The notes under the pieces: generated by a model
Told to the model about the DNA's origin: nothing
Seen by the model: the letters and a program-made list of their open reading frames with translations, nothing else
Database searches by the model: none
Shown: in pieces, positions 1-64,000 of the stretch
Numbering within the stretch: position 1 is the stretch's first letter
Layout of the letters: each line of letters opens with the position of its first letter
Source: Candidatus Colwellbacteria bacterium
Lineage (GTDB): Bacteria > Patescibacteriota > Minisyncoccia > UBA6257 > Colwellbacteraceae
DNA: 64,000 nt
Assembly: GCA_028710275.1 (NCBI GenBank)
Contig: JAQTUL010000007.1
Coordinates: 952-64,951, forward strand
Direction: 5' to 3'
Made by a program: the position numbers and the translations under genes

Positions 1-2
1 TG

Positions 3-686
3 ATGGGATTCGATACTATGCCAATAGTAGGCGAAGAGTTCATCGCCGGAGGAGGGGATATCTCAGACATATTAGTACATAAGGCGACTAAGAAAGAGAC
101 TGCGCCCGTCGAGGACAAGGCGACCATAGTAGCCATATTAAAAGCTGACGTGGCCGGATCACTCGAGGTACTAAAAGATGTCATGGTGGGAAAAGTTAAA
201 GTCCTTGATTCCTCCGCGGGAGATATAACGGACGGTGATATTAAATCGGCAATTGCTTCCGGTGCCGTCATAATTGCCTTTAGGACGAAGTTTGATAATA
301 AGACGGTTGAGGTCTTCGCAAAAAATCAGAGCGTTCTAATATTCTCATCAGATATCATATATGAGCTCATAAAATCGGTGGATGAGCACATAGAGGCGAA
401 TTCTATACCAGAAGTGGCCGGAAGAATGGAAGTCCTTGCCATATTTGGTAAAAAAGACGGCAAGCAGGTAATCGGAGGAAGAGTGATAGAGGGAGTAATA
501 AGAATGGGAAAGAAGGTAGAGATAAAAAGGAAGAGCATAATGCTCGGAGACGGAAAGATAGTAAACCTTCAGACTGGAAAGGTGGACACAAAGGAAGTCG
601 AGGCCGGTATCGAGTGCGGCATACTTATAGATTCGATAGCAACAATAAAGGTAGGAGATGAGCTTTCGCAGACAGCAACTAAATAG
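3..686 (+). CDS. infB: translation initiation factor IF-2, C-terminal part (5' end lies outside the window)
   Basis: ORF running off the window start; C-terminal IF-2 domain pattern (GK..V.GG.V.EG..R.G....+R......G.I.SL+.....V.EV..G.ECGI); immediately followed by rbfA as in the infB-rbfA operon. Confidence 0.8.
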   Translation: MGFDTMPIVGEEFIAGGGDISDILVHKATKKETAPVEDKATIVAILKADVAGSLEVLKDVMVGKVKVLDSSAGDITDGDIKSAIASGAVIIAFRTKFDNKTVEVFAKNQSVLIFSSDIIYELIKSVDEHIEANSIPEVAGRMEVLAIFGKKDGKQVIGGRVIEGVIRMGKKVEIKRKSIMLGDGKIVNLQTGKVDTKEVEAGIECGILIDSIATIKVGDELSQTATK

Positions 687-1026
687 CCTTATAAGGAACG
701 AAGTAGTCATCGCTATCCAAAAGGAGGTCGAGTTTCCTTCGGGGTGTCTGGCCACCGTGACGAGGGTGGAAATAGCTCATGATCTTGATCGAGCGGCGGT
801 CTTTGTGAGTGTGATACCGACGGATAAGAAAGAGGGAGCTTTGAAAGCCCTTAAAGCGAAGAGGGCTGAACTCCAAACGATACTATTCAAAAGGATAAAG
901 ATTATGTCTTTACCTCAAATATATTTTGAATATGATGCCGGACCAGAGAAAGCGGCGAATATAGAGAGAATAGTGCTGGACGATGAGGAGAAGGGACTTT
1001 TCCAAAATACCGGAGGTTCGGTATAA
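658..1026 (+). CDS. rbfA: ribosome-binding factor A
   Basis: about 120 aa, N-terminal R..R....I..E pattern, position right after infB; overlaps infB end by 29 nt. Confidence 0.75.
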   Translation: MSFRRQQLNSLIRNEVVIAIQKEVEFPSGCLATVTRVEIAHDLDRAAVFVSVIPTDKKEGALKALKAKRAELQTILFKRIKIMSLPQIYFEYDAGPEKAANIERIVLDDEEKGLFQNTGGSV

Positions 1027-1070
1027 TTGCCTAGGTCGGTTAAGCGTCGTGTCGGTCTTAGTGACCGAAA

Positions 1071-1142
1071 GGCCTGGTAGTCAAGTGGTAAGACGAGGGT
1101 CTGCAAAACCCTTATGCGCGAGTTCGATTCTCGCCCAGGCCT
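1071..1142 (+). tRNA. tRNA-Cys (anticodon GCA)
   Basis: hand-folded cloverleaf: acceptor GGCCTGG/CCAGGCC, 3-bp D stem, anticodon stem AGGGT/ACCCT, loop CTGCAAA, T-arm GCGAG-TTCGATT-CTCGC, discriminator T; no encoded CCA. Confidence 0.85.
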
Positions 1143-1273
1143 CAGATATCAGTCGATACATACATATATCGCATGCAGGGTCTTTAGGAGGTTACACACT
1201 TATTCCTTGACTTTTTGTAATTTATGTGAGATAATTAAAGGGTAATTTTAAAAAATAAAAAGGGGGAATTTTT

Positions 1274-2107
1274 GTGAGTAGAAGGGAACAGATTATAGAG
1301 GAACTTGGAATAAAGACGGTGCGGTTCAGGATGCTTACCGAAGGAGAGATAAGAAGGGTGGACATCATGGAATTCGATGACAGGAAGCAGATGTTCTCCG
1401 AAGAGATGAAAAGGAATATAGCCGATAATTGGTCTCAGATGAAAGCGAAGAACCCTACGGTTTTCTCGGGGTCCATGGCTTCAGTGAAAAGCCTGGAACT
1501 GAAAGAGGGGGTTCTGCGTTTTCGCCTTAGGCTTAGCAGTTACGACGAGTTCGTCTATCTGCGCCAGTTCAATATGCCTGGTCTGGATTTTTTCGGAAAA
1601 GAAACAGATAAAGGGACGACATTACCTTTATCCATCGGGTTGGTGGCTGTGACCGATTCCGATTCCATTGTGCTTGGAGAGAGAAATTTCTGCGCCGATT
1701 GGTCCGGAATGTTCAATACGCTGCCGTCAGGATATCTAGACCCATATAAGTCATTGTTGAGATATGGCGATCCAGGAGATGAGAGTCAAGAGCTTTCTCT
1801 CGATATGTTGATATACGAAGAACTCAAAGAAGAGGTCGGCATGAACCAGGTAACCTCCAGAAGATGGCATAATGTCGTCTATGCTACCGAGGGAAACACT
1901 CAACCTTTACTTGCTGGAACTCTACATGTTCCTTATACCGATCAAGAAATAAAAGATTTTTATCTAGAAGGTGAACTAGCTCGCGAAGTAAGGAGGATGC
2001 ATTTCGTACCGAATAATCTTGGAGAAATGGCAAAATTCATGAAGGGAAAAAAATTCACCCCACACGCCGAGGCTCAGATAGTCGCTCACTTTGAGAACTC
2101 TATCTGA
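1274..2107 (+). CDS. hypothetical protein (GTG start, RBS AAGGGGGAA upstream)
   Basis: 277-aa ORF with good RBS; no family recognised by eye. Confidence 0.5.
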   Translation: MSRREQIIEELGIKTVRFRMLTEGEIRRVDIMEFDDRKQMFSEEMKRNIADNWSQMKAKNPTVFSGSMASVKSLELKEGVLRFRLRLSSYDEFVYLRQFNMPGLDFFGKETDKGTTLPLSIGLVAVTDSDSIVLGERNFCADWSGMFNTLPSGYLDPYKSLLRYGDPGDESQELSLDMLIYEELKEEVGMNQVTSRRWHNVVYATEGNTQPLLAGTLHVPYTDQEIKDFYLEGELAREVRRMHFVPNNLGEMAKFMKGKKFTPHAEAQIVAHFENSI

Positions 2108-2116
2108 TCCCGGACA

Positions 2117-2144
2117 AATACAGGCCCCAAGGCCTGTATTTTTA
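2117..2144 (+). terminator. rho-independent terminator (hairpin ACAGGCC-ccaa-GGCCTGT followed by T-run)
   Basis: GC stem followed by TTTTT directly after the stop of the 1274..2107 ORF. Confidence 0.7.
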
Positions 2145-2174
2145 AAAATGAATTTGTGATATTTTAAGTTGGCC

Positions 2175-2258
2175 GCCCGGGTGTTGGAATGGTAGACAAT
2201 GGAGACTTAAAATCTCCTGCTCGTAAAGGGCGTGTGGGTTCGAGTCCCGCCCCGGGCA
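2175..2258 (+). tRNA. tRNA-Leu (anticodon TAA), class II with long variable arm
   Basis: acceptor GCCCGGG/CCCGGGC, anticodon stem GGAGA/TCTCC, loop CTTAAAA, long variable arm, T-arm GTGGG-TTCGAGT-CCCGC, discriminator A; no CCA. Confidence 0.85.
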
Positions 2259-2268
2259 CATATTAAAA

Positions 2269-2291
2269 ACAGGCCTATCGGCCTGTTTTTA
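2269..2291. terminator. bidirectional terminator hairpin (ACAGGCC-tatc-GGCCTGT) flanked by A-run and T-run
   Basis: palindromic GC stem with T-run on both strands; lies between tRNA-Leu (+) and the end of the minus-strand receiver gene. Confidence 0.65.
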
Positions 2292-2299
2292 AAAGTTAT

Positions 2300-2731
2300 C
2301 TATTTAACCAGTTTGGTTATTGTCCCAAGCAGGTCCACGGGGAGGACCTCAGATTTAATAAGGAAGGCATCTGCTCCTAGCGCGCGAGATTCCCTCTCTG
2401 TTTGTTCGTCGCTCAAGTTGGTAAAGACGATGACGGGAACATCTCGGAATTTAGCATCAGACCTTATCTTCTTAAGTATAGTGAAGCCGTTTTCTTTTTC
2501 TGGAGTTTCAATATAGCTTTCCACTGTTCCTGACGGCAGGCGGAGATCGAGGATTATCACATCCGGGGCATCCTTGGTGTCTAGATACTCCATAGCCGTC
2601 TTCATGTCCGGAACGGCTTCTGGCTTAAAATCGTATCCGGCATATTCGTCCTTATATCCTATAATGGCATCCTCAAAGAGAGTGCGTAGAAGTTTTTCAT
2701 CCTCTATAAAGAGGGTATTTATGGTTTTCAT
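2300..2731 (-). CDS. stand-alone response regulator receiver domain protein (CheY-like)
   Basis: 143 aa; acidic pocket (IEDE, VIILDLRLP), conserved T/K region (VIVFTNLSD...K); no output domain; 4-nt overlap with the upstream kinase gene. Confidence 0.8.
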   Translation of the reverse strand: MKTINTLFIEDEKLLRTLFEDAIIGYKDEYAGYDFKPEAVPDMKTAMEYLDTKDAPDVIILDLRLPSGTVESYIETPEKENGFTILKKIRSDAKFRDVPVIVFTNLSDEQTERESRALGADAFLIKSEVLPVDLLGTITKLVK

Positions 2732-4269
2732 GATGAGATTATCGGTAGTTTTACCACGAAAGCGGTTCCTTTTCCTCTTCCTTCGCTTGATACCTCTATA
2801 TCACCTTTCAAAATATCGACCATTCTTTTTGCGATATAAAGTCCAAGACCTGATCCACCAGGAGAGAGCTTAACAGCTTCCTCGCTCCTGACGAATTTCT
2901 GAAAGACTCTAGCCTTGTCTGACTCAGTGAGACCGATACCAGTGTCTCTTACCTCGATTATAACATTTTTGTCAGACGAGCTAAGAGAGATATCTATCCC
3001 TCCTTTATTAGTATACTTGAGGCCGTTATCTATGAGATTTCCTATTATCGATTCGAGATATTTCTTATCGGATCTAATTTTAGGGATATCTCCGGAGGAA
3101 AGTCTGAAAGATAGCTTTTTATCCTCGAATTGAGTCTTGAAATCGGCTGTATATATATCCGATACCAGTTTTTTAAGATCGATTTCCGATATTTCGAGCT
3201 TTACCTCCTTTCCTTCGGCTTCGAGTTCTAGGGCGTCCACCATGCTGTTCACAATCGAGCTTAATTGGTCTGAGGCTATTAGTATATTCTGTTTGATTTC
3301 TGTCTGCTTATCGGGGGCAAATTTCTCAAACTTACCATCTCTCCATAGCTCGAGATATCCGCGCAGGGCGGAAATGGGAGTTCGTAACTGGTGGTTTATT
3401 ATATGAAGGAACTCAGTCTTTAGTTTAAGTCCGGCAAGTACGCTATTTAATCTGTCCAGTTCTTCATTCCTAGCTTCGAGATCAGTCTTTGCCTTATCAA
3501 GACGGTCGATATTTTTACGAAGGCTTTTTACCATCACGTTGAAAGACTTTGCAAGGACACCTATTTCAGTCTCTTTGTCCATGAGACTTTTCTTGACGTC
3601 TAATTTAATGTTTCCTTTGGTGATTCCTTCAGCAAGGCTGGTTAGCTCTACAAGTGGGCTCGTTACCTTCTTAGCAAATGATATCGAGTAGATAAAACAG
3701 CCGATGATTATAATCAGGAAAAGGATTACTATTCCGACCGATGTGAAAAGATAGAGTCTTTCTATCCTCACTTGAAGTCCTTCGGCAAAACCTAATTCCT
3801 TCATGACGAGAGCTGTCGCGTTCGCCTCAGCGAAGGAGTATATATGGTTTGCCTCGTTAAGCAGGGCAGTCGTACCGATGATATCTCCTTTATCGACGGC
3901 GATTACGGCGGCGTCCGTCTTTTCGATGACGCTATAGATCGTATTTTTAAGCCCTTCGTAATTGTCGGCGCTTTCCTTATTTATAATGACCGTATCGAGG
4001 TGGGTTATTAAAAAGTCTATTTCCTCTTTTTTAGAGTCATATGCCAATCTATTGGCGCCTGTCGGCTGTTTAAAATAGGCGCTGTAAAGATTAACCAGAT
4101 CCGAGGTCGCCTTAGTAAGTTTATATTCCGAGAAGATATTATCCGAGACTTCCTGATATGAGCGGACTATCGTGAAGTATGAGATAAGGATGGCGATAAT
4201 CGCCGCTGAGAAGACAGTTATGACGACAAGGAACGCACCTATAAGCTTTGACCTTAAGCTATTAATCAT
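2728..4269 (-). CDS. sensor histidine kinase (two N-terminal TM segments, HAMP, HisKA, HATPase_c)
   Basis: H-box HQLRTPISALRGYLEL; N/G1/G2 boxes (IGNLIDNGLKYT, DTGIGL, GGSGLGL); coiled-coil linker. Confidence 0.85.
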   Translation of the reverse strand: MINSLRSKLIGAFLVVITVFSAAIIAILISYFTIVRSYQEVSDNIFSEYKLTKATSDLVNLYSAYFKQPTGANRLAYDSKKEEIDFLITHLDTVIINKESADNYEGLKNTIYSVIEKTDAAVIAVDKGDIIGTTALLNEANHIYSFAEANATALVMKELGFAEGLQVRIERLYLFTSVGIVILFLIIIIGCFIYSISFAKKVTSPLVELTSLAEGITKGNIKLDVKKSLMDKETEIGVLAKSFNVMVKSLRKNIDRLDKAKTDLEARNEELDRLNSVLAGLKLKTEFLHIINHQLRTPISALRGYLELWRDGKFEKFAPDKQTEIKQNILIASDQLSSIVNSMVDALELEAEGKEVKLEISEIDLKKLVSDIYTADFKTQFEDKKLSFRLSSGDIPKIRSDKKYLESIIGNLIDNGLKYTNKGGIDISLSSSDKNVIIEVRDTGIGLTESDKARVFQKFVRSEEAVKLSPGGSGLGLYIAKRMVDILKGDIEVSSEGRGKGTAFVVKLPIISS

Positions 4270-4272
4270 GGA

Positions 4273-5316
4273 TCAATTCAGTCTATAGACGCTTTCGCGA
4301 CTATGGAAGCCGCTCGCGATGACCGTTGAGTCTATGTTTGATTTGTCGACTAGTATCGGATCAAGGAGTAGGGAGGGGATGCCTTCAATTACGGAATCTG
4401 TTTCCGTGCCGCCTCCATTAGCTATGGAGACCGCTAATTCAACAGCTCGGTAGGCGATTGAACGGATTGGCTTAAAAACTGTCATAGTCTGAGTTCCAGC
4501 GACTATTCTTTGACAGGCGGTAAGCTCGGCATCCTGTCCGGATACAGGTATTTTCCCAGCCAGACCGACTTCGGTTAAAGCTCTTATAGCACCAAAGGCG
4601 ATTCCATCGTTCGCGGCGATGACCGCGTCTATATCCTTATCATCTTTCAAAAATTCTCTAAGACTTTTATATGCCTCCTCGGAATCCCAATTATCTATAT
4701 CCTTATCAAAAGCAATCTTTATCACTCCTGATCTAAGATGTGGTCCTAATATATCCATAGTCCCTCTCCTGAGATATCCGGAATTATTATCGGTGGGAGC
4801 TCCTCCGAGATATACATATCTTCCTCGGGGAGTGACATTCACAATACCCTGAGCCTCAAGCTCGCCAACTTTCTCATTATCAAAGGAAATATAAAGATCG
4901 GTGTAGGGGCTTTTTATCAGCCGATCGTAGGCTATCACCTTTATTCCGGCATCGTGAGCTTTTTTAACCATATCCATTAAAGCATCTCCGTTATGCGGAA
5001 CGATGATGATGACATCTACTTTCTGGATTATTAGATTTTCTATCTGTTCCTTTTGCAGGTTATCGTCGCCATTTGCGATAAAGGTTACTACCGTCGCCCC
5101 AACGTCCCTAGCTCTTTTTTCAATTAGGTCTTTATCAGTCTTCCATCTTTCTGTTATCAATGAGTCCATGGATAAGCCGATTCTTATCGTCTTTTCCTTC
5201 GGAGTGACGGCAGGCTTCTGGCCACTGATGAGATATATGATTGCGCCGATGACTATGGTGGCGGCTATTACTGTCAGGAATATCGCAACCACTTTCTTGA
5301 GATTAAAATCAGTCAT
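4273..5316 (-). CDS. membrane-anchored periplasmic-binding-protein type-1 (sugar-binding/LacI-like PBP) protein, first gene of the PBP-kinase-receiver operon
   Basis: N-terminal TM anchor, then an alternating beta-alpha PBP1 fold pattern (IGLSMDSL...VDVIIIVP...IKVIAYDR). Confidence 0.65.
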   Translation of the reverse strand: MTDFNLKKVVAIFLTVIAATIVIGAIIYLISGQKPAVTPKEKTIRIGLSMDSLITERWKTDKDLIEKRARDVGATVVTFIANGDDNLQKEQIENLIIQKVDVIIIVPHNGDALMDMVKKAHDAGIKVIAYDRLIKSPYTDLYISFDNEKVGELEAQGIVNVTPRGRYVYLGGAPTDNNSGYLRRGTMDILGPHLRSGVIKIAFDKDIDNWDSEEAYKSLREFLKDDKDIDAVIAANDGIAFGAIRALTEVGLAGKIPVSGQDAELTACQRIVAGTQTMTVFKPIRSIAYRAVELAVSIANGGGTETDSVIEGIPSLLLDPILVDKSNIDSTVIASGFHSRESVYRLN

Positions 5317-5431
5317 CGTATTAATATAAAAATTATAACATTTAAGCTCTATAGAGCCTTTCTTTGCCTTTTATTGAGGCGGCCGGTATAATCAGCTAAT
5401 TTCGTTCTTCGACATAATATTAAAAAGGAAG

Positions 5432-5725
5432 GTGGTATGTATGGACACGGACCGTATTGACGCGCTTGTCGAGAGGGCCGAGAGAAGAATAGAAGAGATA
5501 GCGAAAAGATACGAAAATTCCGACCCGGAGACAGCAAAGGCGATAAAGGAGCTTTTAGGCTTTGCTATACAATTCAGGGTGGGAGAATGCACCAAGGATC
5601 AAGAAAGAAAAAATCACTCATCAAAGATTGTGTTCTCCAGGATGGATGACATGATTGAAAAAGGAATGAGAGAAGACGTGCTTATAGGGTATGTAAGACA
5701 GATAACTGGAATAATCGTAATGTGA
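5432..5725 (+). CDS. hypothetical small protein
   Basis: 97-aa ORF with RBS AGGAAGGTGG 6 nt upstream; divergent from the PBP operon. Confidence 0.35.
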   Translation: MVCMDTDRIDALVERAERRIEEIAKRYENSDPETAKAIKELLGFAIQFRVGECTKDQERKNHSSKIVFSRMDDMIEKGMREDVLIGYVRQITGIIVM

Positions 5726-5865
5726 TGGGAGCTGATCGATTAGTGAGAGAAGATAAGATATCCGATTAAGAGCGGCCTTTCCATATGTGGTGGGGCCGCT
5801 TTTTATTTTTTCGCGCGGACTGATATGAATGGGTTCATAAAGCACATATCAATCAAGATGAGCAA

Positions 5866-5890
5866 GGCCTAGATTAAAAACCGCGGCCAT
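5866..5890 (-). terminator. terminator hairpin CCGCGGCC-atga-GGCCGCGG with T-run on the minus strand
   Basis: perfect 8-bp GC stem immediately downstream of the hsp20 stop. Confidence 0.7.
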
Positions 5891-5905
5891 GAGGCCGCGG
5901 TATAT

Positions 5906-6286
5906 CTAGTCGTTCTTTATTTTTAGCTTTCTTGTCTTTCCTTTAGCTATCTTAGGAAGACGTATCTTTAGGATGCCGTTCTTAAAGTCAGCCTTAGCTT
6001 TATCAGGGTCGACCTCTTGGGGAAGAATTATGGAGCGGGAGAACTTACCCCAGTAGCATTCCTGGTAGAGATAATTCTCATCGGCGACTGTTTCTGTCTT
6101 GTGTCTTTCGCCCCTGACTGTGACTGATTCACTCGATATATCGATATCGAGTTCGTCTGGTTCCACGCCCGCTATGGTGGACTCAATAACTATTTCTTCA
6201 TCGGTCTGGTAGACATCGATGGTTAACTGGCCCTCGCTTTCTTCCTGAAGAAAGTCGAGATTGGTTTCAGCGCTTTTTCCTTTCAT
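5906..6286 (-). CDS. Hsp20/alpha-crystallin family small heat-shock protein
   Basis: 126 aa; alpha-crystallin domain pattern (GVEPDELDIDISSESVTVRGER...GKFSRSIILP...GILKIRLPK). Confidence 0.85.
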   Translation of the reverse strand: MKGKSAETNLDFLQEESEGQLTIDVYQTDEEIVIESTIAGVEPDELDIDISSESVTVRGERHKTETVADENYLYQECYWGKFSRSIILPQEVDPDKAKADFKNGILKIRLPKIAKGKTRKLKIKND

Positions 6287-6941
6287 AGTAGTACTGCTTT
6301 ATTCTATCAAATTCGTAGAAGAGGATAAACGCCACGAAGAGAAGAAAGGCGGTCGGCCAAGTTTCTGGTCCTTTTTCGAGGATAAGAAAGTTGAATATCG
6401 TATGGACAATGGTTGCTATAACCAATCCCAGAAGGAGTTTTCCTTTTGCCCAGGCGTAGCCGAGCATTCCCGATGAGAGAGAGTGCATGAGAGTAGCGCC
6501 GATGAAGCGCATGATGGATAGGCCAGCCAGCTCGCTTATGGTCGTCGCATTAGAAAGGAAGAAAAAGTTCTCAGTGGTAGCAAAACCGAGGGCGGCCACT
6601 ATCATATAAATCATCCGGTCTACTGGTTCGTCAAAATCTCGCGATGCGCTTATAAAGACGAAAACGACGATGAATTTTATTAACTCTTCGATCAAGGAGT
6701 TTCCGGTCAGCGATAAGATCGAATAATCATGGATCGCCGCGCCGGCACAAAAGACTGAGAATCCTTTTTCCAGGGCGGCTGCTGCCATGGCCGATATCAT
6801 TCCGAAGAAGAAAGTCTTCGTTATAGCTAACTTCGGCTCCGGCTTGTTTCTATCTTCCAAAAGGAAGAACACAAGCCATATCGAGCTCAGAAAGAGTCCG
6901 AGCATAATCGATATCGGAAGTATGTATTGGGCTATTACCAT
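6267..6941 (-). CDS. polytopic membrane protein, tentatively PrsW-like intramembrane protease
   Basis: 6-7 predicted TM helices; GFATTENFFF and MHSLSSG motifs reminiscent of PrsW/CPBP proteases; assignment uncertain. Confidence 0.4.
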   Translation of the reverse strand: MVIAQYILPISIMLGLFLSSIWLVFFLLEDRNKPEPKLAITKTFFFGMISAMAAAALEKGFSVFCAGAAIHDYSILSLTGNSLIEELIKFIVVFVFISASRDFDEPVDRMIYMIVAALGFATTENFFFLSNATTISELAGLSIMRFIGATLMHSLSSGMLGYAWAKGKLLLGLVIATIVHTIFNFLILEKGPETWPTAFLLFVAFILFYEFDRIKQYYYERKKR

Positions 6942-9133
6942 GGCTCGACCATAAGTAGGTCTCTTTTCTTGACCTCATCAGGCATGTTTTTCCAGACGGA
7001 TTCAGTGACGAAGGGCATGAAGGGATGGAGTAGTTTTAATGAACCGATGGAAATATCCATAAGGACGGTTTGCGCGGCCATCCTATCGGCTTCGTTTGGA
7101 TTATCTTTGAGTCTTTGCTTGGTAGATTCTATAACCTTATCCGCGAACGTGTGCCAGAAATAATGATAGAGCACATCACCAGCTTTATTCATGTCAAACC
7201 TTTCAAGTTCGGCAGTGACGGTTTTTTTTATTTTCTCGAACTCTTTTATATTTTTAAGATCATCCTTAGTGAACTTCGGTTTAACCTTTGAAGGGAAATA
7301 GTTCATAAGAACGAAGCGAGAGGCATTCCAGACCTTGGTCGAGAAATTTCTGTATCCTCGAACTCTATCCTCTGACATCTTAATGTCATTACCCGGGGCG
7401 GCTCCTATAACGAGAGCCAGACGGACGGCGTCGGCGCCGTAGGTATCTATAAGACCAAGGGGGTCAATCGTATTACCGAGGCTTTTAGACATCTTCCTGC
7501 CTTGAGCGTCTCTTACGAGTCCGTGAAGATAGACGTTTTTAAAGGGGACCTCTCCGACGAGATAGGTACTCATAAGAATCATTCTTGCGACCCAGAAGAA
7601 GAGGATATCATAACCAGTCTCAAGGACGGAGGTGGGATGGAACGTTTCAAAATCGCTGCTTTTCTTCGGCCAGCCGAGAGTTGAGAACGTCCAAAGGCCA
7701 GAAGAGAACCAGGTATCAAGAGTGTCCGGATCCTGCTCCCATCCGGCACCCTTCGGGGCATCGGTTCCGCAGTTAACCTCGCCTTTCTTATACCAAACGG
7801 GGACGCGATGGCCATACCATATCTGACGGCTGATACACCAATCACGGAGATTATCGATCCATTGGAAATATGTCTTTTCGAAGCGTTTGGGCACGATATT
7901 GATTTCTCCACTCGTGATGACGTGGCGCATAAGCTGTTTTAAGGTAACTTTCTGCCCGGTCTTTATCCCTTTTATCTTCGAGGGACCCATTTTAAACTCC
8001 TTATTTACGGCAACAAACCATTGCTCTTTTACTTGAGGCTCAATAATTCCTCCGCCACGCATATTTGTTGCGACGCGATGAGAATAATCATCTTCGATAT
8101 GATCAAGGAGACCCTTCTCCTTCATCTTTTCTACAATGAGCGGACGAGCTTTTTTTATATGTATACCAGAGAACTCTCCCGCCAAACCCATGAGCTTTCC
8201 TGAGTAATCTATTATCTGCTCCTTATCTAGACTATGGCGTTCAGCTATCTCCATATCGGTAGCATCGTGCCAAGGAGTAATAGTCATCACTCCGGTGCCG
8301 AACGACATATCTATGGCCTTATCCTTTATGACGGTCGCCGTCACAGGACCATTTATCCATTCAAGCTTTATTTTGTCTCCATGCTTATATTCCTTATATC
8401 TCTTGTCCGACGGGTGCATCACCACATATTTGTCTCCAAACTTCGTTTCTGGCCTTGCTGTCGCGATAGTGAAGGGTCCGTACTTTAGATAATAAAGAGG
8501 AGATTTTTCATCAATCCATTCTATCTCATCGTCAGAGACGGTTGTCTGCATCTTTGGGTCCCAATTAACCATCCTGGCCCCGCGATAAATCAGGCCGTCA
8601 TCGAACATTCTTTTAAAAGCTGTTCGGACACCTAGAGAGCGTTTCTCATCGAGTGTATATGCCTCTCGGCTCCAGTCGATGGAGGCTCCCATCTTCTTTA
8701 TCTGAGAGATGATTATGTCGTGGCTTTCCTTTGCAAACTCTTCTATCCGGCGGATGAGCTCATCGCGACCAATGTCGTATCTTGTCTTTCCTTCCTTCTT
8801 GTATATGATGCCCTCAACTTTTGATTGGGTCGCTATGGCAGCATGGTCGGTTCCCGGTATCCAGACGGTTTTCTTACCCCTCATCCTTTCAAAGCGGACC
8901 ATGATATCCTCTGTGGCTATCATAGCGGCGTGTCCCACATGAAGAACACCCGTGACGTTTGGAGGGGGCAGAACTATAGAGAACGGCTTAGCCGCTGTTT
9001 TTGTGACCTTCTTTTTTATGCAGACATCAGGGTTTGCATATCCGGAATTTTCCCACTCGGCGTATATGGTATCTTCTTTCTTCTGATCATAGCGGGTATC
9101 CATAGGGGATTCCTGCGACTTTAAAGGCTCCAT
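6935..9133 (-). CDS. valS: valine--tRNA ligase (short form lacking the C-terminal coiled coil)
   Basis: PPPNVTGVLHVGHA (HIGH), GRKMSKSLGN (KMSKS), WCISRQ, editing-domain TGV/TPWHD motifs. Confidence 0.85.
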   Translation of the reverse strand: MEPLKSQESPMDTRYDQKKEDTIYAEWENSGYANPDVCIKKKVTKTAAKPFSIVLPPPNVTGVLHVGHAAMIATEDIMVRFERMRGKKTVWIPGTDHAAIATQSKVEGIIYKKEGKTRYDIGRDELIRRIEEFAKESHDIIISQIKKMGASIDWSREAYTLDEKRSLGVRTAFKRMFDDGLIYRGARMVNWDPKMQTTVSDDEIEWIDEKSPLYYLKYGPFTIATARPETKFGDKYVVMHPSDKRYKEYKHGDKIKLEWINGPVTATVIKDKAIDMSFGTGVMTITPWHDATDMEIAERHSLDKEQIIDYSGKLMGLAGEFSGIHIKKARPLIVEKMKEKGLLDHIEDDYSHRVATNMRGGGIIEPQVKEQWFVAVNKEFKMGPSKIKGIKTGQKVTLKQLMRHVITSGEINIVPKRFEKTYFQWIDNLRDWCISRQIWYGHRVPVWYKKGEVNCGTDAPKGAGWEQDPDTLDTWFSSGLWTFSTLGWPKKSSDFETFHPTSVLETGYDILFFWVARMILMSTYLVGEVPFKNVYLHGLVRDAQGRKMSKSLGNTIDPLGLIDTYGADAVRLALVIGAAPGNDIKMSEDRVRGYRNFSTKVWNASRFVLMNYFPSKVKPKFTKDDLKNIKEFEKIKKTVTAELERFDMNKAGDVLYHYFWHTFADKVIESTKQRLKDNPNEADRMAAQTVLMDISIGSLKLLHPFMPFVTESVWKNMPDEVKKRDLLMVEPW

Positions 9134-9186
9134 TATAGGCTGATTTTAGCAGAGAAAAAGGGCGTTTTCCAGACTGACAATGATAA

Positions 9187-9215
9187 TAAAAAGCTCTGCA
9201 TATGCAGAGCTTTTT
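9187..9215. terminator. bidirectional terminator hairpin AGCTCTGCATATGCAGAGCT flanked by A-run and T-run
   Basis: perfect palindrome with poly-T on both strands, downstream of the tsaD stop (minus) and in the valS leader region. Confidence 0.65.
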
Positions 9216-9236
9216 ATTAAAGACCTTAGAGATTCA

Positions 9237-10286
9237 TTAAATACCAAGGTCTCCTTTTGCGGAGATGCGGCGCTTTATACCGGAAAGATGTTCGATGTAG
9301 GTTCCGACCGCTATCATCGCCGCGTTGTCCGTATTGTATTTCATGCTCGGGGCAAAAAAAGACATCGATCTTTTCATAGCTCCTTCGGCGAAAGCAGAGC
9401 GGAGAGACGAGTTCGCGGCAACGCCACCAGCTAGAATCACAGACCTTGCCTTAAGATTATCTGCCGCGCGCATAGTCTTACCTATGAGGCAATCGATTAT
9501 GGCAGCCTGGAAACTGGCAGCGAGATTTTCATAGTCGTCGGGTCTTACAGAACCTGATGGCTTGTTAAATTCTTTCCAGTCAGCCTTATGAGCTCCTTTT
9601 ATATAATAGAGAAGGGAAGTCTTCAATCCAGCGAAGCTCATATCGTAATTTTTTTGATCAAGCATCGGTCTTGGGAATAATACTGCTTTCGGGTTTCCTT
9701 TTTTTGCAGCCTTCTCTATTTCCGGACCTCCTGGATAGGGAAGTCCTAAAAGGCGGGCGGCCTTATCGAAAGCCTCACCGGCGGCATCGTCTCTAGTCTC
9801 ACCAATCTTCTTAAACTCCGTAAGGCTCTTCATGGATAGAATGACCGTATGTCCGCCACTTACGATTAAAGCAATACTCGGAAACATGCGCCCTCTTGCG
9901 ATGGGGTCTAATAGAAAACTATAGAGGTGTCCTTTTAGGTGATTAGCTCCAAAAAGGGGTCTATCCATCTTCTTTGCCAGTCCGCGTGCGAATTCTATAC
10001 CAGTCCAAAGGGCGGGCTCTAATCCGGGACCCATAGTGACCGAAATAAGGTCGACGGACTCGGGGTCAATCTTCTTGGAAAGCTCTTCAAAAAGAACCGG
10101 AAGCATCTTCTCGTGTTCTCTTTTTGCGATATTGGGAACGACGCCTCCGAATTCGCGATGCATCGGTATTTGAGAAAAAACCAAGGACTCAATGACCGAA
10201 AAAGAAGGGACCTTAAGTCCTCCCTTGGCATCCACAACTGCCATCGCAGTCTCATCGCAGCTTGTCTCGATCGAGAGTATTCTCAT
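9237..10286 (-). CDS. tsaD: tRNA N6-adenosine threonylcarbamoyltransferase (Kae1/TsaD)
   Basis: MRILSIETSCDETAMAVV N-terminus, conserved H..GH metal motif, GGVAANS. Confidence 0.9.
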   Translation of the reverse strand: MRILSIETSCDETAMAVVDAKGGLKVPSFSVIESLVFSQIPMHREFGGVVPNIAKREHEKMLPVLFEELSKKIDPESVDLISVTMGPGLEPALWTGIEFARGLAKKMDRPLFGANHLKGHLYSFLLDPIARGRMFPSIALIVSGGHTVILSMKSLTEFKKIGETRDDAAGEAFDKAARLLGLPYPGGPEIEKAAKKGNPKAVLFPRPMLDQKNYDMSFAGLKTSLLYYIKGAHKADWKEFNKPSGSVRPDDYENLAASFQAAIIDCLIGKTMRAADNLKARSVILAGGVAANSSLRSAFAEGAMKRSMSFFAPSMKYNTDNAAMIAVGTYIEHLSGIKRRISAKGDLGI

Positions 10287-10446
10287 ATCAATCGGAATGG
10301 TATAACGCCCTTAAGGGAAGGGCAAACGAGAATGGTTAAGGCTTGATATGCAGTAGATATAATTGACATTATTATTAAGACGTTGTATCTTCACCGGAGC
10401 TCTTTTTAATTCAAAAAGCTCATTATAAAGAAGGAGGTTGTTATTA

Positions 10447-10776
10447 TTGGCTGAGAAATACAGACTTGAAAAAGTACCTGGAGGCGGTTTTGGGATAACC
10501 TGGACCGGCGGCAAAATGGAAGGTGATTGCTATCTGAGGGCTATAAAGGCCAGTACAGATGCTAAAGAACTGAAAGAAAAGAACAGGAGGGTGCCTAAGG
10601 GCTCCCAATTCTCCCCACCTCAGTCGCTAGGAGAGATATCTGTCGATCTTCGGAATGGAGGTATGGCAAGGATGCTTGGCGAAAAGGCTGAAAGATGTCT
10701 TGGGGTCATACTCTATGAAAATAACCAAAAGACTGAGTTTACCGCTCCAGTCTTGGCTCCTAAAACGAGACAATAG
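10447..10776 (+). CDS. hypothetical protein (probable TTG start 10 nt after AGGAGG)
   Basis: ORF behind a strong RBS; the start is ambiguous (TTG at 10438 or 10447); terminator follows. Confidence 0.35.
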   Translation: MAEKYRLEKVPGGGFGITWTGGKMEGDCYLRAIKASTDAKELKEKNRRVPKGSQFSPPQSLGEISVDLRNGGMARMLGEKAERCLGVILYENNQKTEFTAPVLAPKTRQ

Positions 10777-10794
10777 TGATAAAGAGCTTAAAAG

Positions 10795-10826
10795 GACCCC
10801 TGCATATCGCAGGGGTCTTCGTTTTT
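10795..10826 (+). terminator. rho-independent terminator (GACCCCTGC-atat-CGCAGGGGTC followed by T-run)
   Basis: 10-bp stem followed by TTTTT. Confidence 0.7.
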
Positions 10827-10846
10827 CTTGACGATATGTTCCTTGG

Positions 10847-12130
10847 TTGTACGATAATGGAACAATGAAAAGGAAAATATATCTTGATAACGCGGCCACA
10901 ACGCCGGTCGATAAAGATGTCTTTGCTGCGATGGAACCTTATTTTTCCGAGATATATGCTAATCCTTCATCCGTGCACGGAGAAGGTCAGGAAGCACAGG
11001 AGGGTCTCGTTTTGGCAAGAAAGAAGGTAGCCGATTTTCTTAATAGTGATGTTTCAGAGATTATATTCACAAGCGGGGCGACTGAGGGGAACAATACTGT
11101 TATCAAAGGCATATCGGCTTCTGAAAAAATAAAAGAATCGGCAGGCGGGATCCCTCATATAATAGTAAGTAGCATAGAGCATGATTGCATCATCGAGTCG
11201 GCGAAAAGGATGATGAAAGAAAAAATCGCCGAAGTTACCTTCGTTCCGGTCGGAGAGGATGGATTAGTGAATGTGGAGGAGATAAAGAAAGCCATAAGAC
11301 CGAACACGGTCCTTGTCTCTGTGATGTATGCCAATAATGAAATTGGATCGATACAGCCGATAATCGAAATAGGGGAGATGATAGATGGAGAGAATCGGTT
11401 AGGTCATACGCGGATATATTTCCATACTGACGCGGTCCAAGCGGTGAATTATCTCGATTGCGATGTTCAAAAGCTCAAAGTTGATATGATGACCATTTCC
11501 GGACATAAGATATATGGACCGAAAGGGGTCGGCGTCTTATATGTAAGGAAGGGAGTTCCTATCATGCCTTTAATGGATGGCGGAGAACAGGAATACCGAT
11601 TGAGAGCGGGAACGCACAATATGACCGGAATAGTTGGCATAGGTGCAGCGGTTGATAAAGTAATCGCCGATAGGCCCGAGATATCGAAGACGACCGCTCT
11701 CAGGGATAAGCTTATAGACGGTATATTATCAAAGATAAGCGGAACGGCTTTGAACGGCTTAAGGGAAAAGAGGCTGCCGAACAATGCTAATATACGCTTT
11801 GAAGGAACCGAAGGAGAGGCGATACTCGTCATGCTCGATATGGAAGGGATTGCGGTCTCGACCGGTTCGGCTTGCGCTGCAAGGTCTCTTTCTCCTTCCC
11901 ATGTCCTGAAAGCGATGGGACTTGTGGATATAGACGCTCACAGTTCGATAAGGTTCTCACTTGGAAGAAATACAACGGAGGAGGATATAAACAGAGTTAT
12001 TGAGGTTCTCCCTGGCATTATCGAAAAACTTCGGGGGGTGAGCGGCAGTTTTAATAATGAAGATCTCAGGAATCCGACAGCCTGGAAGGATGATGAAGAT
12101 GAAGAGAAGTGTGGAACAGGCTGCGTCTAA
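10847..12130 (+). CDS. iscS: cysteine desulfurase (IscS/NifS class V aminotransferase)
   Basis: PLP lysine context TISGHKIYGPKGVGVLYV; active-site Cys loop STGSACA; paired with the scaffold gene. Confidence 0.9.
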   Translation: MYDNGTMKRKIYLDNAATTPVDKDVFAAMEPYFSEIYANPSSVHGEGQEAQEGLVLARKKVADFLNSDVSEIIFTSGATEGNNTVIKGISASEKIKESAGGIPHIIVSSIEHDCIIESAKRMMKEKIAEVTFVPVGEDGLVNVEEIKKAIRPNTVLVSVMYANNEIGSIQPIIEIGEMIDGENRLGHTRIYFHTDAVQAVNYLDCDVQKLKVDMMTISGHKIYGPKGVGVLYVRKGVPIMPLMDGGEQEYRLRAGTHNMTGIVGIGAAVDKVIADRPEISKTTALRDKLIDGILSKISGTALNGLREKRLPNNANIRFEGTEGEAILVMLDMEGIAVSTGSACAARSLSPSHVLKAMGLVDIDAHSSIRFSLGRNTTEEDINRVIEVLPGIIEKLRGVSGSFNNEDLRNPTAWKDDEDEEKCGTGCV

Positions 12131-12154
12131 AAGATAAATAAAAAAATAGAGAAA

Positions 12155-12538
12155 ATGTATTCGAAAGAGGTAATGGACCATTTTCAGTCTCCGAGAAATC
12201 TTGGGGCTATAGATTCTCCGGATGCCGTCGGCAATGTTGGTAATCCGGTATGCGGGGACATGATGAAGATATATTTGAAGATTGCCCTGAATGAAGAAGG
12301 AAAAGAGGTAATCGAAAAAATTGGATTCGAGACCCTAGGGTGCGTCGCCGCCATAGCGACCTCATCGATGGTAACCGAACTTGCCGAAGGAAAGACCCTT
12401 GATGAAGCAATGAAAATAGAATTCAAGGATGTGGAAAAGGCCTTAGGGTCTCTTCCTCCGATAAAGGTGCATTGTGCCGACCTCTCTGTAAGAGCGTTAC
12501 GTAAGGCGATAGAGGACTATAGGGCGAAAAGAGGCTGA
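12155..12538 (+). CDS. iscU: Fe-S cluster assembly scaffold protein IscU/NifU-like
   Basis: three conserved Cys (NPVCGD, LGCVAA, HCADLS) and 127-aa length. Confidence 0.85.
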   Translation: MYSKEVMDHFQSPRNLGAIDSPDAVGNVGNPVCGDMMKIYLKIALNEEGKEVIEKIGFETLGCVAAIATSSMVTELAEGKTLDEAMKIEFKDVEKALGSLPPIKVHCADLSVRALRKAIEDYRAKRG

Positions 12539-12611
12539 GAACCGACCCCTTGGACCGGATGACGGATAAGGCGTATTATCGAGACAGAACATTTTAAAGG
12601 GAGGTGTCTCT

Positions 12612-12854
12612 ATGAGCGAGTTCGATCTTCCAAAGGAACTACTGAGATTAAAGACTGTGGAGAAACTGCTCGAGGATTGGGAGCCAACAAGCGATCTTCA
12701 GCGGGAAAGGAAAAAGTCCATACAGTACGACATTAGGGAGGCGAGAATGTCATCCGAAGCGGCATCCGGTAAGGCGGGCCATAAAGCGATTATATCAGCC
12801 GGAAAGATAGCCGAGTTCGCAGAGAGAAAGATTTGGGAGACCAATCTTCGATAA
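12612..12854 (+). CDS. hypothetical small protein
   Basis: 80-aa ORF with RBS GGGAGG and a strong terminator downstream. Confidence 0.45.
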   Translation: MSEFDLPKELLRLKTVEKLLEDWEPTSDLQRERKKSIQYDIREARMSSEAASGKAGHKAIISAGKIAEFAERKIWETNLR

Positions 12855-12870
12855 CTCAGAAGCCAGGAAA

Positions 12871-12905
12871 GCGGCGACCACATAATAAGGTCGCCGCATT
12901 TTTTA
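12871..12905 (+). terminator. rho-independent terminator (GCGGCGACC...GGTCGCCGC followed by T-run)
   Basis: 9-bp GC-rich stem followed by TTTTTTATT. Confidence 0.75.
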
Positions 12906-12987
12906 TTCGCGATGTTTTGCTATAAGACACAAAAGTTGCCAAATAGCCGGTTTCTTGGCAATATGTGAGACGTTTAGACCATATATT

Positions 12988-13059
12988 GGCCCTATCGTCT
13001 AACGGTTAGGACGCCAGGTTTTCATCCTGGCAATCGGGGTTCGACTCCCCGTGGGGCTG
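12988..13059 (+). tRNA. tRNA-Glu (anticodon TTC)
   Basis: acceptor GGCCCTA/TGGGGCT (two G-U pairs), D stem CGTC/GACG, anticodon stem CCAGG/CCTGG with loop TTTTCAT, T-arm CGGGG-TTCGACT-CCCCG. Confidence 0.8.
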
Positions 13060-13114
13060 CAAAAAACGCGAAAAATAAGAGGGGTACGGATGTGAGAGCG
13101 TAATCATCGGTCGC

Positions 13115-14647
13115 GTGCCATCTGAATCAATGAAAAGATTTTTCGAAATACTTCCTGGAGCTCTCGCCTGGACGACTATCATCGCCATGTTTTTCGTGTC
13201 GTGGATATTTCCCGTTCAGACGGCCGTTTTCATAATCTTGTTCGATATATTCTGGCTACTAAAGACGGTCCACTTCGCTATCTATCTCATAATTGGCTAC
13301 AAGGAGATGAAGAGGTCTATGGGGATGCATTGGTTTGATATGGCAAAAGAGCTGTCTCCAAGAGATGGGCGGAGCGTGGATAATATCTATCATCTTATTA
13401 TCTTCCCAATGTATAAGGAGACTTATTCAGTGGTCAGGGAGAACTTTGAATCGCTTATAAAAACAAACTATCCCCTTAATAAGTTAATAGTGGTTCTTTC
13501 TGGGGAGGAGAGGGCAGGAGAGGAGTCATTCGATACCATAAGAAGGATAAGCGATGAATACGGCTCTAAATTCTATAGATTTCTTTCTACAGTCCATCCG
13601 AAAGATATGCCGGGTGAGATACCAGGGAAAGGTTCAAACGAGGCTTGGGCGGCTAGGCAGGCTAAGGAGATAATAATAGATAAGGAAGCGATACCGTATG
13701 AGAACATAATAGTATCAACCTTCGATGTCGATACACAGGTATTTCCGGAATATTTCGGAAGGCTGGTTCATGCGTTTCTCACAGCCGAACATCCGGATAG
13801 ATCAAGCTATCAACCGATAGTCTTTTTTACGAACAATATATATGAAGCGCCTATATTCGCCAGGATAGCGGCTTTTTCAACGACCTTCTGGAATGTGATG
13901 AATCAAATAAGGCCGGAGCAGCTCATAACGTTTTCCTCGCACTCCATGCCTTTTAAGGCTCTTGTCGAGATTGGTTTCTGGACCACTGATCATGTCTCCG
14001 AAGATTCACTAATATTCTGGCAGTGCTTTCTCCATTACAACGGTGACTGGAGGACGGTTCCTTTAAATTATCCGGTATCAATGGACGCCAACGTTGCGGA
14101 GAGCTTCTGGCAGACGATGAAAAATATGTATAAGCAGCAAAGGCGTTGGGCTTGGGGTTGCGAGAACATACCTTTTATATTCGAGGGATTTAGAAAGAAC
14201 AGTAAGATAGCCGTATCACAAAAAATATATTGGGTATGGAACCATATAGATGTCTATTGGGGTTGGGCGACGAGCGCTCTTATGATTCTTCTTTTAGGCA
14301 GACTTCCTCTTCTTCTGGGCGGAGAGAAATTTAATGTGTCCGTACTCTCTTATAATCTTCCCCAGCTCACAAGTCTTCTTATGAACCTAGCCATAGTCGG
14401 AGTGTTCCTTTCGGCAATATTGTCGATGATGGTGCTTCCGGAAAAACCGAAATGGTTTAAGAAGAGACACTACTTTATATATCTGGTGCAGTGGATATTA
14501 CTTCCTGTTAACCTTATGGTTTTCGGAGCGATACCCGGACTTGAGGCGCAGACTAGGATGATGCTTGGAGGAAAATATCGCCTTGGATTTTGGGTTACCC
14601 CGAAGGCGAGAAAAGGAGAAAAGATTGCCGAGTCAGAGAGTAAATAG
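13115..14647 (+). CDS. family-2 glycosyltransferase, processive type (cellulose/chitin/hyaluronan-synthase-like), polytopic membrane protein
   Basis: DxD (FDVDT) motif, the signature QQRRWAWG (Q(Q/R)xRW) motif, and multiple C-terminal TM helices. Confidence 0.75.
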   Translation: MPSESMKRFFEILPGALAWTTIIAMFFVSWIFPVQTAVFIILFDIFWLLKTVHFAIYLIIGYKEMKRSMGMHWFDMAKELSPRDGRSVDNIYHLIIFPMYKETYSVVRENFESLIKTNYPLNKLIVVLSGEERAGEESFDTIRRISDEYGSKFYRFLSTVHPKDMPGEIPGKGSNEAWAARQAKEIIIDKEAIPYENIIVSTFDVDTQVFPEYFGRLVHAFLTAEHPDRSSYQPIVFFTNNIYEAPIFARIAAFSTTFWNVMNQIRPEQLITFSSHSMPFKALVEIGFWTTDHVSEDSLIFWQCFLHYNGDWRTVPLNYPVSMDANVAESFWQTMKNMYKQQRRWAWGCENIPFIFEGFRKNSKIAVSQKIYWVWNHIDVYWGWATSALMILLLGRLPLLLGGEKFNVSVLSYNLPQLTSLLMNLAIVGVFLSAILSMMVLPEKPKWFKKRHYFIYLVQWILLPVNLMVFGAIPGLEAQTRMMLGGKYRLGFWVTPKARKGEKIAESESK

Positions 14648-14694
14648 TTATCCCCAATAAATATAAGGAAAAATTCAGCTATACTTCATATATC

Positions 14695-15195
14695 ATGAAG
14701 ATCATGGAGAAAATTTCCGGACTGCCAATAAAGACGATCATCATATATGTCGCTCTTGCGATTATATTTATCATCGGAGGAGCTATTTTGTGGAAGGGGG
14801 TTATAAATACTAATCCTGATAATTCGCCTATAACCACTCCCGGAGTTGGTGACGCGGCGCAAAATCCGGATGTTGTTATACCGAGCGTTGTAGCGCCTGC
14901 TGCTCCAGGCTCTACCTCTAAGAGAAGGGAGTTTAATATAGAGGTTGCGAACGGAGTTTTTACTCCTTCGACGGTGGTTGTAAATATAGGCGATACGGTC
15001 CATATAAACCTAACCTCCATCGACAGAGAGTATGATCTTACCATCCCAAGTTTGGGCATTAAGCAGACCGTCGCAAGAGGTCAAACAAAGCCTCTTGAGT
15101 TCCAAGTAAATGAGGTTGGCAGCTGGCCTTATTATTGTGATCTTTGCGGAGGTGCCGAATCTTCGACTAAGGGGATACTCGTGGTGAATAAATAA
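14695..15195 (+). CDS. membrane-anchored cupredoxin-like domain protein
   Basis: N-terminal TM helix; beta-sandwich pattern V..GDTVHINLTS.D..YDLTIP......G.....EF.....G.W.YYC..CG typical of the cupredoxin_1-like fold; copper ligand set incomplete. Confidence 0.5.
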   Translation: MKIMEKISGLPIKTIIIYVALAIIFIIGGAILWKGVINTNPDNSPITTPGVGDAAQNPDVVIPSVVAPAAPGSTSKRREFNIEVANGVFTPSTVVVNIGDTVHINLTSIDREYDLTIPSLGIKQTVARGQTKPLEFQVNEVGSWPYYCDLCGGAESSTKGILVVNK

Positions 15196-15314
15196 AAAAT
15201 GGGCTGACCTGATACTGACAGGAATCCTATTTCATCAATAATTAACTTTCAGTGACAATAGATATCGCACTGTCCACATCCTCTGGCGGTCAGGCAATGC
15301 TATAATTAATCCAT

Positions 15315-16760
15315 ATGAAGCAGAAGACCTTAATCATAGCCTTTATTATCTTGGGGTCTTTTTGCATGAATGCTTCCACGGTTTTCGCGTGGACTAATCC
15401 TTCGGTAAGCCCGGCAGCTGGAGGAGGGATGTACGTTGCCGAACAAAACTCTCCAGCAAATACGGTCTATATAAAATCCAACGGCAATGTGGGCGTTGGG
15501 ATGACTAATCCGACTGCCAAAATGAACATTGGATTAGACACGTCTTTTACGAGCGGTACGGCGTCGATGATAAACTGGACCGCTGCCACTACCGGAGCTT
15601 CATCAAATACGATCGGGCTAAATATCGATTTTAACAACTTTACCCCTAACGCTACCAGTTCCAACACCTACGGTGTTTTTCTAGATGATCCAGTCAATGC
15701 CAATGGTTCGGTCTACGGCCTTTATGTCTCTGGATCGAACTGGGACTATGGAATATATTCCGCGGACAATGTCTATTTCACCACGACTAGTTATATGGGG
15801 GATACCTCAACCTATTTTGATACATCCGGAAGATTATTCTTGCCCGCTTCCGATTATATACAATTCGATACTGCCGCTACTCAGATATATGCTTCTGCTG
15901 ATGCTATAGAGAATCTTACGGTGACGGCTGCCGGTCACATAATCCTCAACCCTGTAAGCAATGTCGGTATCGGCAATATCTCTCCTACTGCGTATCTCAA
16001 TATAAAAGCCGGGACCGCCGCGGCCGGTACGGCTCCTTTGAAATTCACAACCGGAGTGAACCTAACAGCTCCGGAGGCCGGAGCGGTGGAATGGGACGGA
16101 ACTAATCTTTTTATAACCCAGGATACCGGACCAACCAGAAAGACGATTGCCTATACCGATTCTGCGTCCACCGGAACCATCACGGCCGCGAACGTCTCAT
16201 CCGGAGCCTTCGGGGCAAACACTGGGGGAGGGAACTATAGTTTTCCCGCGAATGTTGCTATAGGAACCTCTGGGACGCCCGCTGCTGCGTTGGATGTACG
16301 GGGGCTAATGGTTGGAGGATTTGGCGCTCAGACGACAGCGGGCACTCTTGATTGGAATGATGTATCTAATTCACGATCAGGAAGCGGATATTCACTTCTT
16401 CTTGGTAGTGCGACAAATGGTCCAGGTTCTGGAAATTATTTCCATCCTTTCAGTTTCGAATATAGTAATAAGGATGGCACCGGCAATGTAACCCAATTTG
16501 CTATTCCTTATGGAAACTCCTCAAGTATCAATACGGGAATGTTTATGAGAGGTAGATATGGTGGGGCGTGGACCTCTTGGGTAAAAGTAATCACCTCAGA
16601 CACGAGTGGTAATGTGACGTTTACTGGAAATACAAACCTATGTCATCTAGTTTCCTATTCTGGAGGAACAACGTCGTGCCCAGCCGGATATTACACGTGG
16701 ACAGGCACCGCTCTCGCTTCAGGAACGATGTTATGTTGTAAGGTAGATAATCCACTGTAA
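15315..16760 (+). CDS. secreted Ser/Thr/Gly/Ala-rich protein, probable cell-surface protein
   Basis: clear signal peptide (MKQKTLIIAFIILGSFCMNASTVFA); low-complexity T/S/G/A/N composition; Cys pairs at the C-terminus. Confidence 0.55.
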   Translation: MKQKTLIIAFIILGSFCMNASTVFAWTNPSVSPAAGGGMYVAEQNSPANTVYIKSNGNVGVGMTNPTAKMNIGLDTSFTSGTASMINWTAATTGASSNTIGLNIDFNNFTPNATSSNTYGVFLDDPVNANGSVYGLYVSGSNWDYGIYSADNVYFTTTSYMGDTSTYFDTSGRLFLPASDYIQFDTAATQIYASADAIENLTVTAAGHIILNPVSNVGIGNISPTAYLNIKAGTAAAGTAPLKFTTGVNLTAPEAGAVEWDGTNLFITQDTGPTRKTIAYTDSASTGTITAANVSSGAFGANTGGGNYSFPANVAIGTSGTPAAALDVRGLMVGGFGAQTTAGTLDWNDVSNSRSGSGYSLLLGSATNGPGSGNYFHPFSFEYSNKDGTGNVTQFAIPYGNSSSINTGMFMRGRYGGAWTSWVKVITSDTSGNVTFTGNTNLCHLVSYSGGTTSCPAGYYTWTGTALASGTMLCCKVDNPL

Positions 16761-16772
16761 AAATATCTTAAG

Positions 16773-16797
16773 ACCCGCCTGATGGCGGGTTTTTTTG
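16773..16797 (+). terminator. rho-independent terminator (ACCCGCC-tgatg-GCGGGT followed by T7)
   Basis: hairpin followed by TTTTTTT after the surface-protein gene; the ATG at 16782 lies inside it. Confidence 0.7.
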
Positions 16798-16853
16798 ATA
16801 TGGGTATCTTAGTGTTTGTATCATTTCCGTCTTTTGGTTTATCATCTTCATAT

Positions 16854-17333
16854 ATGTCGAACGCAGTAAACGGACCTTCTTACGAAACACTCGAGGTTAG
16901 CGCTAAACTATATCCATTGGAGGCCATATATGGCGCGGTCTATGTCTTTCTGGACAAGGCTTATTTTTTCCTTGATGGGGACCCGGAAGATAAGGTGACC
17001 ATAAATATAAAAGGGAAGGAGGGGATTTCCCAAAATGATCTCAAACAACTCAAAAACGAGCTTCAGAATGAGCTTATAAACTATGCGTTTAGGGTTAAAA
17101 TATCCGAATCCAACAGAAAGATAAGAGAATACATAGTCGGAGCCGCCCTTCTGGGGGTTACGGGCGAGTTTGATATTCATCCGGCAAGTATAAGACCGGA
17201 GGAAAAAAATGATGACCGCGGACATCTGGCCGAGGAAGAAGTTGTCATAGACGATGTCTGGGCCGATGATCCTTTGGGAATAGCCGTTCCCTGGGAGGAT
17301 AAATATATGACCGAAAATAAAGAAGGGGAATAG
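16854..17333 (+). CDS. hypothetical protein, candidate HxsD-like His-Xaa-Ser system accessory protein (start uncertain, 16782 to 16854)
   Basis: first ORF of the Hxs-type cluster; contains ELINYAFRV, which resembles the LLNDYxLRE motif I recall for HxsD (from memory, unverified). Confidence 0.4.
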   Translation: MSNAVNGPSYETLEVSAKLYPLEAIYGAVYVFLDKAYFFLDGDPEDKVTINIKGKEGISQNDLKQLKNELQNELINYAFRVKISESNRKIREYIVGAALLGVTGEFDIHPASIRPEEKNDDRGHLAEEEVVIDDVWADDPLGIAVPWEDKYMTENKEGE

Positions 17334-17543
17334 ATGGATATCCTATTCAGCAAGAAGCTCTATAAAGAAGAGGCGATAGACGCGGCGGCGGCCGCCTTCA
17401 GCGACGTGGCTGACATATTCATAACGGTTGGGCGCGATATCATAGGCGTTGGCATAAAAGGCTGCGCCGCGGAGGATAAGCCGCTTATACAGAGCGAGTT
17501 TTCCAATTACGTGCTTTCAGAAATGAGGAGGCCCATTATTTAG
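17334..17543 (+). CDS. small protein (69 aa), second HxsD-like candidate
   Basis: start abuts the previous stop (TAGATG); C-terminal EFSNYVLSEMRR again resembles an LLNDYxLRE-type motif. Confidence 0.35.
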   Translation: MDILFSKKLYKEEAIDAAAAAFSDVADIFITVGRDIIGVGIKGCAAEDKPLIQSEFSNYVLSEMRRPII

Positions 17544-17549
17544 ACTATT

Positions 17550-19040
17550 ATGGAAAAAAACAAGTGCAAAGGCTGCATGAACTGCGGCAATATAGAGCTT
17601 GATCCCGATAAGCCGAATTTTTTCAGATTCAGGAAGGTGGGAGACCAGGTTCTTATAACTAATGATTTTGGAGGCAGTCATTTTCTTTCGGAAGCTGATT
17701 TTAAGGATTTTGCTGAAGGAAAGATAACTCCGATACATGAGCAATATGACCCTCTTATGAAAGCGGGTTTTCTGAAGAGTGATATAGACGTTGATATGGC
17801 CCTTAATCTGTATAGGTCGAGAAACGCGTCAATATTCTACGGGCCATCCCTCCATATAATAGTCGTCACACTGAGGTGTAACTATAAGTGTGTCTATTGT
17901 CAGGCGAGTTCAAGGCCGATGGATGGAATCGGATATGATATGGATATAGAAACTGCGAGAAAGACAGTTGATTTTATATTTTCTACGCCTAATCCCTCAA
18001 TAACGATAGAGTTCCAGGGCGGTGAGCCACTTATTAACTGGGAGGCTATCAAGTTTATAACCGAATACGCAAGACAAAAGGAGGCTGAGACGGGAAAGAA
18101 GGTTTTTCTTTCGCTCGTTTCTAATCTCAGTCTTCTCGATGAGGAAAAGCTTGATTTCATAATTGATCACGGGGTGGGTCTCTGTACTTCCATTGACGGT
18201 CCAGAGGAGCTTCATAATCTCAATCGTCCGATGCCTGGAGGGAACAGCTATCGGGAGACTATGGATCGAGTAGATAGGATAAAAAAGCTAGAAGCTGACA
18301 GGGAGGCGGAAAAAAAGCCGATGTATAAGCTTTCAGCCCTACTTACCGTATCAAAAAGGTCTCTTTCGCAACCTAAGGAGATAATCGACGAATATCTGAA
18401 ACATGGTTTTACGGGGATACATCTCCGGCCTTTAAGCTATCTAGGGGACGCGACAAAAACGGGAGATTCTATCGGATATAGCGCCTTAGAATTCATGGAT
18501 TTCTGGAAAAGGTCCCTCGATTACATATTGGAATTAAATATGGCTGGTGCGGAGTTCACTGAGCGCGGATCGGCGATTGTTTTGCAGAAGATATTAAAGG
18601 CGATGGACCCGGGGTATGTTGACCTCAAATCTCCGTGCGGAGCCGTGATAGGCCAGATGCTCTATAACTACGATGGCAAAATATACACTTGCGATGAAGG
18701 AAGAATGTGTGAAGGAGATGTATTCGCGTTAGGAAGGGTGGATGATACGGGTGGAGAAGAGACTAAGGAGGCGTATAACGAAAATTATAAGCGTATCGTC
18801 ACCGGCGGGAAGACAAAGGCGATGCTCGTAGCATCGACCCTTGATAACACCCCTTGTGACTATTGTGCCTATAAACCTTATTGTGGGGTCTGTCCTGTTA
18901 TAAACTATTCAACATCCGGTAATCTTTATCCCCAGATGGCGACAAGTGACTGGTGTGTCAGACAGAAAGCCATGTTCGACTACCTATTCGAGAAGATGCA
19001 GCATCCGGAGTATCTGAAAATATTCAAAAAATGGATATAA
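17550..19040 (+). CDS. radical SAM enzyme with C-terminal SPASM-like domain and Cys-rich N-terminal extension (Hxs-system maturase candidate)
   Basis: CNYKCVYC (CxxxCxxC) cluster motif, GGEPL, C-terminal CDYCAYKPYCGVC SPASM-type Cys motif, N-terminal CKGCMNC. Confidence 0.85.
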   Translation: MEKNKCKGCMNCGNIELDPDKPNFFRFRKVGDQVLITNDFGGSHFLSEADFKDFAEGKITPIHEQYDPLMKAGFLKSDIDVDMALNLYRSRNASIFYGPSLHIIVVTLRCNYKCVYCQASSRPMDGIGYDMDIETARKTVDFIFSTPNPSITIEFQGGEPLINWEAIKFITEYARQKEAETGKKVFLSLVSNLSLLDEEKLDFIIDHGVGLCTSIDGPEELHNLNRPMPGGNSYRETMDRVDRIKKLEADREAEKKPMYKLSALLTVSKRSLSQPKEIIDEYLKHGFTGIHLRPLSYLGDATKTGDSIGYSALEFMDFWKRSLDYILELNMAGAEFTERGSAIVLQKILKAMDPGYVDLKSPCGAVIGQMLYNYDGKIYTCDEGRMCEGDVFALGRVDDTGGEETKEAYNENYKRIVTGGKTKAMLVASTLDNTPCDYCAYKPYCGVCPVINYSTSGNLYPQMATSDWCVRQKAMFDYLFEKMQHPEYLKIFKKWI

Positions 19041-19179
19041 GAGGAGAAGAAACGATTGGTTTTATCAGATAAGAAACTTTGATCGATAAGCAGACTGTCG
19101 AAATCCACAGCTAGAAGATATACTTATACTGTATAATCAATTAAGTGTTCCATTTAAGCGAAAAACAAGGAATATTAAA

Positions 19180-20055
19180 GTGGATATAAAAAAGAAGCTT
19201 CCGGCAATAAGAAAGAATATAGAGTCTTTTCTCATAAGTGAGGAAGGGCGCATAAGCAAGAAGAGCGCTCTTGAGCTTGGTATGGGAATAGCCGCGCTTG
19301 GCTTCATGCTTACGCAGTCGATTACATCGGCTCATTATAGTTATTTCGAGAACGTTGCCGGACAAGGGAGACATCAATCGGGAGATGCGGTTCCTCCGCC
19401 ACCGGCGGCAGGAAGCCATACGAGCTATTTTGAAAATACGGCTGGTGGAGGAAGACATTCTTCACATGCTTCACATGCATCCCATGGTTCACACGGTTCT
19501 CATGGGTCTCATTCTTCGCATTCCTCCCATGGTTCACATGGTTCTCATGGTTCGCACAGCTCTCACTCATCTCATGGTTCACACGGTTCTCATGGGTCTC
19601 ATTCTTCGCATTCCTCCCATGGTTCACATGGTTCTCATGGTTCGCACAGCTCTCACTCATCTCATGGTTCACATAGCTCTCATGGTTCTCACTCATCCCA
19701 TGGTTCACATAGCTCTCATGGTTCTCACTCTTCTCACTCTTCACATGGTTCACATGCTTCCCATGGTTCTCATGGTTCACATGCTTCCCATGGTTCTCAT
19801 GGTTCTCACTCTTCTCACTCTTCCCATGGTTCTCATGGTTCGCACAGCTCTCACTCATCTCATGGTTCGCATAGCTCGCACGGTTCGCATGGTTCCCATT
19901 CCTCCCATGGTTCTCATGGCTCCCACTCTTCGCATAGTTCTCATGGCTCCCACTCTTCGCATAGCTCGCATTCTAGCTGTGGTGTCATGATTACAGACAT
20001 GGACTGCTATTCCTGTAATTACGCGGCAGGAGATGTTACAACCGGAGTAGTCTAG
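19180..20055 (+). CDS. hxsA: His-Xaa-Ser repeat protein (HxsA-like putative precursor/substrate)
   Basis: N-terminal hydrophobic segment, two YFEN(V/T)AG.GRH motifs, then about 58 consecutive H-[SGA]-S triplets and a Cys-containing tail (SSCGVMITDMDCYSCNY). Confidence 0.85.
   Translation: MDIKKKLPAIRKNIESFLISEEGRISKKSALELGMGIAALGFMLTQSITSAHYSYFENVAGQGRHQSGDAVPPPPAAGSHTSYFENTAGGGRHSSHASHASHGSHGSHGSHSSHSSHGSHGSHGSHSSHSSHGSHGSHGSHSSHSSHGSHGSHGSHSSHSSHGSHSSHGSHSSHGSHSSHGSHSSHSSHGSHASHGSHGSHASHGSHGSHSSHSSHGSHGSHSSHSSHGSHSSHGSHGSHSSHGSHGSHSSHSSHGSHSSHSSHSSCGVMITDMDCYSCNYAAGDVTTGVV
19456..19977 (+). repeat. coding tandem repeat region of hxsA (9-bp H-x-S units; higher-order 90-bp unit duplicated exactly at 19486..19575 and 19576..19665)
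   Basis: direct reading: the CAT GGT TCN / CAT TCT TCN units are periodic; the 90-nt blocks are identical. Confidence 0.9.
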
Positions 20056-20088
20056 GTAGCATTCTTTCTTTGTGATAGGCTATCGGTA

Positions 20089-21369
20089 ATGCAGTTTACT
20101 GGTCTTGAAATAATGGTGGCAGGAACCTGTCCGCTTAACTGCTCATATTGCTACATACCTAAAACTCCCGGCATGGACAGGATCCACCGGGATGTTCTGG
20201 TTTCACTCGAGGATGAATCGGTTTTTAAAAGGGCTTTTAATCTTGCTGGAGGGGGCATAGAGAACATCGGCTTCTGGGGTACGGAACCGGCAATAGTTAT
20301 GGATGTTCTCACTGATAAGATACCGACAATGAAGAGAATTTTTCCCTTGCTTAGGCATATATCCTTTTCGACTTCCGGTATTGCAGCTGATCCTATAATT
20401 CCTTTCGTGAAGGCGGCTTCCCGATCCGGCATAAACGTAAACATACAGGTGTCCCTAGACGGGCCAGATTTTATTTCGGATGTAAATCGTTTTTCAGGAG
20501 CGGCCGATATAGTTCCCAATAATGTAAAGAAGATTGTTTCAGCCCTTAAGGATATTCAAGCGAAGCTTGTCATAAATTGGAAGCCGACGCTGACACTTCA
20601 GAACATGAAGGAAATGGATGACAGCAAGATAAGGGAATATTTTGATTTTTTTAAAAGAGTAAACACAGAAATAATATCGGCGAACAAAAATCCTAACATA
20701 CGCATAGCCGAACATTCGGCTGCTCCGACTCCGATGCTTCCCGGAAAATATACTGCTCTCGATGGGGTGGCGTTTGCTGAATTCATAAGAAGAGTACACG
20801 CGACCGGGAATAGGACCGCTCATACGATAAAGATGATTGATTTTTTCCGAAGGACGGCGGAATTTAAGAATGATAAAAAAAGGATGATGTGTGGGGCTGG
20901 CAACTCTTTTATGGCCGTTGGAGGCAGGGGGTTTATATGTCATAGGAGCTTTTTCTTCGACGACGACGATTATGTTGATGCGGCGATAGCGGGAACGGAC
21001 GAATGGTTGGTGGCGAAGCTTAACAGAAAAACGGTCGAGATGCTTCGTAAATGGTATATGCCGGACCCTGATGACAAGGGAGATATAGAGAGATATCTCC
21101 ATGTGATGGAAGGTTTTCATAGGTTCAATAAGTTGGCTGTTTCAAATATAGAGGCAGCGACTTTGGAATTGGCTATGGTCGGCCAGGTAGACCGTGAATT
21201 TCTAGATGATCCCGTATATCTAAGACTCTTTGCGTTGTTTATGAGTACCGCCTCTAATTGTCCTTTCGAAAACATTCTCAATACCTCCTCTGCTAACGTT
21301 ATGCCTTTCTCAATGATAAGGTTCCACGGAAACGGGGCGTTCCGGGAGGTGATAAAAACCATAAGATGA
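20089..21369 (+). CDS. radical SAM enzyme (Hxs-system maturase candidate, HxsB/HxsC-like)
   Basis: N-terminal CPLNCSYCY cluster motif, GFWGTEP (GGE-like), C-terminal Cys/Gly-rich region (MMCGAGNSFMAVGGRGFICH). Confidence 0.8.
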   Translation: MQFTGLEIMVAGTCPLNCSYCYIPKTPGMDRIHRDVLVSLEDESVFKRAFNLAGGGIENIGFWGTEPAIVMDVLTDKIPTMKRIFPLLRHISFSTSGIAADPIIPFVKAASRSGINVNIQVSLDGPDFISDVNRFSGAADIVPNNVKKIVSALKDIQAKLVINWKPTLTLQNMKEMDDSKIREYFDFFKRVNTEIISANKNPNIRIAEHSAAPTPMLPGKYTALDGVAFAEFIRRVHATGNRTAHTIKMIDFFRRTAEFKNDKKRMMCGAGNSFMAVGGRGFICHRSFFFDDDDYVDAAIAGTDEWLVAKLNRKTVEMLRKWYMPDPDDKGDIERYLHVMEGFHRFNKLAVSNIEAATLELAMVGQVDREFLDDPVYLRLFALFMSTASNCPFENILNTSSANVMPFSMIRFHGNGAFREVIKTIR

Positions 21370-22706
21370 CGGAAGAATTTAAAAAAGAGAATGATGCGGT
21401 CGCTGAATCCTTTATAAAGAGATATTTTATCGATCCCTGGAAAAGCGATGACAGGAAGGTGTGGGAGCACTCACGGAACTTTGAAGTCTTTTTTGGGACA
21501 AAGTGTCCTTTTGGCTGCAAATACTGTTACCTGAACAGAAAAGGGGATGATTTGTATCCGACCGATATCCAGAGAGACGATGTTCTTATAGCTAATATGG
21601 CTAAGGTGCTCGAGTGGATGAAGCGAGAGAATATGGCACCAAAAGGATTTTTATTCTTTTCCGGAGAACCCTTCGTCCAAGAGGCATGCATGAAGGCAAT
21701 AGATATGACGCTCGATGCCTTTGCTGAAAGTGAAAAAAAGCCGGAGCAGATAACGGTTCCGACCGGTTTTGGATTCATGTTCTACCCAGAAATGGTCGAG
21801 CGCGTCGAGAAACTGATGGAAAAATCCAGGCGTGTTGGGATACCAATACATCTAAGCGCCTCGATAGACGGTAAGCATTGCGAGCCAAACCGACCCTTCA
21901 AGGATCAGACGATTAAGCGGGATGATGAATTTTACGACAAGGCCTTCAGCTTTATGGCTAAGTGGAAGATCGGAGCCCATCCGATGATCTATTCGGACCT
22001 TATTGAGAATTGGAAGGATAATTGGAAATGGTTCCAAGAAAAATTCTTAAAACACGGGATACCTTTCTATAAGATATATCTTTTAGAGGTAAGAAACGCC
22101 GAATGGTCACCGGATCAGATTGGCCGATTCTCGGAGTTCATTGATTTTCTCATTGAATGGACATATGAAAAGGTTTTCAATAAGAACGCTGATCATACTT
22201 TGGATTTCATATTCAACCACGGCTTCAATCTTTTAAGAAACTCATTTCTAGAGGGTGATGGAAGAGGGATGAAATGCGCCCTCCAAGATTATATGTTCCT
22301 AAGGCTGGGAGACCTTGCCTGGGTACCTTGTCATCGAACCTCTTATGACCAATTCATCTTTGGGCGTTTCATCGAGAAAAACGGGAAAATAGACGGTTTT
22401 AGCTCCGATAATTCCGATCTTATTCCGGCCATCTATTCCATGAAGGGGGAGGATATGCCTTATTGCGAGAACTGTGCCATAAGAGACCTGTGTGTCCAAG
22501 GGTGTCTCGGAAGCCAATATGAGGCGACGGGAGACCTTTTTTCGCCTATACCGACCGTCTGTGAGTTGGAACACGTAAAAGTATTTACGATAATAAAAAC
22601 TCTCAAGAGGCTGGGTCTTATTGATAAGGCGACGGCATATATCCCTGAAAATAGAAGAAAAGCGTTTAAGAGGGTCTCTGATATGGTTCTGAATACGGTA
22701 AACTGA
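21366..22706 (+). CDS. radical SAM/SPASM enzyme (Hxs-system maturase candidate), translationally coupled to the preceding rSAM
   Basis: CPFGCKYCY cluster motif, FFSGEPF, canonical SPASM CX2CX5CX3C (CENCAIRDLCVQGC); 4-nt start/stop overlap. Confidence 0.8.
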   Translation: MTEEFKKENDAVAESFIKRYFIDPWKSDDRKVWEHSRNFEVFFGTKCPFGCKYCYLNRKGDDLYPTDIQRDDVLIANMAKVLEWMKRENMAPKGFLFFSGEPFVQEACMKAIDMTLDAFAESEKKPEQITVPTGFGFMFYPEMVERVEKLMEKSRRVGIPIHLSASIDGKHCEPNRPFKDQTIKRDDEFYDKAFSFMAKWKIGAHPMIYSDLIENWKDNWKWFQEKFLKHGIPFYKIYLLEVRNAEWSPDQIGRFSEFIDFLIEWTYEKVFNKNADHTLDFIFNHGFNLLRNSFLEGDGRGMKCALQDYMFLRLGDLAWVPCHRTSYDQFIFGRFIEKNGKIDGFSSDNSDLIPAIYSMKGEDMPYCENCAIRDLCVQGCLGSQYEATGDLFSPIPTVCELEHVKVFTIIKTLKRLGLIDKATAYIPENRRKAFKRVSDMVLNTVN

Positions 22707-22722
22707 TAGAATTGCCTTTGAT

Positions 22723-23253
22723 ATGGAGACAAAACCGGATATCCGAAAGATAAGGGTGGGCCTACAAAAAGTTAGGGACATATATGCCCTTAGGCGGGGT
22801 TTTACTGATATCCTCGAAGAAAAGATAAGCTCGGAACTCGATAAGGCACTCGGTACTGTTTCCGGACAGCTCGAAGCTTCATTCATTGACGAAGAAGTGA
22901 AGTCCGAGCCAATCGATGCTCCATGGCTAATAAAATTGACCAAGGCGATTGCCGACGCCTCTATTTATAGACAAATTGATGATCAGTTTGCTGATTTTGT
23001 ATCCGAATACTCCATGGTTGTGTCCGCCTGGAACGACCGAGTGGTTCGATCAAGTGAATTAACGAGAGAGCTTGCGGTTGCGGAATCCCTTGCAGTTAGT
23101 CGCCCGGCGATGATCCAAGCAGCAAAGGCACTAAGGGCTCTTTCTGAGAAGCTTATACAGCTTAACTTTATCGAAACCCCAGCTCTTAATATGAGTAAGT
23201 TCTATCTTGATTCGCTTCGGAAAAACTTGGAGAAGAAAGAAGAAAAAGAATAA
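22723..23253 (+). CDS. hypothetical alpha-helical protein between the Hxs-type module and the rSAM paralog array
   Basis: 176-aa ORF on the same strand, tightly packed; no recognisable family. Confidence 0.45.
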   Translation: METKPDIRKIRVGLQKVRDIYALRRGFTDILEEKISSELDKALGTVSGQLEASFIDEEVKSEPIDAPWLIKLTKAIADASIYRQIDDQFADFVSEYSMVVSAWNDRVVRSSELTRELAVAESLAVSRPAMIQAAKALRALSEKLIQLNFIETPALNMSKFYLDSLRKNLEKKEEKE

Positions 23254-23255
23254 AA

Positions 23256-24176
23256 ATGGAGAGAGTTGATATCAAGGTTGGATTCCAATGCAACAATCAT
23301 TGCATCTTCTGTATACAAGGCAACAAGAGGGAATACTGTAAGGACCGGACAGAAGATGAGATAAAGAAAATATTGGAACAGGGTCGGTCCGAAGGAAAGG
23401 AGGCGGTCGTTTTCACGGGCGGCGAGCCAACTTTTCGTCCGAAGCTTCTTCTTAATTGCGTCTCGTATGCAAGGGATATTGGTTATAGGGTCATACAGAT
23501 ACAATCTAATGGGAGGATGTTCGCATATCGGGCATATTGCGAGGAGATAGTCCGGGCGGGAGCTAATGAATTCTCTCCTGCGGTACATGGGTCGGTCGCC
23601 TCTATACATGACCGTCTCACAAACGCGCCCGGAAGTTTTGATCAGGTTACTGCTGGTATTCGAAATCTGAGAGAACTGAGACAATATATTCTTACCAATT
23701 CGGTGGTAACGAAAATAAATATGGAAGATATACCAAATCTAGCGAAGCTGTTGGTCGAGCTTAGGGTAGACCAGTTCCAGTTCGCTTTTATACATATAAA
23801 TCCGATTATTGCAGAAGACCAGAAGCTCATTGAAGAAGTGGTTCCCTCGATGGCCAAGGCCATGCCTTATGTGAAGGCTGGTCTCGATATAGGCCGGAAG
23901 TCGGGAGTTAAGTGCATGACTGAAGCAATTCCCTATTGCATGATGAGAGAGTACGAAGACCTTATCGCCGAGAGGATAATACCAGAAGCTCATGTCTTCG
24001 ATGCTGAGGAGGATATAGAGAAATACAGCGAGTACAGACAGAACGAAGGAAAATCAAAGGGGCCAAGGTGCGTTTCGGAGTGCATTAAGAACGACGTATG
24101 CGAGGGCCCATGGAGGGAATATCCGCAGCTTTTCGGCTGGGAAGAGTTTAAGCCGATAACCGAAGAAAAGATATGA
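23256..24176 (+). CDS. radical SAM enzyme, array paralog 1 (twitch/SPASM-like, MoaA/PqqE-type core)
   Basis: CNNHCIFC cluster motif, FTGGEPT, QSNGR, GSFDQ..GI.NL, C-terminal CVSECIKNDVCEGPW. Confidence 0.8.
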   Translation: MERVDIKVGFQCNNHCIFCIQGNKREYCKDRTEDEIKKILEQGRSEGKEAVVFTGGEPTFRPKLLLNCVSYARDIGYRVIQIQSNGRMFAYRAYCEEIVRAGANEFSPAVHGSVASIHDRLTNAPGSFDQVTAGIRNLRELRQYILTNSVVTKINMEDIPNLAKLLVELRVDQFQFAFIHINPIIAEDQKLIEEVVPSMAKAMPYVKAGLDIGRKSGVKCMTEAIPYCMMREYEDLIAERIIPEAHVFDAEEDIEKYSEYRQNEGKSKGPRCVSECIKNDVCEGPWREYPQLFGWEEFKPITEEKI

Positions 24177-25102
24177 AAAAGCAAGGAGTAATACTGCTAA
24201 GGTGGGCTAATAAATGTAATAACAACTGCGCGATGTGCAGTCTTCATTCAGGAGATAGTGAAGAGGAGGTTATGTCCATCGAAGAAGCGCTCGATTTCAC
24301 GAGAAAAAACGCGGCATCATATCAAAATATCGAGTTCACTGGAGGCGAGCCGACGATAAAGGAGGGTCTCGTCGATCTTGTCGCGGCAGCCAGAGAATCG
24401 GGATATGAGAGAATAGCTATAAGTACTAACGGCAGAAGGCTTTCTGATGAAAATTTTTGCCGTAAACTAATTGATAACGGTCTGAATGCTGTGACCTTCG
24501 CCCTCCATGGGCATGATGTGGAAACTCATGAAAAGAGGATGAGTAGATCGGATGGAGCTTTTAATGAGGCGATACGAGGTCTCAAAAACCTGATTACAGA
24601 ACATTCAGTGTCATTAAACGTCGCATCTGTTCTTGCAAGACATAACCACGAAACCTTCTCGGAGATTGGCAAGATGCTTATAGAGATGGGCGTTAAGCAA
24701 TGGAGTATATCGGACTTAATCCCGGACGGGAGGGCGCAGGATATATATGATTCACTAAGCCTCAGTCCTTCGGAGGCGGAAAAGGCAATAAGCGGCATTC
24801 TGCCTATGGCTGGTCAGATTGGGCTTGTTATATTTAATTTTTCAAGATGTTTTTTCCCGAGGGACCTTGATGACAGGATACTTTTCTTCGATACCAGAGA
24901 TAAAGCTGATCTTTGTAATATAGAGAGAAAGGAAGGCCGCTATGAGAAGGAGGGCGAAGTCTATCACGATTTTCATAAGACATATCTCGGGATATGCGAA
25001 AAATGTCCGGCATATGAGACATGCGGAGGAGTATGGAGAAGAAATATGGAGCTGTACGGAGAGGGGATAATGACCGAAGTAGCTAGAAGAAACGGTTTTT
25101 GA
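24173..25102 (+). CDS. radical SAM enzyme, array paralog 2
   Basis: CNNNCAMC, FTGGEPT, STNGRR, C-terminal CEKCPAYETCGGVW; ATGA overlap with paralog 1. Confidence 0.8.
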   Translation: MKKQGVILLRWANKCNNNCAMCSLHSGDSEEEVMSIEEALDFTRKNAASYQNIEFTGGEPTIKEGLVDLVAAARESGYERIAISTNGRRLSDENFCRKLIDNGLNAVTFALHGHDVETHEKRMSRSDGAFNEAIRGLKNLITEHSVSLNVASVLARHNHETFSEIGKMLIEMGVKQWSISDLIPDGRAQDIYDSLSLSPSEAEKAISGILPMAGQIGLVIFNFSRCFFPRDLDDRILFFDTRDKADLCNIERKEGRYEKEGEVYHDFHKTYLGICEKCPAYETCGGVWRRNMELYGEGIMTEVARRNGF

Positions 25103-25133
25103 TGCCGAGCTCTCCAAAAATAAAAAAAGACAT

Positions 25134-26075
25134 ATGAAAAAACCAGGAATGATATTCGTCAGATGGGCCAACAGATGCAATAACAATTGTGAGATGTGCA
25201 GTCTTCATTCTGACGACAGCAGAGATGAATCGATGTCGTTCGAAGAGGCGGCGGAGTTTACGATAAAAAACATCGATGAATATTCTAATATCGAGTTTAC
25301 GGGAGGCGAACCGACGATAAAGGAGGGCCTTTTAGAGCTTGTCGCTCTGGCGAAGAAGACGGGATACGATAAGATATGTATCAGTACTAACGGCAGAAGG
25401 CTTTCCGATGAAAATTTTTGCCACGCTCTCGCGGAGAACGGCTTGAACGTTGTGACATTTGCTCTTCATGGGCATAATGCTGAGACCCATGAGAGAATGA
25501 GCCGCGTTATCGGTTCTTTTGAAGAGTCGATGGAGGGAATAAAGAATGTTCTTAATGAACCAACGATGGCGCTTGCGATAACATCCGTCTTATCAAGACA
25601 TAACCACGAAACCTTCTCGGAGATTGGCAAGATGCTTATAGAGATGGGCGTTAAGCAATGGAGTATATCGGACTTAATCCCGGACGGGAGGGCGCAGGAT
25701 ATATATGATTCACTAAGCCTCAGTCCTTCGGAAATGGGGAAATCCCTAGCTGAGGCGATCCCTCTTTTTCCCGGTTTCTATCAGGTTGGGATATTTAATT
25801 TTTCAAGATGCTTTTTCCCAGAAGAACTCTATAGGAACGTTGCATTCTTTGATACGAAAGCAAAAGCTGATCTGTGGGATATAGAAGGTAAGGAGGGCCG
25901 CTATGAGAAGGAGGGCGAAGTTTATCACGATTTTCATAAGACATATCTCGGAATATGCGAAAAATGTCCGGCATATGAGACATGCGGAGGAGTATGGAAG
26001 AGAAGTCTGGAACTATATGGGCCTTCAGAAATGGAAAAAATAGCGAGGGTAAACGGTTTTGTGGAGACGGTGTAA
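25134..26075 (+). CDS. radical SAM enzyme, array paralog 3 (recent duplicate of paralog 2)
   Basis: CNNNCEMC, FTGGEPT, STNGRR; C-terminal half nearly identical to paralog 2, including 100%-identical nucleotide patches. Confidence 0.8.
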   Translation: MKKPGMIFVRWANRCNNNCEMCSLHSDDSRDESMSFEEAAEFTIKNIDEYSNIEFTGGEPTIKEGLLELVALAKKTGYDKICISTNGRRLSDENFCHALAENGLNVVTFALHGHNAETHERMSRVIGSFEESMEGIKNVLNEPTMALAITSVLSRHNHETFSEIGKMLIEMGVKQWSISDLIPDGRAQDIYDSLSLSPSEMGKSLAEAIPLFPGFYQVGIFNFSRCFFPEELYRNVAFFDTKAKADLWDIEGKEGRYEKEGEVYHDFHKTYLGICEKCPAYETCGGVWKRSLELYGPSEMEKIARVNGFVETV

Positions 26076-26096
26076 TATAGGATATAAATAAGACCA

Positions 26097-27074
26097 ATGG
26101 AAAAGACAGTATTCATACAATTGAACTCAACGTGCAATCAGCACTGTCTTTTTTGTAATAGGCCGCCGCAATCGGAAAGGAGCCCGGAATATCTAACCTT
26201 CGAACAAGTAATAAAAAAGATAGATGAGTGCGCTGATGATCCGGAGATAATAAGAGTGTGTCTCACCGGAGGGGAGCCGACCTTATATCCGCGTCTTGTT
26301 GAGGCGGTTACCCGTTGTCACGAGAGAGGCAAGCATGTGGAGATACAGACGAACGGGGTTGCCCTAACAAAGGAAAGAATAAAGGAATTGAAAGACGCAG
26401 GCATAGATATAATAAACTTTGCGTTCCATAGTCATAAGAAGGAAATAAGCAACAGGCTGAGAGGTGTCGATTTCGGTTTTGAGAACATAACCGAATCGAT
26501 AAAGGAGGCTAACCGTCTCGGAATAGTGATTCATATAGTGCATGTCATAACGAAGCTGAACTATAAGGATCTACCGGAGTTTATAGACACTTTTTCAGAT
26601 ATGGGACTTGATCTGCCAAAGATGTTCCTTAATCTTTCAATAGTCGTTCCGGATGGATGGGCCTGGGAGAATAAGGATGTGATCGTCCCAAGGATGTCTG
26701 ATATAAAGCCTTATCTAATCGAAGCCTGCCATAAATGCAAAGAATATGGGATAACCTTCGATATTTCGGAGGTGGTTCCGCTGTGCATAGTGGATGGGTA
26801 TGAGGATATGGCGATATCGACGGTCTTCAAGATAAACAACGCTGTTATAGTCGATGATTACCATACAGGTAAAAAATCCCTCGAGTTTGCCGCTGCTGAC
26901 GAGAGCTGGGCTATGAAGGCTCCCCAATGCGTAAAATGTTCCATGAACGAAATATGTGTCGGATTCTACCCTCATCTTTCTGAGATGTACGGCTTCGAAG
27001 ATTATGTTCCGAGAACGGATGATCCGGCCGAGATAATAAGCCGATTTAAGGGACCAGAAGATGACAGGCAATAA
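26097..27074 (+). CDS. radical SAM enzyme, array paralog 4
   Basis: CNQHCLFC, LTGGEPT, QTNG, C-terminal CVKCSMNEICVGFY. Confidence 0.8.
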   Translation: MEKTVFIQLNSTCNQHCLFCNRPPQSERSPEYLTFEQVIKKIDECADDPEIIRVCLTGGEPTLYPRLVEAVTRCHERGKHVEIQTNGVALTKERIKELKDAGIDIINFAFHSHKKEISNRLRGVDFGFENITESIKEANRLGIVIHIVHVITKLNYKDLPEFIDTFSDMGLDLPKMFLNLSIVVPDGWAWENKDVIVPRMSDIKPYLIEACHKCKEYGITFDISEVVPLCIVDGYEDMAISTVFKINNAVIVDDYHTGKKSLEFAAADESWAMKAPQCVKCSMNEICVGFYPHLSEMYGFEDYVPRTDDPAEIISRFKGPEDDRQ

Positions 27075-28035
27075 TAGAGACAATCAAGGTTTTCCAGAGA
27101 GGATCTGCGTCGTGATGACAGGCTTTTCGTGCAACAACAACTGCATCGTCTGCAGCGTTAGGCCTTACGGACGAAATAATCAGGATAGAGAAACGGCTGA
27201 CATAATAAGATCGATGGAGGAGGGAAGAAATAATGGTATTCCGGGAGTCGAGTTCACCGGAGGCGAACCGACCATGAGAAGAGATATTCTTGCCCTTATA
27301 TCGAAAGCGAAGGAGCTTGGCTATAAGGAAATAGCTTTAAGTACCAATGCAAGAGCATTCGGATACGAGAAGTTCGCGGATGCCGCGATAGAGAGCGGAC
27401 TTAATAGGGTTACGTCCACTATCGACGGTCACAGCGCAGTAGCTCATGATGCGCTGACGAGGACGCCTGGATCATTTGATCAGACGATACAAGGCATAAA
27501 GAATCTCGTTGCCCGCGGGATGAGAATCAGCGTCAATACGGTATTCTGTAAGATGACCGCGCCGAACCTATCTGACATAGGCCGGACCATAACCGATCTC
27601 GGAGTACCCGTGTGGGGAATATTAGACCTGATTCCGGACGGTAATATAGCGGAGATATATCCCGATTTCGTAGTCACTCTTAATGATACATACACCGCTC
27701 TTGATTCCATATATGATATAGCGAGGGAAATAGACCACGTTAATCTCTTTGATTTTCCTATTTGCGCCATACCGGAAAGACTTCGGATATCAAAGCATGC
27801 GGCGGTTTTTGATGCCTTTTCGCGTTCTGATCTTCTGAAGCAGACGGGTTATGACCCTCAGAGGTTCACTGAGGTGGAAGGAAATTACAGCGATATATAT
27901 AAGACGAGACTTAATGGATGCTTATCCTGCCTTAAGAAAGAGGATTGCGCCGGGATATGGAACAGATATATTGACGTTTATGGTAAGGAGGGCGCGGAAG
28001 ATTTCATCACGGACCATAAGGTAGGGAAACAATAA
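27061..28035 (+). CDS. radical SAM enzyme, array paralog 5
   Basis: CNNNCIVC, FTGGEPT, STNAR, TPGSFDQTIQGIKNL, C-terminal CLSCLKKEDCAGIW; 14-nt overlap with paralog 4. Confidence 0.8.
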   Translation: MTGNNRDNQGFPERICVVMTGFSCNNNCIVCSVRPYGRNNQDRETADIIRSMEEGRNNGIPGVEFTGGEPTMRRDILALISKAKELGYKEIALSTNARAFGYEKFADAAIESGLNRVTSTIDGHSAVAHDALTRTPGSFDQTIQGIKNLVARGMRISVNTVFCKMTAPNLSDIGRTITDLGVPVWGILDLIPDGNIAEIYPDFVVTLNDTYTALDSIYDIAREIDHVNLFDFPICAIPERLRISKHAAVFDAFSRSDLLKQTGYDPQRFTEVEGNYSDIYKTRLNGCLSCLKKEDCAGIWNRYIDVYGKEGAEDFITDHKVGKQ

Positions 28036-28051
28036 GGTTGCTGAATCTTAA

Positions 28052-29266
28052 ATGGAGAACAATATCAAAAAGATAGAGGAAATATGTAAGGACAAGAAGA
28101 TAGAACGCAACACCGGCAGTGAAGGCGCTAACAAGGTTATCTATCTCAATCTTGGGGCCCAATGCAATCAGAACTGTAATTTTTGTCTTATAAAAGGGAG
28201 TGAGGGTAATTTTCCATTCATGCCTCTCGTTGAAGCAAAAAGGATAATAAAGGATTTTGCCGAGAGTGGCGGAGAGATGCTTATGATAACAGGAGGCGAG
28301 CCGACTCTCTATCCCGAACTGGATGAGGTTATAGCCTTTGCGGATCTTTTTCCGGGAATAAAACAGGTTTCCATATTAACGAACGCGACCGCCTTTGCCG
28401 ATGGGCTATACACTGAGAAGATAATAGGACGAGATAAATCTAATAAGCTTGGATTTTCGGTCTCCTTTCATTCTCATATCGCAGAAGTCTCGGATAAGAT
28501 AACTCAGGGAATGCCGGGGGATTACGGAAGGACGGTCTCCGGCCTTGCTAATATATCCAAATGGAACAGACAAATATCCGTCTATCACGCGATAGTCTCA
28601 GATAATTTCAATCTCCTTCCTGATTTCGTCGAATGGATAAATGTTAATTTTCCGAACATAAATTCGGTTGTGATGGCTTATCCTTTTCCTCAAGGGAACG
28701 CTGATAAGAATTCCTGGATATACGTTAAATTTACGGAGCTTAAACCTTATTTACTGAAAGCGCTGCATTTTCTTAGAGAAAAAAATATCAGTTCTAATAT
28801 AGCGACCTGCGGACAATTTCCATTATGTATCATACCCGAGTTTGAGGAAAAGGTGCTGAACATGCTGATATTTTTCAGAAAGAATGTCGCGGGTACTGTC
28901 GGTAAAGACGTTTTTCATGAGACGGAATGGTCATCGGAGAAATGGATAAATAACTATAAGAATAAATCTCCTCAGTGTGACCAATGTATCCTTAATGAAG
29001 TTTGTCAGGGCTTTTGGAAAAAATACACGGACATATTTGGTTTTGACGGGGTATCTCCGGTTACCAGGAAGACTTTTGAGGGAAATATCGTCAAGATTGA
29101 TCTCAATACCGAAAATGTCTTTGATCGCGTGATGGCGAGGATATTATGGGAGAGGTTAAACCTTATAATAGCGAAAGGGGACGATGTGATGATATCTAGG
29201 CTGAAGGATGCTCTTGCGGACAATGGAGTTCCGGCAGTTGTGATAAGGGATGACGAAGAGGTCTAA
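28052..29266 (+). CDS. radical SAM enzyme, array paralog 6 (longer, 404 aa, with N- and C-terminal extensions)
   Basis: CNQNCNFC, ITGGEPT, C-terminal CDQCILNEVCQGFW. Confidence 0.75.
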   Translation: MENNIKKIEEICKDKKIERNTGSEGANKVIYLNLGAQCNQNCNFCLIKGSEGNFPFMPLVEAKRIIKDFAESGGEMLMITGGEPTLYPELDEVIAFADLFPGIKQVSILTNATAFADGLYTEKIIGRDKSNKLGFSVSFHSHIAEVSDKITQGMPGDYGRTVSGLANISKWNRQISVYHAIVSDNFNLLPDFVEWINVNFPNINSVVMAYPFPQGNADKNSWIYVKFTELKPYLLKALHFLREKNISSNIATCGQFPLCIIPEFEEKVLNMLIFFRKNVAGTVGKDVFHETEWSSEKWINNYKNKSPQCDQCILNEVCQGFWKKYTDIFGFDGVSPVTRKTFEGNIVKIDLNTENVFDRVMARILWERLNLIIAKGDDVMISRLKDALADNGVPAVVIRDDEEV

Positions 29267-29292
29267 AAAGGACTTGGGAAAAGATACATAAA

Positions 29293-30267
29293 ATGGATAT
29301 AACCGAGGCATACAAGAAGATACACGATATAACCGCGGCCATACCGATAAACGGGGAGGAAATATTAGGTGTTTACATAGGGATAAAGCCGGCGATGGCC
29401 GAGGCAAATACTGGGATATACAACGCTGATTTTCTAAGGAAGATGAGCGTAGTGAACTCTATATGCGGAGAGCTGGGTCTGAAGCTTGCTGTGTCGAAAT
29501 ATAAGTACGTCATAAATAGCCCAAGAGGCATATTTAAGGAGGTATTAAGAGACGACCCGGCGCCCGGATGTTTAATAATAGGTATAGCGAGAGATATGGA
29601 GAAGGCAGTAAGCGGCGTTGCTCATTATCATCTCAAGATGCATCATAGCAAGTATGGAAGGAGCTTCGCTGAGCTTATGGGATATCCTTCCTGTTGTATA
29701 GATTTTGGCGACTATCTCGCCAACAATAAAGGTGATCCGGATAATTTCGGGTTCAAAAATCCGGCAATTGAGGTACTCAAGAGGTCGGATAAAGTTGCCT
29801 GGCAGTTAAACGTTTTTTCTACATCTTCAATGCTTTCGCATTTTCCTTGCAGTTATACCTGCAAGAAGAGTATTGATTATATGAACTCTCTATTAGGCGC
29901 TATAAAGGAGGCCGATCTAGAACATGGCAGGGTGGTGGAAGATAACCTAAAACAGGATATTTCAGTATATTGGAGCTGTGTAGATAAGGTGATGCTTCGC
30001 GGAGATTTTATAAAAAAGGACTCGCTTTTCAGGGAAGGGGAGGCTAGATACGAGAGTATAAAATGGCCGATAGGATCAGAAAACTTTTATCAGGAGGTGG
30101 ACAGCGAGTATCTAGACGGGATGAAGACTATATGGAGGTCGATGGGGGAAGGAGACTGTATAAAGATATCAAAGAACAGCGTTTCAGTATTCAAGGGTGA
30201 TGATGAGATAGGACTTTTCGAGAAAGATAGCCAGTATTCACCGGTAATAGTAAGAGCCGATGCCTGA
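29293..30267 (+). CDS. hypothetical Cys/His-containing protein embedded in the rSAM array (not a radical SAM)
   Basis: 324-aa ORF lacking CxxxCxxC; HYHLKMHH, PSCCIDFGDY, FPCSYTCKK; 8-nt overlap with the next rSAM. Confidence 0.5.
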   Translation: MDITEAYKKIHDITAAIPINGEEILGVYIGIKPAMAEANTGIYNADFLRKMSVVNSICGELGLKLAVSKYKYVINSPRGIFKEVLRDDPAPGCLIIGIARDMEKAVSGVAHYHLKMHHSKYGRSFAELMGYPSCCIDFGDYLANNKGDPDNFGFKNPAIEVLKRSDKVAWQLNVFSTSSMLSHFPCSYTCKKSIDYMNSLLGAIKEADLEHGRVVEDNLKQDISVYWSCVDKVMLRGDFIKKDSLFREGEARYESIKWPIGSENFYQEVDSEYLDGMKTIWRSMGEGDCIKISKNSVSVFKGDDEIGLFEKDSQYSPVIVRADA

Positions 30268-31114
30268 CGAAAAAGATTTCATAAGCCCATACGTATATGT
30301 AGGTTTTCATTGCAATAATAATTGCATTTTTTGCAGTGAGGCTGATGAATATCTAGACGGAAGATTAGAGAAGGACTTTGATGATATCAAACATGAGATA
30401 GACCTTGTGAGGACCGGATACGATTTTGTAAATCTGATGGGTCGTGAGCCCACTCTCAGAAAGGATATCCTTTCCGTGGTTTCTTATGCGAAGAGTGTCG
30501 GTTTTAGACAGGTTGGCCTTACGACGAATGCCAGGATGTTATCGTACGCTCCTTTTGCTGAGGCTATCATAGGGTCTGGATTAAACCAGATAGGAATATC
30601 TCTTCTCGGCGCGACGGCCAAAACCCATGACCTTCTTTCGGCTGCTGAAGGGAGTTATGCTCAGACGATTGAAGGCATAAAGAATGTGATGAGATTTAAG
30701 GGGCCGGACCTGAGTGTTCTCGTAAACATCCCCCTTAACAGAAAGAACGTGTCCGAGCTGGAGGATGAGATAGATCTTCTAATATCTCTAGGGGTGAAAG
30801 AGATAAACGTGTTGTGGGTAGCCCCTCTTAGCCGAAGATCCAGGGATAAGGAACTTATCGGAAGGATGAGTGAACTCGGAAACCATGCTGCCAGGATTAT
30901 AAAAAATCATTTAGGAGAGGCAAAGTTTCTGATGGTCGAGTTCCTTCCTTGTAGCCTAAAAAAAGAATATAGAGATATGTTCTTTCCGTGCCTTGAGAAA
31001 AATCCGTCAAAAATAAGAATAACTTTATGTGGCGGATGTCCCTACGTCGACAAATGCGACGGAGTCCTTTCAAGCTATATTGATATGTACGGCGATGAAG
31101 AGTTTGAAATATAG
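30260..31114 (+). CDS. radical SAM enzyme, array paralog 7
   Basis: CNNNCIFC, GREPT, TTNAR, GSYAQTIEGIKNV, C-terminal CGGCPYVDKCDGV. Confidence 0.8.
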   Translation: MPDEKDFISPYVYVGFHCNNNCIFCSEADEYLDGRLEKDFDDIKHEIDLVRTGYDFVNLMGREPTLRKDILSVVSYAKSVGFRQVGLTTNARMLSYAPFAEAIIGSGLNQIGISLLGATAKTHDLLSAAEGSYAQTIEGIKNVMRFKGPDLSVLVNIPLNRKNVSELEDEIDLLISLGVKEINVLWVAPLSRRSRDKELIGRMSELGNHAARIIKNHLGEAKFLMVEFLPCSLKKEYRDMFFPCLEKNPSKIRITLCGGCPYVDKCDGVLSSYIDMYGDEEFEI

Positions 31115-31214
31115 GACCAGGTCTTCTTTATTGTGGATAGTGTTGTTTCAAAACGCCTGGTGTTAACATATAATCAATACATAAACCAAAAGAAAGCCTT
31201 TAAATAAAATAAAA

Positions 31215-31754
31215 ATGAAAAAATCTTATTATCTCGTCATAGCTCTTTTTGTGGCCGTAGCAGTATTTGTTGGGGGGGTACTTGTATACATGAATAAGGG
31301 AGTTTCGGTACCTTCTGATACCGTGCAGGAAAACATACAGACCGGCGAAGCCCCGACTATTCCGCCTGTGGATGATAAAGGAAAGTCTCCTGAGTTTAAG
31401 ACTACCTATAAGGGAAGGGACATAACCGCCAATCCCGATTACCAGATTGGCATTCTTGATGGAAAACTAGCTAAGGACCCGGACGTTGTTAATAAGACAA
31501 TATCGATGGATGTGGACATAATGAAGATATTTCCTAATATGGACATTGAGCAGCTGAATACCATTATTTCCGTATCAGGCGCTAAGTTTTTCGTGAAAGT
31601 CGGAAATGCTGAGCCTACAGAAGCGAGCTTGTCCGATCTTAAAGAAGGGGATGTAGTGAACGTTGGACTTGTCGATGGCCAGACGAATAGAGACATCGTC
31701 AAAGAGGGAAGCAAACTCACCGCTCAGCAGGTCTATAAGTTTATAATTCAATAA
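31215..31754 (+). CDS. membrane-anchored (signal-anchor) hypothetical protein within the rSAM array
   Basis: N-terminal TM helix YYLVIALFVAVAVFVGGVLVYM followed by a soluble domain; terminator follows. Confidence 0.5.
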   Translation: MKKSYYLVIALFVAVAVFVGGVLVYMNKGVSVPSDTVQENIQTGEAPTIPPVDDKGKSPEFKTTYKGRDITANPDYQIGILDGKLAKDPDVVNKTISMDVDIMKIFPNMDIEQLNTIISVSGAKFFVKVGNAEPTEASLSDLKEGDVVNVGLVDGQTNRDIVKEGSKLTAQQVYKFIIQ

Positions 31755-31773
31755 TTACCTATGGTGATAAGAG

Positions 31774-31802
31774 CCGACTCGATTAACTCGAGTCGGTTTT
31801 TT
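31774..31802 (+). terminator. rho-independent terminator inside the rSAM array (CCGACTCGA-ttaac-TCGAGTCGG followed by T6)
   Basis: perfect 9-bp stem followed by TTTTTT; followed by a TATAAT-like box at 31825..31832. Confidence 0.7.
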
Positions 31803-31838
31803 GTCCTTTTCTGTATCTCTTGTATATAATTCCGACTA

Positions 31839-32816
31839 ATGCCCCCAGATATAATAAAGAAAACAGTCGTATTTGCCGGATACAGATGTAACAACAACTG
31901 CCGGTTTTGTATGGAAGCTGATAAGAGAGATTTGCCTGTGAGGGGTACTGCTGTAATCAAGGGCGAGCTTAAATCAGCTAGAGAAAGGGGGTCTGATTAT
32001 ATCGAGATTATCGGAGGGGAGGCCGCAATGAGGTCTGACATAACATCAATCATCTCCTATGCCAAGGATTTGGGCTTTTCGACCATTATGATGGCTACGA
32101 ACGGCAGAATGTTTTCCTATCCGGAACTTACAAAGCGGCTCATCGATGCTGGGCTTAATAGCCTTGTTTTCTCGATACATGGAGCCGATGCGGAGACTCA
32201 TGACTACCTCACTCGGTCGCCTGGCAGTTTCGATCAATTGATAGTCGGGATGGAGAATGTGAAAAATGCGGCTATTATCTCGGGAGCCAGAATATCGCTG
32301 GGGTCGAATACCTGCATAGTAAAGGATAATTACCGTCAGCTTCCGGCAATCAGTGAGCTTATAGCTTCTTCTGGCGTTGGGAATTCAGAGTTTATATTCG
32401 TAGACTGCAACGAGGGAGGGGCGAAGAACAGTTTTGATGAGCTCGTTCCGAAGATATCTGACGCAGCTCCTTATATGAGAGAGTGTCTTGATATCGGAAA
32501 CAGAAATAAGGCTGATCATTGGGATGTCAGATATGTGCCCTTATGCTATTTTCCGGATCATCTGAATAGGATAAGTGAATTACATGAGGCAAAGACCTTT
32601 CATACGGAACATATCGCCCAGGATTTCGTGAATACCGATGCGCAAAGCGGTCGCAAGAATGTAGGGAGGAGAAAATCAAGAAGGTGTTCCGAGTGTATTC
32701 TCGACCCATGGTGTGAGGGAATATGGAGAACATATATCTCACGCTATGGAGATGATGAGCTTATTCCCATTACTGAGCTGACAGTTGGTCAAAAAGAGAT
32801 GCTTGATGGGCTCTAA
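31839..32816 (+). CDS. radical SAM enzyme, array paralog 8
   Basis: CNNNCRFC, IGGEAA, ATNGRMFSY, SPGSFDQLIVGMENV, C-terminal CSECILDPWCEGIW. Confidence 0.8.
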   Translation: MPPDIIKKTVVFAGYRCNNNCRFCMEADKRDLPVRGTAVIKGELKSARERGSDYIEIIGGEAAMRSDITSIISYAKDLGFSTIMMATNGRMFSYPELTKRLIDAGLNSLVFSIHGADAETHDYLTRSPGSFDQLIVGMENVKNAAIISGARISLGSNTCIVKDNYRQLPAISELIASSGVGNSEFIFVDCNEGGAKNSFDELVPKISDAAPYMRECLDIGNRNKADHWDVRYVPLCYFPDHLNRISELHEAKTFHTEHIAQDFVNTDAQSGRKNVGRRKSRRCSECILDPWCEGIWRTYISRYGDDELIPITELTVGQKEMLDGL

Positions 32817-32858
32817 TTCCGATATTTCGGGCAAAATGGTATCATTTACGAAATAGTC

Positions 32859-33056
32859 ATGGAAAAAGAGTACATAATCACCTATAGGAGCGAAGAGCAT
32901 TTTGAAGTTGTTGGTTGGGTAAAGGCCGAGTCTATGGAAGAGGCCAAAGAGCTGGCCAGAAACGTGCTCGCCAAAGAAGCGTCTTTTTATGGCGTGACCG
33001 AGGCAGAGATAGCCGAATACGGAACGTCGGAGACGATGAGCTTCGAAGAGAAGTAA
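32859..33056 (+). CDS. small acidic protein (65 aa), candidate precursor peptide or partner protein, TAATG-coupled to the next rSAM
   Basis: ORF ends with TAA overlapping the ATG at 33056; highly acidic, no Cys. Confidence 0.4.
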   Translation: MEKEYIITYRSEEHFEVVGWVKAESMEEAKELARNVLAKEASFYGVTEAEIAEYGTSETMSFEEK

Positions 33057-33985
33057 TGGATGTCTGCGTCTGGAACAGGTGCAATAACAGGTGTGTTATG
33101 TGTACTAATCCCGAAGGTTTCGGGGACGTTTCTTTGAGTGGACCTTATTCTTATGAGGGGGTTCTTTCGAGGGTATTAAGGATAAAAGACATTCCCGATT
33201 CGGCTGCTGAGGCTATATGTCTTACCGGAGGTGAGCCGACCTCCCATCCTGAGTTTCTAAGATTGGTCTCAACAATCAAGAGGGAGCTTCCTAATAATCA
33301 GCTAATACTTGCCACGAATGGCAGAATGTTCGCATATGAGGAGTTTGCCAGAAAATATCTTGCAATCGGTAGCTCGAAGATAGAAATACCGATACATGGA
33401 TCAGAGGCCAGACTCCATGATGCCATAACGTGCGTGAAGGGAAGTTTTGAACAGACTATCCAGGGGATAGAAAACATATTGAAGTACATGTCATTTGAGC
33501 ATGAGCTCGAAATAAGACTTGTTCTTACAAAGATAAATTTACATGATACGCGGGCGATACTGGATCTTGTTAAAGAAAGTTTTCCAAGGATAACCAGAGT
33601 GGTAGTGATATTCCCTGAATTCGAGGGTATGTGCGCCAAGAATATGGAGGTGGTCGGGCTTAAATATTCGGATGTTAAGGAGGAGATGACGGGATTGATA
33701 TCCGAATGGAAAGAATCTTTCGATGGTTTAAGCCTATATCATTTCCCATTATGTTCCCTTCCGGTCGGCCTTTGGGGATATGCCTGGAGGACATTGAGAG
33801 GGAATGAGATAATGTTTCCTGAACAATGTAATGGGTGCCGTTTTAAAAAATATTGTCTGGGCGTACACGTAGATTATGCCAAACTTATAGGTACAGATGA
33901 GTTTATGCCTCCGACAGGGAATATAAAGATAAAAGAGAATAATGGTCCGGATAGGGAATATCACCCGATAATCGAAGCTATATAA
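33056..33985 (+). CDS. radical SAM enzyme, array paralog 9 (start set at Met48 of the longer track ORF)
   Basis: CNNRCVMC, LTGGEPT, ATNGRMFAY, GSFEQTIQGIENI, C-terminal CNGCRFKKYCLGVH; the upstream in-frame extension is Arg-rich junk overlapping the small ORF. Confidence 0.75.
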   Translation: MDVCVWNRCNNRCVMCTNPEGFGDVSLSGPYSYEGVLSRVLRIKDIPDSAAEAICLTGGEPTSHPEFLRLVSTIKRELPNNQLILATNGRMFAYEEFARKYLAIGSSKIEIPIHGSEARLHDAITCVKGSFEQTIQGIENILKYMSFEHELEIRLVLTKINLHDTRAILDLVKESFPRITRVVVIFPEFEGMCAKNMEVVGLKYSDVKEEMTGLISEWKESFDGLSLYHFPLCSLPVGLWGYAWRTLRGNEIMFPEQCNGCRFKKYCLGVHVDYAKLIGTDEFMPPTGNIKIKENNGPDREYHPIIEAI

Positions 33986-33996
33986 AATAATCAACA

Positions 33997-35148
33997 ATGG
34001 GAATAACGATATTTTTGGCAGCTCCCGCGCTCATATTAATAGGGGTGATATCCTCTTATACCGATCTTAAGTACGGTCGCATACCTAATTGGTTGATAAT
34101 ATTCGGTTTTGTGTATGCTATCTGCCTGTATTCTTTCCTATTCGGATACAATGCTTTCTTTCTTCATCAAGCGGTAAACGGGGCATATATTTTAAAGGCT
34201 TTACAGAACACAGCAATCGCCTTTGTCTCTGGGGTTATATTATGGAAAATGAGTTTCTGGTCAGCTGGCGATGCCAAGCTTTTTGCTGTCTATGCGGCTA
34301 TTCTTCCGCTAGAAGCCTATATGAATGGATACGTTGATCAGTTTCCCTCCTTTAATCTCCTGGTAAATCTTTTCTTTCCACTGGTACTAGTTCTTATAAT
34401 AAAGGCTATCTGGTTTGCTATTAAAACATGGTTTCCGTTAATCAAAAACGGTTCATGGAAAGAAGAGATAAAGATAAAAGACATACCGATGATGGCATTG
34501 AAGGGCGCATTAGCCCTTCTTAAGTTATTTGGTAACTTCTTCTTCATGTACCTTATCTTTATGACGGTTGGGCAGATAGTATCTTTCATCTCTCATGGGA
34601 CATTCAAGATAGATCCTTTCATAATGTATTTTGGAATATTAGCCATCATGGGAAGGTTCAATGCGATACAGAAAAAATATAAACTAGCAAAGTTCGGGGT
34701 ATATTCTATATCTGCCGGATATCTAACTTATCTCCTTATTCTCGCTCAATACGCGACTCTCAGAAAGATGATTGTGATGGCTCTAGTATTCATGGTCGCG
34801 ATAACAGTGACCAGGAAGATTCTTGATATATATATTCAAAAAGCCGAAATAAAAGAAGTTGTAGTCAAAAGCCTCGTCCGAGGGACAATGCTTCATTCAT
34901 CTGAGATGTCTGCCATAAAGAATGAGCTAGTGGAGAACGGAAGAGGGGAGGAATTCGGTTGGTTCGAGCCCGGCGGACTAAAAGAATCACAGGTTCTGAT
35001 AATAAAAGAGATCTTTTCTGATAGGGAAGAAACGATATTTAGGGCATATAGAACCTTTCCATTCGCTCCTTTCCTATCCCTTTCGGTAATTATAACCATG
35101 ATAACCGGGATATCGTTCATAAAATATTTTCAGGTATTCATGAAATAA
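33997..35148 (+). CDS. polytopic membrane protein with N-terminal A24 prepilin-peptidase-like (TadV/CpaA/FlaK-type) aspartic protease domain plus a long C-terminal extension
   Basis: first Asp motif YTDLKYGRIPNWL (D...RIPN) and second Asp motif SAGDAKLFA (GxGD-like) in TM helices; about 8 TM helices in total. Confidence 0.55.
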   Translation: MGITIFLAAPALILIGVISSYTDLKYGRIPNWLIIFGFVYAICLYSFLFGYNAFFLHQAVNGAYILKALQNTAIAFVSGVILWKMSFWSAGDAKLFAVYAAILPLEAYMNGYVDQFPSFNLLVNLFFPLVLVLIIKAIWFAIKTWFPLIKNGSWKEEIKIKDIPMMALKGALALLKLFGNFFFMYLIFMTVGQIVSFISHGTFKIDPFIMYFGILAIMGRFNAIQKKYKLAKFGVYSISAGYLTYLLILAQYATLRKMIVMALVFMVAITVTRKILDIYIQKAEIKEVVVKSLVRGTMLHSSEMSAIKNELVENGRGEEFGWFEPGGLKESQVLIIKEIFSDREETIFRAYRTFPFAPFLSLSVIITMITGISFIKYFQVFMK

Positions 35149-35209
35149 CATCGATTGGAGTAGTTATGTCCTTCTTGCGGTAATTAAATAGGGGTTCTAA
35201 TCTTACGAC

Positions 35210-35422
35210 ATGAAAAGGATTATCCTTAATAGACAAAGATGTATGGGGTGCGGCCTCTGCGCTAATTTATCTCCAGATATTTTCGGATTCGACGGAAAAG
35301 CGATTCTTATAGGAGGGAGGGAAATGACTAAGGATGTGTTTGAGGTCGAGACTGAAAATGTTATCGAGGCGGAAAAGACGGCAAATATCTGTCCGGTATC
35401 GGCTATAATCATCTCGGAGTAA
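35210..35422 (+). CDS. 4Fe-4S ferredoxin (small, single cluster)
   Basis: CMGCGLCANL (CxxCxxC) plus distal ICPVSAI (CP) motif; 70 aa. Confidence 0.75.
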   Translation: MKRIILNRQRCMGCGLCANLSPDIFGFDGKAILIGGREMTKDVFEVETENVIEAEKTANICPVSAIIISE

Positions 35423-35445
35423 AAAAATATCTCCGGATACTGAAA

Positions 35446-37065
35446 ATGAGAAGAACTGTAATATTTGCCGGTCAAGCAGGAAGTGGGGTTGATAAAACGG
35501 CCTCCATCTTCGCGGAGATGCTTGCGGCACAAGGCCTGCAGGTATTTATATACAGAGACTATTCCTCACTTATACGGGGGGGTCATAATTTCAGCACAGT
35601 CACCTTCGGAGAAGGATCGATAAGGTCACATGACAGAAAAGCTGATGCCTTGGTCGTTTTTAATAAGGATGCGATAGATCCTCATAGAGACAGTCTAATT
35701 AAGGGAGGTCTCATGGTCACTTCCGGAGATTATTCGGAGGAGGGAGCCGTAATAGCTTCTGGAGGTAATAATCGATATCTCGCCAATAACTCATCTCTAG
35801 GAATAATAGCCGGATACTTTGGGCTTGATAAAGAAAAAGCGAGGAGAGTGTTGGCTGAAAGGCTTGGACCGACCATGGGTTCTGCCGGTTCCGCATTTGA
35901 AGCCGGATATGATATGACCGATGGAAAGTATTCCATTAGGGGAGGAAAGAGAGCGATTGTAATCATGGATGGAAGTGAGGCCGTCGCGAGAGCGGCCATA
36001 GATATGGGGCTAAAGGCAGCCTTCTATTATCCAATGACCCCTGCGACGGGGGTTTTCGCGAAGCTTGTTAAAATGAGCGATGAAAGACCGATATCGGTTG
36101 TCAGAACAGAAGACGAGATAGCGGCAGCGATGGCTACTATCGGGGCGGGATTTTCCGGAGTGAGGGCGATGACCGGAAGTTCCGGAGGAGGATTAGCTCT
36201 TATGGGTGAAGCTGTCAGCCTTTCGGGAATGGCTGAAGTGCCACTTGTGATATACGCGGCACAAAGAACGGGTCCGTCGACTGGGGTGCCAACATATACG
36301 GCGCAGGGAGATATTAAATTCATATTATCCCTCGGTCCCGGAGAATTTCCCAAGTTCGTCGCCATGCCTGGTGATGCGGAAGAATCATATGAACTTACAG
36401 CACAAGCGTTTTATTTTGCTGATAAATACAGGATACCTTCGTTCATACTTTCCGATAAACATGTGGCAGAAAGCTACTTTTCTGTTTTGGGGACATTGAG
36501 AACGACTGTTCCCAAGAAGATGACGGTGAGAGTAAAACCAGTCAAGGGATATCAGAGCTACAAAATAGATGAGAGTGGTTTTTCTCCTATGGCAATACCT
36601 GGGAGCGGAAATCTTGCCAGAGCGACTAGCTATGAGCATGATGCGTTCGGAGCAACGATTGAAGATGCAGAAGCCATTAAAAAAATGACGGACAAAAGGA
36701 TTAGAAAATCATCTTCACTCGCTTCGGAGACGGCGGATTTTTCTCCAATCGTCACTTATGGGAAAGGAAGCAAGGTGATAGTGGGCGCCGGTTCAGTTAA
36801 AGGGGCAATACTAGACGCCCTAGAATATCTTCCTGGATGGAAGTTCGTTCAGATAAGACACATAGAACCGTTTCCGACGAAGGCGTTTACTGGCTCGCTA
36901 AAGAGCGCTAAGGAAGTGGTTATAGTAGAGAGTAATTCCACTGGACTTCTTGCTTCAATTATAAGAGAGAAGACAGGTGTGGATATCAAGAAAAAAATCC
37001 TCAAGTATGACGGCAGACCATTCGCGGCCGAAGAGATAGTAATATCAATAGGTAAAAAAAGATGA
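35446..37065 (+). CDS. 2-oxoacid:ferredoxin oxidoreductase, fused gamma-alpha subunit (KorA/PorA-like)
   Basis: gamma-like N-terminus (IFAGQAGSGVDKTASIFAEMLAAQG) followed by the alpha-subunit core (FYYPMTPATGV). Confidence 0.8.
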   Translation: MRRTVIFAGQAGSGVDKTASIFAEMLAAQGLQVFIYRDYSSLIRGGHNFSTVTFGEGSIRSHDRKADALVVFNKDAIDPHRDSLIKGGLMVTSGDYSEEGAVIASGGNNRYLANNSSLGIIAGYFGLDKEKARRVLAERLGPTMGSAGSAFEAGYDMTDGKYSIRGGKRAIVIMDGSEAVARAAIDMGLKAAFYYPMTPATGVFAKLVKMSDERPISVVRTEDEIAAAMATIGAGFSGVRAMTGSSGGGLALMGEAVSLSGMAEVPLVIYAAQRTGPSTGVPTYTAQGDIKFILSLGPGEFPKFVAMPGDAEESYELTAQAFYFADKYRIPSFILSDKHVAESYFSVLGTLRTTVPKKMTVRVKPVKGYQSYKIDESGFSPMAIPGSGNLARATSYEHDAFGATIEDAEAIKKMTDKRIRKSSSLASETADFSPIVTYGKGSKVIVGAGSVKGAILDALEYLPGWKFVQIRHIEPFPTKAFTGSLKSAKEVVIVESNSTGLLASIIREKTGVDIKKKILKYDGRPFAAEEIVISIGKKR

Positions 37066-37814
37066 ATATATCAGACCTTACTACCGGAGAAAGGCCAACT
37101 TGGTGTCCTGGGTGTGCTAACTTTGTGACGCTTGCCGCAATCAAGAAGGCTCTTATCGAATTACATTCAGAAGGGATGATTGATATAGACAAAACGGTAA
37201 TTGTCTCCGATATCGGGTGCGGAGCCAAGATATATGATTATCTTAACATCAACGGATTTTATGCCCTTCATGGCCGGGTTATACCGACGGCGATAGGAAT
37301 TAAAGTCGGTAATCCGGAATTGAATGTCATAGGTTTCGGCGGTGACGGAGGAACTTATGATGAAGGTATGTCTCATCTTGTGCATGCTTCAAGGACTAAT
37401 CCCGGCATAACCATGATGGTGGCCAACAATAGGGTGTTTGCCCTAACAAAGGGACAATCGACATCATCGGACTCGCCGATAACCAATCCTTTATCGATTG
37501 CGGCTGTTTCCGGAGCGGGATTTATAGCTAGAGGCTCCTCGACTGATCTTGACCATCTTTCATCCCTGATGAAGGAGGCTATATCCCATAAGGGATTCTC
37601 CCTTCTTGAGATAATGCAGCCGTGTATCATCTTTAGGAACGATGGAGTGGATATAGCCGAGAAAATGGAGATGATAGCCAAACCGAAAGAACCGAACTTC
37701 GGTAAAAACATCGACAGGCTTCATACGAAAGATGGTCGTTTGCCTATAGGAATATTTAGAAAAGAAGAAAGGCCTTCGCTGGAGGATTTAATGAGATATG
37801 ATCCGAAAGGATAG
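37062..37814 (+). CDS. 2-oxoacid:ferredoxin oxidoreductase beta subunit (TPP-binding)
   Basis: WCPGCANF, GCGAKIYDYL, GFGGDGG TPP-binding motif; overlaps the alpha stop. Confidence 0.85.
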   Translation: MNISDLTTGERPTWCPGCANFVTLAAIKKALIELHSEGMIDIDKTVIVSDIGCGAKIYDYLNINGFYALHGRVIPTAIGIKVGNPELNVIGFGGDGGTYDEGMSHLVHASRTNPGITMMVANNRVFALTKGQSTSSDSPITNPLSIAAVSGAGFIARGSSTDLDHLSSLMKEAISHKGFSLLEIMQPCIIFRNDGVDIAEKMEMIAKPKEPNFGKNIDRLHTKDGRLPIGIFRKEERPSLEDLMRYDPKG

Positions 37815-37907
37815 GTGACAGGATAATGATAAAGATACCCCGATATCGGGGTATCTTTATGTGCTAAATTTTAAAATTGAAATTTGGATTATCTAGCTTT
37901 CGGAATT

Positions 37908-40043
37908 TCATTCAAAATGGAACTCTCCGCGTAATTTATCCAGCCTTTTTTCTAAAGGAGAAAATTCATCGAATCTTATCTCTCCCTCTACGACCGCTTC
38001 GGCCGCCCGGCGGGTGCCTCTTATTATAGACGGGTCTTGAAGAGCTATCATCGTAAGGTCTGGGGTTCCAGTCTGGGAATCTCCTAAGAACTCTCCTGGA
38101 CCCCTGAGGGCAAGATCCTTCTCTGCAAGCTCAAATCCGCTTTTAGCCTCAACTACAACCTTTAATCTGTTGATGGCCGATTCCGAGGGGCTTTCGGAAA
38201 GTAAAAGACAATAAGACTTATGAGGTCCGCGTCCAACCCGTCCTTTAAATTGATAAAGCTGAGCAAGTCCGAATCGATCTGCGCTTTCTATCATCATTAC
38301 GGAAGCGTTCGGTATATCGACACCTACCTCGATAACCGAGGTAGCGACCAAGATATCTGTTTTTCCGTCACGGAAATCATCCATGACCCCGGCTTTTTCC
38401 CCGGTTTTCATTTTGCCATGGAGCATTACGACCTTAAGGTCTGGAAATATCTTCTTTGATAAACGTTCAAACTCTTCTTTCACTGTCTTCGCTTCATTTG
38501 AGGAGTTGGAAGAAATAACCTCTTCATCATCGTTCTTCTCTATTCGGGGACAGACAATGAAAGCCTGTCGGCCTTCTAATATTTCTTTTCTAACGAAATC
38601 ATATGCTTTTTCCCTGGATGATGGAGGAACGATGCGGGTTACTATCGGTTTTCTTTCCTTAGGGAGTTCATCGATTACTGACAGGTCGAGGTCTCCGAAA
38701 ATAGATATGGCAAGTGTTCGAGGAATAGGCGTGGCTGACATACTAAGAAAGTGAGGAACCTTATGGCTATCCAAGCCACTTTTCTTAAGAATCTTCCCCC
38801 TGGCCTTAACTCCGAAGCGGTGTTGTTCATCGACTATAACGAGACCTAGTTCGCCGAATTCTATCGCCGAACTTTTAGACTCAGCTATTAATGCATGCGT
38901 TCCTATCACGATGCGAATCTTTCCTTTTTTGATATCCTCTAAAATATCCTTGCGTTTGACCGATGATTCCAGCCCTGGTCCATAGAACACAGATGTTTCT
39001 TTTCCGGTCACGAGGGCAATAGGATATTCAAGCGAACCGAATAGCCTGATAAGCGTCGAGTAGTGCTGTTCGGCAAGAATCTCCGTGGGGGCCATAAGAG
39101 CTGTCTGGCAGCCGTGCTTTGCGGCCATTAGGGCGGCTATGGCAGAGACTACCGTCTTTCCTGAGCCGACGTCTCCTTGAAGAAGGCGATTCATCGGCCT
39201 CCCTGAGCCCATATCCTTCATTATCTCCCAAAGACTTCTCTTTTGAGAAAAAGTAAGCGAGAACGGCAAGGAAGACATTATCTCTTTTGCAAATCCGATA
39301 TCGCTTTCGATTACCGGACTCTCCATGGAAAGAAGCTTCTTCTTTTCGATGAGATTTATAAGCTGGACCATAAACAGGTCTTCAAAGGCAAATCTGCGTC
39401 TAGCCCGTTCAGCCTCACGGATATTGATGGGTATATGCAGAGCTCTAAGACTTTCGTTAACTTCAGGAAGGCTTTCAATCTCCCTAACCTTGTGCGGAAT
39501 GAATTCTTCGATTGGTTCCGTAATAGGAAGAATCTTTTTAATGGCTGTCCATATTGACTTAGAGGAGAGGCCGGTTGTCCGACGATACACGGGCATAATC
39601 CCGAAATCCGATATTTCCGAGACTGTCTCATATGTAGGGTTAGGAATGGTTAGGGATCTTTTGCCAAAGCTAACCTTTCCGGAGCCGACGATCTCCTGAC
39701 CCTCGGAAAATCCGTATCTGACATATGGCTGATTGAACCAAACGAGAGAGATGGTTCCGGTTGCATCTTTAAGCCGGACCTCCATCATGGAAAAACCCCT
39801 TCTCCATGCGCGACGTTGAAACGCTTTTTCCACTGTTCCGCGGAAGATAACATAGTCTCCAGCCTTCATTTTCGAGATTGGCATGGGTTTTGACCAATCT
39901 TCATAGCGTACTGGTGTATGACGAAGGAGATCTCCAACCGTCTCAAGTCCGAGTCGTCCGAATTTTTCGGAGGCCTTAGGTCCTATACCTTTTATATCGG
40001 AAAGAGGAGTATCTTTCTTCAGTCGGGATGACATATAGACCAT
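37908..40043 (-). CDS. recG: ATP-dependent DNA helicase RecG
   Basis: N-terminal wedge/OB domain, Walker A GDVGSGKT, DEQHRFG (DEQH box), helicase C motifs; 711 aa. Confidence 0.9.
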   Translation of the reverse strand: MVYMSSRLKKDTPLSDIKGIGPKASEKFGRLGLETVGDLLRHTPVRYEDWSKPMPISKMKAGDYVIFRGTVEKAFQRRAWRRGFSMMEVRLKDATGTISLVWFNQPYVRYGFSEGQEIVGSGKVSFGKRSLTIPNPTYETVSEISDFGIMPVYRRTTGLSSKSIWTAIKKILPITEPIEEFIPHKVREIESLPEVNESLRALHIPINIREAERARRRFAFEDLFMVQLINLIEKKKLLSMESPVIESDIGFAKEIMSSLPFSLTFSQKRSLWEIMKDMGSGRPMNRLLQGDVGSGKTVVSAIAALMAAKHGCQTALMAPTEILAEQHYSTLIRLFGSLEYPIALVTGKETSVFYGPGLESSVKRKDILEDIKKGKIRIVIGTHALIAESKSSAIEFGELGLVIVDEQHRFGVKARGKILKKSGLDSHKVPHFLSMSATPIPRTLAISIFGDLDLSVIDELPKERKPIVTRIVPPSSREKAYDFVRKEILEGRQAFIVCPRIEKNDDEEVISSNSSNEAKTVKEEFERLSKKIFPDLKVVMLHGKMKTGEKAGVMDDFRDGKTDILVATSVIEVGVDIPNASVMMIESADRFGLAQLYQFKGRVGRGPHKSYCLLLSESPSESAINRLKVVVEAKSGFELAEKDLALRGPGEFLGDSQTGTPDLTMIALQDPSIIRGTRRAAEAVVEGEIRFDEFSPLEKRLDKLRGEFHFE

Positions 40044-40138
40044 ATTCTACCACTTATAGCCTGTTTAGGCCGACGGTATTGCAAGGGTATGACCCGTGTG
40101 GTCTAATGGGGGCAGCTCATTTAAAGGGGGTTTTTGTA

Positions 40139-40527
40139 TGGAAAGGCTTTTAATACGAAATGATGAGGTAGCGGAGGCGAAGCTTCGGGAAGCGATTTCC
40201 TACATCGGAGAAAACTGCCCGAACGTTAGGGAACTGATAGAAAAGAGACTGAAGCACATCGATTTTCTCGGGGGACCGGTCTTTAACGGAAATCTGGTCA
40301 TCCATAACTATAGGGGTGAATCGGTGATAGGTGAATATCAGATATCCGTCGCCAAGGCAGCCGACCTATCAATCGCGGACCTAGCTGATCGCATATGTGC
40401 AGCCGCAATCATTGTAGCCGCAGAAGAAGCAGCGAGACCGCTAGGCTCATGGATCCTTTCTGGGGAAGAGGTCGAACTGATGGTTTCTTACGGGATGCAT
40501 ATCCCAGCCACTGAAATATCGTGTTAA
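40139..40527 (+). CDS. hypothetical protein (start chosen at the ATG with an AAAGGGGG RBS)
   Basis: ORF with terminator downstream; no family recognised. Confidence 0.4.
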
Positions 40528-40545
40528 CCGACCTCAAAAATAAAA

Positions 40546-40572
40546 AGGACGCCGAAGGCGTCCTTTCTTTTG
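40546..40572 (+). terminator. rho-independent terminator (AGGACGCC-gaa-GGCGTCCT followed by T-rich run)
   Basis: 8-bp GC stem followed by TTCTTTTG. Confidence 0.7.
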
Positions 40573-40620
40573 CATATTTTATATTTGGTATCCTTTTTTT
40601 AATCTTATTATTAGATTTTT

Positions 40621-40643
40621 AAAAACCTCCGCTCAAGCGGAGG
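40621..40643 (-). terminator. terminator after tRNA-Lys (CCTCCGC-tcaa-GCGGAGG, T-run on the minus strand)
   Basis: hairpin immediately 3' of the minus-strand tRNA, followed by AAAAA on plus (TTTTT on minus). Confidence 0.6.
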
Positions 40644-40649
40644 TTCAAG

Positions 40650-40722
40650 TGGATCGCCTGGGAATCGAACCCAGAACCTTACGCTTAAGAGGCGTCTGCT
40701 CTGCCAATTGAGCTAGCGATCC
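40650..40722 (-). tRNA. tRNA-Lys (anticodon CTT)
   Basis: reverse complement folds: acceptor GGATCGC/GCGATCC, D stem GCTC/GAGC, anticodon loop CTCTTAA, T-arm CTGGG-TTCGATT-CCCAG, discriminator A. Confidence 0.85.
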
Positions 40723-40834
40723 AAACAAGCGGTTAAAGACAATTGTGAATATATCCTATCCTAATATTTTTTTCAATAACCGGTTAGCCTTCCTTGGTTG
40801 TAAAACATGGGTTTTGAAATTAGAGTGATAGCAT

Positions 40835-40907
40835 GCGCCTTTAGCTCAATGGATAGAGCATCTGGCTTCGAACCAGAAGGTTGCGGGTTCGACTCCTGCA
40901 GGGCGCA
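40835..40907 (+). tRNA. tRNA-Arg (anticodon TCG)
   Basis: acceptor GCGCCTT/AGGGCGC, D stem GCTC/GAGC, anticodon stem TCTGG/CCAGA with loop CTTCGAA, T-arm GCGGG-TTCGACT-CCTGC. Confidence 0.8.
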
Positions 40908-40916
40908 CAACAAAGC

Positions 40917-42389
40917 GTGAAAAAAGATATCGTCGATAAAATTCCGAACGAGGCAAAAGAGGTTCTCCAAAAGTTGGAAGAGGCTGGTTTTCAGGCATAT
41001 GTCGTAGGAGGTGCCGTCAGGGATATTCTATATGAAAAGGTGCCGAAAGACTGGGACATCGCGACCGATGCCAGACCGGAAGTTATCCAGGTAATATTTC
41101 CGGATTCGGTATATGAAAACGCTTTTGGGACAGTTGGGGTAAAAACGAGATCGGATGATAAGAGCGTAGCCGTGATAGAGGTGACCACTTTCAGAAAAGA
41201 GGGTTCCTATTCTGATCGTAGGCATCCGGACGAGGTTCAGTTCGCTGATACGATAGAGGAGGATCTTTCAAGGAGAGATTTCACGGTGAATGCGATGGCG
41301 ATGACTATAAGAGGGGAGTTAACTGATCCGTTTGATGGACGGAGTGATATTTCCAAAAAATCGATAAGGGCTGTAGGCGATCCAGAAAGGCGTTTTGATG
41401 AAGATGCACTTCGACTTGTTCGCGCAGTCCGTTTTGCGGCAGAGTTGGGTTTTGAAATAGAAGATAAAACTCTTTCAGCTATAAGAGATAAAGCTTCACT
41501 TCTAAAAGAGATAGCTTCAGAAAGGATAAGGGAGGAATTCGTAAAGATATTGATGAGCGACGGCAATGGTCCGGCATGGGGAGTTGTTGAACTCGAAAAC
41601 CTTGGTCTTCTCTCGAACATCATTCCGGAACTTAGGGACGGTATAGGTGTCGGTCAAAACAAGCATCATATATACACTGTTTGGGAGCATAATCTTCGCG
41701 CGCTCGACTATACAGCCAAAGAAGGAGCATCTCTCGAAGTGCGATTAGCTGCCCTTTTGCATGATGTTGGGAAACCTAGATCCAAGGTTGGTGATGGGCC
41801 TGATTCGACCTTCCATAACCATGAAGTTATAGGGGGAAAGATGGCTGTCAAAATACTGGAGAGGCTTCATTTTTCCAAGAAAACAACAGAGCGGGTATCA
41901 CATCTAGTAAGACATCATCTTTTCTATTACAACGTCGGAGAGGTGACTGAGGCCGGGGTAAGGCGATTCATAAGCAGGGTAGGAGAAGAAAATATCGACG
42001 ATTTAATGAAGATACGTGAGGCCGATCGCATAGGGTCAGGTGTTCCTAAGGCGGTCCCATATAAGAACCGTCATCTCAAATTTATGATAGACAAGGTTCG
42101 CCGAGACCCTATAGCTCCAAAGATGCTCGCTCTTAACGGAAATGAACTGATGGGCAATCTTGGGATAGAGCCGGGACCCCGTATCGGAATGATTCTCTCG
42201 ATACTTCTCGAAAGCGTATTAGACGATCCTTCTTTAAACAATAAGGATTTTTTATCCGAAAGGGCGAGAGAACTTAATGTTATGGGTGACGATGAGCTTC
42301 GATTATTATCATTGAAAGCCAGAGATGCAAAGAGTGAATTCGAAGCTGGCATAGAAGCCGAGATAAAAAAGAGACATAAGGTCAGCTAG
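40917..42389 (+). CDS. cca: CCA-adding tRNA nucleotidyltransferase with HD domain (GTG start just after tRNA-Arg)
   Basis: pol-beta-type NT motif GGAVRD...DWD, HD motif HDVGK; located between tRNA genes; none of the tRNAs here encode CCA. Confidence 0.8.
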   Translation: MKKDIVDKIPNEAKEVLQKLEEAGFQAYVVGGAVRDILYEKVPKDWDIATDARPEVIQVIFPDSVYENAFGTVGVKTRSDDKSVAVIEVTTFRKEGSYSDRRHPDEVQFADTIEEDLSRRDFTVNAMAMTIRGELTDPFDGRSDISKKSIRAVGDPERRFDEDALRLVRAVRFAAELGFEIEDKTLSAIRDKASLLKEIASERIREEFVKILMSDGNGPAWGVVELENLGLLSNIIPELRDGIGVGQNKHHIYTVWEHNLRALDYTAKEGASLEVRLAALLHDVGKPRSKVGDGPDSTFHNHEVIGGKMAVKILERLHFSKKTTERVSHLVRHHLFYYNVGEVTEAGVRRFISRVGEENIDDLMKIREADRIGSGVPKAVPYKNRHLKFMIDKVRRDPIAPKMLALNGNELMGNLGIEPGPRIGMILSILLESVLDDPSLNNKDFLSERARELNVMGDDELRLLSLKARDAKSEFEAGIEAEIKKRHKVS

Positions 42390-42443
42390 GTTATCTATTG
42401 GAAAAAAGAAATCCGACGGGTTATAATGCCACCCGTCAGAGAA

Positions 42444-42514
42444 CGGGCTGTAGTATACCGGTAGTACGTACGATTCGGGTTCGTAAAGACTGGGTTCGAT
42501 TCCCAGCAGCCCGA
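42444..42514 (+). tRNA. tRNA-Pro (anticodon CGG)
   Basis: C1:G72 acceptor (CGGGCTG/CAGCCCG) typical of bacterial tRNA-Pro, anticodon stem TACGA/TCGTA with loop TTCGGGT, T-arm CTGGG-TTCGATT-CCCAG. Confidence 0.8.
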
Positions 42515-42567
42515 CAGAGATAAAACCCCCTCATGGGGGTTTTACAATGTGTCGCTGGGAATCGAAG
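42502..42567 (+). repeat. direct repeat copy 1: tRNA-Pro 3' end, terminator hairpin (AACCCCC-tcat-GGGGGTT), inverted T-arm copy (GCTGGGAATCGAA)
   Basis: about 66-bp unit repeated at 42673..42738 with three mismatches; the inverted 13-mer is the exact reverse complement of the tRNA-Pro T-arm segment. Confidence 0.8.
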
Positions 42568-42672
42568 GGGGAGGGGCCGGGAGGGGAGAAATGTCGCCCC
42601 TCCCGTTTAGGAAGAGATTAGAAACCGAGGGTTTCTAAAAGGAATAAGCGGATGCTTATGACGTGAGAGCTT

Positions 42673-42738
42673 CCCAGTAGCCCGACAGAGATAAAACCCC
42701 CTCATGGGGGTTTTACAATGTGTCACCGGGAATCGAAG
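42673..42738 (+). repeat. direct repeat copy 2 (partial tRNA-Pro 3' end, terminator hairpin, inverted T-arm-like segment)
   Basis: CCCAGTAGCCCGACAGAGATAAAACCCCCTCATGGGGGTTTTACAATGTGTCACCGGGAATCGAAG; period about 171 bp. Confidence 0.8.
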
Positions 42739-42834
42739 AAAAGGAGGATAGCTCTCTGCTATAATGATGGAAGAGTTGACGATTGCCCTGTGCTGAGGGT
42801 ATAAGGTCCGAAGCGAAACCCTAAAATAAAAGAA

Positions 42835-43755
42835 ATGGTAGAAATATATCAAAGGAGTATAAAGGACTCTCAGATGAACAAGATAGACCAGCTTCGACCA
42901 GGAAGCTGGGTCCTTGTTGAAGAGCCGACTACCGAGGAGCTGAGAGAGTTAGCAGAAAGCATGTCTCTTGACGAAGGACTCCTTAGGGACGGCATAGATC
43001 CATACGAGGTTCCTCGCATGGAAACTGATTCTGGAAATATATATGTGTATGCGAGAACCCCTCATCAAGAAGGGGAAATGATGACGACGGCACCTCTCCT
43101 TGTGGTTCTTGGAAGCGATTTCGTAATGACGGTATCCGGACATCGCTCTCCGATATTAAGAAAGATGCTTGGACCAGAGGAGAATTTACATACTACCCAG
43201 AAGGTCGCAATGCTTATCAGGGTCTTTTCTGAGGTGGTTTCCTCCTATAATATCTTCCTGACCGATATGAGAAAGAGAGTTAGGGGAGTGTCGTCCAATC
43301 TTGAAGACATAACGAACAGGGACATAATGCAGCTTGTAATGTTTGAAAACATTATGAATGACTTTTTGTCGGCACTTATCCCGATGAATTCGATAATATC
43401 TAATCTTCTTTCGGGAAAGTTCTTTAAGATGTACGAACAAGACCATGAGATAATCGAAGATCTATTCCTGGGAATCGGCCAGCTTATAGAGATAGCGAAA
43501 TCAACCCTTAAGACGACGGTTAATATCCGGGAGGCCTATTCGGTGATAATGACTACTAATCTGAATAAGGTAATCAAGATGCTTACCGCCCTTACTATCG
43601 TATTAACAATCCCAACTATGATATCGAGCTTCTTCGGAATGAATGTAATGGTTCCGCTTTCCCAATCTCCCTACGGTTTTTCGATTGTCGTAATCATAAC
43701 GGTCGCGATTGCCGGAGGTCTCATCTTCATCTTTAATCGCAATAACTGGCTTTAA
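42835..43755 (+). CDS. corA: CorA-family Mg2+/Co2+ transporter
   Basis: C-terminal two TM helices with the GMN motif (FFGMNVMVP); about 300 aa. Confidence 0.85.
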   Translation: MVEIYQRSIKDSQMNKIDQLRPGSWVLVEEPTTEELRELAESMSLDEGLLRDGIDPYEVPRMETDSGNIYVYARTPHQEGEMMTTAPLLVVLGSDFVMTVSGHRSPILRKMLGPEENLHTTQKVAMLIRVFSEVVSSYNIFLTDMRKRVRGVSSNLEDITNRDIMQLVMFENIMNDFLSALIPMNSIISNLLSGKFFKMYEQDHEIIEDLFLGIGQLIEIAKSTLKTTVNIREAYSVIMTTNLNKVIKMLTALTIVLTIPTMISSFFGMNVMVPLSQSPYGFSIVVIITVAIAGGLIFIFNRNNWL

Positions 43756-43758
43756 GAT

Positions 43759-44037
43759 ATGTTTATAAAAAAACAAGAAGACTTTGTCTGTGATAATTGC
43801 GGGCACGGGGTGGTGGGAACGGGATATACTAATCATTGTCCCAGCTGCTTATGGAGCAAGCATGTTGATATCGATCCGGGGGATAGGGCTTCTGATTGCG
43901 GGGGGATGATGAGGCCCGCAGCTGTGGAAAAGAAAGGCGATGAGTTTATATTGGTCCACATATGCGAACGATGTGGCCACGAGAAAAGAAATAAGATGTC
44001 TCCGGAAGACGATATGGAGGAGGCGTCGAGGATATAA
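43759..44037 (+). CDS. RNHCP-domain zinc-ribbon protein
   Basis: CDNCGH...YTNHCPSC...HICERCGH Cys pairs; the TNHCP signature matches the RNHCP domain name. Confidence 0.55.
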   Translation: MFIKKQEDFVCDNCGHGVVGTGYTNHCPSCLWSKHVDIDPGDRASDCGGMMRPAAVEKKGDEFILVHICERCGHEKRNKMSPEDDMEEASRI

Positions 44038-44043
44038 TAAAAA

Positions 44044-44064
44044 CCCCGCATCAAGCGGGATTTT
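44044..44064 (+). terminator. putative terminator (CCCGC-atcaa-GCGGG followed by TTTT)
   Basis: short GC stem followed by a T-run after the RNHCP gene. Confidence 0.45.
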
Positions 44065-44358
44065 AAGAGCTGCCAAACCCAGGAACCGAAAGGTCCTACT
44101 TCTTCTTGGCAGTCTTCTTTGCAGCCTTCTTGGCTTTCTTAGCGGCCATTGGTTTTTATATTTATGGTGAAGAGAGCGACCTTTCTCTTAATTTAATTAT
44201 AACTTAAGGGGGGGTGTGTATAACTTGATCAACGTTCAGAGATATACCGTTATAATCAGGTAAACCCCTCTTCCGAACGGAAAGAGAGACAGAATGGAGA
44301 GATGCCTGCATACAGACCGGGGAAAGGTCGAACTTTTTTAAAAAAATAAACAGATAAG

Positions 44359-44544
44359 GTGATAAAAATAATAGCCTGGACGTTGCTTATTATTGGGGGA
44401 TTAAATTGGGGTCTCGTCGGAGCATTCGACATAGACCTGGTAAAGATGCTCTTCGGAGATATGTCGGTCTTATCAAGGACGATCTATATCCTTGTCGGTA
44501 TCTCAGCGGCTTATATGGCCTTTATGCCGCCAAAGAAAGCCTAG
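44359..44544 (+). CDS. DUF378-family small membrane protein
   Basis: 61 aa, two TM helices, conserved GGLNWGLVG motif characteristic of DUF378. Confidence 0.55.
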   Translation: MIKIIAWTLLIIGGLNWGLVGAFDIDLVKMLFGDMSVLSRTIYILVGISAAYMAFMPPKKA

Positions 44545-44575
44545 CTCGACAACCGCTTGCGGTGCTATCATCGGG

Positions 44576-44977
44576 ATGATGAAGAAGCCTTTGTCTAGTT
44601 ACAGACATCTCTGGAGATTCTTAGCCGCCTTCTGGGCGATATCGATGTATTCGATGGTGATAATAGATTTCGCGACTGACAATGCCTATCAGCAGATACT
44701 TGGTCCACTTTCTGCCATATACATTGCGGCTTTGGCCATATATACCGGAGATAAAGAATTTGACAGGTGGAGCGATTATCATGATAGCCAGCATCCCGGC
44801 GAAATGTTTGTGATAGGATGGACAATCCTTCTTATACTGATAATTTTGGCTGATATCGTGTTCATGAAGCCCTACAAGATGCCGGGAGAGGTTACTTCAA
44901 CCTACATAGCGGTTCTCAGCATACTCGCGATAACGCAGAAATCGAAGAATCTTTATTCAAAGAAGAGAAAGAGATAG
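44576..44977 (+). CDS. hypothetical membrane protein (start moved to an ATG that avoids overlap with the DUF378 gene)
   Basis: four hydrophobic segments; same frame as track ORF 44492..44977. Confidence 0.4.
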   Translation: MMKKPLSSYRHLWRFLAAFWAISMYSMVIIDFATDNAYQQILGPLSAIYIAALAIYTGDKEFDRWSDYHDSQHPGEMFVIGWTILLILIILADIVFMKPYKMPGEVTSTYIAVLSILAITQKSKNLYSKKRKR

Positions 44978-44983
44978 ATACAG

Positions 44984-45055
44984 AAACCCCGCCTTTTATA
45001 AGGGCGGGGTTTCGGGCAGAAAAATCCTCCGTTTTTATGCGGAGGATTTTTTTCT
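44984..45055. terminator. two tandem hairpins with T-runs (bidirectional terminator region)
   Basis: AACCCCGCC...GGGCGGGGTT and ATCCTCCG-tttttatg-CGGAGGAT with TTTTTTT, between convergent genes. Confidence 0.65.
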
Positions 45056-45086
45056 TTGAAGAGTTGCGTTTTTCTCAGGAGAAAAA

Positions 45087-45665
45087 CTAAGCGAAGTAGA
45101 TGCCTCGCTTCTTCATCTCCTGTTCGTACCAAGGCCAAGAGCCTTCGGGGTACGGGTTCACGTCTTTAGTAGGCTCGTATTTCGGGCCGACAGTATCAAC
45201 GGCGTCGGGATAAAAATAGATCTCGATCTTGGCAGTGTTACTTCCGTAGTTCAGTGGAACTTGGAAGATAAACTCGATCTTAACCTTGGTCCCGGAATCA
45301 AGAGTAATGATACCCTCATCAGCGATAGCGCTTAGAGAACGACCATCAACCTTAATATCCGAAAGCCTGAACGGGGAGGATACTATCGACCATTCTATGG
45401 AACGTTCCTTATCGGATGCGTTCTTCAATGAATAGGCGACGGACGTATTTTTACCCTTTCTTACGTTAGGGTTGCCATCGATTGGTACTATCGATAATCC
45501 GTCGTCGTTCTCGGAGATCGAGACGTTACGGACATCGCTAACAGTTCCAATCGATAGCGTCCTTCCCGCCATTTTATCCTCAGTATTTGCGGTTGCGAAT
45601 GTGGGTACGATCAGTACATTCAGGCAAAGCAGTATTGCCAACATGACGCAAAACCTCTTCTTCAT
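45087..45665 (-). CDS. secreted hypothetical protein
   Basis: signal peptide MKKRFCVMLAILLCLNVLIVPTFATA followed by a beta-rich domain. Confidence 0.5.
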   Translation of the reverse strand: MKKRFCVMLAILLCLNVLIVPTFATANTEDKMAGRTLSIGTVSDVRNVSISENDDGLSIVPIDGNPNVRKGKNTSVAYSLKNASDKERSIEWSIVSSPFRLSDIKVDGRSLSAIADEGIITLDSGTKVKIEFIFQVPLNYGSNTAKIEIYFYPDAVDTVGPKYEPTKDVNPYPEGSWPWYEQEMKKRGIYFA

Positions 45666-45820
45666 ATAAAAGACCTCCAATCGCTAAAACGTATTTAGCA
45701 CTGAGCATCAGTACTATGGTGTTTTTATACCATACAAATGACAAATAGTCAAGAGAGACTGAAAATGTGGATATGGCCGTCTGTAATCGAGTGGTCGATA
45801 TAAGCTAGAATTAGCAGTAG

Positions 45821-47092
45821 ATGATAAAGAACCGCTTAGAACTGGCTTCCAATTCTTTGAGGGAGGCAGCCCTCCAGATAATTGAGGCCGGTCTTCATGC
45901 CATAGATCCAGAAGTTGCTCTTCAGAGTAAGGTATCCATGAAGGGTGGCGTGTTATTAATAGGCAAGGAAAAATTCGATATGAGTAAATATCGGAAGGTA
46001 TTCGTTGTTGGAATAGGAAAGGCTTCTTTTTTAACAGCGAAGTTTCTCGAGCGGATGTTGGGCGATAGGATATCAGACGGCGTCGTGATAGACGTGATAG
46101 AGGGAAGACTAAATCATATAAGGAGCTATAAAGGAACTCATCCTCTTCCGACGGAGGTGAATATTCGCGCGACGAATGAGGTGATAAAGCTTCTTTCTAG
46201 CGCTGGTAAGAGGGATCTTGTAATAGCAATTATCTCCGGAGGCGGATCATCTCTTCTTTGTCAGCCTAATAAGATGACGTGTATTTCTCTGCAACAGGTA
46301 ACCGAGATTCTCTTTAAGAACGGGGCGGATATAAAGGATATGAATACACTTCGAAAGCATATATCGAAGATTCATGGAGGTAATCTTGCAAAGATAGCAT
46401 ACCCGGCCACGGTTGCATCCCTTATATTTTCCGACGTACCCTTCAATGACTTGTCTTTTGTCGCATCTGGTCCGACTTATCCGGACAAGACCACAAAAGC
46501 TGATGCTGAGAAAATAGTTAAAAAGTACGACCTGCCTAAAATACCACTTATTGATACTCCTAAGGACCAGAAATACTTCGACAAGGTCTCTAACACGTTG
46601 GTATTGAGTAATAAAGTTGCTCTTAAGGCGATGAAGAAGAGAGCGGAAGAACTTGGATTTCCGTCCCGGACTTGCGTGAGTTGTTTGAAAGGGGAGGCCA
46701 GACTGGTTGGCGCGCGACTGATATCAAAACTTAAAGGAAAAAAGGCCGCATTGATTGCTGGAGGAGAAACAATAGTCTTCGTTAAGAAGAAGGGTAAAGG
46801 AGGAAGGAATCTAGAGGTAGTGCTCGGCGCTCTCAGTCATATCAGGAAGGGAGAAGTGATTATCTCAATCGCATCCGACGGAAAGGATCATATAAAGGAA
46901 GCGGCCGGAGCGATAGGGGACATGGAGCTCCGCGCTGCGATGGAGGCTAAGGGGTATGATCCAGAGATATTTTTGAATGATAACCGCTCGTTCGATTTTT
47001 TCGTCGATCTCAAAGGGGTTATAGTCATGGAACCGACAGGGAGTAACGTTTCAGATTTGGTACTTATCCTTAGGGATGGGACCGATGGATAA
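45821..47092 (+). CDS. glycerate kinase (MOFRL family, glycerate 2-kinase-like)
   Basis: 423 aa; DUF4147/MOFRL-like pattern (KVFVVGIGKAS...IISGGGSSLL...GETIV...GGRN). Confidence 0.7.
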   Translation: MIKNRLELASNSLREAALQIIEAGLHAIDPEVALQSKVSMKGGVLLIGKEKFDMSKYRKVFVVGIGKASFLTAKFLERMLGDRISDGVVIDVIEGRLNHIRSYKGTHPLPTEVNIRATNEVIKLLSSAGKRDLVIAIISGGGSSLLCQPNKMTCISLQQVTEILFKNGADIKDMNTLRKHISKIHGGNLAKIAYPATVASLIFSDVPFNDLSFVASGPTYPDKTTKADAEKIVKKYDLPKIPLIDTPKDQKYFDKVSNTLVLSNKVALKAMKKRAEELGFPSRTCVSCLKGEARLVGARLISKLKGKKAALIAGGETIVFVKKKGKGGRNLEVVLGALSHIRKGEVIISIASDGKDHIKEAAGAIGDMELRAAMEAKGYDPEIFLNDNRSFDFFVDLKGVIVMEPTGSNVSDLVLILRDGTDG

Positions 47093-47198
47093 GTCTTATC
47101 GAAGAAGACGGATTATAACAGGTTCTTCTTTGACAAAATCTTTAAAATGTGATATATTTTCGGCGGTTGATTTAAGAATTGAATAAGGAGGAAATTTT

Positions 47199-47519
47199 AT
47201 GTTTTTAAAATTTTTGAGTCCAGTGTACGGGAAAAAGCATATAATAGATGCTTTTTATTCATTTATGAGAGATAATCCCGGCGATTTCTCCAGTAGCGAC
47301 AGGTCATCGACGATTCACGCTTTGGGGTTTCTAGTGGCGTTCTGCTATACAATTATATTCTCAGGATTCGTCATTCTTGCGATATCAATACTGATGGCAG
47401 GTCAAAAAGGAGTATGGATGTGGATATGTAGTGGAAGCGGCATTGTTTTCATCGGCTATCTATTCCTGATAGTTGCATACTGGATGTTTGGTCGTCTTGG
47501 CAAGAATGCCAAACAATGA
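47199..47519 (+). CDS. hypothetical small membrane protein
   Basis: RBS AAGGAGGA upstream; three hydrophobic helices. Confidence 0.45.
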   Translation: MFLKFLSPVYGKKHIIDAFYSFMRDNPGDFSSSDRSSTIHALGFLVAFCYTIIFSGFVILAISILMAGQKGVWMWICSGSGIVFIGYLFLIVAYWMFGRLGKNAKQ

Positions 47520-47575
47520 GCTGTCTTTAAAGGCAGCTCTTTTTTATACCCATCTCATCGAGTAAAATTACATAC

Positions 47576-49957
47576 ATGCGGAACATTATCTGGTTCAAAG
47601 AGTTGGGAATAGAGGATGTCCCGGAAGTCGGAGGCAAGAACGCCTCCCTGGGAGAGATGTACAACGATCTCACTCCGAAGGGAATAAGGATACCGGATGG
47701 ATTTGCCATAACGTCCGGAGCCTATAAATATTTTCTTGATAAAGCCGGACTGGCAGAGCGAATGACTGAGGCATTGAAAGGTCTTGATACTAAGAAAATA
47801 GCGAATCTTCAGGCAAGAGGAAAAAAAATAAGGGAGATGATGGTGGCGACTAAGCTGCCATCCGATCTTGAAGACGAGATATCTTCTGCCTATAGGAAGA
47901 TGTGCGAGGAGTTCGGACGCAAGAATATTGATGTGGCAGTGCGGAGCTCCGCTACGGCAGAGGATCTTCCTGGGGCATCGTTCGCCGGACAGCAGGAGAC
48001 ATATCTTAATATAACAGGAGAGAAGGCTTTACTTATCGCCGTAAGAAAATGTTTCGCCTCGCTGTTTACTGATAGGGCCATATCATATCGTGAGGATAAA
48101 GGATTCGACCATATGAAGACCTATCTTTCTGTCGGAGTGCAAAAGATGGTCCGATCAGACAAAGCGTCTTCAGGGGTCGCTTTTACCATCGATACGGAAA
48201 CTGGTTTCAAGAACGCGGTGGTAGTGACAGGGTCTTGGGGATTGGGGGAACTAGTGGTCCAAGGAGAGGTTATCCCAGATGAGTTCAAGGTGTTTAAACC
48301 AACCCTAAAGGAGGGTTATAGATCGATAATAGGAAGAGAACTTGGTACTAAGGAGATAACAATGGTCTATGGAGCGAAGGGAAACGTAACGAAGACCGTG
48401 AGAACTTCGGATAATAAAAGGGCCCAGTTCATACTTTCCGATGATGAGGTGGTAGAGCTTGCCAAATGGTGTGTGATGATAGAGGACCATTATAAAAAGC
48501 CGATGGATATAGAGTGGGCTAAGGATGGTGTTACTGGAGAGCTCTTTATAGTGCAGGCGAGGCCAGAGACAGTCCAAGCCGGAAAGGAGGAGGGATCGAT
48601 AGAGGATTACATCATGCATAAGGCTGCGGGTAAACTTCTTGCGAAGGGAGCAGCTGTCGGCTCTAAAATAGCCGAAGGAAAGGCCAACATCATAAAAGAT
48701 GTCAGAGGCATAAAGACATTTAAAAAAGGGGAAGTGCTTGTGACTAAGATGACTGACCCCGATTGGGAGCCAATCATGAAGATAGCGGCTGCAATAGTAA
48801 CCGATGAGGGAGGCCGAACCTCCCATGCGGCCATAGTATCGAGAGAGCTTGGTATTCCGTGTATAGTCGGTTCAGGGAACGCAACGAAGAACATTAGGCC
48901 GGGACAGCTCGTGACCGTCGATTGTTCGACGGGGGGAGAGGGTAATGTTTGGAATGGAAAAGCAGAGTGGGAAGTGAAGAGATATAAGGTGGATATGAGC
49001 GTTCGGCCTAAGACGAAGATAATGATGAACATCGGAAGTCCGGATGAGGCTTTTGAAGCATCCTTCCTTCCTAATGACGGGGTTGGTCTTGCCAGAGAGG
49101 AGTTCATCATAGCGGGACATATCAAGGTTCATCCGATGGCACTCATTGAGTTTGCTAAATTAAAGGACAAGAAAGCGAAAGCTGAAATAGAAAAACTGAC
49201 CCGTGGGTATAAAAAGAAGACCGATTTCTATGTCGATAAGCTCGCAGAGGGTATCGGCCAGATAGCGGCGGCGTTCTATCCTAAGCCAGTCATATTACGC
49301 TTCTCCGATTTCAAGACCAACGAATACGCAACTCTTCTTGGCGGAAAGGAATTTGAGCCGGAAGAATCTAACCCGATGATCGGATGGCGCGGAGCTTCCC
49401 GTTATTATCATCCGGCTTTCGAGAAAGCGTTTGGTCTAGAATGTGAAGCAGTAAAGAGGGTGCGCGAGGAATTCGGTCTTAAAAATCTGGTTGTAATGGT
49501 GCCATTTTGCAGAACGGTTGATGAGGGTAAACAGGTTATCGCGAAGATGGCTGAATACGGGCTAAAACAGGGAGATGATGGCCTGAAGGTTTACGCGATG
49601 TGCGAAATACCCTCGAACGTTATTTTGGCTGATGAATTTCTTTCGGTCTTCGATGGTTTCAGTATCGGATCGAACGACCTCACCCAGCTTACTGTTGGTA
49701 TCGACCGCGACAGTACTTCTCTCGGATATATAGCGAACGAGAAGGATGGGGCCGTTAAAAAGCTTATATCTCAGGTCATTAAGGCAGCGAACGCCAAAGG
49801 AAAGTACATTGGCATTTGCGGTCAAGCTCCTTCAGACTATGAGGATTTTGCTACATTCCTTGTGGAGGAGGGGATACATAGCATGTCCCTTAATCCCGAT
49901 ACCGTTATAAAGACAACGACGGCAATAATAGAGAAAGAGAGAAAGTTGGGAAAATAA
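47576..49957 (+). CDS. ppsA: phosphoenolpyruvate synthase (pyruvate, water dikinase)
   Basis: N-terminal ATP-grasp (WF.ELG..DV..VGGKNASLGEM), phosphohistidine domain TDEGGRTSHAAIVSRELGIPCIVG, C-terminal PEP-utilising TIM-barrel domain. Confidence 0.9.
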   Translation: MRNIIWFKELGIEDVPEVGGKNASLGEMYNDLTPKGIRIPDGFAITSGAYKYFLDKAGLAERMTEALKGLDTKKIANLQARGKKIREMMVATKLPSDLEDEISSAYRKMCEEFGRKNIDVAVRSSATAEDLPGASFAGQQETYLNITGEKALLIAVRKCFASLFTDRAISYREDKGFDHMKTYLSVGVQKMVRSDKASSGVAFTIDTETGFKNAVVVTGSWGLGELVVQGEVIPDEFKVFKPTLKEGYRSIIGRELGTKEITMVYGAKGNVTKTVRTSDNKRAQFILSDDEVVELAKWCVMIEDHYKKPMDIEWAKDGVTGELFIVQARPETVQAGKEEGSIEDYIMHKAAGKLLAKGAAVGSKIAEGKANIIKDVRGIKTFKKGEVLVTKMTDPDWEPIMKIAAAIVTDEGGRTSHAAIVSRELGIPCIVGSGNATKNIRPGQLVTVDCSTGGEGNVWNGKAEWEVKRYKVDMSVRPKTKIMMNIGSPDEAFEASFLPNDGVGLAREEFIIAGHIKVHPMALIEFAKLKDKKAKAEIEKLTRGYKKKTDFYVDKLAEGIGQIAAAFYPKPVILRFSDFKTNEYATLLGGKEFEPEESNPMIGWRGASRYYHPAFEKAFGLECEAVKRVREEFGLKNLVVMVPFCRTVDEGKQVIAKMAEYGLKQGDDGLKVYAMCEIPSNVILADEFLSVFDGFSIGSNDLTQLTVGIDRDSTSLGYIANEKDGAVKKLISQVIKAANAKGKYIGICGQAPSDYEDFATFLVEEGIHSMSLNPDTVIKTTTAIIEKERKLGK

Positions 49958-49959
49958 GA

Positions 49960-49988
49960 AAGGCCCCGCGAGAGCGGGGCCTTTCTTA
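49960..49988. terminator. bidirectional terminator (GGCCCCGC-gaga-GCGGGGCC)
   Basis: 8-bp GC stem between convergent ppsA and the methyltransferase gene, flanked by A-rich and T-rich runs. Confidence 0.7.
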
Positions 49989-49996
49989 GAAGTGAT

Positions 49997-50677
49997 TTAT
50001 TTCTTTTCTGCGAGCACGATACCGTAGATTACGGGTATGTTGTCGACGGTCTTGTGGTAGGCAGTGAATTCCTCATCCTGAAGGACTTCCAGGTTAAGGT
50101 CATTCATAATCTTCGTAATCTCTTCTTTTGTATGTCTGTATACAAGAAAAGAAAGAAGCTCCGGGATTGGATTAGCTATGCCTTTTCCTAGTTCTGCCTC
50201 TTTCCATTTCTGGAGTCTGCTTTCTTCTAAAAGTTTTTCATAGGTGAAACATATTTTTCCGGAAGGCTTCAATAACTCAGAGATGTTTTTAAGGACTTTT
50301 TTGATATCGGAAACGAATTCCAATGCGCCGGAGGCAATTATGATGTCAAACCTTTTATCCTCCAAAAAAGAGAAGCCCTCTTCTATATTCTGTTTATGAA
50401 TTTTCCACTCAGGAAATTTGGAAGCGGCTTCCGCAATCATTTCTTTAGAGATATCGATGCCGGTGATTTTACAACCTTTTTTAAAAAGAGGCTTTGATGA
50501 TCTTCCTGTTCCAATTCCAATGTCGAGGACCTCGCATCCTTGTTTCGCGTAAGGGGCTGTGAGCTCTTCTATTTTTCGCGGCGCGACCCAGGGATGATCC
50601 CTGTCTGAGGTTGCTTCGTCGTAGATTGCTGATAGTTTGTCGTTGTACTGTTCCAGGATTTCTATTTTTTGCTTCAT
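49997..50677 (-). CDS. class I SAM-dependent methyltransferase
   Basis: motif I VLDIGIGTGRSS, post-I acidic residue, motif II/III spacing. Confidence 0.7.
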   Translation of the reverse strand: MKQKIEILEQYNDKLSAIYDEATSDRDHPWVAPRKIEELTAPYAKQGCEVLDIGIGTGRSSKPLFKKGCKITGIDISKEMIAEAASKFPEWKIHKQNIEEGFSFLEDKRFDIIIASGALEFVSDIKKVLKNISELLKPSGKICFTYEKLLEESRLQKWKEAELGKGIANPIPELLSFLVYRHTKEEITKIMNDLNLEVLQDEEFTAYHKTVDNIPVIYGIVLAEKK

Positions 50678-50777
50678 CAGATGGAAAATATTCCGGTTAA
50701 TTTTATACCGAAGGGATCTATTTTGCGACTCGATCGATTAAAGGCTCATCAGACTGGTTTTTGTTATAATCAATAAT

Positions 50778-51785
50778 ATGAAAATAGCGTTTTTTGAAAC
50801 GGAACCTTGGGAAGAGGAATACCTCCAGTCTAAGCTTCAGGGCCATGAGCTTTCTTTCTCAGCTGAACGTATAGATAGTGAGCATATGCCGGAAGCTAAA
50901 GATTATGATTCGATATCCGTTTTCACAAACTGTCGTGTCGACCGGGCTATTATTGAATCTTTGCCGAACCTTAAATTCGTGACGACTAGGTCCACCGGCT
51001 ATGACCATATCGACCTTAACGCTCTCTCGGAAAAAAACATCCCTTCTTATTCCGTTCCATCATATGGAGAGAACACTGTGGCGGAGTTTGCCTTCGGTCT
51101 ACTTCTCACTATATCGAGGAAAATATCTATCTCATACGACCGGATCAAAGAAGATGGATCATTCGATCTCGATGGCCTTCAGGGGTTTGATCTTATGGGT
51201 AAGACTATTGGTGTCGTAGGTACCGGACGTATAGGTAGGCACTCGGTAAAGATAGCTAAAGGATTCGGAATGGATGTTATCGCATATGACGCGATGCCGA
51301 ATCCAGCCTTCGAGACAGAATTGGGATTCAAATACGTTTCATTAGAGGAGCTACTCGGAAGATCGGATGTTATAACAATCCATGTACCGGAACTTCCGTC
51401 TACCCGTCATCTCATAAATATGTCGAATATTTCGCTTATCAAGAAAGGAGCAATCCTTATAAATACCGCAAGGGGTTCGATAGTGGAAACGGCAGCGCTT
51501 GTGAAGGCTTTAAATGATGGGATACTTGGCGGAGCGGGGCTGGATGTCTTTGAGGAGGAAATACCGACTAAGGATGAAAGGGAATTTTTAACTACTGGAA
51601 AGACTCAAGGGCACGATCTACTTACCGTTCTTCAAAACCATCTTTTAATAGATATGCCGAACGTGATTATAACGCCTCATAACGCCTTCAATACCAGAGA
51701 GGCTTTACAGAGAATACTTGATACGACGATTGAAAACATTGAAGGTTTTGCATCCGGATCAGTCAAGAACCTTATAAAAGCCTGA
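50778..51785 (+). CDS. D-isomer-specific 2-hydroxyacid dehydrogenase (D-lactate/hydroxypyruvate/glycerate dehydrogenase-like)
   Basis: NAD-binding GVVGTGRIGRHSVKIAKGFGMDVIAYD; catalytic R/E/H positions (TARG, PH). Confidence 0.85.
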   Translation: MKIAFFETEPWEEEYLQSKLQGHELSFSAERIDSEHMPEAKDYDSISVFTNCRVDRAIIESLPNLKFVTTRSTGYDHIDLNALSEKNIPSYSVPSYGENTVAEFAFGLLLTISRKISISYDRIKEDGSFDLDGLQGFDLMGKTIGVVGTGRIGRHSVKIAKGFGMDVIAYDAMPNPAFETELGFKYVSLEELLGRSDVITIHVPELPSTRHLINMSNISLIKKGAILINTARGSIVETAALVKALNDGILGGAGLDVFEEEIPTKDEREFLTTGKTQGHDLLTVLQNHLLIDMPNVIITPHNAFNTREALQRILDTTIENIEGFASGSVKNLIKA

Positions 51786-52240
51786 TGAAGGAGAGGAAAC
51801 TAATAGGCTCTCTCAAGGCGGGAGTGATTATCGCGATATCGGCGATGCTAGGAGAGGTTCTTGCAACACCGATAGCTGTCATCGTGGTCCTAATACTTCT
51901 CTCGACCGGAACTATATCTTCAGTGGTTGGTACGGCTATATCCTTTATCGGTGTCATTCTGGGTACTATTATAGGCTCTTGTATCGTATCAAGAAGAGGA
52001 ATCTTGCCGGATAAGGTGGCTAAGGCCGCCGTGATAGGCGCAACTATAGCGGCGGTAGTTTCGCTTATTATGGGAGGAGCAACCCTTGCTATCGGGGCAT
52101 TGGCTGGTGAGAGCGGCGTATCCTTTATAATGACCATCATCGAAGCGGGCATGCGGTGGGTAATCATCTATGCTGTCTCCTTATCGGTTATCAAGGTGAC
52201 CAAAAAAAGAAAACTTGAAGAAGGCAGTTCTACCCATTAG
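51785..52240 (+). CDS. hypothetical Gly/Ala/Ile-rich membrane protein
   Basis: ATG overlaps the upstream stop (TGATG); four hydrophobic helices. Confidence 0.45.
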   Translation: MKERKLIGSLKAGVIIAISAMLGEVLATPIAVIVVLILLSTGTISSVVGTAISFIGVILGTIIGSCIVSRRGILPDKVAKAAVIGATIAAVVSLIMGGATLAIGALAGESGVSFIMTIIEAGMRWVIIYAVSLSVIKVTKKRKLEEGSSTH

Positions 52241-52291
52241 ACTTAATTTCGTCGATTGGAACGTTGCGTATAAAATAAAAAAAGAAATAAA

Positions 52292-52489
52292 ATGGGAGTA
52301 TTCGACCAGTTCAAAGCGGCTCAGGAAATGATGAAGAATATGAGTCCAGACCAGCTTAAACAAATGATGGAACAAGCTAAGGAGAGCCAGAAGATGCTTG
52401 AGGATATGATAAAGAAATCTATCGATAAGGCGATAAAGGATAAGGACCTTGTTTCAAGAGATGAGGTCAGAAAGATGATAGGAAAATAG
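52292..52489 (+). CDS. hypothetical small helical protein
   Basis: 65-aa ORF followed by a strong terminator. Confidence 0.4.
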   Translation: MGVFDQFKAAQEMMKNMSPDQLKQMMEQAKESQKMLEDMIKKSIDKAIKDKDLVSRDEVRKMIGK

Positions 52490-52496
52490 GATAAGA

Positions 52497-52523
52497 AAAG
52501 CTCCCCTGGACGGGGAGCTTTTA
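52497..52523 (+). terminator. rho-independent terminator (GCTCCCC-tgga-CGGGGAGC followed by TTTT)
   Basis: perfect 8-bp stem followed by a T-run. Confidence 0.75.
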
Positions 52524-52534
52524 GTATATATTAT

Positions 52535-52558
52535 CGACGAGAGGTTTCCCTCTCGTCG
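52535..52558 (-). terminator. hairpin CGACGAGAGG-tttc-CCTCTCGTCG, likely terminator of the minus-strand membrane-protein gene
   Basis: perfect 10-bp stem 25 nt downstream of the minus-strand stop. Confidence 0.5.
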
Positions 52559-52582
52559 TAGTTATCATCGGTGCCTTTTTGT

Positions 52583-52972
52583 TTATCGGGATTTACTCCA
52601 GATAATGACGTATCCGGCGGCCAGGGCCGACAGGATCATCAGTATGAAGGACGACCATCCGAGAGTATCGGCATTTTCCGAGAGGTAGCACCAGATTGGC
52701 ACCATAGCCGTGAAGACGGCGGCCTCATAGAAAGCCCATTTAGTCAGCAGCATTTTCTTTGGCAGAGCTACTCCGATTGCTGTTATGGCGATGACGGATG
52801 CTCCCACAAAGACCGCAAGCGGCAGTGTTTCTTTGAAGAGTACATAGCCTGGTATGAGCGCCGCGAGCGCTATCAATATCATCAGCGGATTAAGGTGTTT
52901 CCTTGTCGGAAAGGCCGATGAAAGCCTTATTAGCAATATTCTCATATTAAGGACCCCCTTTCGTAAGTCCAA
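52583..52972 (-). CDS. hypothetical membrane protein
   Basis: 129 aa with four hydrophobic helices. Confidence 0.45.
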   Translation of the reverse strand: MDLRKGVLNMRILLIRLSSAFPTRKHLNPLMILIALAALIPGYVLFKETLPLAVFVGASVIAITAIGVALPKKMLLTKWAFYEAAVFTAMVPIWCYLSENADTLGWSSFILMILSALAAGYVIIWSKSR

Positions 52973-53094
52973 AGATATCAGGAAAGAATAGATTTTGAAA
53001 GAGTGAGATATTAAAAAGGAAAATGAGCTTGGATGGCAGTAATTTTCGGAATATTTGAATTAGTGAAAAATTCTCTTATAATCAGCGAGTTATT

Positions 53095-53165
53095 GGGCCT
53101 GTAGTAAAGTGGTATTACACGGCATTCGCATTGCCGGGTCAGGGGTTCGATTCCCCTCAGGTCCA
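53095..53165 (+). tRNA. tRNA-Ala (anticodon CGC)
   Basis: acceptor GGGCCTG/CAGGTCC with the G3:U70 Ala identity pair, D stem GTAA/TTAC, anticodon stem CGGCA/TGCCG with loop TTCGCAT, T-arm AGGGG-TTCGATT-CCCCT. Confidence 0.8.
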
Positions 53166-53206
53166 CATAATAAAAGAGCTCCTCAGGGAGCTCTTTTATT
53201 ATGTGG
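53163..53206. terminator. perfect 20-bp-stem palindrome (CCACATAATAAAAGAGCTCC-tcag-GGAGCTCTTTTATTATGTGG) overlapping the tRNA-Ala 3' end; bidirectional terminator-like
   Basis: exact inverted repeat verified base by base; the inner part is a classic terminator with a T-run. Confidence 0.7.
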
Positions 53207-53307
53207 TGGGGAATCGAACCCCCAGGTAAGAAAGACGATTCGTAGAGATAAGTCTTCATACGATAAATTTTTTATTAGAGATAATTCAGTAAATGAGGGA
53301 GGGGTGA

Positions 53308-56013
53308 GTGAATGGAGTTTCGCCGATATTCTTAGGGCTAGCCCTTCTTCCTGCTATAATTTTACAGATGAACTGGCACTCTATCCCGATAAAAGAGATA
53401 GCGGATACTTTGAAAACCGATATCCAACTCGGTCTTTCAGAGGCAGATTTTCGGAGGCGGTCAAAAGAACAGGGGCACAATGAGCTTCCTCGTCCTAAGC
53501 CTTTCACTAAGATTCAGATACTTGCGGCTCAATTTAAGAATCCCTTAATACTGATTCTTGTTGGCGCTGGGATTATAACGGTTTTTCTGCGGGATTTTTC
53601 GGATACAGCCATAATAGCGGTAACCATAGCTATAAATACTCTCTTCGGTTATTTCCAGGAGTTGAAGACATCTAAGATATTAGAATCTTTACGGAAGGCA
53701 GTGAAGACAAAAGCTTTTGTCATAAGAGACGGAGGAGAAAAAGAGATTGATCAAGAACATCTTGTTCCTGGAGATATAGTCATCGTGAAGACCGGTTCAA
53801 AAATTCCAGCGGACGGCAGAGTCATTTTTGCGAACGAACTAAGAGTGAATGAATCCGTATTGACTGGAGAGTGGCTTTCGGTCGAAAAGACTTCGGCGGT
53901 CGTTGCAGTCGATTCTCCTGTGGCTGACAGAAGTTCTATGGTCCATATGGGAACGATAGTGGAAGGCGGCGAAGGAAAGATTATTGTTACCGGTACGGGT
54001 AAAAATACCGAGATTGGCCGCGTCGTCGAGGCGACCGAGGGGATAAAAGAGGAACAGACCCCGTATCAGAAGAAGCTTAGCGGGTTATCCCGACTTATAG
54101 GGATACTCGTAACAGTCGCTGTTCTATTGATATTCACTGAGGGTATTCTGACGGGAGGAAATCCAAGGGAAATATTTTTAATCTCGGTCGCTGTAGCTGT
54201 AGCCGCCATTCCTGAGGGTCTGCCGATGGCCATGTCCGTCATTCTAGCGGTAGGCTCTCAACAGATACTTAGAAAGAAAGGATTAGTTCGCCGCTTGGCG
54301 TCCGCTGAGACGCTGGGTAGTACGAATATAATATTAATGGATAAGACGGGAACGCTGACCGAGGCGAAGATGAAGGTGTCGGGAATATATGCCGGAGAAA
54401 ATATTTTTAGCGATAATGTTGAGCAGCCTGGTAATGACATGACTTTTTCCGCGATGACCGCTCTAAAGTCGGCAGTCTTGTCAAATGAGGCGTTCATAGA
54501 GAACTTCGACGGGCCAATGGACAAGTGGATTATTCGGGGACGCCCTACAGAGAGAGCTGTTGTGGAGGCGGGGATAAAAGCAGGAATAATAAAAAGAGAA
54601 ATTGAGAAGAAGGAGATAAAGGTATCAGAGATAGTCTTTAGTTCCGAATGGCGATATTCCGCCGTTCTTCATGAGGATGCGGATGGAAGCAAGAACGTAT
54701 ATTCAATGGGCGCTCCTGAAGCGATATTGGAAAAAGTATCGGGTATCCAAATGGGCAATAAGGTGGTCCGTATCACCAAAAAAGAGATAGAAGCGATAAT
54801 AAATAAATCGACAGAACTCGCTTCTGGAGGAGCGAGGGTCATTGCGACTGCTAGAAAAGAGATGAAGGATCACGATGATTTGAATCGAGATCTTTCAGAT
54901 ATGATATTTACCGGACTCATTATTCTTACTGATCCAATAAGAAAGGAGGTGGAACATGCGCTTAATTCCTGCAGGCGTGCCGGAATAAGGCCGATAATCA
55001 TCACTGGAGATAATGCGTTGACGGCTCAAAACATAGCAAACTCTCTAGGGTTCGAGGCGCGCAGCGATAATATAATGGAAGGTAATGAATTGGATGAAAT
55101 ATCCGATGATGACCTTCCGGACCGCATAGTCGACATAAAGATATTCGCCAGAGTAGCTCCTGTTCAGAAATTACGCATTGTCTCCGCGTGGCAGAAGAGA
55201 GGTCAGGTTGTTGCAATGACGGGAGACGGTGTAAATGACGCTCCAGCTATCAAAAAGGCCGATATCGGCATTGCTCTTGGGTCAGGAACTGATGCCGCTA
55301 AAGAGGCTGCTGATTTTATTCTTCTGGATGATAGCTTTGTTGTTATCGAGACTGCAATCGAGGAAGGAAGAAGGATACTCGATAATATACAGAAAGTGAT
55401 TACTTATCTCCTTTCAGACAGCTTTACTGAAACATTACTAGTCGGAACAGCTCTCTTTATTGGCTTACCGATACCTGTGACCGCGGCGCAGATATTGTGG
55501 ATTAACCTAATTGAAGATGGCCTACCGAATGTTGCACTAGCCTTTGAGCCGAAGGAGCAGGGTATTATGTTGAGAAAGCCGAACAAGAAAGAGGATTCTC
55601 TTATAAATCAGGAGATGAAGATTATTATATTCGTAATAGGAGCGATTACTAATATCATATTAGTGGGAATATTTCTCGTTTTATCGTCTTGGGACCTTGA
55701 TCTTAATACTGTGAGGACGGTTGTATTTGCCCTTCTCGCCGTTAATTCCCTTTTTTATTCTTTTAGCTGTAAGAATCTGAGAAAAAATATCTGGGAAATA
55801 AATATTTTATCGAACAAACTACTGGTATTTTCGAGTGTCTTCGGCCTCGTTGCACTCCTATCAGCTGTCTATGTTCCTTTTCTTAATATGATATTAGGGA
55901 CGGTTCCGATAGCTTGGTCTTTCTGGTATTTAATATCGGGACTCGCGGTTATCAATGTATTCCTGATAGAGGTGGCTAAATATTATTTCATAAAAAATAA
56001 ACTGACCGAATGA
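53308..56013 (+). CDS. P-type ATPase, Ca2+-transporting (P2-type, SERCA/PMCA-like); start ambiguous (GTG at 53308 or ATG at 53368)
   Basis: DKTGTLT phosphorylation motif, TGDN, GDGVNDAPAIKKADIG, 10 TM helices, N-terminal SERCA-like cation-ATPase_N pattern. Confidence 0.9.
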   Translation: MNGVSPIFLGLALLPAIILQMNWHSIPIKEIADTLKTDIQLGLSEADFRRRSKEQGHNELPRPKPFTKIQILAAQFKNPLILILVGAGIITVFLRDFSDTAIIAVTIAINTLFGYFQELKTSKILESLRKAVKTKAFVIRDGGEKEIDQEHLVPGDIVIVKTGSKIPADGRVIFANELRVNESVLTGEWLSVEKTSAVVAVDSPVADRSSMVHMGTIVEGGEGKIIVTGTGKNTEIGRVVEATEGIKEEQTPYQKKLSGLSRLIGILVTVAVLLIFTEGILTGGNPREIFLISVAVAVAAIPEGLPMAMSVILAVGSQQILRKKGLVRRLASAETLGSTNIILMDKTGTLTEAKMKVSGIYAGENIFSDNVEQPGNDMTFSAMTALKSAVLSNEAFIENFDGPMDKWIIRGRPTERAVVEAGIKAGIIKREIEKKEIKVSEIVFSSEWRYSAVLHEDADGSKNVYSMGAPEAILEKVSGIQMGNKVVRITKKEIEAIINKSTELASGGARVIATARKEMKDHDDLNRDLSDMIFTGLIILTDPIRKEVEHALNSCRRAGIRPIIITGDNALTAQNIANSLGFEARSDNIMEGNELDEISDDDLPDRIVDIKIFARVAPVQKLRIVSAWQKRGQVVAMTGDGVNDAPAIKKADIGIALGSGTDAAKEAADFILLDDSFVVIETAIEEGRRILDNIQKVITYLLSDSFTETLLVGTALFIGLPIPVTAAQILWINLIEDGLPNVALAFEPKEQGIMLRKPNKKEDSLINQEMKIIIFVIGAITNIILVGIFLVLSSWDLDLNTVRTVVFALLAVNSLFYSFSCKNLRKNIWEINILSNKLLVFSSVFGLVALLSAVYVPFLNMILGTVPIAWSFWYLISGLAVINVFLIEVAKYYFIKNKLTE

Positions 56014-56972
56014 TAACAAGCGCAATAATGATTTTGATATGGATAGCAGTCCTCTATCTTTCCGGAAGAGTTATTATGGATTCTTTAGAGAAGGTCGCTC
56101 TAATATCGGGGGTGCAAAAGTTCATCGTGTCTTTTCTCATTATGGCGACCATAGCTTCGTTGCCTAATCTTTTCGTGGGAATCACGTCCGCGATTGACGG
56201 CGTGCCTCAATTGTCTTTTGGAGAAATAGCGGGCGGTAACGTCATTGATCTTACTCTCGCTCTGGCTCTCGCTGCCCTCTTATCTAAAAAGGGAATATCT
56301 TCCAGAGAGAAGACTACTAGAGTAACCGCTGTCTTCGCTGGCATATCCGGCGTTCTGCCTTTCATACTAACGCTCGACGGAGCGCTTACGAGAGCGGACG
56401 GAGTGATTCTTATAGGTTGCTTCATCGCTTATATGATATGGATACTTGGAAAGAGAAAAAGATTCGAAGAGATATATGAGAACGATGGAGCGCGGAAGAT
56501 GCGAAGAAAAGACATATTAAAAGAGGTGATAAAGGCAATCTTTGGAATGGGATTACTTCTTATTGCTTCGGCTGGCATAGTAAACGAAGCTTTATCACTG
56601 TCAGTGGCAGCAGGGATATCTATCGGAGCTATAGGTATCCTGATTGTCGGCCTCGGGAATACGCTTCCGGAGACCTATATGGCGATTGCCTCAGTAAGGA
56701 GCGGTAAACAGGATTTGGTTCTAGGTAACCTTTTGGGGTCGGTTATAACTCCGACACTACTGGTTCTCGGGATAGTGGCTCTTATTTCTCCTTTTGAAAT
56801 AGGGGATTCTTCGACATTCTTCATTACGAGGATCTTCCTTGCGATAGCAGTATTCTTCGCTGTTTTCTTCATATGGACCGGTAAAAAGATATTAAAAAAG
56901 GAAGGTATCGTCCTTCTTCTTATATATATTGCCTTTCTCGCATCAGAAGCGCTTCGGATATTCCTCGTATAG
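56010..56972 (+). CDS. Ca2+/cation antiporter (CaCA family, YrbG-like Na+/Ca2+ exchanger)
   Basis: two alpha-repeat motifs (GEIAGGNVIDLTLALA and GNTLPE...GNLLGSVIT) in a 10-TM protein; start overlaps the ATPase stop. Confidence 0.8.
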   Translation: MITSAIMILIWIAVLYLSGRVIMDSLEKVALISGVQKFIVSFLIMATIASLPNLFVGITSAIDGVPQLSFGEIAGGNVIDLTLALALAALLSKKGISSREKTTRVTAVFAGISGVLPFILTLDGALTRADGVILIGCFIAYMIWILGKRKRFEEIYENDGARKMRRKDILKEVIKAIFGMGLLLIASAGIVNEALSLSVAAGISIGAIGILIVGLGNTLPETYMAIASVRSGKQDLVLGNLLGSVITPTLLVLGIVALISPFEIGDSSTFFITRIFLAIAVFFAVFFIWTGKKILKKEGIVLLLIYIAFLASEALRIFLV

Positions 56973-57104
56973 TCGGTTAAGGATTGTCCTGATAAACTTA
57001 TATAGTTGGATTTCTCTTATGTGGTTGTATCTTTCTTTTTTGTTTTTTTGCGGTGGCGATAAGAGATTATCAGTATGATTCCATAAACATCGAGCTAAAA
57101 ATAA

Positions 57105-58241
57105 ATGATAAAAATAGACATCAAGGAAAAGAAAAAGGCTCCCGAAGGGGAATGGTCTACGATATTCGATTACAGGGAGGATATAGAGAAACTCCGGAAG
57201 GCCGTCAAGCAATATAGCGGGCGCAAATTAGTGGTCATAGGAAATGGAGGGTCGATAACGTCCTTCAGGGCATATCGTGACGCCCTTCGTCTTACGGATT
57301 CCTCGGTAATCGTCTGGACGATGGACCCGGATTACATAGCTGAAGTCAGAAAAAATTTTCCGGCGAAAGACTCAGTCGTGGTGATCGTCTCCAAGTCAGG
57401 AGAGGATATCGGTCCCATAGAGGAGCTTTTGGCGTTTCCGGAATATGAGACGGTGGTCGTCACTGAAAATAAAGAAAGCGCTCTTAGAAAGATGGCTGAA
57501 AAAGCCGGCTGGATGATAATAGATCATCCTCATATCGGAGGAAGATTTTCTGGCGGAACATCGTCGGCGCTTGTTCCGGCCATAATAGCCGGTATGGACG
57601 TGGAGGAGTTGGTGGCAGGGATGAGGCTTGGCTATTCCATGAGAGATGAGGCTTACTCCCTTGCTGAGAACCTTTTTAAGTCCGAACAGTCCGGATACAT
57701 AGAACTGTATACATCCATCTATGCATCGCTACTCTCAGGATTCGAAGACCTCTTTATCCAATTGATGCATGAATCGGTGTGTAAGGAAGGGAAAGGCCAG
57801 ACTGTATATGTGGCTTTTGGTCCAGATTCTCAACACCATACTAATGAGAGACTATTCGGCGGAAGAAAGAATATCTGCGTTCTATTTATAACAGTCGAGA
57901 ATCCGCAAGCTGATATAAGGATATCGATACCGGAGGTGTTCCATAATGTGACGTTCAAGGGCGGTAAAATAGGGGATTTGGACGGGGAGAATCTTAAGAT
58001 GGCTCTTAATGCCGAATATCTAGGGACAAAAATGGAGGCTGACAATGAAATGGTCCCAAACTTTACTATCTCCCTTAATGAGATAACGTCGAAGTCTATC
58101 GGCGAGCTTACAGCATTCATGCATCTATTGGCGTTCTATAGCGCGAAAATACGTGGCGTTGACCCTTTTGATCAGCCGGCCGTCGAAAGAAGTAAGAATA
58201 TAACTTTCGAGATACTGGCCGAAGAGAACGACGACGATTGA
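57105..58241 (+). CDS. pgi: glucose-6-phosphate isomerase, short form (paralog 1)
   Basis: VVIGNGGSITS (GxGGS) and HIGGRFSGGTSSALVPA (PGI signature GGR[FY]S) motifs; about 380 aa. Confidence 0.65.
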   Translation: MIKIDIKEKKKAPEGEWSTIFDYREDIEKLRKAVKQYSGRKLVVIGNGGSITSFRAYRDALRLTDSSVIVWTMDPDYIAEVRKNFPAKDSVVVIVSKSGEDIGPIEELLAFPEYETVVVTENKESALRKMAEKAGWMIIDHPHIGGRFSGGTSSALVPAIIAGMDVEELVAGMRLGYSMRDEAYSLAENLFKSEQSGYIELYTSIYASLLSGFEDLFIQLMHESVCKEGKGQTVYVAFGPDSQHHTNERLFGGRKNICVLFITVENPQADIRISIPEVFHNVTFKGGKIGDLDGENLKMALNAEYLGTKMEADNEMVPNFTISLNEITSKSIGELTAFMHLLAFYSAKIRGVDPFDQPAVERSKNITFEILAEENDDD

Positions 58242-58388
58242 AAGATACCCTTGTTGTAAAAGTGTTTCAGCAGCCCTTTACTTGACTTTTTCTCCTAAAT
58301 ATGATGTAATCCAAGGAGATCGCTGAGATTGATCAGCGGCCTCCGTCGCAAGACCGTTGTTATCTTGCACATTTAAAAAGAAAAAGGA

Positions 58389-58841
58389 GTGAGTGTTGTG
58401 GGACATAGAAAACCGACGCTCGGAGGATTAAAGAAGCTCAAAGAGGGATTTTCTCTCGCGGGTTTCGATCTGCCCATCTTACAGATGAATATCTGGAAGG
58501 GGTCTACTAGGGGCGGAAGAATAGGAATAGCGTTTGTGCCAGGTGAAGGAGACACTATATCGATCGATGAAGCTATCAAAAAATATGGAGAGGGCTATAG
58601 GGTAGAGGATGTCCGATTATGTAATGAGGATAAGAGTCTGGAGGTAATGTTTGTATCTGAATCACATAGTCTATTTCCTTGTATGGATGACGGCTTCAAC
58701 GAGGTTGAGATTCTATGCTCCAAAAATGATCCAGAGTTCATAAATTTTTTGGAATCGGAGGTTTGCGGGAAACTGATTTATATCGCGCAGAAAGGTATTT
58801 TTTGGCAATCTTTATTCAATAGGCTTTTCAGCCGAGTTTGA
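58389..58841 (+). CDS. hypothetical protein
   Basis: 150-aa ORF between the two pgi paralogs; no recognised family. Confidence 0.35.
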   Translation: MSVVGHRKPTLGGLKKLKEGFSLAGFDLPILQMNIWKGSTRGGRIGIAFVPGEGDTISIDEAIKKYGEGYRVEDVRLCNEDKSLEVMFVSESHSLFPCMDDGFNEVEILCSKNDPEFINFLESEVCGKLIYIAQKGIFWQSLFNRLFSRV

Positions 58842-59146
58842 AAAAAGAAAGCGCGCTTAGCCCTCTTTAGAAATATATTCTAAAGAGGGCTTTTTAATAT
58901 CGAAAAAATTTCGTAAAAGTTTTCGGCATAAATAATAAAGAGTCACCACTTGACCTTTTATTTATAAGGTGTCAATTGATGGGTATTTGTATCATCCAGC
59001 GATATAGCATGTAAAAAGCGTCAGAATTGGAACAATGTGGCACTTGGGATAAAATTAAGAAGTAAGCGTATTTTACTATTCATGATAATTGTGGCCTAGC
59101 CTTATTTTCTAAATACAATATCGGTGATATAAGTGCTTAAGTTCCA

Positions 59147-60280
59147 ATGATAGAGGTTAAATCGATAAATAAGATTCGTGCTTCGTCTGAGCTGCCTGAA
59201 ATATTTTCCTATAAAGAGGATCTGGATCTTTTGCGTTCCCAACTTTCTCCATATATAGGGAAGAAGGTAATCGTAGTAGGAAACGGGGGGTCAATAACAT
59301 CGTTCCAAACTTATAGGGAAGCGTTCGGAAAAGAGAATGAATCCCAAATAGTGTGGTCTATGGATCCTCACTTAATAGAGAAAACTAGAAAAAACTTCTC
59401 TCCTGAAGAGTCAGTCGTCGTTGCCATATCTAAATCTGGTAATACGATTGGAGCGATTGTGGCGCTCTCATGTTTTCCAGAATACGAGACCATAGCTGTT
59501 TTTGAAGATACTAAGAACGCTTTGCGCGACCTATCTCTGACTAAAGGCTGGATGACAATAAGTCATCCAACTATAGGAGGAAGATTTTCTGGCGGAACTT
59601 CATCTGCTTTCGTTCCGGCAATGATAATCGGAATAGACGTTTCTGCGATAGCTGAAGGGATGACTGATGGATACCTAATGAAGGATGAGGCTTATTCTCT
59701 TGCAAAGGGCCTTTTTGATCTAGAGGAGCAAGGATATACAGAACTTTATGTGCCTATATATTCATCTGCCTTGTCGGGGATTAAGGATCTCTTTATCCAA
59801 CTGATGCATGAATCGGTATGTAAAGACGGAAGGGGTCAAACTGTATATGCGGCAATGGGCCCGGAATGCCAACATCATACTAATCAGAGATTTTTCGGAG
59901 GAAGAAAGAACGTTGCGGCACTTTTCATTGCGATGGATAGCCTTTCTTCGGATGCTTTTGTATCAATTCCTCAGGATGCATTTGAGGTAAAGGCAAAAGG
60001 GGTACCGCTCAGGGTACTTCATAATCTTCCTTTGCGGAAAGCTCTTGAGGCTGAATATCTTGGCACAAGGAGGAATGCCGAAGAAGAGGGTATCCCTGTT
60101 TTCGATATTAAGATATCCGATTCCTCGCATAGGACTATCGGTGAGCTGGTTGCCTTTCTTCATTTACTTGCCTTCTATAGCGCGGATCTGAGAGGGGTTA
60201 ACCCTTTTGATCAGCCGGCCGTCGAAAGGAGCAAGAATATAACGATAGATATATTGGGATCGAGAAGGGAAGAATTTTAA
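59147..60280 (+). CDS. pgi: glucose-6-phosphate isomerase, short form (paralog 2)
   Basis: VVGNGGSITS and TIGGRFSGGTSSAFVPA; about 65-70% identical to paralog 1 by eye. Confidence 0.65.
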   Translation: MIEVKSINKIRASSELPEIFSYKEDLDLLRSQLSPYIGKKVIVVGNGGSITSFQTYREAFGKENESQIVWSMDPHLIEKTRKNFSPEESVVVAISKSGNTIGAIVALSCFPEYETIAVFEDTKNALRDLSLTKGWMTISHPTIGGRFSGGTSSAFVPAMIIGIDVSAIAEGMTDGYLMKDEAYSLAKGLFDLEEQGYTELYVPIYSSALSGIKDLFIQLMHESVCKDGRGQTVYAAMGPECQHHTNQRFFGGRKNVAALFIAMDSLSSDAFVSIPQDAFEVKAKGVPLRVLHNLPLRKALEAEYLGTRRNAEEEGIPVFDIKISDSSHRTIGELVAFLHLLAFYSADLRGVNPFDQPAVERSKNITIDILGSRREEF

Positions 60281-60285
60281 ATACG

Positions 60286-60969
60286 ATGCATCTAGCAATA
60301 ATACCCGACGGAAATAGAAGGTGGGCCAAACAAAAAGGACTTCCTTCTTTTTTAGGCCATAAAACGGGGGCTGACACTATGGAGCAGACTATCGCCAGCG
60401 CATTCGACCTAGATGTAGAATACCTGACCATCTGGGGGGCATCGACGGCAAATGTGACAGAAAGGGATCCTAAGGAGATAGATTTTCTTTTCTCGGTTTT
60501 TAAGAATAGCTTTGAAAAGCTCATAGCATCGCCAGAAATTTCTGACCGACGGGTTCGAGTGAGAATACTTGGCGAGTGGAGAGTTTTATTCCCGGAGCCG
60601 CTTAAAAAAGTATACGAAGACATAATAGAGAAGACCGAGAAAAACGACGGCCCTTCCCTTACCTTTATGATGGCCTATAGCGGAACAGGAGAGATATTAA
60701 GGGCTGTGGATATACTCAGGGCTACCAGTCCCGACATCGTAATAGATAGGGATAGTATTAAAAGATCGCTTATGACACACGATCTTCCGGCAGTGGACCT
60801 TGTGATAAGGACGGGTGGTGAGCCTCATTGGTCGGATGGGTTCATGATGTGGGATACAGCTAATTCTCAACTTTATTTCACAGAGACCTTATGGCCGGAT
60901 TTTTCTAAGGAAGAACTTGCAAAAGTAGTGGAGCAATACAGATCTACCGAAAGGAGGATGGGTAAATAG
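60286..60969 (+). CDS. uppS: isoprenyl transferase (undecaprenyl-diphosphate synthase)
   Basis: HLAIIPDGNRRWA substrate-binding motif, conserved RTGGE...SDGF C-terminal region. Confidence 0.9.
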   Translation: MHLAIIPDGNRRWAKQKGLPSFLGHKTGADTMEQTIASAFDLDVEYLTIWGASTANVTERDPKEIDFLFSVFKNSFEKLIASPEISDRRVRVRILGEWRVLFPEPLKKVYEDIIEKTEKNDGPSLTFMMAYSGTGEILRAVDILRATSPDIVIDRDSIKRSLMTHDLPAVDLVIRTGGEPHWSDGFMMWDTANSQLYFTETLWPDFSKEELAKVVEQYRSTERRMGK

Positions 60970-61016
60970 CGTATCCCTGATGACGGGAACTAAAATCGGA
61001 TATAATGAGATAACAT

Positions 61017-61616
61017 ATGACTGAGGAGGAGAGGACAGAATCATTGCGTAAAATAAAGGAAGAGATCCTTATACTTAAGGAGTCTCCTTTATATATCGAG
61101 CGCGTGAATAATAAAGTCTTTCCGGTGATAGGAGAAGGGAGTCATCAGGCTAAAATTATGTTTATAGGTGAGGCTCCCGGGAAAAATGAAGCAGCGACTG
61201 GCAGGCCGTTCTGCGGTGTATCAGGAAAACTTCTCGATGAACTTCTTTCCTCTATAGGCGTAGAGAGGTCGAGTGTCTATATCACAAACATCGTGAAAGA
61301 TAGACCGCCGATGAACCGCGATCCTTCTCCGGAAGAGATAGCGCTCTATGCTCCGTTTTTGGATAGACAGATAGATATAATACAACCTTCAGTCATAGCG
61401 ACCCTCGGAAGGTTCTCGATGGATTATATAATGAGGAAGTTTGGTCTCGATGAAAGTATCGAACCTATAAGTAAGATACACGGTAGGATGTTTAGCGCTC
61501 CTGCTTCATATGGCGAGGTGAGGATATCACCTTTTTTTCATCCGGCCGTTGCGATATATGACAGGTCTAAGTTTCCTGTCCTTCAGAAAGATTTCCAAGT
61601 TTTAAAAGAAATATGA
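61017..61616 (+). CDS. uracil-DNA glycosylase, family 4
   Basis: GEAPGKNEAATGRPFCGVSGKLL (GE[AG]PG..E...G.PF.G..G) and HPA motifs. Confidence 0.8.
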   Translation: MTEEERTESLRKIKEEILILKESPLYIERVNNKVFPVIGEGSHQAKIMFIGEAPGKNEAATGRPFCGVSGKLLDELLSSIGVERSSVYITNIVKDRPPMNRDPSPEEIALYAPFLDRQIDIIQPSVIATLGRFSMDYIMRKFGLDESIEPISKIHGRMFSAPASYGEVRISPFFHPAVAIYDRSKFPVLQKDFQVLKEI

Positions 61617-62743
61617 TCGAGATAAAAGAGGGTCAAGTCACACCCAAAGGGATGGTGATAAGAGCTTGCGTGGCCGTCGTCTTCATGATGGCTGCGGCCT
61701 TTGGTTTTTGGATGGTATTCTCTCCGGTAAACGCGGAACCGGAGCCGGAAGACCTTTCAGGTAATCTTGCCAAAGCGACGGAAATAAGGACTGAATCGGA
61801 GAAGGTGTTTATGATAGCGGTCGGCGACATAATGCTCGACAGACACGTTCTTGCTCTTACCATGAAGGATGGTAAATACGACTATCCATTCAGGAAGATA
61901 GATGATTATCTTTCGAGAGCTGATATCCGCTTTGGAAATCTTGAAAGCCCCATGACGTCCAATAGCTCGAAGGCGCTCACGACGAACGGCATGACATTCA
62001 CAATCCCTACCGATTATCTTTCTCCGCTCGCGGACAGGTTTGATGTTCTAAGTCTTGCAAATAATCATATGCTCGATTTCGGAGAAGAAGGTTTTAGAGA
62101 GACTAAAGTCAATCTTTCGGGCAAGGGAATAGATTTTTTCGGCGACTATCTAAATAGGGGAGACAATACCTCTACGATAGTTAAGAAAAATGGGATAAAG
62201 ATTGGTTTTGTTGGATACCATGAACTTTCCAGAAAAGGATTTGATAACGTTCTTATGGATATAAGAAAGACGGACGCTATCTGCGATATGACGATAGCTG
62301 TTCCTCATTGGGGAGAGGAGTATGCGGCCGAAGAAAACGAACTTCAGAGGAAGGAAGCTGAACAGATGATAGATGCCGGAGCAGATCTTGTTATTGGCGG
62401 TCATCCGCACGTCGTCCAGCCGGTATCATCCTATAAAGGAAAGGCAATATTTTGGAGCTTGGGCAATTTTGTCTTCGACCAGTATTTTTCTGCCGAGACT
62501 ATGAAAGCCCTCTCAGTTACAATAGAGGCAACCAAGGAGAGGGATGGAAAGATATCTTTGAGATACGGTTTAGTCCCTATAGCAATAGACAAAGCGAGTC
62601 AGCCGGCCGTCATGGAGAGAGAGCCTGCTAAGGAGTTACTTGCGGATATTGCTTCGAGATCGGATGTATCACTGGAGCAGAAGAACGAGATTGAGAGCGG
62701 AACGTTCCTTCCTGCTAAAGAGAACGGAACGCGTCTTCCTTGA
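61613..62743 (+). CDS. CapA/PgsA-family metallophosphatase-like protein (poly-gamma-glutamate capsule synthesis-like)
   Basis: N-terminal TM anchor, VGDIMLDR, GNLE, NNH, GGHPH metallophosphatase-like motifs typical of CapA. Confidence 0.7.
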   Translation: MIEIKEGQVTPKGMVIRACVAVVFMMAAAFGFWMVFSPVNAEPEPEDLSGNLAKATEIRTESEKVFMIAVGDIMLDRHVLALTMKDGKYDYPFRKIDDYLSRADIRFGNLESPMTSNSSKALTTNGMTFTIPTDYLSPLADRFDVLSLANNHMLDFGEEGFRETKVNLSGKGIDFFGDYLNRGDNTSTIVKKNGIKIGFVGYHELSRKGFDNVLMDIRKTDAICDMTIAVPHWGEEYAAEENELQRKEAEQMIDAGADLVIGGHPHVVQPVSSYKGKAIFWSLGNFVFDQYFSAETMKALSVTIEATKERDGKISLRYGLVPIAIDKASQPAVMEREPAKELLADIASRSDVSLEQKNEIESGTFLPAKENGTRLP

Positions 62744-62816
62744 TGAAAAGAAAGGCGTTTTTTGATATGATTAAAGGGCCAAGAAAAAGAAAGGTCGAAA
62801 AACAAATAACATAAAA

Positions 62817-63518
62817 ATGATCTATTTACAGAGTTGGAGCGATGTATGGTATCAGGCCATGATGGGAGTATTGAACGGAGTGTTTGGTTTTGTACCCAAT
62901 ATTCTCGGAGCGATAATTTTCCTCATCGTCGGATTACTTGTCGCGCGTGCTTTGGACTTCGCGGTATTGAAGATAATCTCGTTCATCAAGCTCGATTCCG
63001 TTCTTCGGAAGCTCGGCCTTGATCGCTATCTTCAGCGTGCCGGTGTCGCTTTGAATTCCGGCGCTTTCTTAGGTAAGGTCGTCTACTGGATTGTGATGCT
63101 CGTCTTCGCGATTGGCATCTTCGACATCCTTGGACTTATGACCCTTTCGGCTTTCGTTAACGATGCCCTTAGGTGGATATTCTCCAGGCTGATCGTCGCT
63201 GTAATAATCCTCTTTGTCGCTGCTTTCCTTGCTCAGTTTATTCGCCGCGTCGTTGACGCCGCAATAATGGGCGCAAAGCTGCATTCGGCAAAGTTCCTCG
63301 GAGCCCTTACCTGGTGGATCGTGATGATATTCGGTGTGATTGCGTCTTTGGACAGGCTCGGTATCGATACCGGCTTCATCCAGACTAATCTTACAAATAT
63401 CATCCTGATCATTACCGCTTCCGTCGGTTTAGCCCTTGGTTTAGCCTTCGGTTTAGGCGGAAAAGAACAGGCCAGAAAAGTCCTCGAAAAACTCGAGGAA
63501 AAAATCGAAAATCGCTAG
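62817..63518 (+). CDS. conserved TM-helix-repeat membrane protein (MscS-N-terminal-like)
   Basis: repeated amphipathic/TM helix pattern similar to the TM_helix repeat family; coiled-coil tail. Confidence 0.5.
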   Translation: MIYLQSWSDVWYQAMMGVLNGVFGFVPNILGAIIFLIVGLLVARALDFAVLKIISFIKLDSVLRKLGLDRYLQRAGVALNSGAFLGKVVYWIVMLVFAIGIFDILGLMTLSAFVNDALRWIFSRLIVAVIILFVAAFLAQFIRRVVDAAIMGAKLHSAKFLGALTWWIVMIFGVIASLDRLGIDTGFIQTNLTNIILIITASVGLALGLAFGLGGKEQARKVLEKLEEKIENR

Positions 63519-63552
63519 TAATAATCAGTGTTTTTCGACCAGAAGCAACCTC

Positions 63553-63580
63553 TTGACAGAGGTTGCTTCTCTTGTATACT
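63553..63580 (+). promoter_or_regulatory. sigma70-like promoter (TTGACA, 16-nt spacer, TATACT) upstream of the 23S rRNA, overlapping the terminator hairpin of the preceding gene
   Basis: near-consensus -35/-10 with a 16-bp spacer read directly; hairpin AGAAGCAACCTCT...AGAGGTTGCTTCT at 63541..63571. Confidence 0.55.
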
Positions 63581-63834
63581 TATCCCCGTAGATGCACAGG
63601 TTGAACGGAACCAAGAGTAGGTCATAAACTAGCGCGGAGAAATCCGGCCAGTCACGGACCGCTCGAGGAGCGGTTTTTCAGTTCTGGATGTAACGACAGA
63701 AGTTTGACAATCGGAAAGTCAAAAAATACGTCTGTGAGCGAGTAGCTCACAAGATGGTAAACAGGTAAGAATCGTATTTTTATCCCCATTTGAAGTTAAT
63801 AAGCCTTCAGATGGGAATCATTGGTTTTTAAGTG

Positions 63835-64000
63835 ACCGGTTTATTCATTAAGGGCGTACGGTGGATGCCTTGACACAAAATGGCTATGAAGGACGCTGTG
63901 TAGCGGCGATATTCTCGGCGAGGTGTGTAACAGCCTTTGACCCGGGAGTTTCCGAATGGGGTAACCCGATCAGGTAAACCCTGATCATCCTCACACATAA
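63835..64000 (+). rRNA. rrl: 23S ribosomal RNA, 5' end (continues beyond the window); approximate start
   Basis: highly conserved 23S 5' domain strings (GGTGGATGCCTTG..., CCGAATGGGGTAACCC); no 16S rRNA upstream. Confidence 0.7.

What the first reader, a model, noticed from the sequence alone, without database searches (positions are those of the whole stretch)
32859..33056. 65-aa acidic ORF translationally coupled (TAATG) to the last rSAM paralog: candidate precursor or partner protein
Seen in sequence: the ORF MEKEYIITYRSEEHFEVVGWVKAESMEEAKELARNVLAKEASFYGVTEAEIAEYGTSETMSFEEK ends with TAA overlapping the ATG of the rSAM gene at 33056. It is strongly acidic, rich in Tyr/Glu/Thr, and lacks Cys. 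Inference: small ORFs coupled to rSAM maturases are often precursor peptides or recognition-element-like chaperones. The automated track extended the rSAM upstream through an Arg-rich out-of-frame stretch, so this ORF would be masked in routine annotation.
Basis: partly seen in the sequence, partly recalled or inferred. Interest (0 to 1): 0.6.

Follow-up and report, generated by a model that had tools for sequence, protein, structure and literature searches.

The report
Conserved small protein beside HxsC maturase
The 65-codon ORF is a real, conserved gene for a small folded protein that sits just upstream of a radical-SAM enzyme in an expanded His-Xaa-Ser (HXS) cluster of a candidate-phyla-radiation bacterium. 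It looks like an accessory subunit rather than a peptide precursor, but its function is untested.

Summary
The ORF at 32859-33056 exists as described, and its TAA overlaps the ATG of a 309-aa radical-SAM gene. It is a real gene. dN/dS against two relatives is 0.035-0.053, the competing rSAM-extension frame is closed in both relatives, and at least 224 homologues of 62-81 aa exist, none of the 120 listed carrying a Pfam domain. GenBank already annotates it (MDD4931123.1, hypothetical protein), so it is not masked.

The locus is a His-Xaa-Ser system, recently shown to be antiphage. HxsD, HxsB and an HxsA4-type repeat protein pass curated cut-offs. Eleven further radical-SAM genes follow; the last, at 33056, is the best HxsC match.

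The family occurs only inside such clusters of Patescibacteria and Omnitrophota. The usual order is rSAM, small ORF, HxsC-like, A24-type peptidase, with stop-to-start gaps of -1 to +18 nt in 42 of 47 loci.

AlphaFold gives a compact beta-beta-alpha-beta fold (pLDDT 94). It shows no detectable relation to RRE/PqqD, HxsD, the N-terminal domain of canonical HxsC, or PaaB.

Best reading (about 0.5): a stoichiometric accessory or adaptor subunit of the HxsC-peptidase module that matures HxsA. The precursor reading is disfavoured but not excluded. Interest is moderate.

The parts
32859..33056 (+). Small ORF, 65 aa (GenBank MDD4931123.1, hypothetical protein PHG66_03130). Founding member here of an undescribed 62-81-aa family.
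   Evidence: establish the ORF and its GenBank record. dN/dS is 0.035-0.053. At least 224 homologous clusters exist. Invariant residues are Y5 Y9 S11 E13 H14 E16 A23 A29 Y44 E53. The AF2 model has pLDDT 94.4 with a beta-beta-alpha-beta fold.
33054..33058 (+). TAATG stop/start overlap between the small ORF and the rSAM gene.
   Evidence: Read directly. The same junction is present in L001 and L002. Family-wide, the stop-to-start gap is -1 to +18 nt in 42 of 47 unique loci.
33056..33985 (+). HxsC-like radical-SAM enzyme, 309 aa, short form lacking the roughly 90-aa N-terminal domain of canonical HxsC. CX3CX2C at residues 9-16, plus a C-terminal Cys cluster.
   Evidence: The best NCBIfam hit is TIGR03977 HxsC, 175.7 bits against a cut-off of 267.9, covering profile positions 30-288 of 292. 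Pfam PF04055 scores 68 bits. The N-terminus M(P/A)DICVWNRCNN is conserved across orthologues. The AF2 model has pLDDT 94.2, and its closest PDB fold is the RiPP maturase SkfB at E 1e-9.
33997..35148 (+). A24-family (prepilin-peptidase-like) polytopic membrane protein, third gene of the conserved module.
   Evidence: Pfam PF01478 scores 36.4 bits against a cut-off of 26.5. It lies within 1.5 kb downstream of the small ORF in 37 of 45 assessable loci.
31839..32816 (+). HxsC4-like rSAM paralogue ('C4_8'), the usual upstream neighbour of the small ORF.
   Evidence: NF038332 scores 151.7 bits against a cut-off of 500. It is the upstream neighbour in 56 of 88 family members, or 28 of 48 de-duplicated clusters.
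32837..32845 (+). TGGTATCAT, an extended -10-like motif 13 nt upstream of the small-ORF ATG. No Shine-Dalgarno sequence is present.
   Evidence: TGnTATCATT is invariant in the window, L001 and L002 within an otherwise diverged intergenic region. It is not seen in more distant family members. Function is not tested.
31769..31830 (+). Strong terminator-like hairpin (31769-31801) followed by a promoter-like TTGTCC-18-TATAAT (31801-31830). This is the probable start of the transcription unit C4_8 - small ORF - HxsC - A24.
   Evidence: Consensus scan only.
16782..20055 (+). Core HXS genes that define the system: HxsD (16782-17333), HxsB (17550-19040) and the HxsA4-type His-Xaa-Ser repeat protein (19180-20055).
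   Evidence: All three pass curated cut-offs: TIGR03976 62 bits (cut-off 50), TIGR03978 475.9 bits (cut-off 370), NF038313 101.4 bits (cut-off 55).
20089..31114 (+). Two further rSAM/SPASM genes (20089-22706), a 176-aa ORF with no Pfam hit, seven HxsC4-like rSAM paralogues (23256-29266 and 30260-31114) and a weak DUF483-like gene (29293-30267). C4_8 at 31839-32816 is the eighth paralogue.

Best explanation
The ORF encodes a small, stably folded cytoplasmic protein that is a dedicated accessory component of a Patescibacteria/Omnitrophota variant of the His-Xaa-Ser (HXS) maturation system.

It is made from the same mRNA as the N-terminally truncated HxsC-type radical-SAM enzyme and the A24-type peptidase. 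Translation is tightly coupled, by stop/start overlap or a gap of a few nucleotides, which would give roughly equimolar amounts.

The proposed role is a stand-alone adaptor subunit. It would bind HxsC-like, which has no substrate-recognition domain of its own, and/or the conserved leader of the HxsA repeat protein. That would help present HxsA for radical-SAM modification and leader removal. This is the job done by HxsD in the E. coli HXS system and by discrete RRE proteins in RiPP pathways, but with an unrelated fold.

Shown: the gene is real and under strong purifying selection; it is specific to these clusters; the junctions are tight; the predicted fold is compact.

Inferred: physical binding to HxsC-like or HxsA, and any effect on maturation.
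For: 1. Real gene. dN/dS is 0.035-0.053, differences are concentrated at third codon positions, and the alternative frame is closed in the relatives.

2. Cluster specificity. Of 88 family members sampled, partly by the small ORF itself, the downstream neighbour is HxsC-like in 58, A24 in 7, another Hxs-type rSAM in 11 and HxsA in 4. After de-duplication, 31 of 47 are followed by HxsC-like. In 33 of 45 assessable loci both HxsC-like and A24 follow. There are no viral copies and no second copy in the window.

3. Junctions. The gap is -1 to +18 nt in 42 of 47 loci, which leaves no room for an attenuator or separate regulation. TAATG is conserved in the three closest loci.

4. Fold. pLDDT is 94.4 with a beta-beta-alpha-beta topology, and conservation runs along the whole chain. 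By strand periodicity, the invariant Y5/Y9/E16 with L18/W20 should lie on one sheet face, a candidate interaction surface (the facing is inferred, not read from coordinates).

5. The rSAM lacks any N-terminal recognition domain. All orthologues start M(P/A)DICVWNRCNN. Its closest solved fold is SkfB; from prior knowledge, SkfB carries its own N-terminal RRE.

6. Precedent. E. coli HxsC pulls down the small protein HxsD, and HxsB, HxsC and HxsD are all needed for HxsA processing (PMC13128918).

7. The cognate substrate HxsA is encoded in the same cluster, with a conserved leader.

8. Weak support: small-protein divergence tracks HxsC (Pearson r = 0.76) and A24 (0.82) more than the upstream rSAM (0.51). 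This rests on 19 loci, and the Spearman values (0.44, 0.62, 0.47) do not favour HxsC over the upstream rSAM.
Against: - There is no direct evidence of binding.
- No natural fusion of this domain to an rSAM or any other domain was found. The family members among the 1.84 billion representatives and the 120 hits listed are stand-alone.
- The small ORF is absent from many orthologous short-HxsC clusters. These include other Patescibacteria (L010, L012, L013, L014, L016, L036) and all Elusimicrobia sampled. It is therefore not generally required by short HxsC enzymes.
- In about a third of lineages it is not next to HxsC-like but next to A24, HxsA or another rSAM.
- HxsD is also present in this window, so the small ORF does not simply replace it.
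- There is no homology to any known adaptor.
Confidence: 0.5

Rival explanations
1. RiPP-like precursor or protein substrate. The small protein is itself modified by the adjacent HxsC-like radical-SAM enzyme, and perhaps processed or exported with help of the downstream A24 peptidase. The gene order would then read precursor, maturase, peptidase.
For: - It is adjacent to an rSAM whose closest solved folds are peptide or protein maturases, SkfB and anSME.
- The gene order small, rSAM, peptidase resembles a RiPP cassette.
- There is an invariant polar/aromatic cluster, Y5 Y9 S11 E13 H14 E16, that could be a modification site.
- There is a marginal hit to TIGR04031, 'Htur_1727 family rSAM-partnered candidate RiPP' (E = 0.077, 13 bits).
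Against: - The whole chain is a compact fold (pLDDT 94.4) and is conserved end to end. There is no leader/core split, no cleavage motif and no hypervariable core.
- It is single copy.
- The coupling is stoichiometric, without the strong separate expression typical of precursors.
- It has no hydrophobic segment or G|F-type site for an A24 peptidase, whereas HxsA does have a prepilin-like leader.
- HxsA is already the cognate substrate class (PMC13128918).
- The TIGR04031 hit is far below its 57.2-bit cut-off and recurs in only 2 of 51 members.
- The ORF is absent from many orthologous HxsC clusters.
Confidence: 0.15
2. Cluster-specific protein with another role that does not involve binding HxsC. 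Candidates are a chaperone or solubility factor for the His-rich HxsA, a partner or regulator of the A24 peptidase, or a small regulator.
For: - Linkage to A24 (37 of 45) is as strong as linkage to HxsC (34 of 45).
- In some lineages it directly precedes A24 or HxsA with no HxsC-like gene between.
- E. coli HxsA is insoluble when expressed alone (PMC13128918).
- JGI labels one homologue 'predicted transcriptional regulator', and there is a weak hit to phrog_278 (E = 0.083).
Against: - No HTH or RHH signature and no significant family hit.
- Acidity, which would suit binding a basic His-rich protein, is not conserved in the family: median pI is 6.1.
- The commonest arrangement by far is immediately upstream of HxsC-like.
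Confidence: 0.25
3. Split-off N-terminal domain of HxsC. Canonical HxsC proteins (362-378 aa) carry about 90 residues before the CX3CX2C motif. Here that domain would be encoded separately.
For: The length difference between the long (362-378 aa) and short (about 309 aa) forms is roughly the size of the small ORF. The TIGR03977 profile match starts only at position 30.
Against: - Profile-profile comparison of the family with the N-terminal domains of seven long HxsC proteins gives probability 0.2%.
- Short HxsC-like enzymes without any small ORF are widespread.
- No fused form of this domain exists among the family members seen.
Confidence: 0.04
4. Not a gene. The ORF would be a chance reading frame, or the true product would be an N-terminally extended rSAM (the 356-aa TTG-start ORF).
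For: The mechanical ORF list contains a 356-aa TTG-start ORF, 32915-33985, that overlaps it. No Shine-Dalgarno sequence lies upstream of the small ORF.
Against: - dN/dS is 0.035-0.053 in the small-ORF frame, against 1.5-10 in the other two frames.
- The extension frame is closed after 2 and 15 codons in the relatives.
- There are at least 224 homologues.
- All HxsC-like orthologues start at the short N-terminus.
- The ORF is annotated in GenBank.
Confidence: 0.01

Closest known systems
HxsD (TIGR03976), the small protein of the canonical HXS antiphage system (Li et al. 2026, PMC13128918)
   Same: Both are small cytoplasmic proteins encoded in a His-Xaa-Ser cluster. HxsD binds HxsC in pull-downs and is needed for HxsA processing. 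That is the role proposed here for the small ORF.
   Different: There is no sequence relationship: hhalign probability is 0.5%, and the TIGR03976 model is not among the NCBIfam hits for the small ORF or its family. A bona fide HxsD is encoded separately in this window at 16782-17333. The small ORF is therefore an addition, not a replacement.
Discrete RiPP recognition elements (PqqD PF05402, MftB) and the N-terminal RRE of SkfB
   Same: These are small proteins or domains that partner with radical-SAM peptide maturases, often translationally coupled, and present the substrate leader. The HxsC-like enzyme here lacks any such domain, and its closest solved fold is SkfB.
   Different: From prior knowledge, RREs are winged-helix domains with three strands then three helices. 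This protein is predicted as beta-beta-alpha-beta. PqqD is not among the Pfam families listed for the 51 members scanned, although only the top 25 of 42 were shown.
PaaB, small bridging subunit of phenylacetyl-CoA oxygenase (PDB 3egr, 4iit)
   Same: It is the best Foldseek hit to the model: similar size and an overall small alpha/beta fold. PaaB is a non-catalytic subunit that binds larger partners.
   Different: The match is not significant: E = 0.1, TM about 0.5, rmsd 3.7-4.9 A. Profile comparison with two PDB PaaB sequences gives probability 0.3%, with a score inside the range of shuffled controls. No Pfam PaaB hit appears. The resemblance is generic at most.
Htur_1727 family rSAM-partnered candidate RiPP (TIGR04031)
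   Same: It is a protein family of about 70 aa defined by adjacency to a radical-SAM gene.
   Different: The score is 13 bits against a cut-off of 57.2, and the hit recurs in only 2 of 51 family members. This is noise level.

Membership tests
His-Xaa-Ser (HXS) system (for the locus) | HxsA His-Xaa-Ser repeat protein | tested here: met
   Gene 19180-20055 scores 101.4 bits on NF038313 HxsA4 (cut-off 55). Long SHGSHGSHSSH repeats are visible in the translation.
His-Xaa-Ser (HXS) system (for the locus) | HxsB radical SAM/SPASM maturase | tested here: met
   Gene 17550-19040 scores 475.9 bits on TIGR03978 (cut-off 370).
His-Xaa-Ser (HXS) system (for the locus) | HxsD small protein | tested here: met
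   Gene 16782-17333 scores 62 bits on TIGR03976 (cut-off 50).
His-Xaa-Ser (HXS) system (for the locus) | HxsC radical SAM maturase scoring above the curated cut-off | tested here: not met
   Gene 33056-33985 has TIGR03977 as its best hit, but at 175.7 bits against a cut-off of 267.9. It lacks profile positions 1-29 and the canonical N-terminal domain. It is HxsC-like, not an equivalog.
RiPP precursor peptide (generic) | Bipartite leader/core organisation with a variable core and/or a cleavage motif, and mostly disordered before modification | tested here: not met
   Conservation runs along the whole chain with no leader/core split. The AF2 model is compact, with pLDDT 94.4 and no low-confidence segment.
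RiPP precursor peptide (generic) | Covalent modification by the adjacent maturase | not testable with these tools
   This needs co-expression and mass spectrometry.
RRE / PqqD-like recognition element (PF05402) | Sequence match to PqqD/RRE models and a winged-helix topology of three strands then three helices | tested here: not met
   No PqqD hit for the window protein, and none among the top 25 of 42 families listed for the 51 members. The predicted topology is beta-beta-alpha-beta.
HxsD / HxsD-like (TIGR03976, NF038315) | HMM match; LYW and LLNDYxLRE motifs | tested here: not met
   Neither model is among the NCBIfam hits. hhalign against an alignment of HxsD matches taken from the window and the fetched loci gives probability 0.5%. 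The motifs are absent from the family alignment.
Htur_1727 rSAM-partnered candidate RiPP (TIGR04031) | Score at or above the 57.2-bit cut-off | tested here: not met
   13 bits, E = 0.077, and only 2 of 51 members hit.
PaaB (PF06243) | Sequence or profile similarity and a significant structural match | tested here: not met
   Foldseek gives E = 0.1 and TM about 0.5. hhalign probability is 0.3%, within shuffled controls.
Canonical HxsC N-terminal domain | Profile similarity to the roughly 95 residues preceding CX3CX2C in long HxsC proteins | tested here: not met
   hhalign probability is 0.2%.
Stoichiometric partner subunit of HxsC-like rSAM (functional class) | Physical complex with the enzyme | not testable with these tools
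The only evidence is indirect: gene order, junctions and co-divergence.

The most novel reading that the evidence does not exclude
The small protein is itself the target of radical-SAM chemistry. It would be a folded 65-residue protein whose invariant Tyr/Ser/Glu/His cluster (Y5, Y9, S11, E13, H14, E16) is cross-linked or otherwise modified by the coupled HxsC-like enzyme. The product would be a protein-derived cofactor or a new kind of modified mini-protein effector, acting alongside HxsA in a candidate-phyla-radiation variant of an antiphage system.
Probability: 0.12. Interest if true: 0.7.

Novelty: new variant of a known kind. Interest (0 to 1): 0.4.

Why it matters
The HXS system was shown only in 2026 to be an antiphage defence. 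In it, two radical-SAM enzymes and a small protein mature a His-Xaa-Ser repeat effector. Its chemistry, its maturation complex and its leader protease are all unresolved (PMC13128918).

The Patescibacteria/Omnitrophota variants seen here are much larger. They carry about a dozen rSAM genes, add a dedicated A24-type peptidase, and in one subclade add this undescribed small protein.

If the small protein is an adaptor for a minimal HxsC, co-expressing it might make in-vitro reconstitution of HxsC chemistry easier. It would also add a non-RRE fold to the list of proteins that partner with radical-SAM maturases.

On present evidence it is a conserved hypothetical protein with a well-defined genomic niche. 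It is worth a family definition and one co-expression experiment. It is not a surprise.

Tried and rejected
- **Split HxsC N-terminal domain.** Rejected: hhalign probability 0.2%, and short HxsC genes without the ORF are common.
- **Distant HxsD paralogue.** Rejected: hhalign probability 0.5%.
- **PaaB homology.** Suggested by the top Foldseek hit and by an alignment made by eye. Rejected: hhalign probability 0.3%, with the score inside 30 shuffled controls.
- **Htur_1727 candidate-RiPP family.** Noise: 13 bits, 2 of 51 members.
- **Weak Pfam hits.** BTB_2 (24 of 51 members, best E 2.6e-5, only the C-terminal part of the profile) and DUF1543 (13 of 51). For the window protein BTB_2 scores 14.3 bits, below its 21.4-bit cut-off. 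These were treated as helix-motif noise.
- **Archaeal ribosomal protein L18Ae/LX.** E = 0.32 by profile search. This is the same generic small alpha/beta motif and carries no functional meaning.
- **Other libraries.** PADLOC and PHROGs gave nothing for the small ORF. Rfam gave nothing on 32500-33400. There are no homologues in viral contigs.
- **Features of HxsC-like that co-vary with the small ORF.** The N-terminus and the C-terminal 'YHPI' tail were examined, and neither discriminates.
- **Mirror-tree correlation.** Weak and not decisive.

Full report
**Observation**

The window holds an ATG-to-TAA ORF at 32859-33056 (+) encoding exactly the 65 residues quoted. Its TAA (33054-33056) shares one base with ATG 33056-33058. 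That ATG opens a 309-aa protein beginning MDVCVWNRCNNRCVMC, which carries a CX3CX2C radical-SAM motif at residues 9-16. The protein has no Cys and 16 Glu, with pI 4.46.

An ORF of this size is not remarkable in itself: 102 ORFs of at least 40 aa overlap the 24-42 kb region. Whether it is a gene therefore depends on comparative evidence.

**Is it a gene?**

Yes. A word-indexed search found the identical protein in GenBank and two close homologues with 91% and 84% identity. Both homologues lie in the same position, between a 325-aa-type rSAM and the HxsC-like rSAM, and both keep the TAATG junction.

Between the three loci, dS is at or near saturation (about 1.5 or more) while dN is 0.06-0.10. 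This gives dN/dS of 0.035-0.053 for the two window comparisons; the third pair is too saturated to estimate. Between 27 and 34 of 34-44 differences fall at third codon positions. The other two frames give dN/dS of 1.5-10.

The Arg-rich upstream extension of the rSAM frame, which is the 356-aa TTG-start ORF in the mechanical list, is closed after 2 and 15 codons in the relatives. Every HxsC-like orthologue examined starts with the same short N-terminus, M(P/A)DICVWNRCNN.

GenBank annotates the small ORF as MDD4931123.1 (hypothetical protein PHG66_03130, Candidatus Colwellbacteria) and the rSAM as the 309-aa MDD4931124.1.

**What the locus is**

Curated NCBIfam models identify three core genes, all above their cut-offs:
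- HxsD at 16782-17333: 62 bits, cut-off 50.
- HxsB at 17550-19040: 476 bits, cut-off 370.
- An HxsA4-type His-Xaa-Ser repeat protein at 19180-20055: 101 bits, cut-off 55.

Downstream lie the following genes:
- Two further rSAM/SPASM genes.
- Eight HxsC4-like rSAM paralogues at 23256-32816. The two scored against NCBIfam reach 148-152 bits, far below the 500-bit cut-off.
- The small ORF.
- The rSAM at 33056.
- An A24-family membrane peptidase at 33997-35148.

The rSAM at 33056 has HxsC (TIGR03977) as its best match, at 175.7 bits against a cut-off of 267.9 and covering profile positions 30-288. It is HxsC-like but lacks the roughly 90-residue N-terminal domain of canonical 362-378-aa HxsC proteins.

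Its AlphaFold model is confident (pLDDT 94.2). The closest solved fold is the RiPP maturase SkfB, followed by MoaA, BlsE and anSME.

The HXS system was shown in 2026 to be an antiphage defence (PMC13128918). That study reported the following:
- HxsB, HxsC and HxsD mature HxsA by N-terminal processing and a +8 Da modification.
- HxsC pulls down the small protein HxsD.
- 99.7% of systems are in Pseudomonadota.
- More than 99.8% of systems consist of just the four genes.

**The small-protein family**

A full HMMER scan of 1.84 billion representatives found only about six clusters at 50% identity. All are stand-alone proteins of 62-108 aa. A profile search of the 5.8-billion-protein set gave 224 clusters. 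The 120 listed are 62-81 aa, none has a Pfam domain, and the named ones are all 'hypothetical protein' from Colwell-, Nealson- and Pacebacteria or Omnitrophota.

Y5, Y9, S11, E13, H14, E16, A23, A29, Y44 and E53 are invariant across 51 diverse members. The strong acidity of the window protein is not a family trait: the median pI is 6.1.

No Pfam, NCBIfam, PHROGs or PADLOC model matches meaningfully. The TIGR04031 'candidate RiPP' hit is 13 bits and recurs in only 2 of 51 members.

**Genomic niche**

Two sets of loci were examined: 80 genome loci fetched by the rSAM, and 80 metagenome loci fetched by the small ORF itself. Together with the three loci found first, they contain 88 family members. 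Immediate downstream neighbours are:

| Downstream neighbour | Members (of 88) |
|---|---|
| HxsC-like | 58 |
| A24 peptidase | 7 |
| Another Hxs-type rSAM | 11 |
| HxsA | 4 |
| Nothing recognisable | 3 |
| Contig end | 5 |

The upstream neighbour is the C4_8-type rSAM in 56 of 88. After de-duplication to 48 clusters, 31 of the 47 assessable are followed by HxsC-like.

Of 45 loci with enough downstream sequence, 37 have the A24 gene and 34 have HxsC-like within 1.5 kb, and 33 have both. The conserved unit is therefore rSAM - small ORF - HxsC-like - A24 peptidase.

The gap from the small-ORF stop to the HxsC start is -1 to +18 nt in 42 of 47 unique loci.

The small ORF is confined to the HxsC-like subclade closest to the window. 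It is absent from other Patescibacteria (L010, L012, L013, L014, L016, L036), where the upstream rSAM abuts HxsC-like directly, and from all Elusimicrobia sampled. It has no viral copies and only one copy in the window.

**Structure**

With a 51-sequence alignment, AlphaFold gives pLDDT 94.4 and the topology beta(3-10)-beta(15-23)-alpha(26-43)-beta(50-54).

From strand periodicity, Y5, I7, Y9, E16, L18 and W20 should share one sheet face, with S11, E13 and H14 in the hairpin turn.

Foldseek found no significant PDB or BFVD neighbour. The best hit is PaaB (E = 0.1, TM about 0.5), and archaeal L18Ae/LX also appears. Profile comparisons are negative in every case:

| Compared with | hhalign probability |
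|---|---|
| PaaB (score within shuffled controls) | 0.3% |
| HxsD | 0.5% |
| N-terminal domain of long HxsC | 0.2% |

**Interpretation**

The best-supported reading is a dedicated accessory subunit of the HxsC-like/A24 maturation module, made in step with the enzyme. It most likely acts as an adaptor, for four reasons:
- The enzyme has no recognition domain of its own.
- Its structural relatives are peptide and protein maturases.
- E. coli HxsC is known to use a small partner.
- HxsA in these clusters has a strongly conserved leader that something must recognise.

I put this at about 0.5. Binding is entirely inferred. The ORF is dispensable in many sister clusters.

The precursor/substrate reading (about 0.15) draws on the cassette-like order and the invariant polar cluster. 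It is disfavoured by the compact fold, end-to-end conservation, single copy, stoichiometric coupling, and the presence of HxsA as the cognate substrate.

A different cluster-specific role, such as HxsA chaperone, A24 partner or regulator, gets about 0.25. The split-domain and not-a-gene readings are effectively refuted.

**Novelty and interest**

The gene is already in GenBank as a hypothetical protein, but the family is undescribed and its exclusive link to expanded HXS-type clusters appears to be unreported. I file it as a new variant of a known kind: a small accessory protein of a radical-SAM maturation system with a fold unrelated to RRE or HxsD.

A specialist would find it useful rather than surprising. 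Interest is 0.4.

Noticed in passing
window 33997-35148: An A24-family (prepilin-peptidase-like) membrane protein follows HxsC-like in most loci. The sequences YTDLKYGRIP and SAGDAKL in its translation look like the two catalytic-Asp motifs (my own reading, untested). HxsA proteins of these clusters share a conserved leader: M..K(L/I)PKIKKNI.DFL.SEEGKISKK..(L/I)G, then a hydrophobic helix, which is prepilin-like. This enzyme is a candidate HxsA leader peptidase. In E. coli the protease that processes HxsA is unknown (PMC13128918).
   Followed up: partly
window 20089-32816: The rSAM investment is very large for a candidate-phyla-radiation genome. Besides HxsB there are two rSAM/SPASM genes and eight HxsC4-like paralogues in tandem, plus a weak DUF483-like gene (29293-30267, below the Pfam cut-off) and two ORFs with no Pfam hit (22723-23253 and 31215-31754). 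More than 99.8% of canonical HXS systems have only four genes.
   Followed up: partly
window 24173-25102 and 25134-26075: Two adjacent HxsC4-like paralogues are 70% identical and share long stretches of identical residues. One runs from HNHETFSEIGKMLIEMGVKQWSISDLIPDGRAQDIYDSLSLSPSE, another from EGRYEKEGEVYHDFHKTYLGICEKCPAYETCGGVW. This suggests recent duplication or gene conversion.
   Followed up: partly
window 19180-20055: HxsA here consists largely of (S/G)H(G/S)SH repeats with dozens of His-Xaa-Ser units, against five in E. coli HxsA, and ends in a Cys-containing tail. The overlapping ORFs 19298-19990 (+) and 19322-19858 (-) are repeat-driven artefacts.
   Followed up: no
window 35243-35422 and 35446-37814: A single-cluster 4Fe-4S ferredoxin (59 aa) and a two-subunit 2-oxoacid:ferredoxin oxidoreductase lie directly downstream. 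Ferredoxin, oxidoreductase or both recur there in L001, L003, L004, L005 and L121. They could supply low-potential electrons to the radical-SAM enzymes.
   Followed up: no
window 32837-32845: TGGTATCAT (extended -10-like, TGnTATCAT) lies 13 nt upstream of the small-ORF ATG. It is invariant in the window, L001 and L002 while the rest of the intergenic region has diverged, and there is no Shine-Dalgarno sequence. This could be an internal promoter giving a very short leader. It is not seen in distant family members.
   Followed up: partly
window 31769-31830: A 14-bp-stem terminator-like hairpin with a T tract (31769-31801) is immediately followed by TTGTCC-18-TATAAT (31801-31830) ahead of the C4_8 rSAM. 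This is the likely boundary of the transcription unit C4_8 - small ORF - HxsC-like - A24.
   Followed up: no
L009 893-6930: In one relative the small ORF is separated from HxsC-like by about 5 kb. The intervening genes are a GT2 glycosyltransferase, a 464-aa rSAM, a PMT_2-like glycosyltransferase and a weak DUF483-like gene. The window also has a GT2-family membrane protein at 13115-14647 upstream of HxsD. Together these hint at glycosylation in these clusters.
   Followed up: partly
L001 548-1456: The JGI gene call starts the HxsC-like rSAM at an ATG inside its CX3CX2C motif, giving 302 aa. The conserved TAATG start is at 506, so this is a start-site mis-call in a public record.
   Followed up: yes
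window 14695-16760: Upstream of HxsD lie a cupredoxin-like protein with an N-terminal hydrophobic segment (14695-15195) and a 481-aa protein with an N-terminal hydrophobic segment, no Pfam match and a Cys-rich C-terminus (15315-16760). Any relation to the HXS cluster is unknown.
   Followed up: no

What the first reader, a model, noticed from the sequence alone, without database searches (positions are those of the whole stretch)
33997..35148. A24 prepilin-peptidase-like aspartic protease with large C-terminal extension terminating the rSAM array
Seen in sequence: the TM protein carries YTDLKYGRIPNWL and SAGDAKLFA, which match the two catalytic-Asp motifs of TadV/CpaA/FlaK-type prepilin peptidases (D..RIPN and GxGD). 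It also has about 230 extra residues with further TM helices and a soluble segment. There are no pilin, ATPase or secretin genes nearby. Inference: it may act as the leader peptidase or exporter-associated protease for products of this locus rather than for pili. The HxsA N-terminus (basic leader, then ELGMGIAALGFML hydrophobic segment) is loosely reminiscent of a class-III signal.
Basis: partly seen in the sequence, partly recalled or inferred. Interest (0 to 1): 0.55.

Follow-up and report, generated by a model that had tools for sequence, protein, structure and literature searches.

The report
Prepilin-type protease dedicated to Hxs system
The gene encodes a membrane aspartic protease of the prepilin-peptidase family that, in ultra-small bacteria and archaea, is encoded with the radical-SAM "His-Xaa-Ser" (Hxs) genes instead of with pilus genes, so it probably trims the leader of the HxsA repeat protein, a processing step whose enzyme is still unknown in the recently described Hxs anti-phage system.

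Summary
ORF 33997-35148 (+) is a 383-aa polytopic membrane protein. It passes Pfam Peptidase_A24 (36.4 bits, cut-off 26.5), and D23 and D92 are invariant in 53 homologs.

The "C-terminal extension" is not new. It is the 9-10-helix EppA-type archaeal build with an Arc_PepC-like soluble domain.

The window comes from a Candidatus Colwellbacteria (CPR) contig. The gene closes an 18-kb same-strand operon: HxsD, HxsB, HxsA, two rSAM/SPASM genes and about ten HxsC-like rSAM genes.

In 80 species-level loci from CPR, Omnitrophota and DPANN archaea:
- 74 have Hxs or rSAM genes within 10 kb.
- 64 have one directly adjacent on the same strand.
- 7 have pilus genes, never adjacent.
- One genome (L067) also has a canonical PilD inside its own pilus cluster.

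HxsA proteins in these loci share a conserved leader (LPKIKKxIxxFLxSEEGKISKK) followed by a hydrophobic segment. This has class-III-signal architecture but not the canonical cleavage motif.

Best reading: a dedicated HxsA leader protease (0.55). The substrate and the cleavage site are inferred, not shown. I found no paper reporting this link. It is a new variant of a known kind; interest about 0.6.

The parts
33997..35148 (+). EppA-like A24 (GxGD-type) aspartic membrane protease, 383 aa. It is the Hxs-associated member and the subject of the finding.
   Evidence: Pfam PF01478 36.4 bits, above GA 26.5. 53-homolog alignment A1. AF2 model pLDDT 88.3. FlaK 3s0x_B is the only sensible Foldseek match.
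34063..34065 (+). Codon of D23, the first putative catalytic Asp (YTD-LKYGRIPN).
   Evidence: Invariant in 53/53 homologs.
34270..34272 (+). Codon of D92, the second putative catalytic Asp, in W-S-A-G-D-A-K-L-F (a GxGD motif with the first Gly replaced by Ser/Ala).
   Evidence: W88, D92 and K94 invariant; A90, G91, L95 and F96 at 90% or more.
34846..35052 (+). Soluble alpha/beta domain (aa about 284-352), Arc_PepC-like, predicted to be cytoplasmic.
   Evidence: AF2 secondary structure. Aligned distant members P0055 and P0063 pass Pfam PF06819 Arc_PepC (28.8 and 25.3 bits, GA 23.4). 5 of 53 members match at E<0.01. Topology is my inference from the positive-inside rule.
35053..35109 (+). Last transmembrane helix, carrying the near-invariant FPFAPF motif (aa 353-359).
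   Evidence: P355, F356, A357 and P358 conserved at 90% or more.
19180..20055 (+). HxsA precursor, 291 aa, with 61 H-x-S triplets. Leader aa 1-29 (...LPAIRKNIESFLISEEGRISKKS), hydrophobic segment aa 30-48, then T-S-A|H.
   Evidence: NCBIfam HxsA4 NF038313 101.4 bits, above cut-off 55. Leader conserved in 34 loci. Hydrophobicity.
16782..17333 (+). HxsD.
   Evidence: TIGR03976 62 bits, above cut-off 50.
17550..19040 (+). HxsB, radical SAM/SPASM maturase.
   Evidence: TIGR03978 475.9 bits, above cut-off 370.
20089..22706 (+). Two further radical SAM/SPASM genes (20089-21369 and 21366-22706).
   Evidence: Homologs co-occur in L019 and L042.
22723..23253 (+). 176-aa protein of unknown function, conserved alongside the two SPASM genes.
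   Evidence: No Pfam hit. Homologs in L019 and L042.
23256..33985 (+). Array of nine HxsC-like radical SAM genes: 23256-24176, 24173-25102, 25134-26075, 26097-27074, 27061-28035, 28052-29266, 30260-31114, 31839-32816 and 33056-33985. It is interrupted by a DUF483-like gene (29293-30267), a 179-aa anchored protein (31215-31754) and a 65-aa acidic protein (32859-33056).
   Evidence: Best NCBIfam matches are HxsC/HxsC4, all below their cut-offs (e.g. 175.6 vs 267.9). Pfam Radical_SAM. The same array pattern appears in related loci.

Best explanation
The gene encodes an active GxGD-type aspartic intramembrane protease of family A24, built like the archaeal 9-10-helix prepilin peptidase EppA. It has been recruited as a fixed component of the CPR/Omnitrophota/DPANN version of the His-Xaa-Ser (Hxs) radical-SAM system.

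Proposed mechanism:
1. HxsA is made with a conserved, basic N-terminal leader of about 30 residues (LPKIKKxIxxFLxSEEGKISKK), followed directly by a Gly-containing hydrophobic segment of about 18 residues.
2. The His-x-Ser repeats are modified in the cytoplasm by HxsB and the HxsC-like rSAM enzymes, with HxsD.
3. The hydrophobic segment inserts into the membrane.
4. The protease has both Asp residues at the cytoplasmic membrane face and a cytoplasmic Arc_PepC-like domain beside them. It cuts off the leader at or near the junction between the basic region and the hydrophobic segment, as prepilin peptidases do with class III signals.
5. This releases or activates a surface-exposed HxsA.

Shown here: family membership, invariant Asp pair, EppA-type architecture, conserved synteny, the conserved leader, and a separate PilD in one genome.

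Inferred: that HxsA is the substrate, where the cut falls, the topology, and the order of events.
For: - Pfam A24 match above its cut-off.
- D23 and D92 invariant in 53 homologs down to 20% identity.
- High-confidence model whose only sensible PDB match is the GxGD protease FlaK (3s0x_B: prob 0.60, TM 0.49 on target length, rmsd 4.4 A over 148 columns).
- Distant family members pass Arc_PepC. One aligns end to end with NCBIfam 'prepilin peptidase EppA' (E=1e-10).
- Contexts of eight homologs at 25-52% identity: seven sit in or next to rSAM arrays, six of them directly after an rSAM gene, often with overlapping stop and start codons.
- 80 species-level loci: 74 with Hxs-related genes in range, 64 directly adjacent on the same strand, 41 with HxsB/HxsD, 31 with a leader-bearing HxsA, 7 with pilus genes, none adjacent.
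- Woesearchaeota loci show a compact A24-HxsD-HxsB-HxsA operon. HxsB is above the curated cut-off (about 450 vs 370). HxsD is at the cut-off: 52.9 bits in L087, 48.5 in L080, cut-off 50.
- Loci found independently through the HxsA leader contain the protease in 9 of 40 cases, despite mostly short contigs.
- L067 has a canonical PilD (A24_N_bact + Peptidase_A24) in its pilus cluster in addition to the Hxs-linked gene.
Against: - No cleavage has been demonstrated.
- The HxsA leader has no conserved Gly/Ala at the expected -1 position (mostly Asn/Ser/Asp). It has no +1 Gln as EppA requires, and it matches no Class_IIIsignal or N_methyl profile.
- An AxA-like site follows the hydrophobic segment in most HxsA proteins. 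This fits ordinary signal peptidase I cleavage and makes a prepilin-type cut unnecessary.
- Several leader-bearing loci with 8-10 kb of flank (L104, L109, L112, L127) show no A24 gene, so the protease is not obligatory or lies further away.
- Proteobacterial Hxs systems work with four genes and no A24 gene.
Confidence: 0.55

Rival explanations
1. Signal-peptide-peptidase-like role. HxsA is exported by Sec and cut by signal peptidase I at the AxA-like site. The A24 enzyme then cleaves the remaining membrane-embedded signal peptide, clearing it or releasing the conserved 30-residue N-terminal peptide into the cytoplasm.
For: Small residues at -3/-1 (TSA|H, VSA|S, ILA|E, IWA|G, THA|G, ASA|G, AFA|G) follow the hydrophobic segment in most leaders. 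The segment contains conserved helix-breaking Gly residues. From general knowledge, GxGD proteases include the signal peptide peptidases.
Against: No A24-family enzyme is known to act as a signal peptide peptidase. The family's known reaction is a cut at the cytoplasmic edge of the hydrophobic segment (PMC4858521). It is unclear why only this precursor would need a dedicated clearance enzyme.
Confidence: 0.15
2. Ordinary housekeeping prepilin peptidase for type IV pilins (or archaeal pilins) that merely lies near the rSAM array.
For: It belongs to family A24 and is related to EppA, a pilin-specific peptidase. Pilus genes lie within 1-9 kb in 7 of 80 loci, and an N_methyl pilin-like gene follows the protease plus a ferredoxin gene in L001 and L004. 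JGI auto-annotates relatives as CpaA. A few distant archaeal members (L010, L072) have no Hxs genes nearby.
Against: Adjacency to Hxs/rSAM genes holds in 64 of 80 loci across CPR, Omnitrophota and DPANN, while pilus genes are never adjacent. The 64-kb window has no pilus gene. L067 has its own canonical PilD beside the pilin gene. The protein lacks the bacterial A24_N_bact domain.
Confidence: 0.05
3. The protease acts on another membrane-anchored product of the locus instead of HxsA. Candidates are the 179-aa N-terminally anchored protein (31215-31754) or the secreted 481-aa protein (15315-16760).
For: The 179-aa protein starts MKK + hydrophobic segment and recurs in related CPR loci.
Against: Its N-terminus has no conserved residue around a possible cut site (no invariant columns). 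It is absent from most loci, including the compact archaeal A24-HxsD-HxsB-HxsA operons.
Confidence: 0.07
4. Mainly non-proteolytic role: a membrane scaffold or export conduit that docks the rSAM enzymes and HxsA at the membrane.
For: Frequent stop/start overlap with the preceding rSAM gene suggests co-translation or a complex. There are five helices beyond the A24 core.
Against: Invariant Asp pair and conserved GD-x-KL motif across 53 homologs argue for retained catalysis. EppA has the same extra helices and is a protease. No transporter fold was matched credibly (all such matches have rmsd above 20 A).
Confidence: 0.08

Closest known systems
EppA, the 9-TM archaeal prepilin peptidase (arCOG02300; NCBIfam NF053826; Methanococcus maripaludis)
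   Same: A24 core with two Asp residues, extra transmembrane helices, an Arc_PepC-type soluble domain and a length of about 330-390 aa. A distant family member aligns with the EppA model over positions 5-331 of 334. EppA is a substrate-dedicated peptidase, unlike the broad PibD.
   Different: Scores are far below the EppA cut-off (41 vs 450 bits), and the window protein itself gives no hit. It is encoded with Hxs/rSAM genes, not pilus genes. It occurs mostly in CPR bacteria, Omnitrophota and DPANN. The presumed substrate has no +1 Gln or DUF361-type signal.
FlaK / PibD (5-6-TM archaeal preflagellin/prepilin peptidases; PDB 3S0X)
   Same: GxGD aspartic membrane protease fold. FlaK is the only sensible structural match. 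It has no N-methyltransferase domain.
   Different: FlaK is about 230 aa with fewer helices. Its substrates are archaellins or pilins with K-G at -2/-1.
PilD / TadV (CpaA) bacterial prepilin peptidases
   Different: There is no A24_N_bact domain. The protein is much longer than TadV/CpaA. A true PilD coexists in L067. It is not encoded with pilus, Tad or T2SS genes.
HXS anti-phage system of Proteobacteria (HxsA-D; Nat Commun 2026, PMC13128918)
   Same: The window has HxsD, HxsB and an HxsA-class repeat protein above curated cut-offs. In E. coli, HxsA must be N-terminally processed and exported to work.
   Different: The E. coli system has four genes, one HxsC, five HxS repeats, a 22-residue signal peptide plus a peptidoglycan-binding domain, and no protease gene. 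That paper places 99.7% of systems in Pseudomonadota. Here there are about ten HxsC-like paralogs, two extra SPASM enzymes, 61 repeats, a different conserved leader (HxsA3/HxsA4 class) and a dedicated A24 protease.

Membership tests
Peptidase family A24 (Pfam PF01478) | Profile match above the curated gathering score. | tested here: met
   36.4 bits vs 26.5, E=7.5e-9, aa 12-122. 51 of 53 family members match at E<0.01.
Peptidase family A24 (Pfam PF01478) | Two conserved catalytic Asp residues, the second in a GxGD-type motif. | tested here: met
   D23 and D92 invariant in 53 homologs. The motif is W-[SA]-A-G-D-A-K-L-F, so the first Gly of GxGD is Ser/Ala.
Peptidase family A24 (Pfam PF01478) | FlaK-like GxGD protease fold. 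| tested here: inconclusive
Peptidase family A24 (Pfam PF01478) | Endoproteolytic removal of a basic leader preceding a hydrophobic segment. | not testable with these tools
   Needs co-expression or an in vitro cleavage assay.
EppA equivalog (NCBIfam NF053826) | Score at or above the curated cut-off (450 bits). | tested here: not met
   The window protein has no NCBIfam hit. The best family member, P0064, scores 41.4 bits, though it aligns full length.
EppA-type architecture (9-TM form with Arc_PepC domain) | Extra TM helices plus the PF06819 Arc_PepC soluble domain after the A24 core. | tested here: met
   Ten long helices plus an alpha/beta domain at 284-352 in the model. Aligned members P0055 and P0063 pass PF06819. 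The window protein itself does not reach E<=1 for PF06819, so this homology is by transitivity.
Bacterial PilD-type prepilin peptidase | N-terminal A24_N_bact (PF06750) domain, and location with pilus/T2SS genes. | tested here: not met
   No PF06750 match. No pilus genes in the window. A real PilD in L067 has the domain.
His-Xaa-Ser (Hxs) system, as the locus the protease belongs to | HxsA repeat protein, HxsB and HxsD above curated cut-offs. | tested here: met
   HxsA4 101.4 vs 55; HxsB 475.9 vs 370; HxsD 62 vs 50.
His-Xaa-Ser (Hxs) system, as the locus the protease belongs to | An HxsC equivalog (TIGR03977, 267.9 bits or more). | tested here: not met
   The best paralog (33056-33985) scores 175.6. 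The others score 95-106 on HxsC and 115-148 on HxsC4 (cut-off 500). They are HxsC-like paralogs, not equivalogs.
Class III (prepilin-type) signal peptide, for HxsA as the presumed substrate | Short basic n-region, Gly/Ala at -1, then a hydrophobic stretch of about 20 residues; match to N_methyl or Class_IIIsignal profiles. | tested here: not met
   The basic region plus hydrophobic segment is present and conserved. However, -1 is mostly Asn/Ser/Asp, the leader is about 30 residues, and there is no Pfam hit at E<=10.

The most novel reading that the evidence does not exclude
A prepilin-peptidase lineage has been re-used as the leader peptidase of a radical-SAM-matured protein. After cleavage, HxsA is pilin-like: it has a hydrophobic N-terminal helix and an outward-facing, rSAM-modified His-x-Ser repeat. 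This protein sits on or polymerises from the surface of wall-poor CPR and DPANN cells and acts, as in E. coli, against incoming phage DNA. The same leader/protease pair also serves non-HxS cores (WSD, TST and Cys-rich repeats seen in L057, L073 and L042). By extension, the unidentified HxsA-processing activity in E. coli might depend on a host A24 peptidase.
Probability: 0.15. Interest if true: 0.8.

Novelty: new variant of a known kind. Interest (0 to 1): 0.6.

Why it matters
The Hxs system was first given a function in 2026, as a block to phage DNA entry in E. coli. That work left open how HxsA is N-terminally processed and exported. A dedicated, easily mutated protease encoded inside the CPR/DPANN versions gives a concrete candidate and a simple experiment: HxsA with and without the protease, wild type against D23A/D92A.

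It would also be the first case of an A24 prepilin-type peptidase serving a radical-SAM peptide or protein maturation pathway. It extends Hxs systems, reported as 99.7% proteobacterial, to ultra-small bacteria and archaea in a greatly expanded form with about ten rSAM paralogs. The family is large: 839 clusters at 50% identity with E<=1e-30.

Tried and rejected
- Chimera test. I joined aa 1-145 to the C-terminal helix to see whether the Pfam A24 match would extend to the end of the profile. It stayed at positions 3-89 of 104. My idea that the extra region is an insertion inside the A24 core therefore remains untested.
- Sequence searches of the PDB, with the single protein and with the family profile, found nothing at E<=10.
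- The 22-sequence leader alignment was too variable for the metagenome scan. An 8-sequence alignment worked.
- The 179-aa anchored protein was rejected as an alternative class-III substrate because no column is conserved around its N-terminus.
- The HxsA N-termini gave no Class_IIIsignal or N_methyl match.
- Three literature searches for a link between A24 or prepilin peptidases and rSAM, RiPP or Hxs systems in CPR/DPANN found nothing relevant. PMC9062424 mentions Hxs only in passing.

Full report
**Observation.** ORF 33997-35148 (+) is real: ATG start, 383 aa. It carries YTD23LKYGRIPNWL and SAGD92AKLFA. Pfam Peptidase_A24 matches aa 12-122 at 36.4 bits (gathering score 26.5, E=7.5e-9). NCBIfam has no model for it. 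An identical protein is deposited as 'A24 family peptidase [Candidatus Colwellbacteria bacterium]' on a 68-kb contig, so the window is from a CPR/Patescibacteria genome.

**Locus.** The gene is the last of an 18-kb same-strand block.
- HxsD: 16782-17333, 62 bits vs cut-off 50.
- HxsB: 17550-19040, 475.9 vs 370.
- HxsA-class repeat protein: 19180-20055, 291 aa, 61 HxS triplets, HxsA4 model 101 vs 55.
- Two more rSAM/SPASM genes and a 176-aa unknown.
- Nine HxsC-like rSAM genes (best 175.6 vs 267.9, so paralogs and not equivalogs), interspersed with a DUF483-like gene, a 179-aa anchored protein and a 65-aa acidic protein.

Downstream come 2-oxoacid:ferredoxin oxidoreductase, RecG and a CCA-adding enzyme, all housekeeping. 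The rest of the window is also housekeeping. No PilB/C/M/T homolog, no N-terminal N_methyl motif and no second GxGD ORF occurs in the 64 kb.

**The protein.** A search of 5.8 billion proteins gave 72 mostly full-length relatives of 350-395 aa. A profile search of 1.84 billion cluster representatives gave 839 hits at E<=1e-30 and 1848 at E<=1e-10, so the family is large.
- In an alignment of 53 members at 20-67% identity, D23, W88, D92, K94, P104, Y108 and F116 are invariant. A C-terminal FPFAPF motif is near-invariant.
- AlphaFold2 with this alignment gave pLDDT 88.3 and pTM 0.78. The model has ten long helices and a small alpha/beta domain at about 284-352.
- Against the PDB, Foldseek's only geometrically sensible match is the GxGD protease FlaK (3s0x_B: prob 0.60, target-normalised TM 0.49, rmsd 4.4 A over 148 columns). 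Its E-value is weak, and the higher-ranked transporters have rmsd above 20 A.
- More sensitive fold libraries were unavailable.

**The 'C-terminal extension' is a known architecture.** Distant aligned members P0055 and P0063 pass Pfam PF06819, 'Archaeal Peptidase A24 C-terminal domain'. Five of 53 members match it at E<0.01. P0064 aligns over positions 5-331 of 334 of NCBIfam 'prepilin peptidase EppA', but at 41 bits against a cut-off of 450. Makarova et al. describe a 5-TM PibD/FlaK form and a 9-TM EppA form of archaeal A24 peptidases (PMC4858521). The family here is therefore EppA-like in build but is not an EppA ortholog. By the positive-inside rule (my inference), both Asp residues and the soluble domain face the cytoplasm, as in other A24 enzymes.

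**Synteny.** The contexts of eight homologs at 25-52% identity were read.
- Seven sit in or next to rSAM arrays.
- Six of those lie directly after an rSAM gene, often with overlapping stop and start codons. One (L008) has HxsD/HxsB nearby.
- A distant archaeal member (P0063) has no such neighbours.

A scan of one genome per species found 230 genomes with a relative. The best 80 loci come from CPR, Omnitrophota, Woesearchaeota, Nanoarchaeota and Aenigmatarchaeota. I scored six-frame ORFs of these loci with an HMM of the window's HxsC-like paralogs and with the window's HxsD/HxsB and other proteins.
- 74 of 80 have Hxs-related genes within the flank.
- 64 of 80 have one directly adjacent on the same strand (48 upstream, 20 downstream).
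- 41 have HxsB/HxsD.
- 31 have a leader-bearing HxsA.
- 7 have pilus genes, 1-9 kb away and never adjacent.

The typical CPR order is ...rSAM, 65-aa ORF, rSAM, A24. The typical DPANN order is A24, HxsD, HxsB, HxsA. Curated models confirm HxsB in Woesearchaeota and Omnitrophota loci (450-537 bits vs 370). HxsD scores 48.5-66.8 against a cut-off of 50, so the L080 copy falls just below it.

In L067 the neighbouring pilus cluster has its own canonical PilD (A24_N_bact 116.9 bits plus Peptidase_A24 55 bits) right after a pilin gene. The Hxs-linked gene is therefore a second, distinct A24 peptidase in that genome. This argues strongly against a housekeeping prepilin-peptidase role.

**The likely substrate.** HxsA proteins in these loci, bacterial and archaeal alike, share a strongly conserved N-terminus: (K)LPKIKKxIxxFLxSEEGKISKK. 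It is followed at once by a Gly-containing hydrophobic segment (best 15-residue Kyte-Doolittle mean 1.6-2.7), and usually by a small-x-small site just before the first His.
- These precursors match NCBIfam HxsA4/HxsA3 from model position 1-2, so curators already know the precursor class.
- The architecture (basic region, then hydrophobic segment) is that of a class III signal.
- However, -1 is mostly Asn/Ser/Asp instead of Gly/Ala, there is no +1 Gln as EppA needs, and no Class_IIIsignal or N_methyl profile matches.
- The same leader is also fused to non-HxS cores (WSD repeats, TST repeats, Cys-rich), as expected for a leader-guided system.

I also sampled loci independently through the leader (pattern SEEG[KR]ISK[KES]) in metagenomes. 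The A24 gene appeared in 9 of 40 loci. Most of the rest are short contigs or arrays that run off the flank. In the window itself the protease lies 14 kb from HxsA. Four longer loci (L104, L109, L112, L127) show none in range. The association is frequent but not proven obligatory.

**What is known.** A 2026 paper shows that the four-gene proteobacterial HXS system blocks phage DNA entry. HxsA must be N-terminally processed and reach the periplasm. [quoted passage not shown] 'Additional host factors' are likely. That paper reports 99.7% of systems in Pseudomonadota and lists no protease gene (PMC13128918). Searches for any link between A24 or prepilin peptidases and rSAM/RiPP/Hxs systems or CPR/DPANN found nothing.

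**Interpretation.**
- Best explanation (0.55): an Hxs-dedicated, EppA-like aspartic protease removes the conserved HxsA leader at the cytoplasmic membrane face. I put the narrower claim, that it is a dedicated Hxs component whatever its exact substrate, at about 0.85.
- A signal-peptide-peptidase-like role after signal peptidase I cleavage at the AxA-like site (0.15).
- Another locus-encoded substrate (0.07).
- A mainly structural or export role (0.08).
- A housekeeping prepilin peptidase (0.05).

All of these can be separated by one experiment: HxsA with and without the protease (wild type, D23A, D92A), followed by N-terminal mapping.

**Verdict.** The precise family assignment is corrected from TadV/CpaA to EppA-type. 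This is a new variant of a known kind: a prepilin-type peptidase recruited into a radical-SAM protein-maturation and probable anti-phage system of ultra-small prokaryotes.

Noticed in passing
window 32859-33056 (+): Conserved acidic 65-aa ORF (KEYIxxYRSEEHFEVxGxV...). Its stop overlaps the ATG at 33056 of the last HxsC-like rSAM. Homologs sit directly upstream of the last rSAM in more than 20 related loci. The mechanical TTG start at 32915 for that rSAM is therefore over-extended. Function unknown; it could be a partner or chaperone of that rSAM.
   Followed up: partly
L057:11811-12458, L073:2504-4174, L042:1960-2640: The HxsA-type leader (LPKIKK...SEEGKISKK plus a hydrophobic segment) is fused to cores that are not His-x-Ser repeats. 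These are W-S-D repeats, a 557-aa protein with T-S-T repeats, and a Cys/Asp/Gly-rich core. The leader appears to work as a portable module.
   Followed up: no
L067:19989-20768 versus L067:9968-11194: One Patescibacteria genome carries two different A24 peptidases 9 kb apart. One is a canonical PilD (A24_N_bact + Peptidase_A24) at the end of a type IV pilus cluster. The other is the Hxs-linked EppA-like one.
   Followed up: yes
window 24173-25102 and 25134-26075 (+): Two adjacent HxsC-like rSAM paralogs share long identical stretches (e.g. HNHETFSEIGKMLIEMGVKQWSISDLIPDGRAQDIYDSLSLSPSE), which points to a recent tandem duplication or gene conversion within the array.
   Followed up: no
window 29293-30267 (+): A 324-aa protein with a weak DUF483 match (18.5 bits, below the cut-off). 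It recurs inside the rSAM arrays of many related loci (label duf483). It is a non-rSAM component of unknown role.
   Followed up: partly
window 31215-31754 (+): A 179-aa protein with an MKK + hydrophobic N-terminal anchor and no Pfam match. Homologs are placed between rSAM genes in L001, L004, L012 and L016. No cleavage motif is conserved.
   Followed up: partly
window 19180-20055 (+): This HxsA is very long (291 aa, 61 HxS triplets) compared with five repeats in E. coli HxsA. It also has an internal duplication of an H-[YT]-S-Y-F-E-N-x-A-G-x-G-R-H motif before the repeats. The repeat DNA creates long spurious ORFs in other frames (19298-19990 + and 19322-19858 -).
   Followed up: no
window 14695-15195 and 15315-16760 (+): A cupredoxin-like protein and a 481-aa secreted protein with a Cys-rich C-terminus lie between a GT2 glycosyltransferase and HxsD, on the same strand. 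Whether they belong to the Hxs operon is unknown.
   Followed up: no
L001:10335-12160 and L004:9487-11220: In the two closest relatives of the window locus, the protease is followed by a small 4Fe-4S ferredoxin and a pilin-like protein of about 500 aa; the L001 copy has an N_methyl motif, its L004 homolog has no Pfam hit on record. A type IV pilus cluster starts 3 kb downstream. In the window and in L006 a POR operon follows instead.
   Followed up: partly
L006:1-459: An Rce1-like/CPBP intramembrane protease gene lies at the upstream edge of one rSAM array. It could be a second membrane protease associated with these systems.
   Followed up: no

What the first reader, a model, noticed from the sequence alone, without database searches (positions are those of the whole stretch)
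42444..42740. tRNA-Pro followed by a duplicated 3'-end/terminator module and inverted T-arm mimics
Seen in sequence: the last ~13 nt of tRNA-Pro plus its terminator hairpin plus a 13-nt exact inverted copy of the T-arm (GCTGGGAATCGAA) form a ~66-bp unit (42502..42567). The unit recurs 171 bp downstream (42673..42738, three mismatches), with a 9-bp GC hairpin (CGGGAGGGG...CCCCTCCCG, 42578..42608) in between. Duplicated tRNA 3' ends are the classic footprint of site-specific integration (attL/attR). No integrase or cargo lies between the copies. Inference: this could be the scar of an excised or decayed element, a tandem duplication, or a structured RNA element. The inverted T-arm copy can pair with the tRNA's own T-arm region in a read-through transcript.
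Basis: partly seen in the sequence, partly recalled or inferred. Interest (0 to 1): 0.55.

Follow-up and report, generated by a model that had tools for sequence, protein, structure and literature searches.

The report
Tiny non-coding mobile element behind tRNA-Pro
The duplicated tRNA-Pro 3' end brackets one copy of a small, protein-less, hairpin-rich insertion element found at over 100 tRNA, tmRNA and housekeeping-gene ends in Patescibacteria, and I found no prior description of it.

Summary
A 68-nt unit (42500-42567) recurs at 42671-42738 with 3 mismatches, and a 13-nt exact inverted copy of the T-arm follows the tRNA-Pro trailer hairpin.

It is not a private scar. The 104 nt between the copies (42567-42670) is a conserved three-hairpin core. 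A covariance model and pattern scans find it in 11 loci of Patescibacteria MAGs and in at least 95 metagenome loci.

The anatomy is constant:
- gene end (B1);
- an optional trailer or hairpin;
- B', an inverted copy of the first 8-22 nt of the duplicated segment;
- the core;
- a second, dead copy of the gene end (B2).

Targets are tRNAs of about 35 anticodons, tmRNA, and the 3' or 5' ends of gap, pyrG, fusA, lepA, rpsI, uvrC and others. At protein targets the two copies differ almost only at synonymous sites, so one copy arrived with the element from another lineage.

No protein is encoded or consistently linked. There is no match in Rfam, phage or plasmid collections.

Best reading: a miniature non-autonomous integrative element that restores the gene end it splits. 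The window holds one full copy plus a truncated tandem copy. The recombinase is unknown, and B' may act as a target-matching arm.

The parts
42444..42515 (+). tRNA-Pro(CGG), the functional target gene. It has no encoded CCA. Its promoter-like site TTGGAA-18-TATAAT lies at 42398-42427.
   Evidence: ARAGORN; Rfam tRNA 59.1 bits; promoter scan
42500..42515 (+). B1: tRNA nucleotides 59-73 plus one (TTCCCAGCAGCCCGAC). This is the copy of the gene end that completes the working tRNA and forms the left direct repeat.
   Evidence: Direct repeat D1. In 46 family members the duplication starts 14-23 nt from the tRNA 3' end.
42516..42553 (+). T1: trailer with a 10-bp hairpin, TAAAACCCCC/GGGGGTTTTA, at 42521-42544. 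It is terminator-like and is part of the 68-nt repeat.
   Evidence: Inverted repeat I6; fold; not called by the terminator scan
42554..42566 (+). B': GCTGGGAATCGAA, the exact reverse complement of the tRNA's T-loop plus 3' T-stem (42495-42507). It can pair with B1 (13 bp) or with the start of B2 (8 bp), and the B2 pairing closes the core into a stem-loop.
   Evidence: I2; folds. In the family B' sits 6-10 nt before the core and matches the adjacent target.
42567..42670 (+). Class A core of 104 nt. It runs: purine-rich lead GGGGGAGGGGCCGG; H1 at 42578-42605; linker GTTTAGGAAGAGATT; H2 AGAAACCGAGGGTTTCT at 42620-42636; H3 ATAAGCGGATGCTTAT at 42644-42659; and the conserved right end GACGTGAGAGC at 42660-42670, a pseudo T-loop.
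   Evidence: Alignments A1-A3. Covariance model R1 hits 42562-42643 at 52.5 bits, E 8e-12, although the window sequence was in the seed. Six seed-independent loci score 54.6-69.4 bits. H1/H2 compensatory pairs; folds with z -3.3 to -4.6.
42671..42686 (+). B2: TTCCCAGTAGCCCGAC, the displaced dead copy of the tRNA 3' end (C66 changed to T).
   Evidence: D1. A B2 copy is present 69-136 nt after the core motif in 46 of 61 tRNA-linked members.
42687..42738 (+). Second, truncated unit: T2 (hairpin 42692-42715) plus B'2 (ACCGGGAATCGAAG, 42725-42738), with no core after it. B'2 matches the CCGGG/CCCGG T-stem of relatives' tRNA-Pro, not this genome's CTGGG/CCCAG.
   Evidence: D1, I5, I7; relatives L100 and L104; tandem arrays with truncated distal units in L207, L190 and L020
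42757..42765 (+). Right limit of the inserted material. The extended -10 TGCTATAAT and the leader of corA are conserved in relatives (TGCTATACTAATGATG...AGTTGACG).
   Evidence: Read from the sequence and compared with L100-L102; CorA Pfam hit
53164..53221 (+). Related site at tRNA-Ala(CGC) 53095-53166. It has a 19-bp perfect palindromic trailer hairpin followed by GGGGAATCGAACCC (53208-53221), an inverted copy of that tRNA's T-arm. There is no core and no B2, so it is probably a decayed or core-less unit.
   Evidence: The covariance model finds no core there.

Best explanation
Window 42516-42738 is inserted DNA. It holds one complete and one truncated tandem copy of a small (about 170 nt), protein-less integrative element that sits in the T-loop-to-3'-end segment of tRNA-Pro.

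What the element brings (shown by anatomy): its own copy of the gene end (B1, which keeps the tRNA intact), a trailer hairpin, a short arm (B') complementary to the start of the duplicated segment, and a conserved three-hairpin core. The resident gene end is pushed downstream as a dead fragment (B2).

How it got there (inferred): recombination took place between the element-borne gene end and the resident gene, as for tRNA-integrating islands, but catalysed in trans by an enzyme not encoded in the element.

Role of B' (inferred, less certain): the stem formed by B' and the start of B, which closes the core into a stem-loop, is the recombination or recognition structure. B' matches the element to its target. 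The window's 68-nt repeats arose because the target already carried a B-T-B' module from an earlier copy, giving tandem integration or unequal exchange.
For: 1. Family. Of the 95, 61 lie 22-95 nt after a same-strand tRNA, covering about 35 anticodons. One follows a tmRNA.

2. Constant anatomy. B' of at least 10 nt occurs downstream of 16 tRNAs in the relatives' loci and in no upstream control. B2 is found only downstream. The duplication starts 14-23 nt from the tRNA end and stops within 2 nt of it in 28 of 46 cases.

3. Same anatomy at protein-gene ends. Targets include gap, pyrG, rpsI, uvrC and RNR at their 3' ends, and fusA, lepA, GH57 and GT4 at their 5' ends.

4. The two gene-end copies come from different lineages. 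They differ by 26 synonymous against 4 non-synonymous codons: fusA 9:0, GH57 5:0, lepA 4:0, gap 8:4.

5. Mobility. The same tRNA-Pro site holds different element classes in syntenic relatives. Cores at least 90% identical sit at different targets. Tandem arrays occur.

6. Non-autonomy. No ORF family recurs within 3.5 kb of 93 loci. No recombinase Pfam hit appears among 56 window ORFs.

7. Structure. H1 and H2 show compensatory changes. B'/B2 complementarity averages 6.8 against 4.6 for permuted partners.
Against: No excised, circular or empty-site form was observed. No enzyme was identified, so the mechanism rests on anatomy alone. B' pairs better with the functional gene end (B1; mean extended stem about 15 nt) than with B2. 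This fits target matching, but it also fits a post-insertion RNA or DNA hairpin role. How B' and B1 are re-made for a new target is unexplained. Two near-identical cores (L121, L160) abut tRNA 5' ends without B' or B2. Mismatch types in the B' stem give no strand or RNA signal. Only 64-68% identical relatives of this genome exist in the collections, so insertion polymorphism within the species could not be tested.
Confidence: 0.6

Rival explanations
1. The core is a host-beneficial structured RNA, for example a processing, stability or termination module co-transcribed with the upstream gene. It has spread, and the repeats are by-products. B' pairs with the gene end in the transcript to form a protective or terminating hairpin.
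For: H1 and H2 covary, and H1 often has a GGGA (GNRA-type) loop. The + strand folds 3-10 kcal/mol better than its complement in 8 of 8 members. A G-T pair in the class B closing stem is tolerated on the + strand (read). In L160 the core lies between a promoter-like site and a tRNA, as a leader.
Against: The element's orientation follows the gene body, not the direction of transcription. It sits at 3' ends of same-strand genes and at 5' ends of opposite-strand genes. No single RNA role therefore fits all sites. The dead second gene-end copy, and the fact that the two copies come from diverged lineages, require DNA insertion. No Rfam family matches. B'-stem mismatches show no G-U excess.
Confidence: 0.15
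2. The feature is the decayed remnant of a large integrase-bearing island or prophage that integrated into tRNA-Pro and lost its genes by deletion.
For: Duplicated tRNA 3' ends are the known mark of such islands (Islander abstract, PMC4383910, seen). L180 shows two element copies flanking 2.4 kb that encodes a GIY-YIG protein, an unknown ORF and an M23 peptidase.
Against: More than 100 independent loci have the same compact 100-200-nt body with the same ends. Random decay would not give that. No integrase was found next to any copy. The core was not found in IMG/VR, INPHARED or PLSDB.
Confidence: 0.1
3. The feature is a purely local tandem duplication or replication slippage at a hairpin in this genome, or an assembly artefact, with no wider meaning.
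For: The two 68-nt copies are 96% identical and contain a hairpin. The Logan assembly breaks in the repeat.
Against: The sequence between the copies belongs to a family found in unrelated assemblies with the same flanking logic. The three mismatches between the copies argue against a collapsed or duplicated assembly path.
Confidence: 0.04

Closest known systems
tRNA/tmRNA-integrating genomic islands and prophages (tyrosine-integrase type, as catalogued by Islander; also islands restoring the 5' end of dusA)
   Same: The target gene is split and is restored by an element-borne copy. The displaced fragment marks the far end. Targets are tRNA, tmRNA and the ends of protein genes. Identity between the two copies stops at the end of the conserved gene. 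Tandem arrays occur. (Abstracts of PMC4383910 and PMC4482086; my.)
   Different: This element has no integrase and no cargo, and its body is only 100-200 nt. It has a conserved hairpin-rich core, plus an inverted arm (B') matched to each target. One core family is spread over about 35 tRNA species and many protein genes, whereas one integrase lineage normally keeps to one target.
Cis-mobilizable elements (CIMEs) and other non-autonomous att-flanked elements; satellite tycheposons of Prochlorococcus (bioRxiv 10.1101/2020.12.28.424599, listed; details from my own knowledge)
   Same: They are flanked by att-type repeats, lack their own recombination genes, and are presumed to be moved in trans. 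They accumulate in arrays at tRNA genes.
   Different: Those elements are kilobases long, are recognisably deletion derivatives of autonomous elements, and have no target-complementary arm or conserved structured core. No autonomous relative of class A was found here.
Folded single-strand recombination sites: integron attC sites and the CTX-phage attP(+) hairpin (own knowledge)
   Same: A stem formed by inverted repeats with a structured or variable centre sits exactly at the recombination junction. Units can stack in arrays next to one entry site.
   Different: attC stems carry conserved R''/R' boxes read by IntI, and the CTX stem mimics dif for XerCD. Here the stem sequence changes with each target and only the loop (the core) is conserved. 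No IntI or dedicated Xer link was shown.
Guide-directed mobile elements: IS200/IS605 guide/cleavage-site pairing, IS110 bridge RNA, group II intron EBS/IBS (own knowledge)
   Same: A segment inside the element is complementary to the target at the junction and lies next to conserved hairpins.
   Different: Those elements encode (or are linked to) their transposase, recombinase or RT, and they leave no long gene-end duplication. Their guides are 4-14 nt in defined loops. None of their sequence or structure signatures (Rfam models) match.
MITEs / REP-like repeats
   Same: They are small, non-coding, multi-copy and hairpin-forming, with inverted repeats at the borders.
   Different: MITE terminal repeats are element-specific and their target duplications are short and fixed. 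Here the 'terminal repeats' are copies of the target, and the duplication is 12-86 nt and ends at the gene end.

Membership tests
tDNA-integrating genomic island (Islander-type) | The target gene is split. The element-borne sequence restores it, and the displaced fragment marks the other end. | tested here: met
   B1/B2 in the window and in 46 tRNA-linked plus about 10 protein-linked members. The two copies come from diverged lineages.
tDNA-integrating genomic island (Islander-type) | An integrase gene lies inside the element, next to one att site. | tested here: not met
   There are 171 nt between the copies and no ORF. No recurrent ORF family lies near 93 loci. No recombinase Pfam hit appears among the window's 56 ORFs.
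tDNA-integrating genomic island (Islander-type) | The crossover falls at a symmetric tRNA sublocation (anticodon loop or T-loop), with identity running to the tRNA 3' end. | tested here: met
   The duplication begins at T-loop nt 59 (14-18 nt from the end) and stops within 2 nt of the tRNA end in 28 of 46 cases.
Cis-mobilizable element (CIME) | Derived by deletion from an identifiable autonomous ICE or IME that shares its att-proximal sequences. | tested here: not met
   No autonomous relative was found in genome loci, 120 metagenome loci, IMG/VR, phages or plasmids.
MITE | Terminal inverted repeats are conserved among copies, and the target-site duplication is short and of fixed length. | tested here: not met
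   The border repeats (B'/B) differ with every target, and the duplication is 12-86 nt.
Integron attC / cassette array | An imperfect palindrome with conserved R''(RYYYAAC)/R'(GTTRRRY) boxes, sitting downstream of intI-attI. | tested here: not met
   The stem sequences are target-specific with no conserved boxes. No intI-like ORF was found in the window.
IS200/IS605-type PATE or REP/BIME | Subterminal hairpins, insertion 3' of a fixed tetra- or pentanucleotide, and no target duplication. | tested here: not met
   Long gene-end duplications are always present and there is no common target oligonucleotide.
Any curated RNA family (Rfam 15), including self-cleaving ribozymes, introns and tRNA-like elements | A match to the family covariance model. 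| tested here: not met
   Only the tRNA and tmRNA genes match. Nothing covers the core, even at E up to 10 in the window and E up to 1 in five canonical loci.
Class A element family defined here | The core GGG(T/C)CGG-H1-CCGT..GGA-linker-AACCG-H2, preceded by a target-complementary arm and followed by a second copy of the gene end. | tested here: met
   The window scores 52.5 bits, E 8e-12 with model R1, but it was part of the seed. Seed-independent members L025, L036, L007, L012, L008 and L077 score 54.6-69.4 bits. The window's B' and B2 are present.

The most novel reading that the evidence does not exclude
B' is a built-in guide. The element, as folded single-stranded DNA or as an RNA, uses a 10-20-nt arm next to a conserved scaffold to base-pair with the target gene end. 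This directs a trans-acting host or helper recombinase. The result would be a programmable, protein-less integrative element class that can retarget to any gene end while repairing the gene it splits. That would be a mobility mechanism not covered by integrase islands, MITEs, attC cassettes or bridge-RNA insertion sequences.
Probability: 0.3. Interest if true: 0.9.

Novelty: new variant of a known kind. Interest (0 to 1): 0.72.

Why it matters
Patescibacteria have tiny genomes that are thought to carry few mobile elements. Here a roughly 100-nt structured module has colonised the ends of tRNA, tmRNA and core housekeeping genes across the group. It carries replacement gene ends between lineages without encoding any protein.

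If the target-complementary arm directs integration, this would be a minimal, naturally retargetable insertion system. It would also point to an unidentified recombinase.

In practical terms, these units explain many 'partial tRNA' fragments, long palindromic tRNA trailers and contig breaks in CPR assemblies. They also provide markers of horizontal exchange.

Tried and rejected
- **Rfam searches** at gathering and permissive thresholds on the window and on canonical members found only tRNA and tmRNA.
- **IMG/VR pattern scan** gave 18 hits, all chance, with no H1 stem.
- **blastn of a canonical core** against phage and plasmid collections found nothing.
- **Exact-protein look-up of the 306-aa CorA ORF** failed. 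The annotated 293-aa form gave only a Logan contig that breaks in the repeat.
- **No close relative** (more than 68% identity) exists, so no empty-site comparison was possible.
- **Search for a linked enzyme** by all-vs-all clustering of neighbouring ORFs found only sporadic GIY-YIG and HTH/LAGLIDADG-like ORFs.
- **Simple fold-back origin of B'** was rejected. The acceptor 3' strand between the hairpin and B' is skipped or unrelated (window, tRNA-Ala, L007).
- **Retroviral PBS-like or tRNA-primed origin** was rejected. There is no CCA in B2, and the same anatomy occurs at protein genes.
- **T-loop intron reading** was rejected. The MFE pairs the tRNA 5' acceptor strand with the second 3' end, but B1 already gives a complete tRNA.
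- **corA riboswitch or leader reading** was rejected. The conserved corA promoter and leader start only after 42750.
- **Hammerhead-like CUGAUGA** in L019 is not shared by other class B members.
- **Strand test by G-T versus A-C mismatches** was inconclusive.
- **RNAalifold** prefers a GGT/ACC pairing that competes with H2. Both partners are invariant, so this could not be resolved.

Full report
**The observation**

tRNA-Pro(CGG) occupies 42444-42515 and has no encoded CCA. A 68-nt segment, 42500-42567, recurs at 42671-42738 with three transitions. Its central 44 nt occur exactly twice in the window, against none in 100 shuffles.

The segment has three parts:
- the last 16 nt of the tRNA (B1);
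- a trailer with a 10-bp hairpin (T);
- GCTGGGAATCGAA (B'), a 13/13 reverse complement of the tRNA's T-loop and 3' T-stem.

The GC hairpin between the copies is real. Its arms are 42578-42589 and 42594-42605.

**Context**

The window is from a Patescibacteria (CPR) genome.
- A bacterial 23S rRNA gene starts at 63838.
- The flanking CCA-adding enzyme and CorA have their best relatives in Paceibacteria-type MAGs.
- The annotated CorA is a 100% match to a 'Candidatus Colwellbacteria' MAG protein.
- The order tRNA-Arg, CCA enzyme, tRNA-Pro, CorA is syntenic in relatives.
- None of 56 ORFs in the window has a recombinase, transposase or RT domain.

**The feature is not private to this genome**

A second tRNA in the window, tRNA-Ala at 53095, is also followed by a long palindromic hairpin and an inverted copy of its own T-arm.

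In 80 loci from relatives:
- 16 of about 250 tRNAs have an exact inverted copy of at least 10 nt of their own T-arm, 36-63 nt downstream. Upstream controls never exceed 9 nt.
- About 25 tRNAs have a second copy of their own last 14 nt, 50-250 nt downstream and never upstream.
- The inverted copy always matches the T-loop variant of the adjacent tRNA.

Directly after it, many loci carry the same sequence as the window's 'spacer': GGGAAAGGGGTCGG, a hairpin (H1), CCGTGG(A/C)GGAAG, a second hairpin GAAACCGnnnGGTTTC (H2), a variable third hairpin (H3), and a right end such as GACGTGAGA. The second tRNA 3' end follows. I call this the class A core. In the window it spans 42567-42670.

Other cores (classes B-E) occupy the same position with the same flanks.

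**Size and range of the family**

A covariance model (R1) built mostly from metagenome members recovers exactly the 11 members already found in the window plus the relatives' loci. Seed-independent hits score 54.6-69.4 bits. The model finds no second core in the window.

Of 122 matches, 95 have a perfect H1 stem of at least 7 bp. The remaining matches have stems of 3-5 bp, which is chance level.

Of these 95 members:
- 61 lie 22-95 nt downstream of a same-strand tRNA, covering about 35 different anticodons.
- B' ends about 9-10 nt before the core.
- A copy of the tRNA's last 14 nt lies 69-136 nt after the core motif in 46 members.
- The duplication starts 14-23 nt from the tRNA 3' end, that is, within the T-loop. 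It ends within 2 nt of the tRNA end in 28 of 46 cases.
- One member follows a tmRNA gene.

**Protein-gene targets are the most informative**

About 20 members are not at tRNAs. They sit at the ends of housekeeping genes:
- at 3' ends: gap, pyrG, rpsI, uvrC and ribonucleotide reductase;
- at 5' ends of opposite-strand genes: fusA, lepA, a GH57 gene and a GT4 gene.

The anatomy is the same as at tRNAs. It runs: gene body; B1 (the last or first 33-69 nt of the gene); B' (8-22 nt, the reverse complement of the start of the duplicated segment, ending 6-10 nt before the core); the core; then B2, which is 78-96% identical to B1.

B1 and B2 differ almost only at synonymous sites: fusA 9:0, GH57 5:0, lepA 4:0, gap 8:4. 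This includes a TCT/AGT serine pair. A dead duplicate decaying in place would not keep the protein sequence. Both copies were therefore once parts of working genes in diverged lineages. One of them travelled with the element and recombined with the resident gene.

This is the logic of tRNA-integrating islands. In those, island sequence restores the split gene and the displaced fragment marks the other end (Islander abstract, PMC4383910). The restoration of a 5' end has a known parallel in dusA islands (PMC4482086; both seen).

**Evidence for mobility and non-autonomy**

- The same tRNA-Pro/corA spacer holds a class A element in the window, class A plus class E in L104, and class E alone in L100-L102.
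- Cores at least 90% identical sit at different targets: tRNA-Val and tRNA-Thr, uvrC and a tRNA.
- Tandem arrays occur: three 126-nt units in L020; two 184-nt units plus a third core in L190; and a distal unit truncated inside H1 in L207.
- The window is of the truncated-distal kind. Its second unit has B, T and B' but no core.
- B'2 (ACCGGG...) matches the CCGGG/CCCGG T-stem of relatives' tRNA-Pro, whereas B'1 matches this genome's CTGGG/CCCAG stem.
- No protein family recurs near the elements. The maximum is 5 of 93 loci, for sporadic GIY-YIG and HTH/LAGLIDADG-like ORFs.
- One locus (L180) has two copies flanking 2.4 kb that encodes a GIY-YIG protein, an unknown ORF and an M23 peptidase, but no integrase.

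**Structure of the core**

H1 and H2 show abundant compensatory changes (AT, GC, CG and TA at the same depth). The commonest H1 loop is GGGA. The window's element folds into a closing stem (B' with the start of B2) and three hairpins, with z-scores of -3.3 (RNA) and -4.6 (DNA).

Across members:
- B' is complementary to the start of B2 well beyond permuted partners (6.8 versus 4.6 nt).
- It is even more complementary to the functional gene end, with a mean extended stem of about 15 nt.
- At tRNA targets the core's right end carries a conserved pseudo T-loop, GTGAGATT, instead of GTTCGATT. B', however, matches the real T-loop.

Thus B' tracks the target rather than the element's own end. Whether the active form is RNA or single-stranded DNA is open. 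The + strand folds better than its complement in 8 of 8 members, but stem mismatches show no G-T excess. The element's orientation follows the gene body, not the direction of transcription. That argues against a single host-RNA function.

**Interpretation**

Shown:
- The finding is one full and one truncated copy of a widespread, miniature, non-coding insertion element.
- The element restores the gene end it splits.
- The duplicated tRNA ends are its attL/attR-like borders.

Inferred:
- Integration is by recombination within the shared gene-end segment, catalysed in trans.
- The B'/B stem around the core is the recognition structure.

Speculative (probability about 0.3):
- B' acts as a guide that matches the element to new targets.

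Not explained:
- how B' and B1 are re-made when the element changes target;
- the identity of the enzyme;
- why some cores (L121, L160) abut tRNA 5' ends without B'.

**Comparison with known systems**

The element works like a tRNA-integrating island but fails that family's defining feature of an internal integrase. It fails MITE, attC and IS200/IS605-PATE definitions on tested features (see the membership table). It matches no Rfam family and no phage, plasmid or IMG/VR sequence. Full-text searches found no description, although that library is incomplete.

I therefore rate it a new variant of a known kind, namely integrative elements that repair their target. The possibility that its targeting mechanism is new in kind remains open.

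Noticed in passing
window 17550-35148: A run of at least 13 same-strand radical SAM genes spans 17550-33985. A collagen-repeat ORF (19282-20055) lies within it and a Peptidase_A24-like ORF (33997-35148) lies at its end. This is an unusually dense peptide- or RiPP-modification-like cluster for a CPR genome.
   Followed up: no
window 53095-53260: tRNA-Ala(CGC) is followed by a 19-bp perfect palindromic hairpin and an inverted copy of its own T-arm (53208-53221), but no core and no second 3' end. The sequence ...AAGAAAGACG|ATTCGTAGAG downstream may be the remnant of a core right end.
   Followed up: partly
L019, L032, L065, L016 (class B); L020, L030, L035 (class C); L014, L042 (class D); L100-L102, L104:2190-2350 (class E): At least four further, unrelated core types occupy the same slot between an inverted T-arm copy and a second tRNA 3' end. 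Their right ends resemble the 3' part of a T-loop (GGCGATT, GACGAAT). The architecture, not one sequence family, is what recurs.
   Followed up: partly
L180:1834-4720: Two nearly identical class A units, both ending in the tRNA-Gly(GCC) 3' end, flank 2.4 kb that encodes an 80-aa GIY-YIG protein, an unknown 200-aa ORF and an M23 peptidase. A degenerate tRNA 3' end lies before the second unit. This may be a cargo-carrying form.
   Followed up: partly
L170, L176, L204 (just downstream of the element); L194, L215: ORFs of 220-270 aa with an N-terminal HTH and an 'LYWGEGD/LYWAEG' motif (LAGLIDADG-like by eye; only HTH_23 by Pfam) lie next to class A elements in 5 of 93 loci. Small GIY-YIG ORFs occur in another 5. 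This is too sporadic to call an association.
   Followed up: partly
L121:272-400 and L160:4330-4460: Two 98%-identical class A cores end exactly at the 5' end of a tRNA gene (tRNA-Ala, tRNA-Met), with no B' and no duplicated gene end. In L160 the core lies between a promoter-like TTGACT-17-TAGGAT and the tRNA, so it would be an RNase P-removed leader.
   Followed up: no
class A H3 / right end in 18 of 92 members (e.g. L118, L120, L126): The heptamer GCGAAGC is frequent in H3. To my knowledge it forms an exceptionally stable DNA mini-hairpin. In some members it is inserted into the pseudo T-loop (GTGAGATAGCGAAGCGTCC). This hints at a single-stranded DNA stage.
   Followed up: no
window 40835-42389: The CCA-adding enzyme gene sits between tRNA-Arg and tRNA-Pro, and the longest ORF's TTG start overlaps tRNA-Arg. 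tRNA-Pro and tRNA-Ala, whose 3' ends I read in full, lack an encoded CCA; the other five tRNAs were not checked systematically. This gene order is conserved across Paceibacteria-like MAGs.
   Followed up: no
L168 and L195 (metagenome loci): Class A elements are inserted after an unidentified, conserved non-coding sequence (...CTTTGGAGCTCGCACCCGTCCTCCGCATTGCGCC...) with a 22-nt B'. The target may be another small RNA gene.
   Followed up: no
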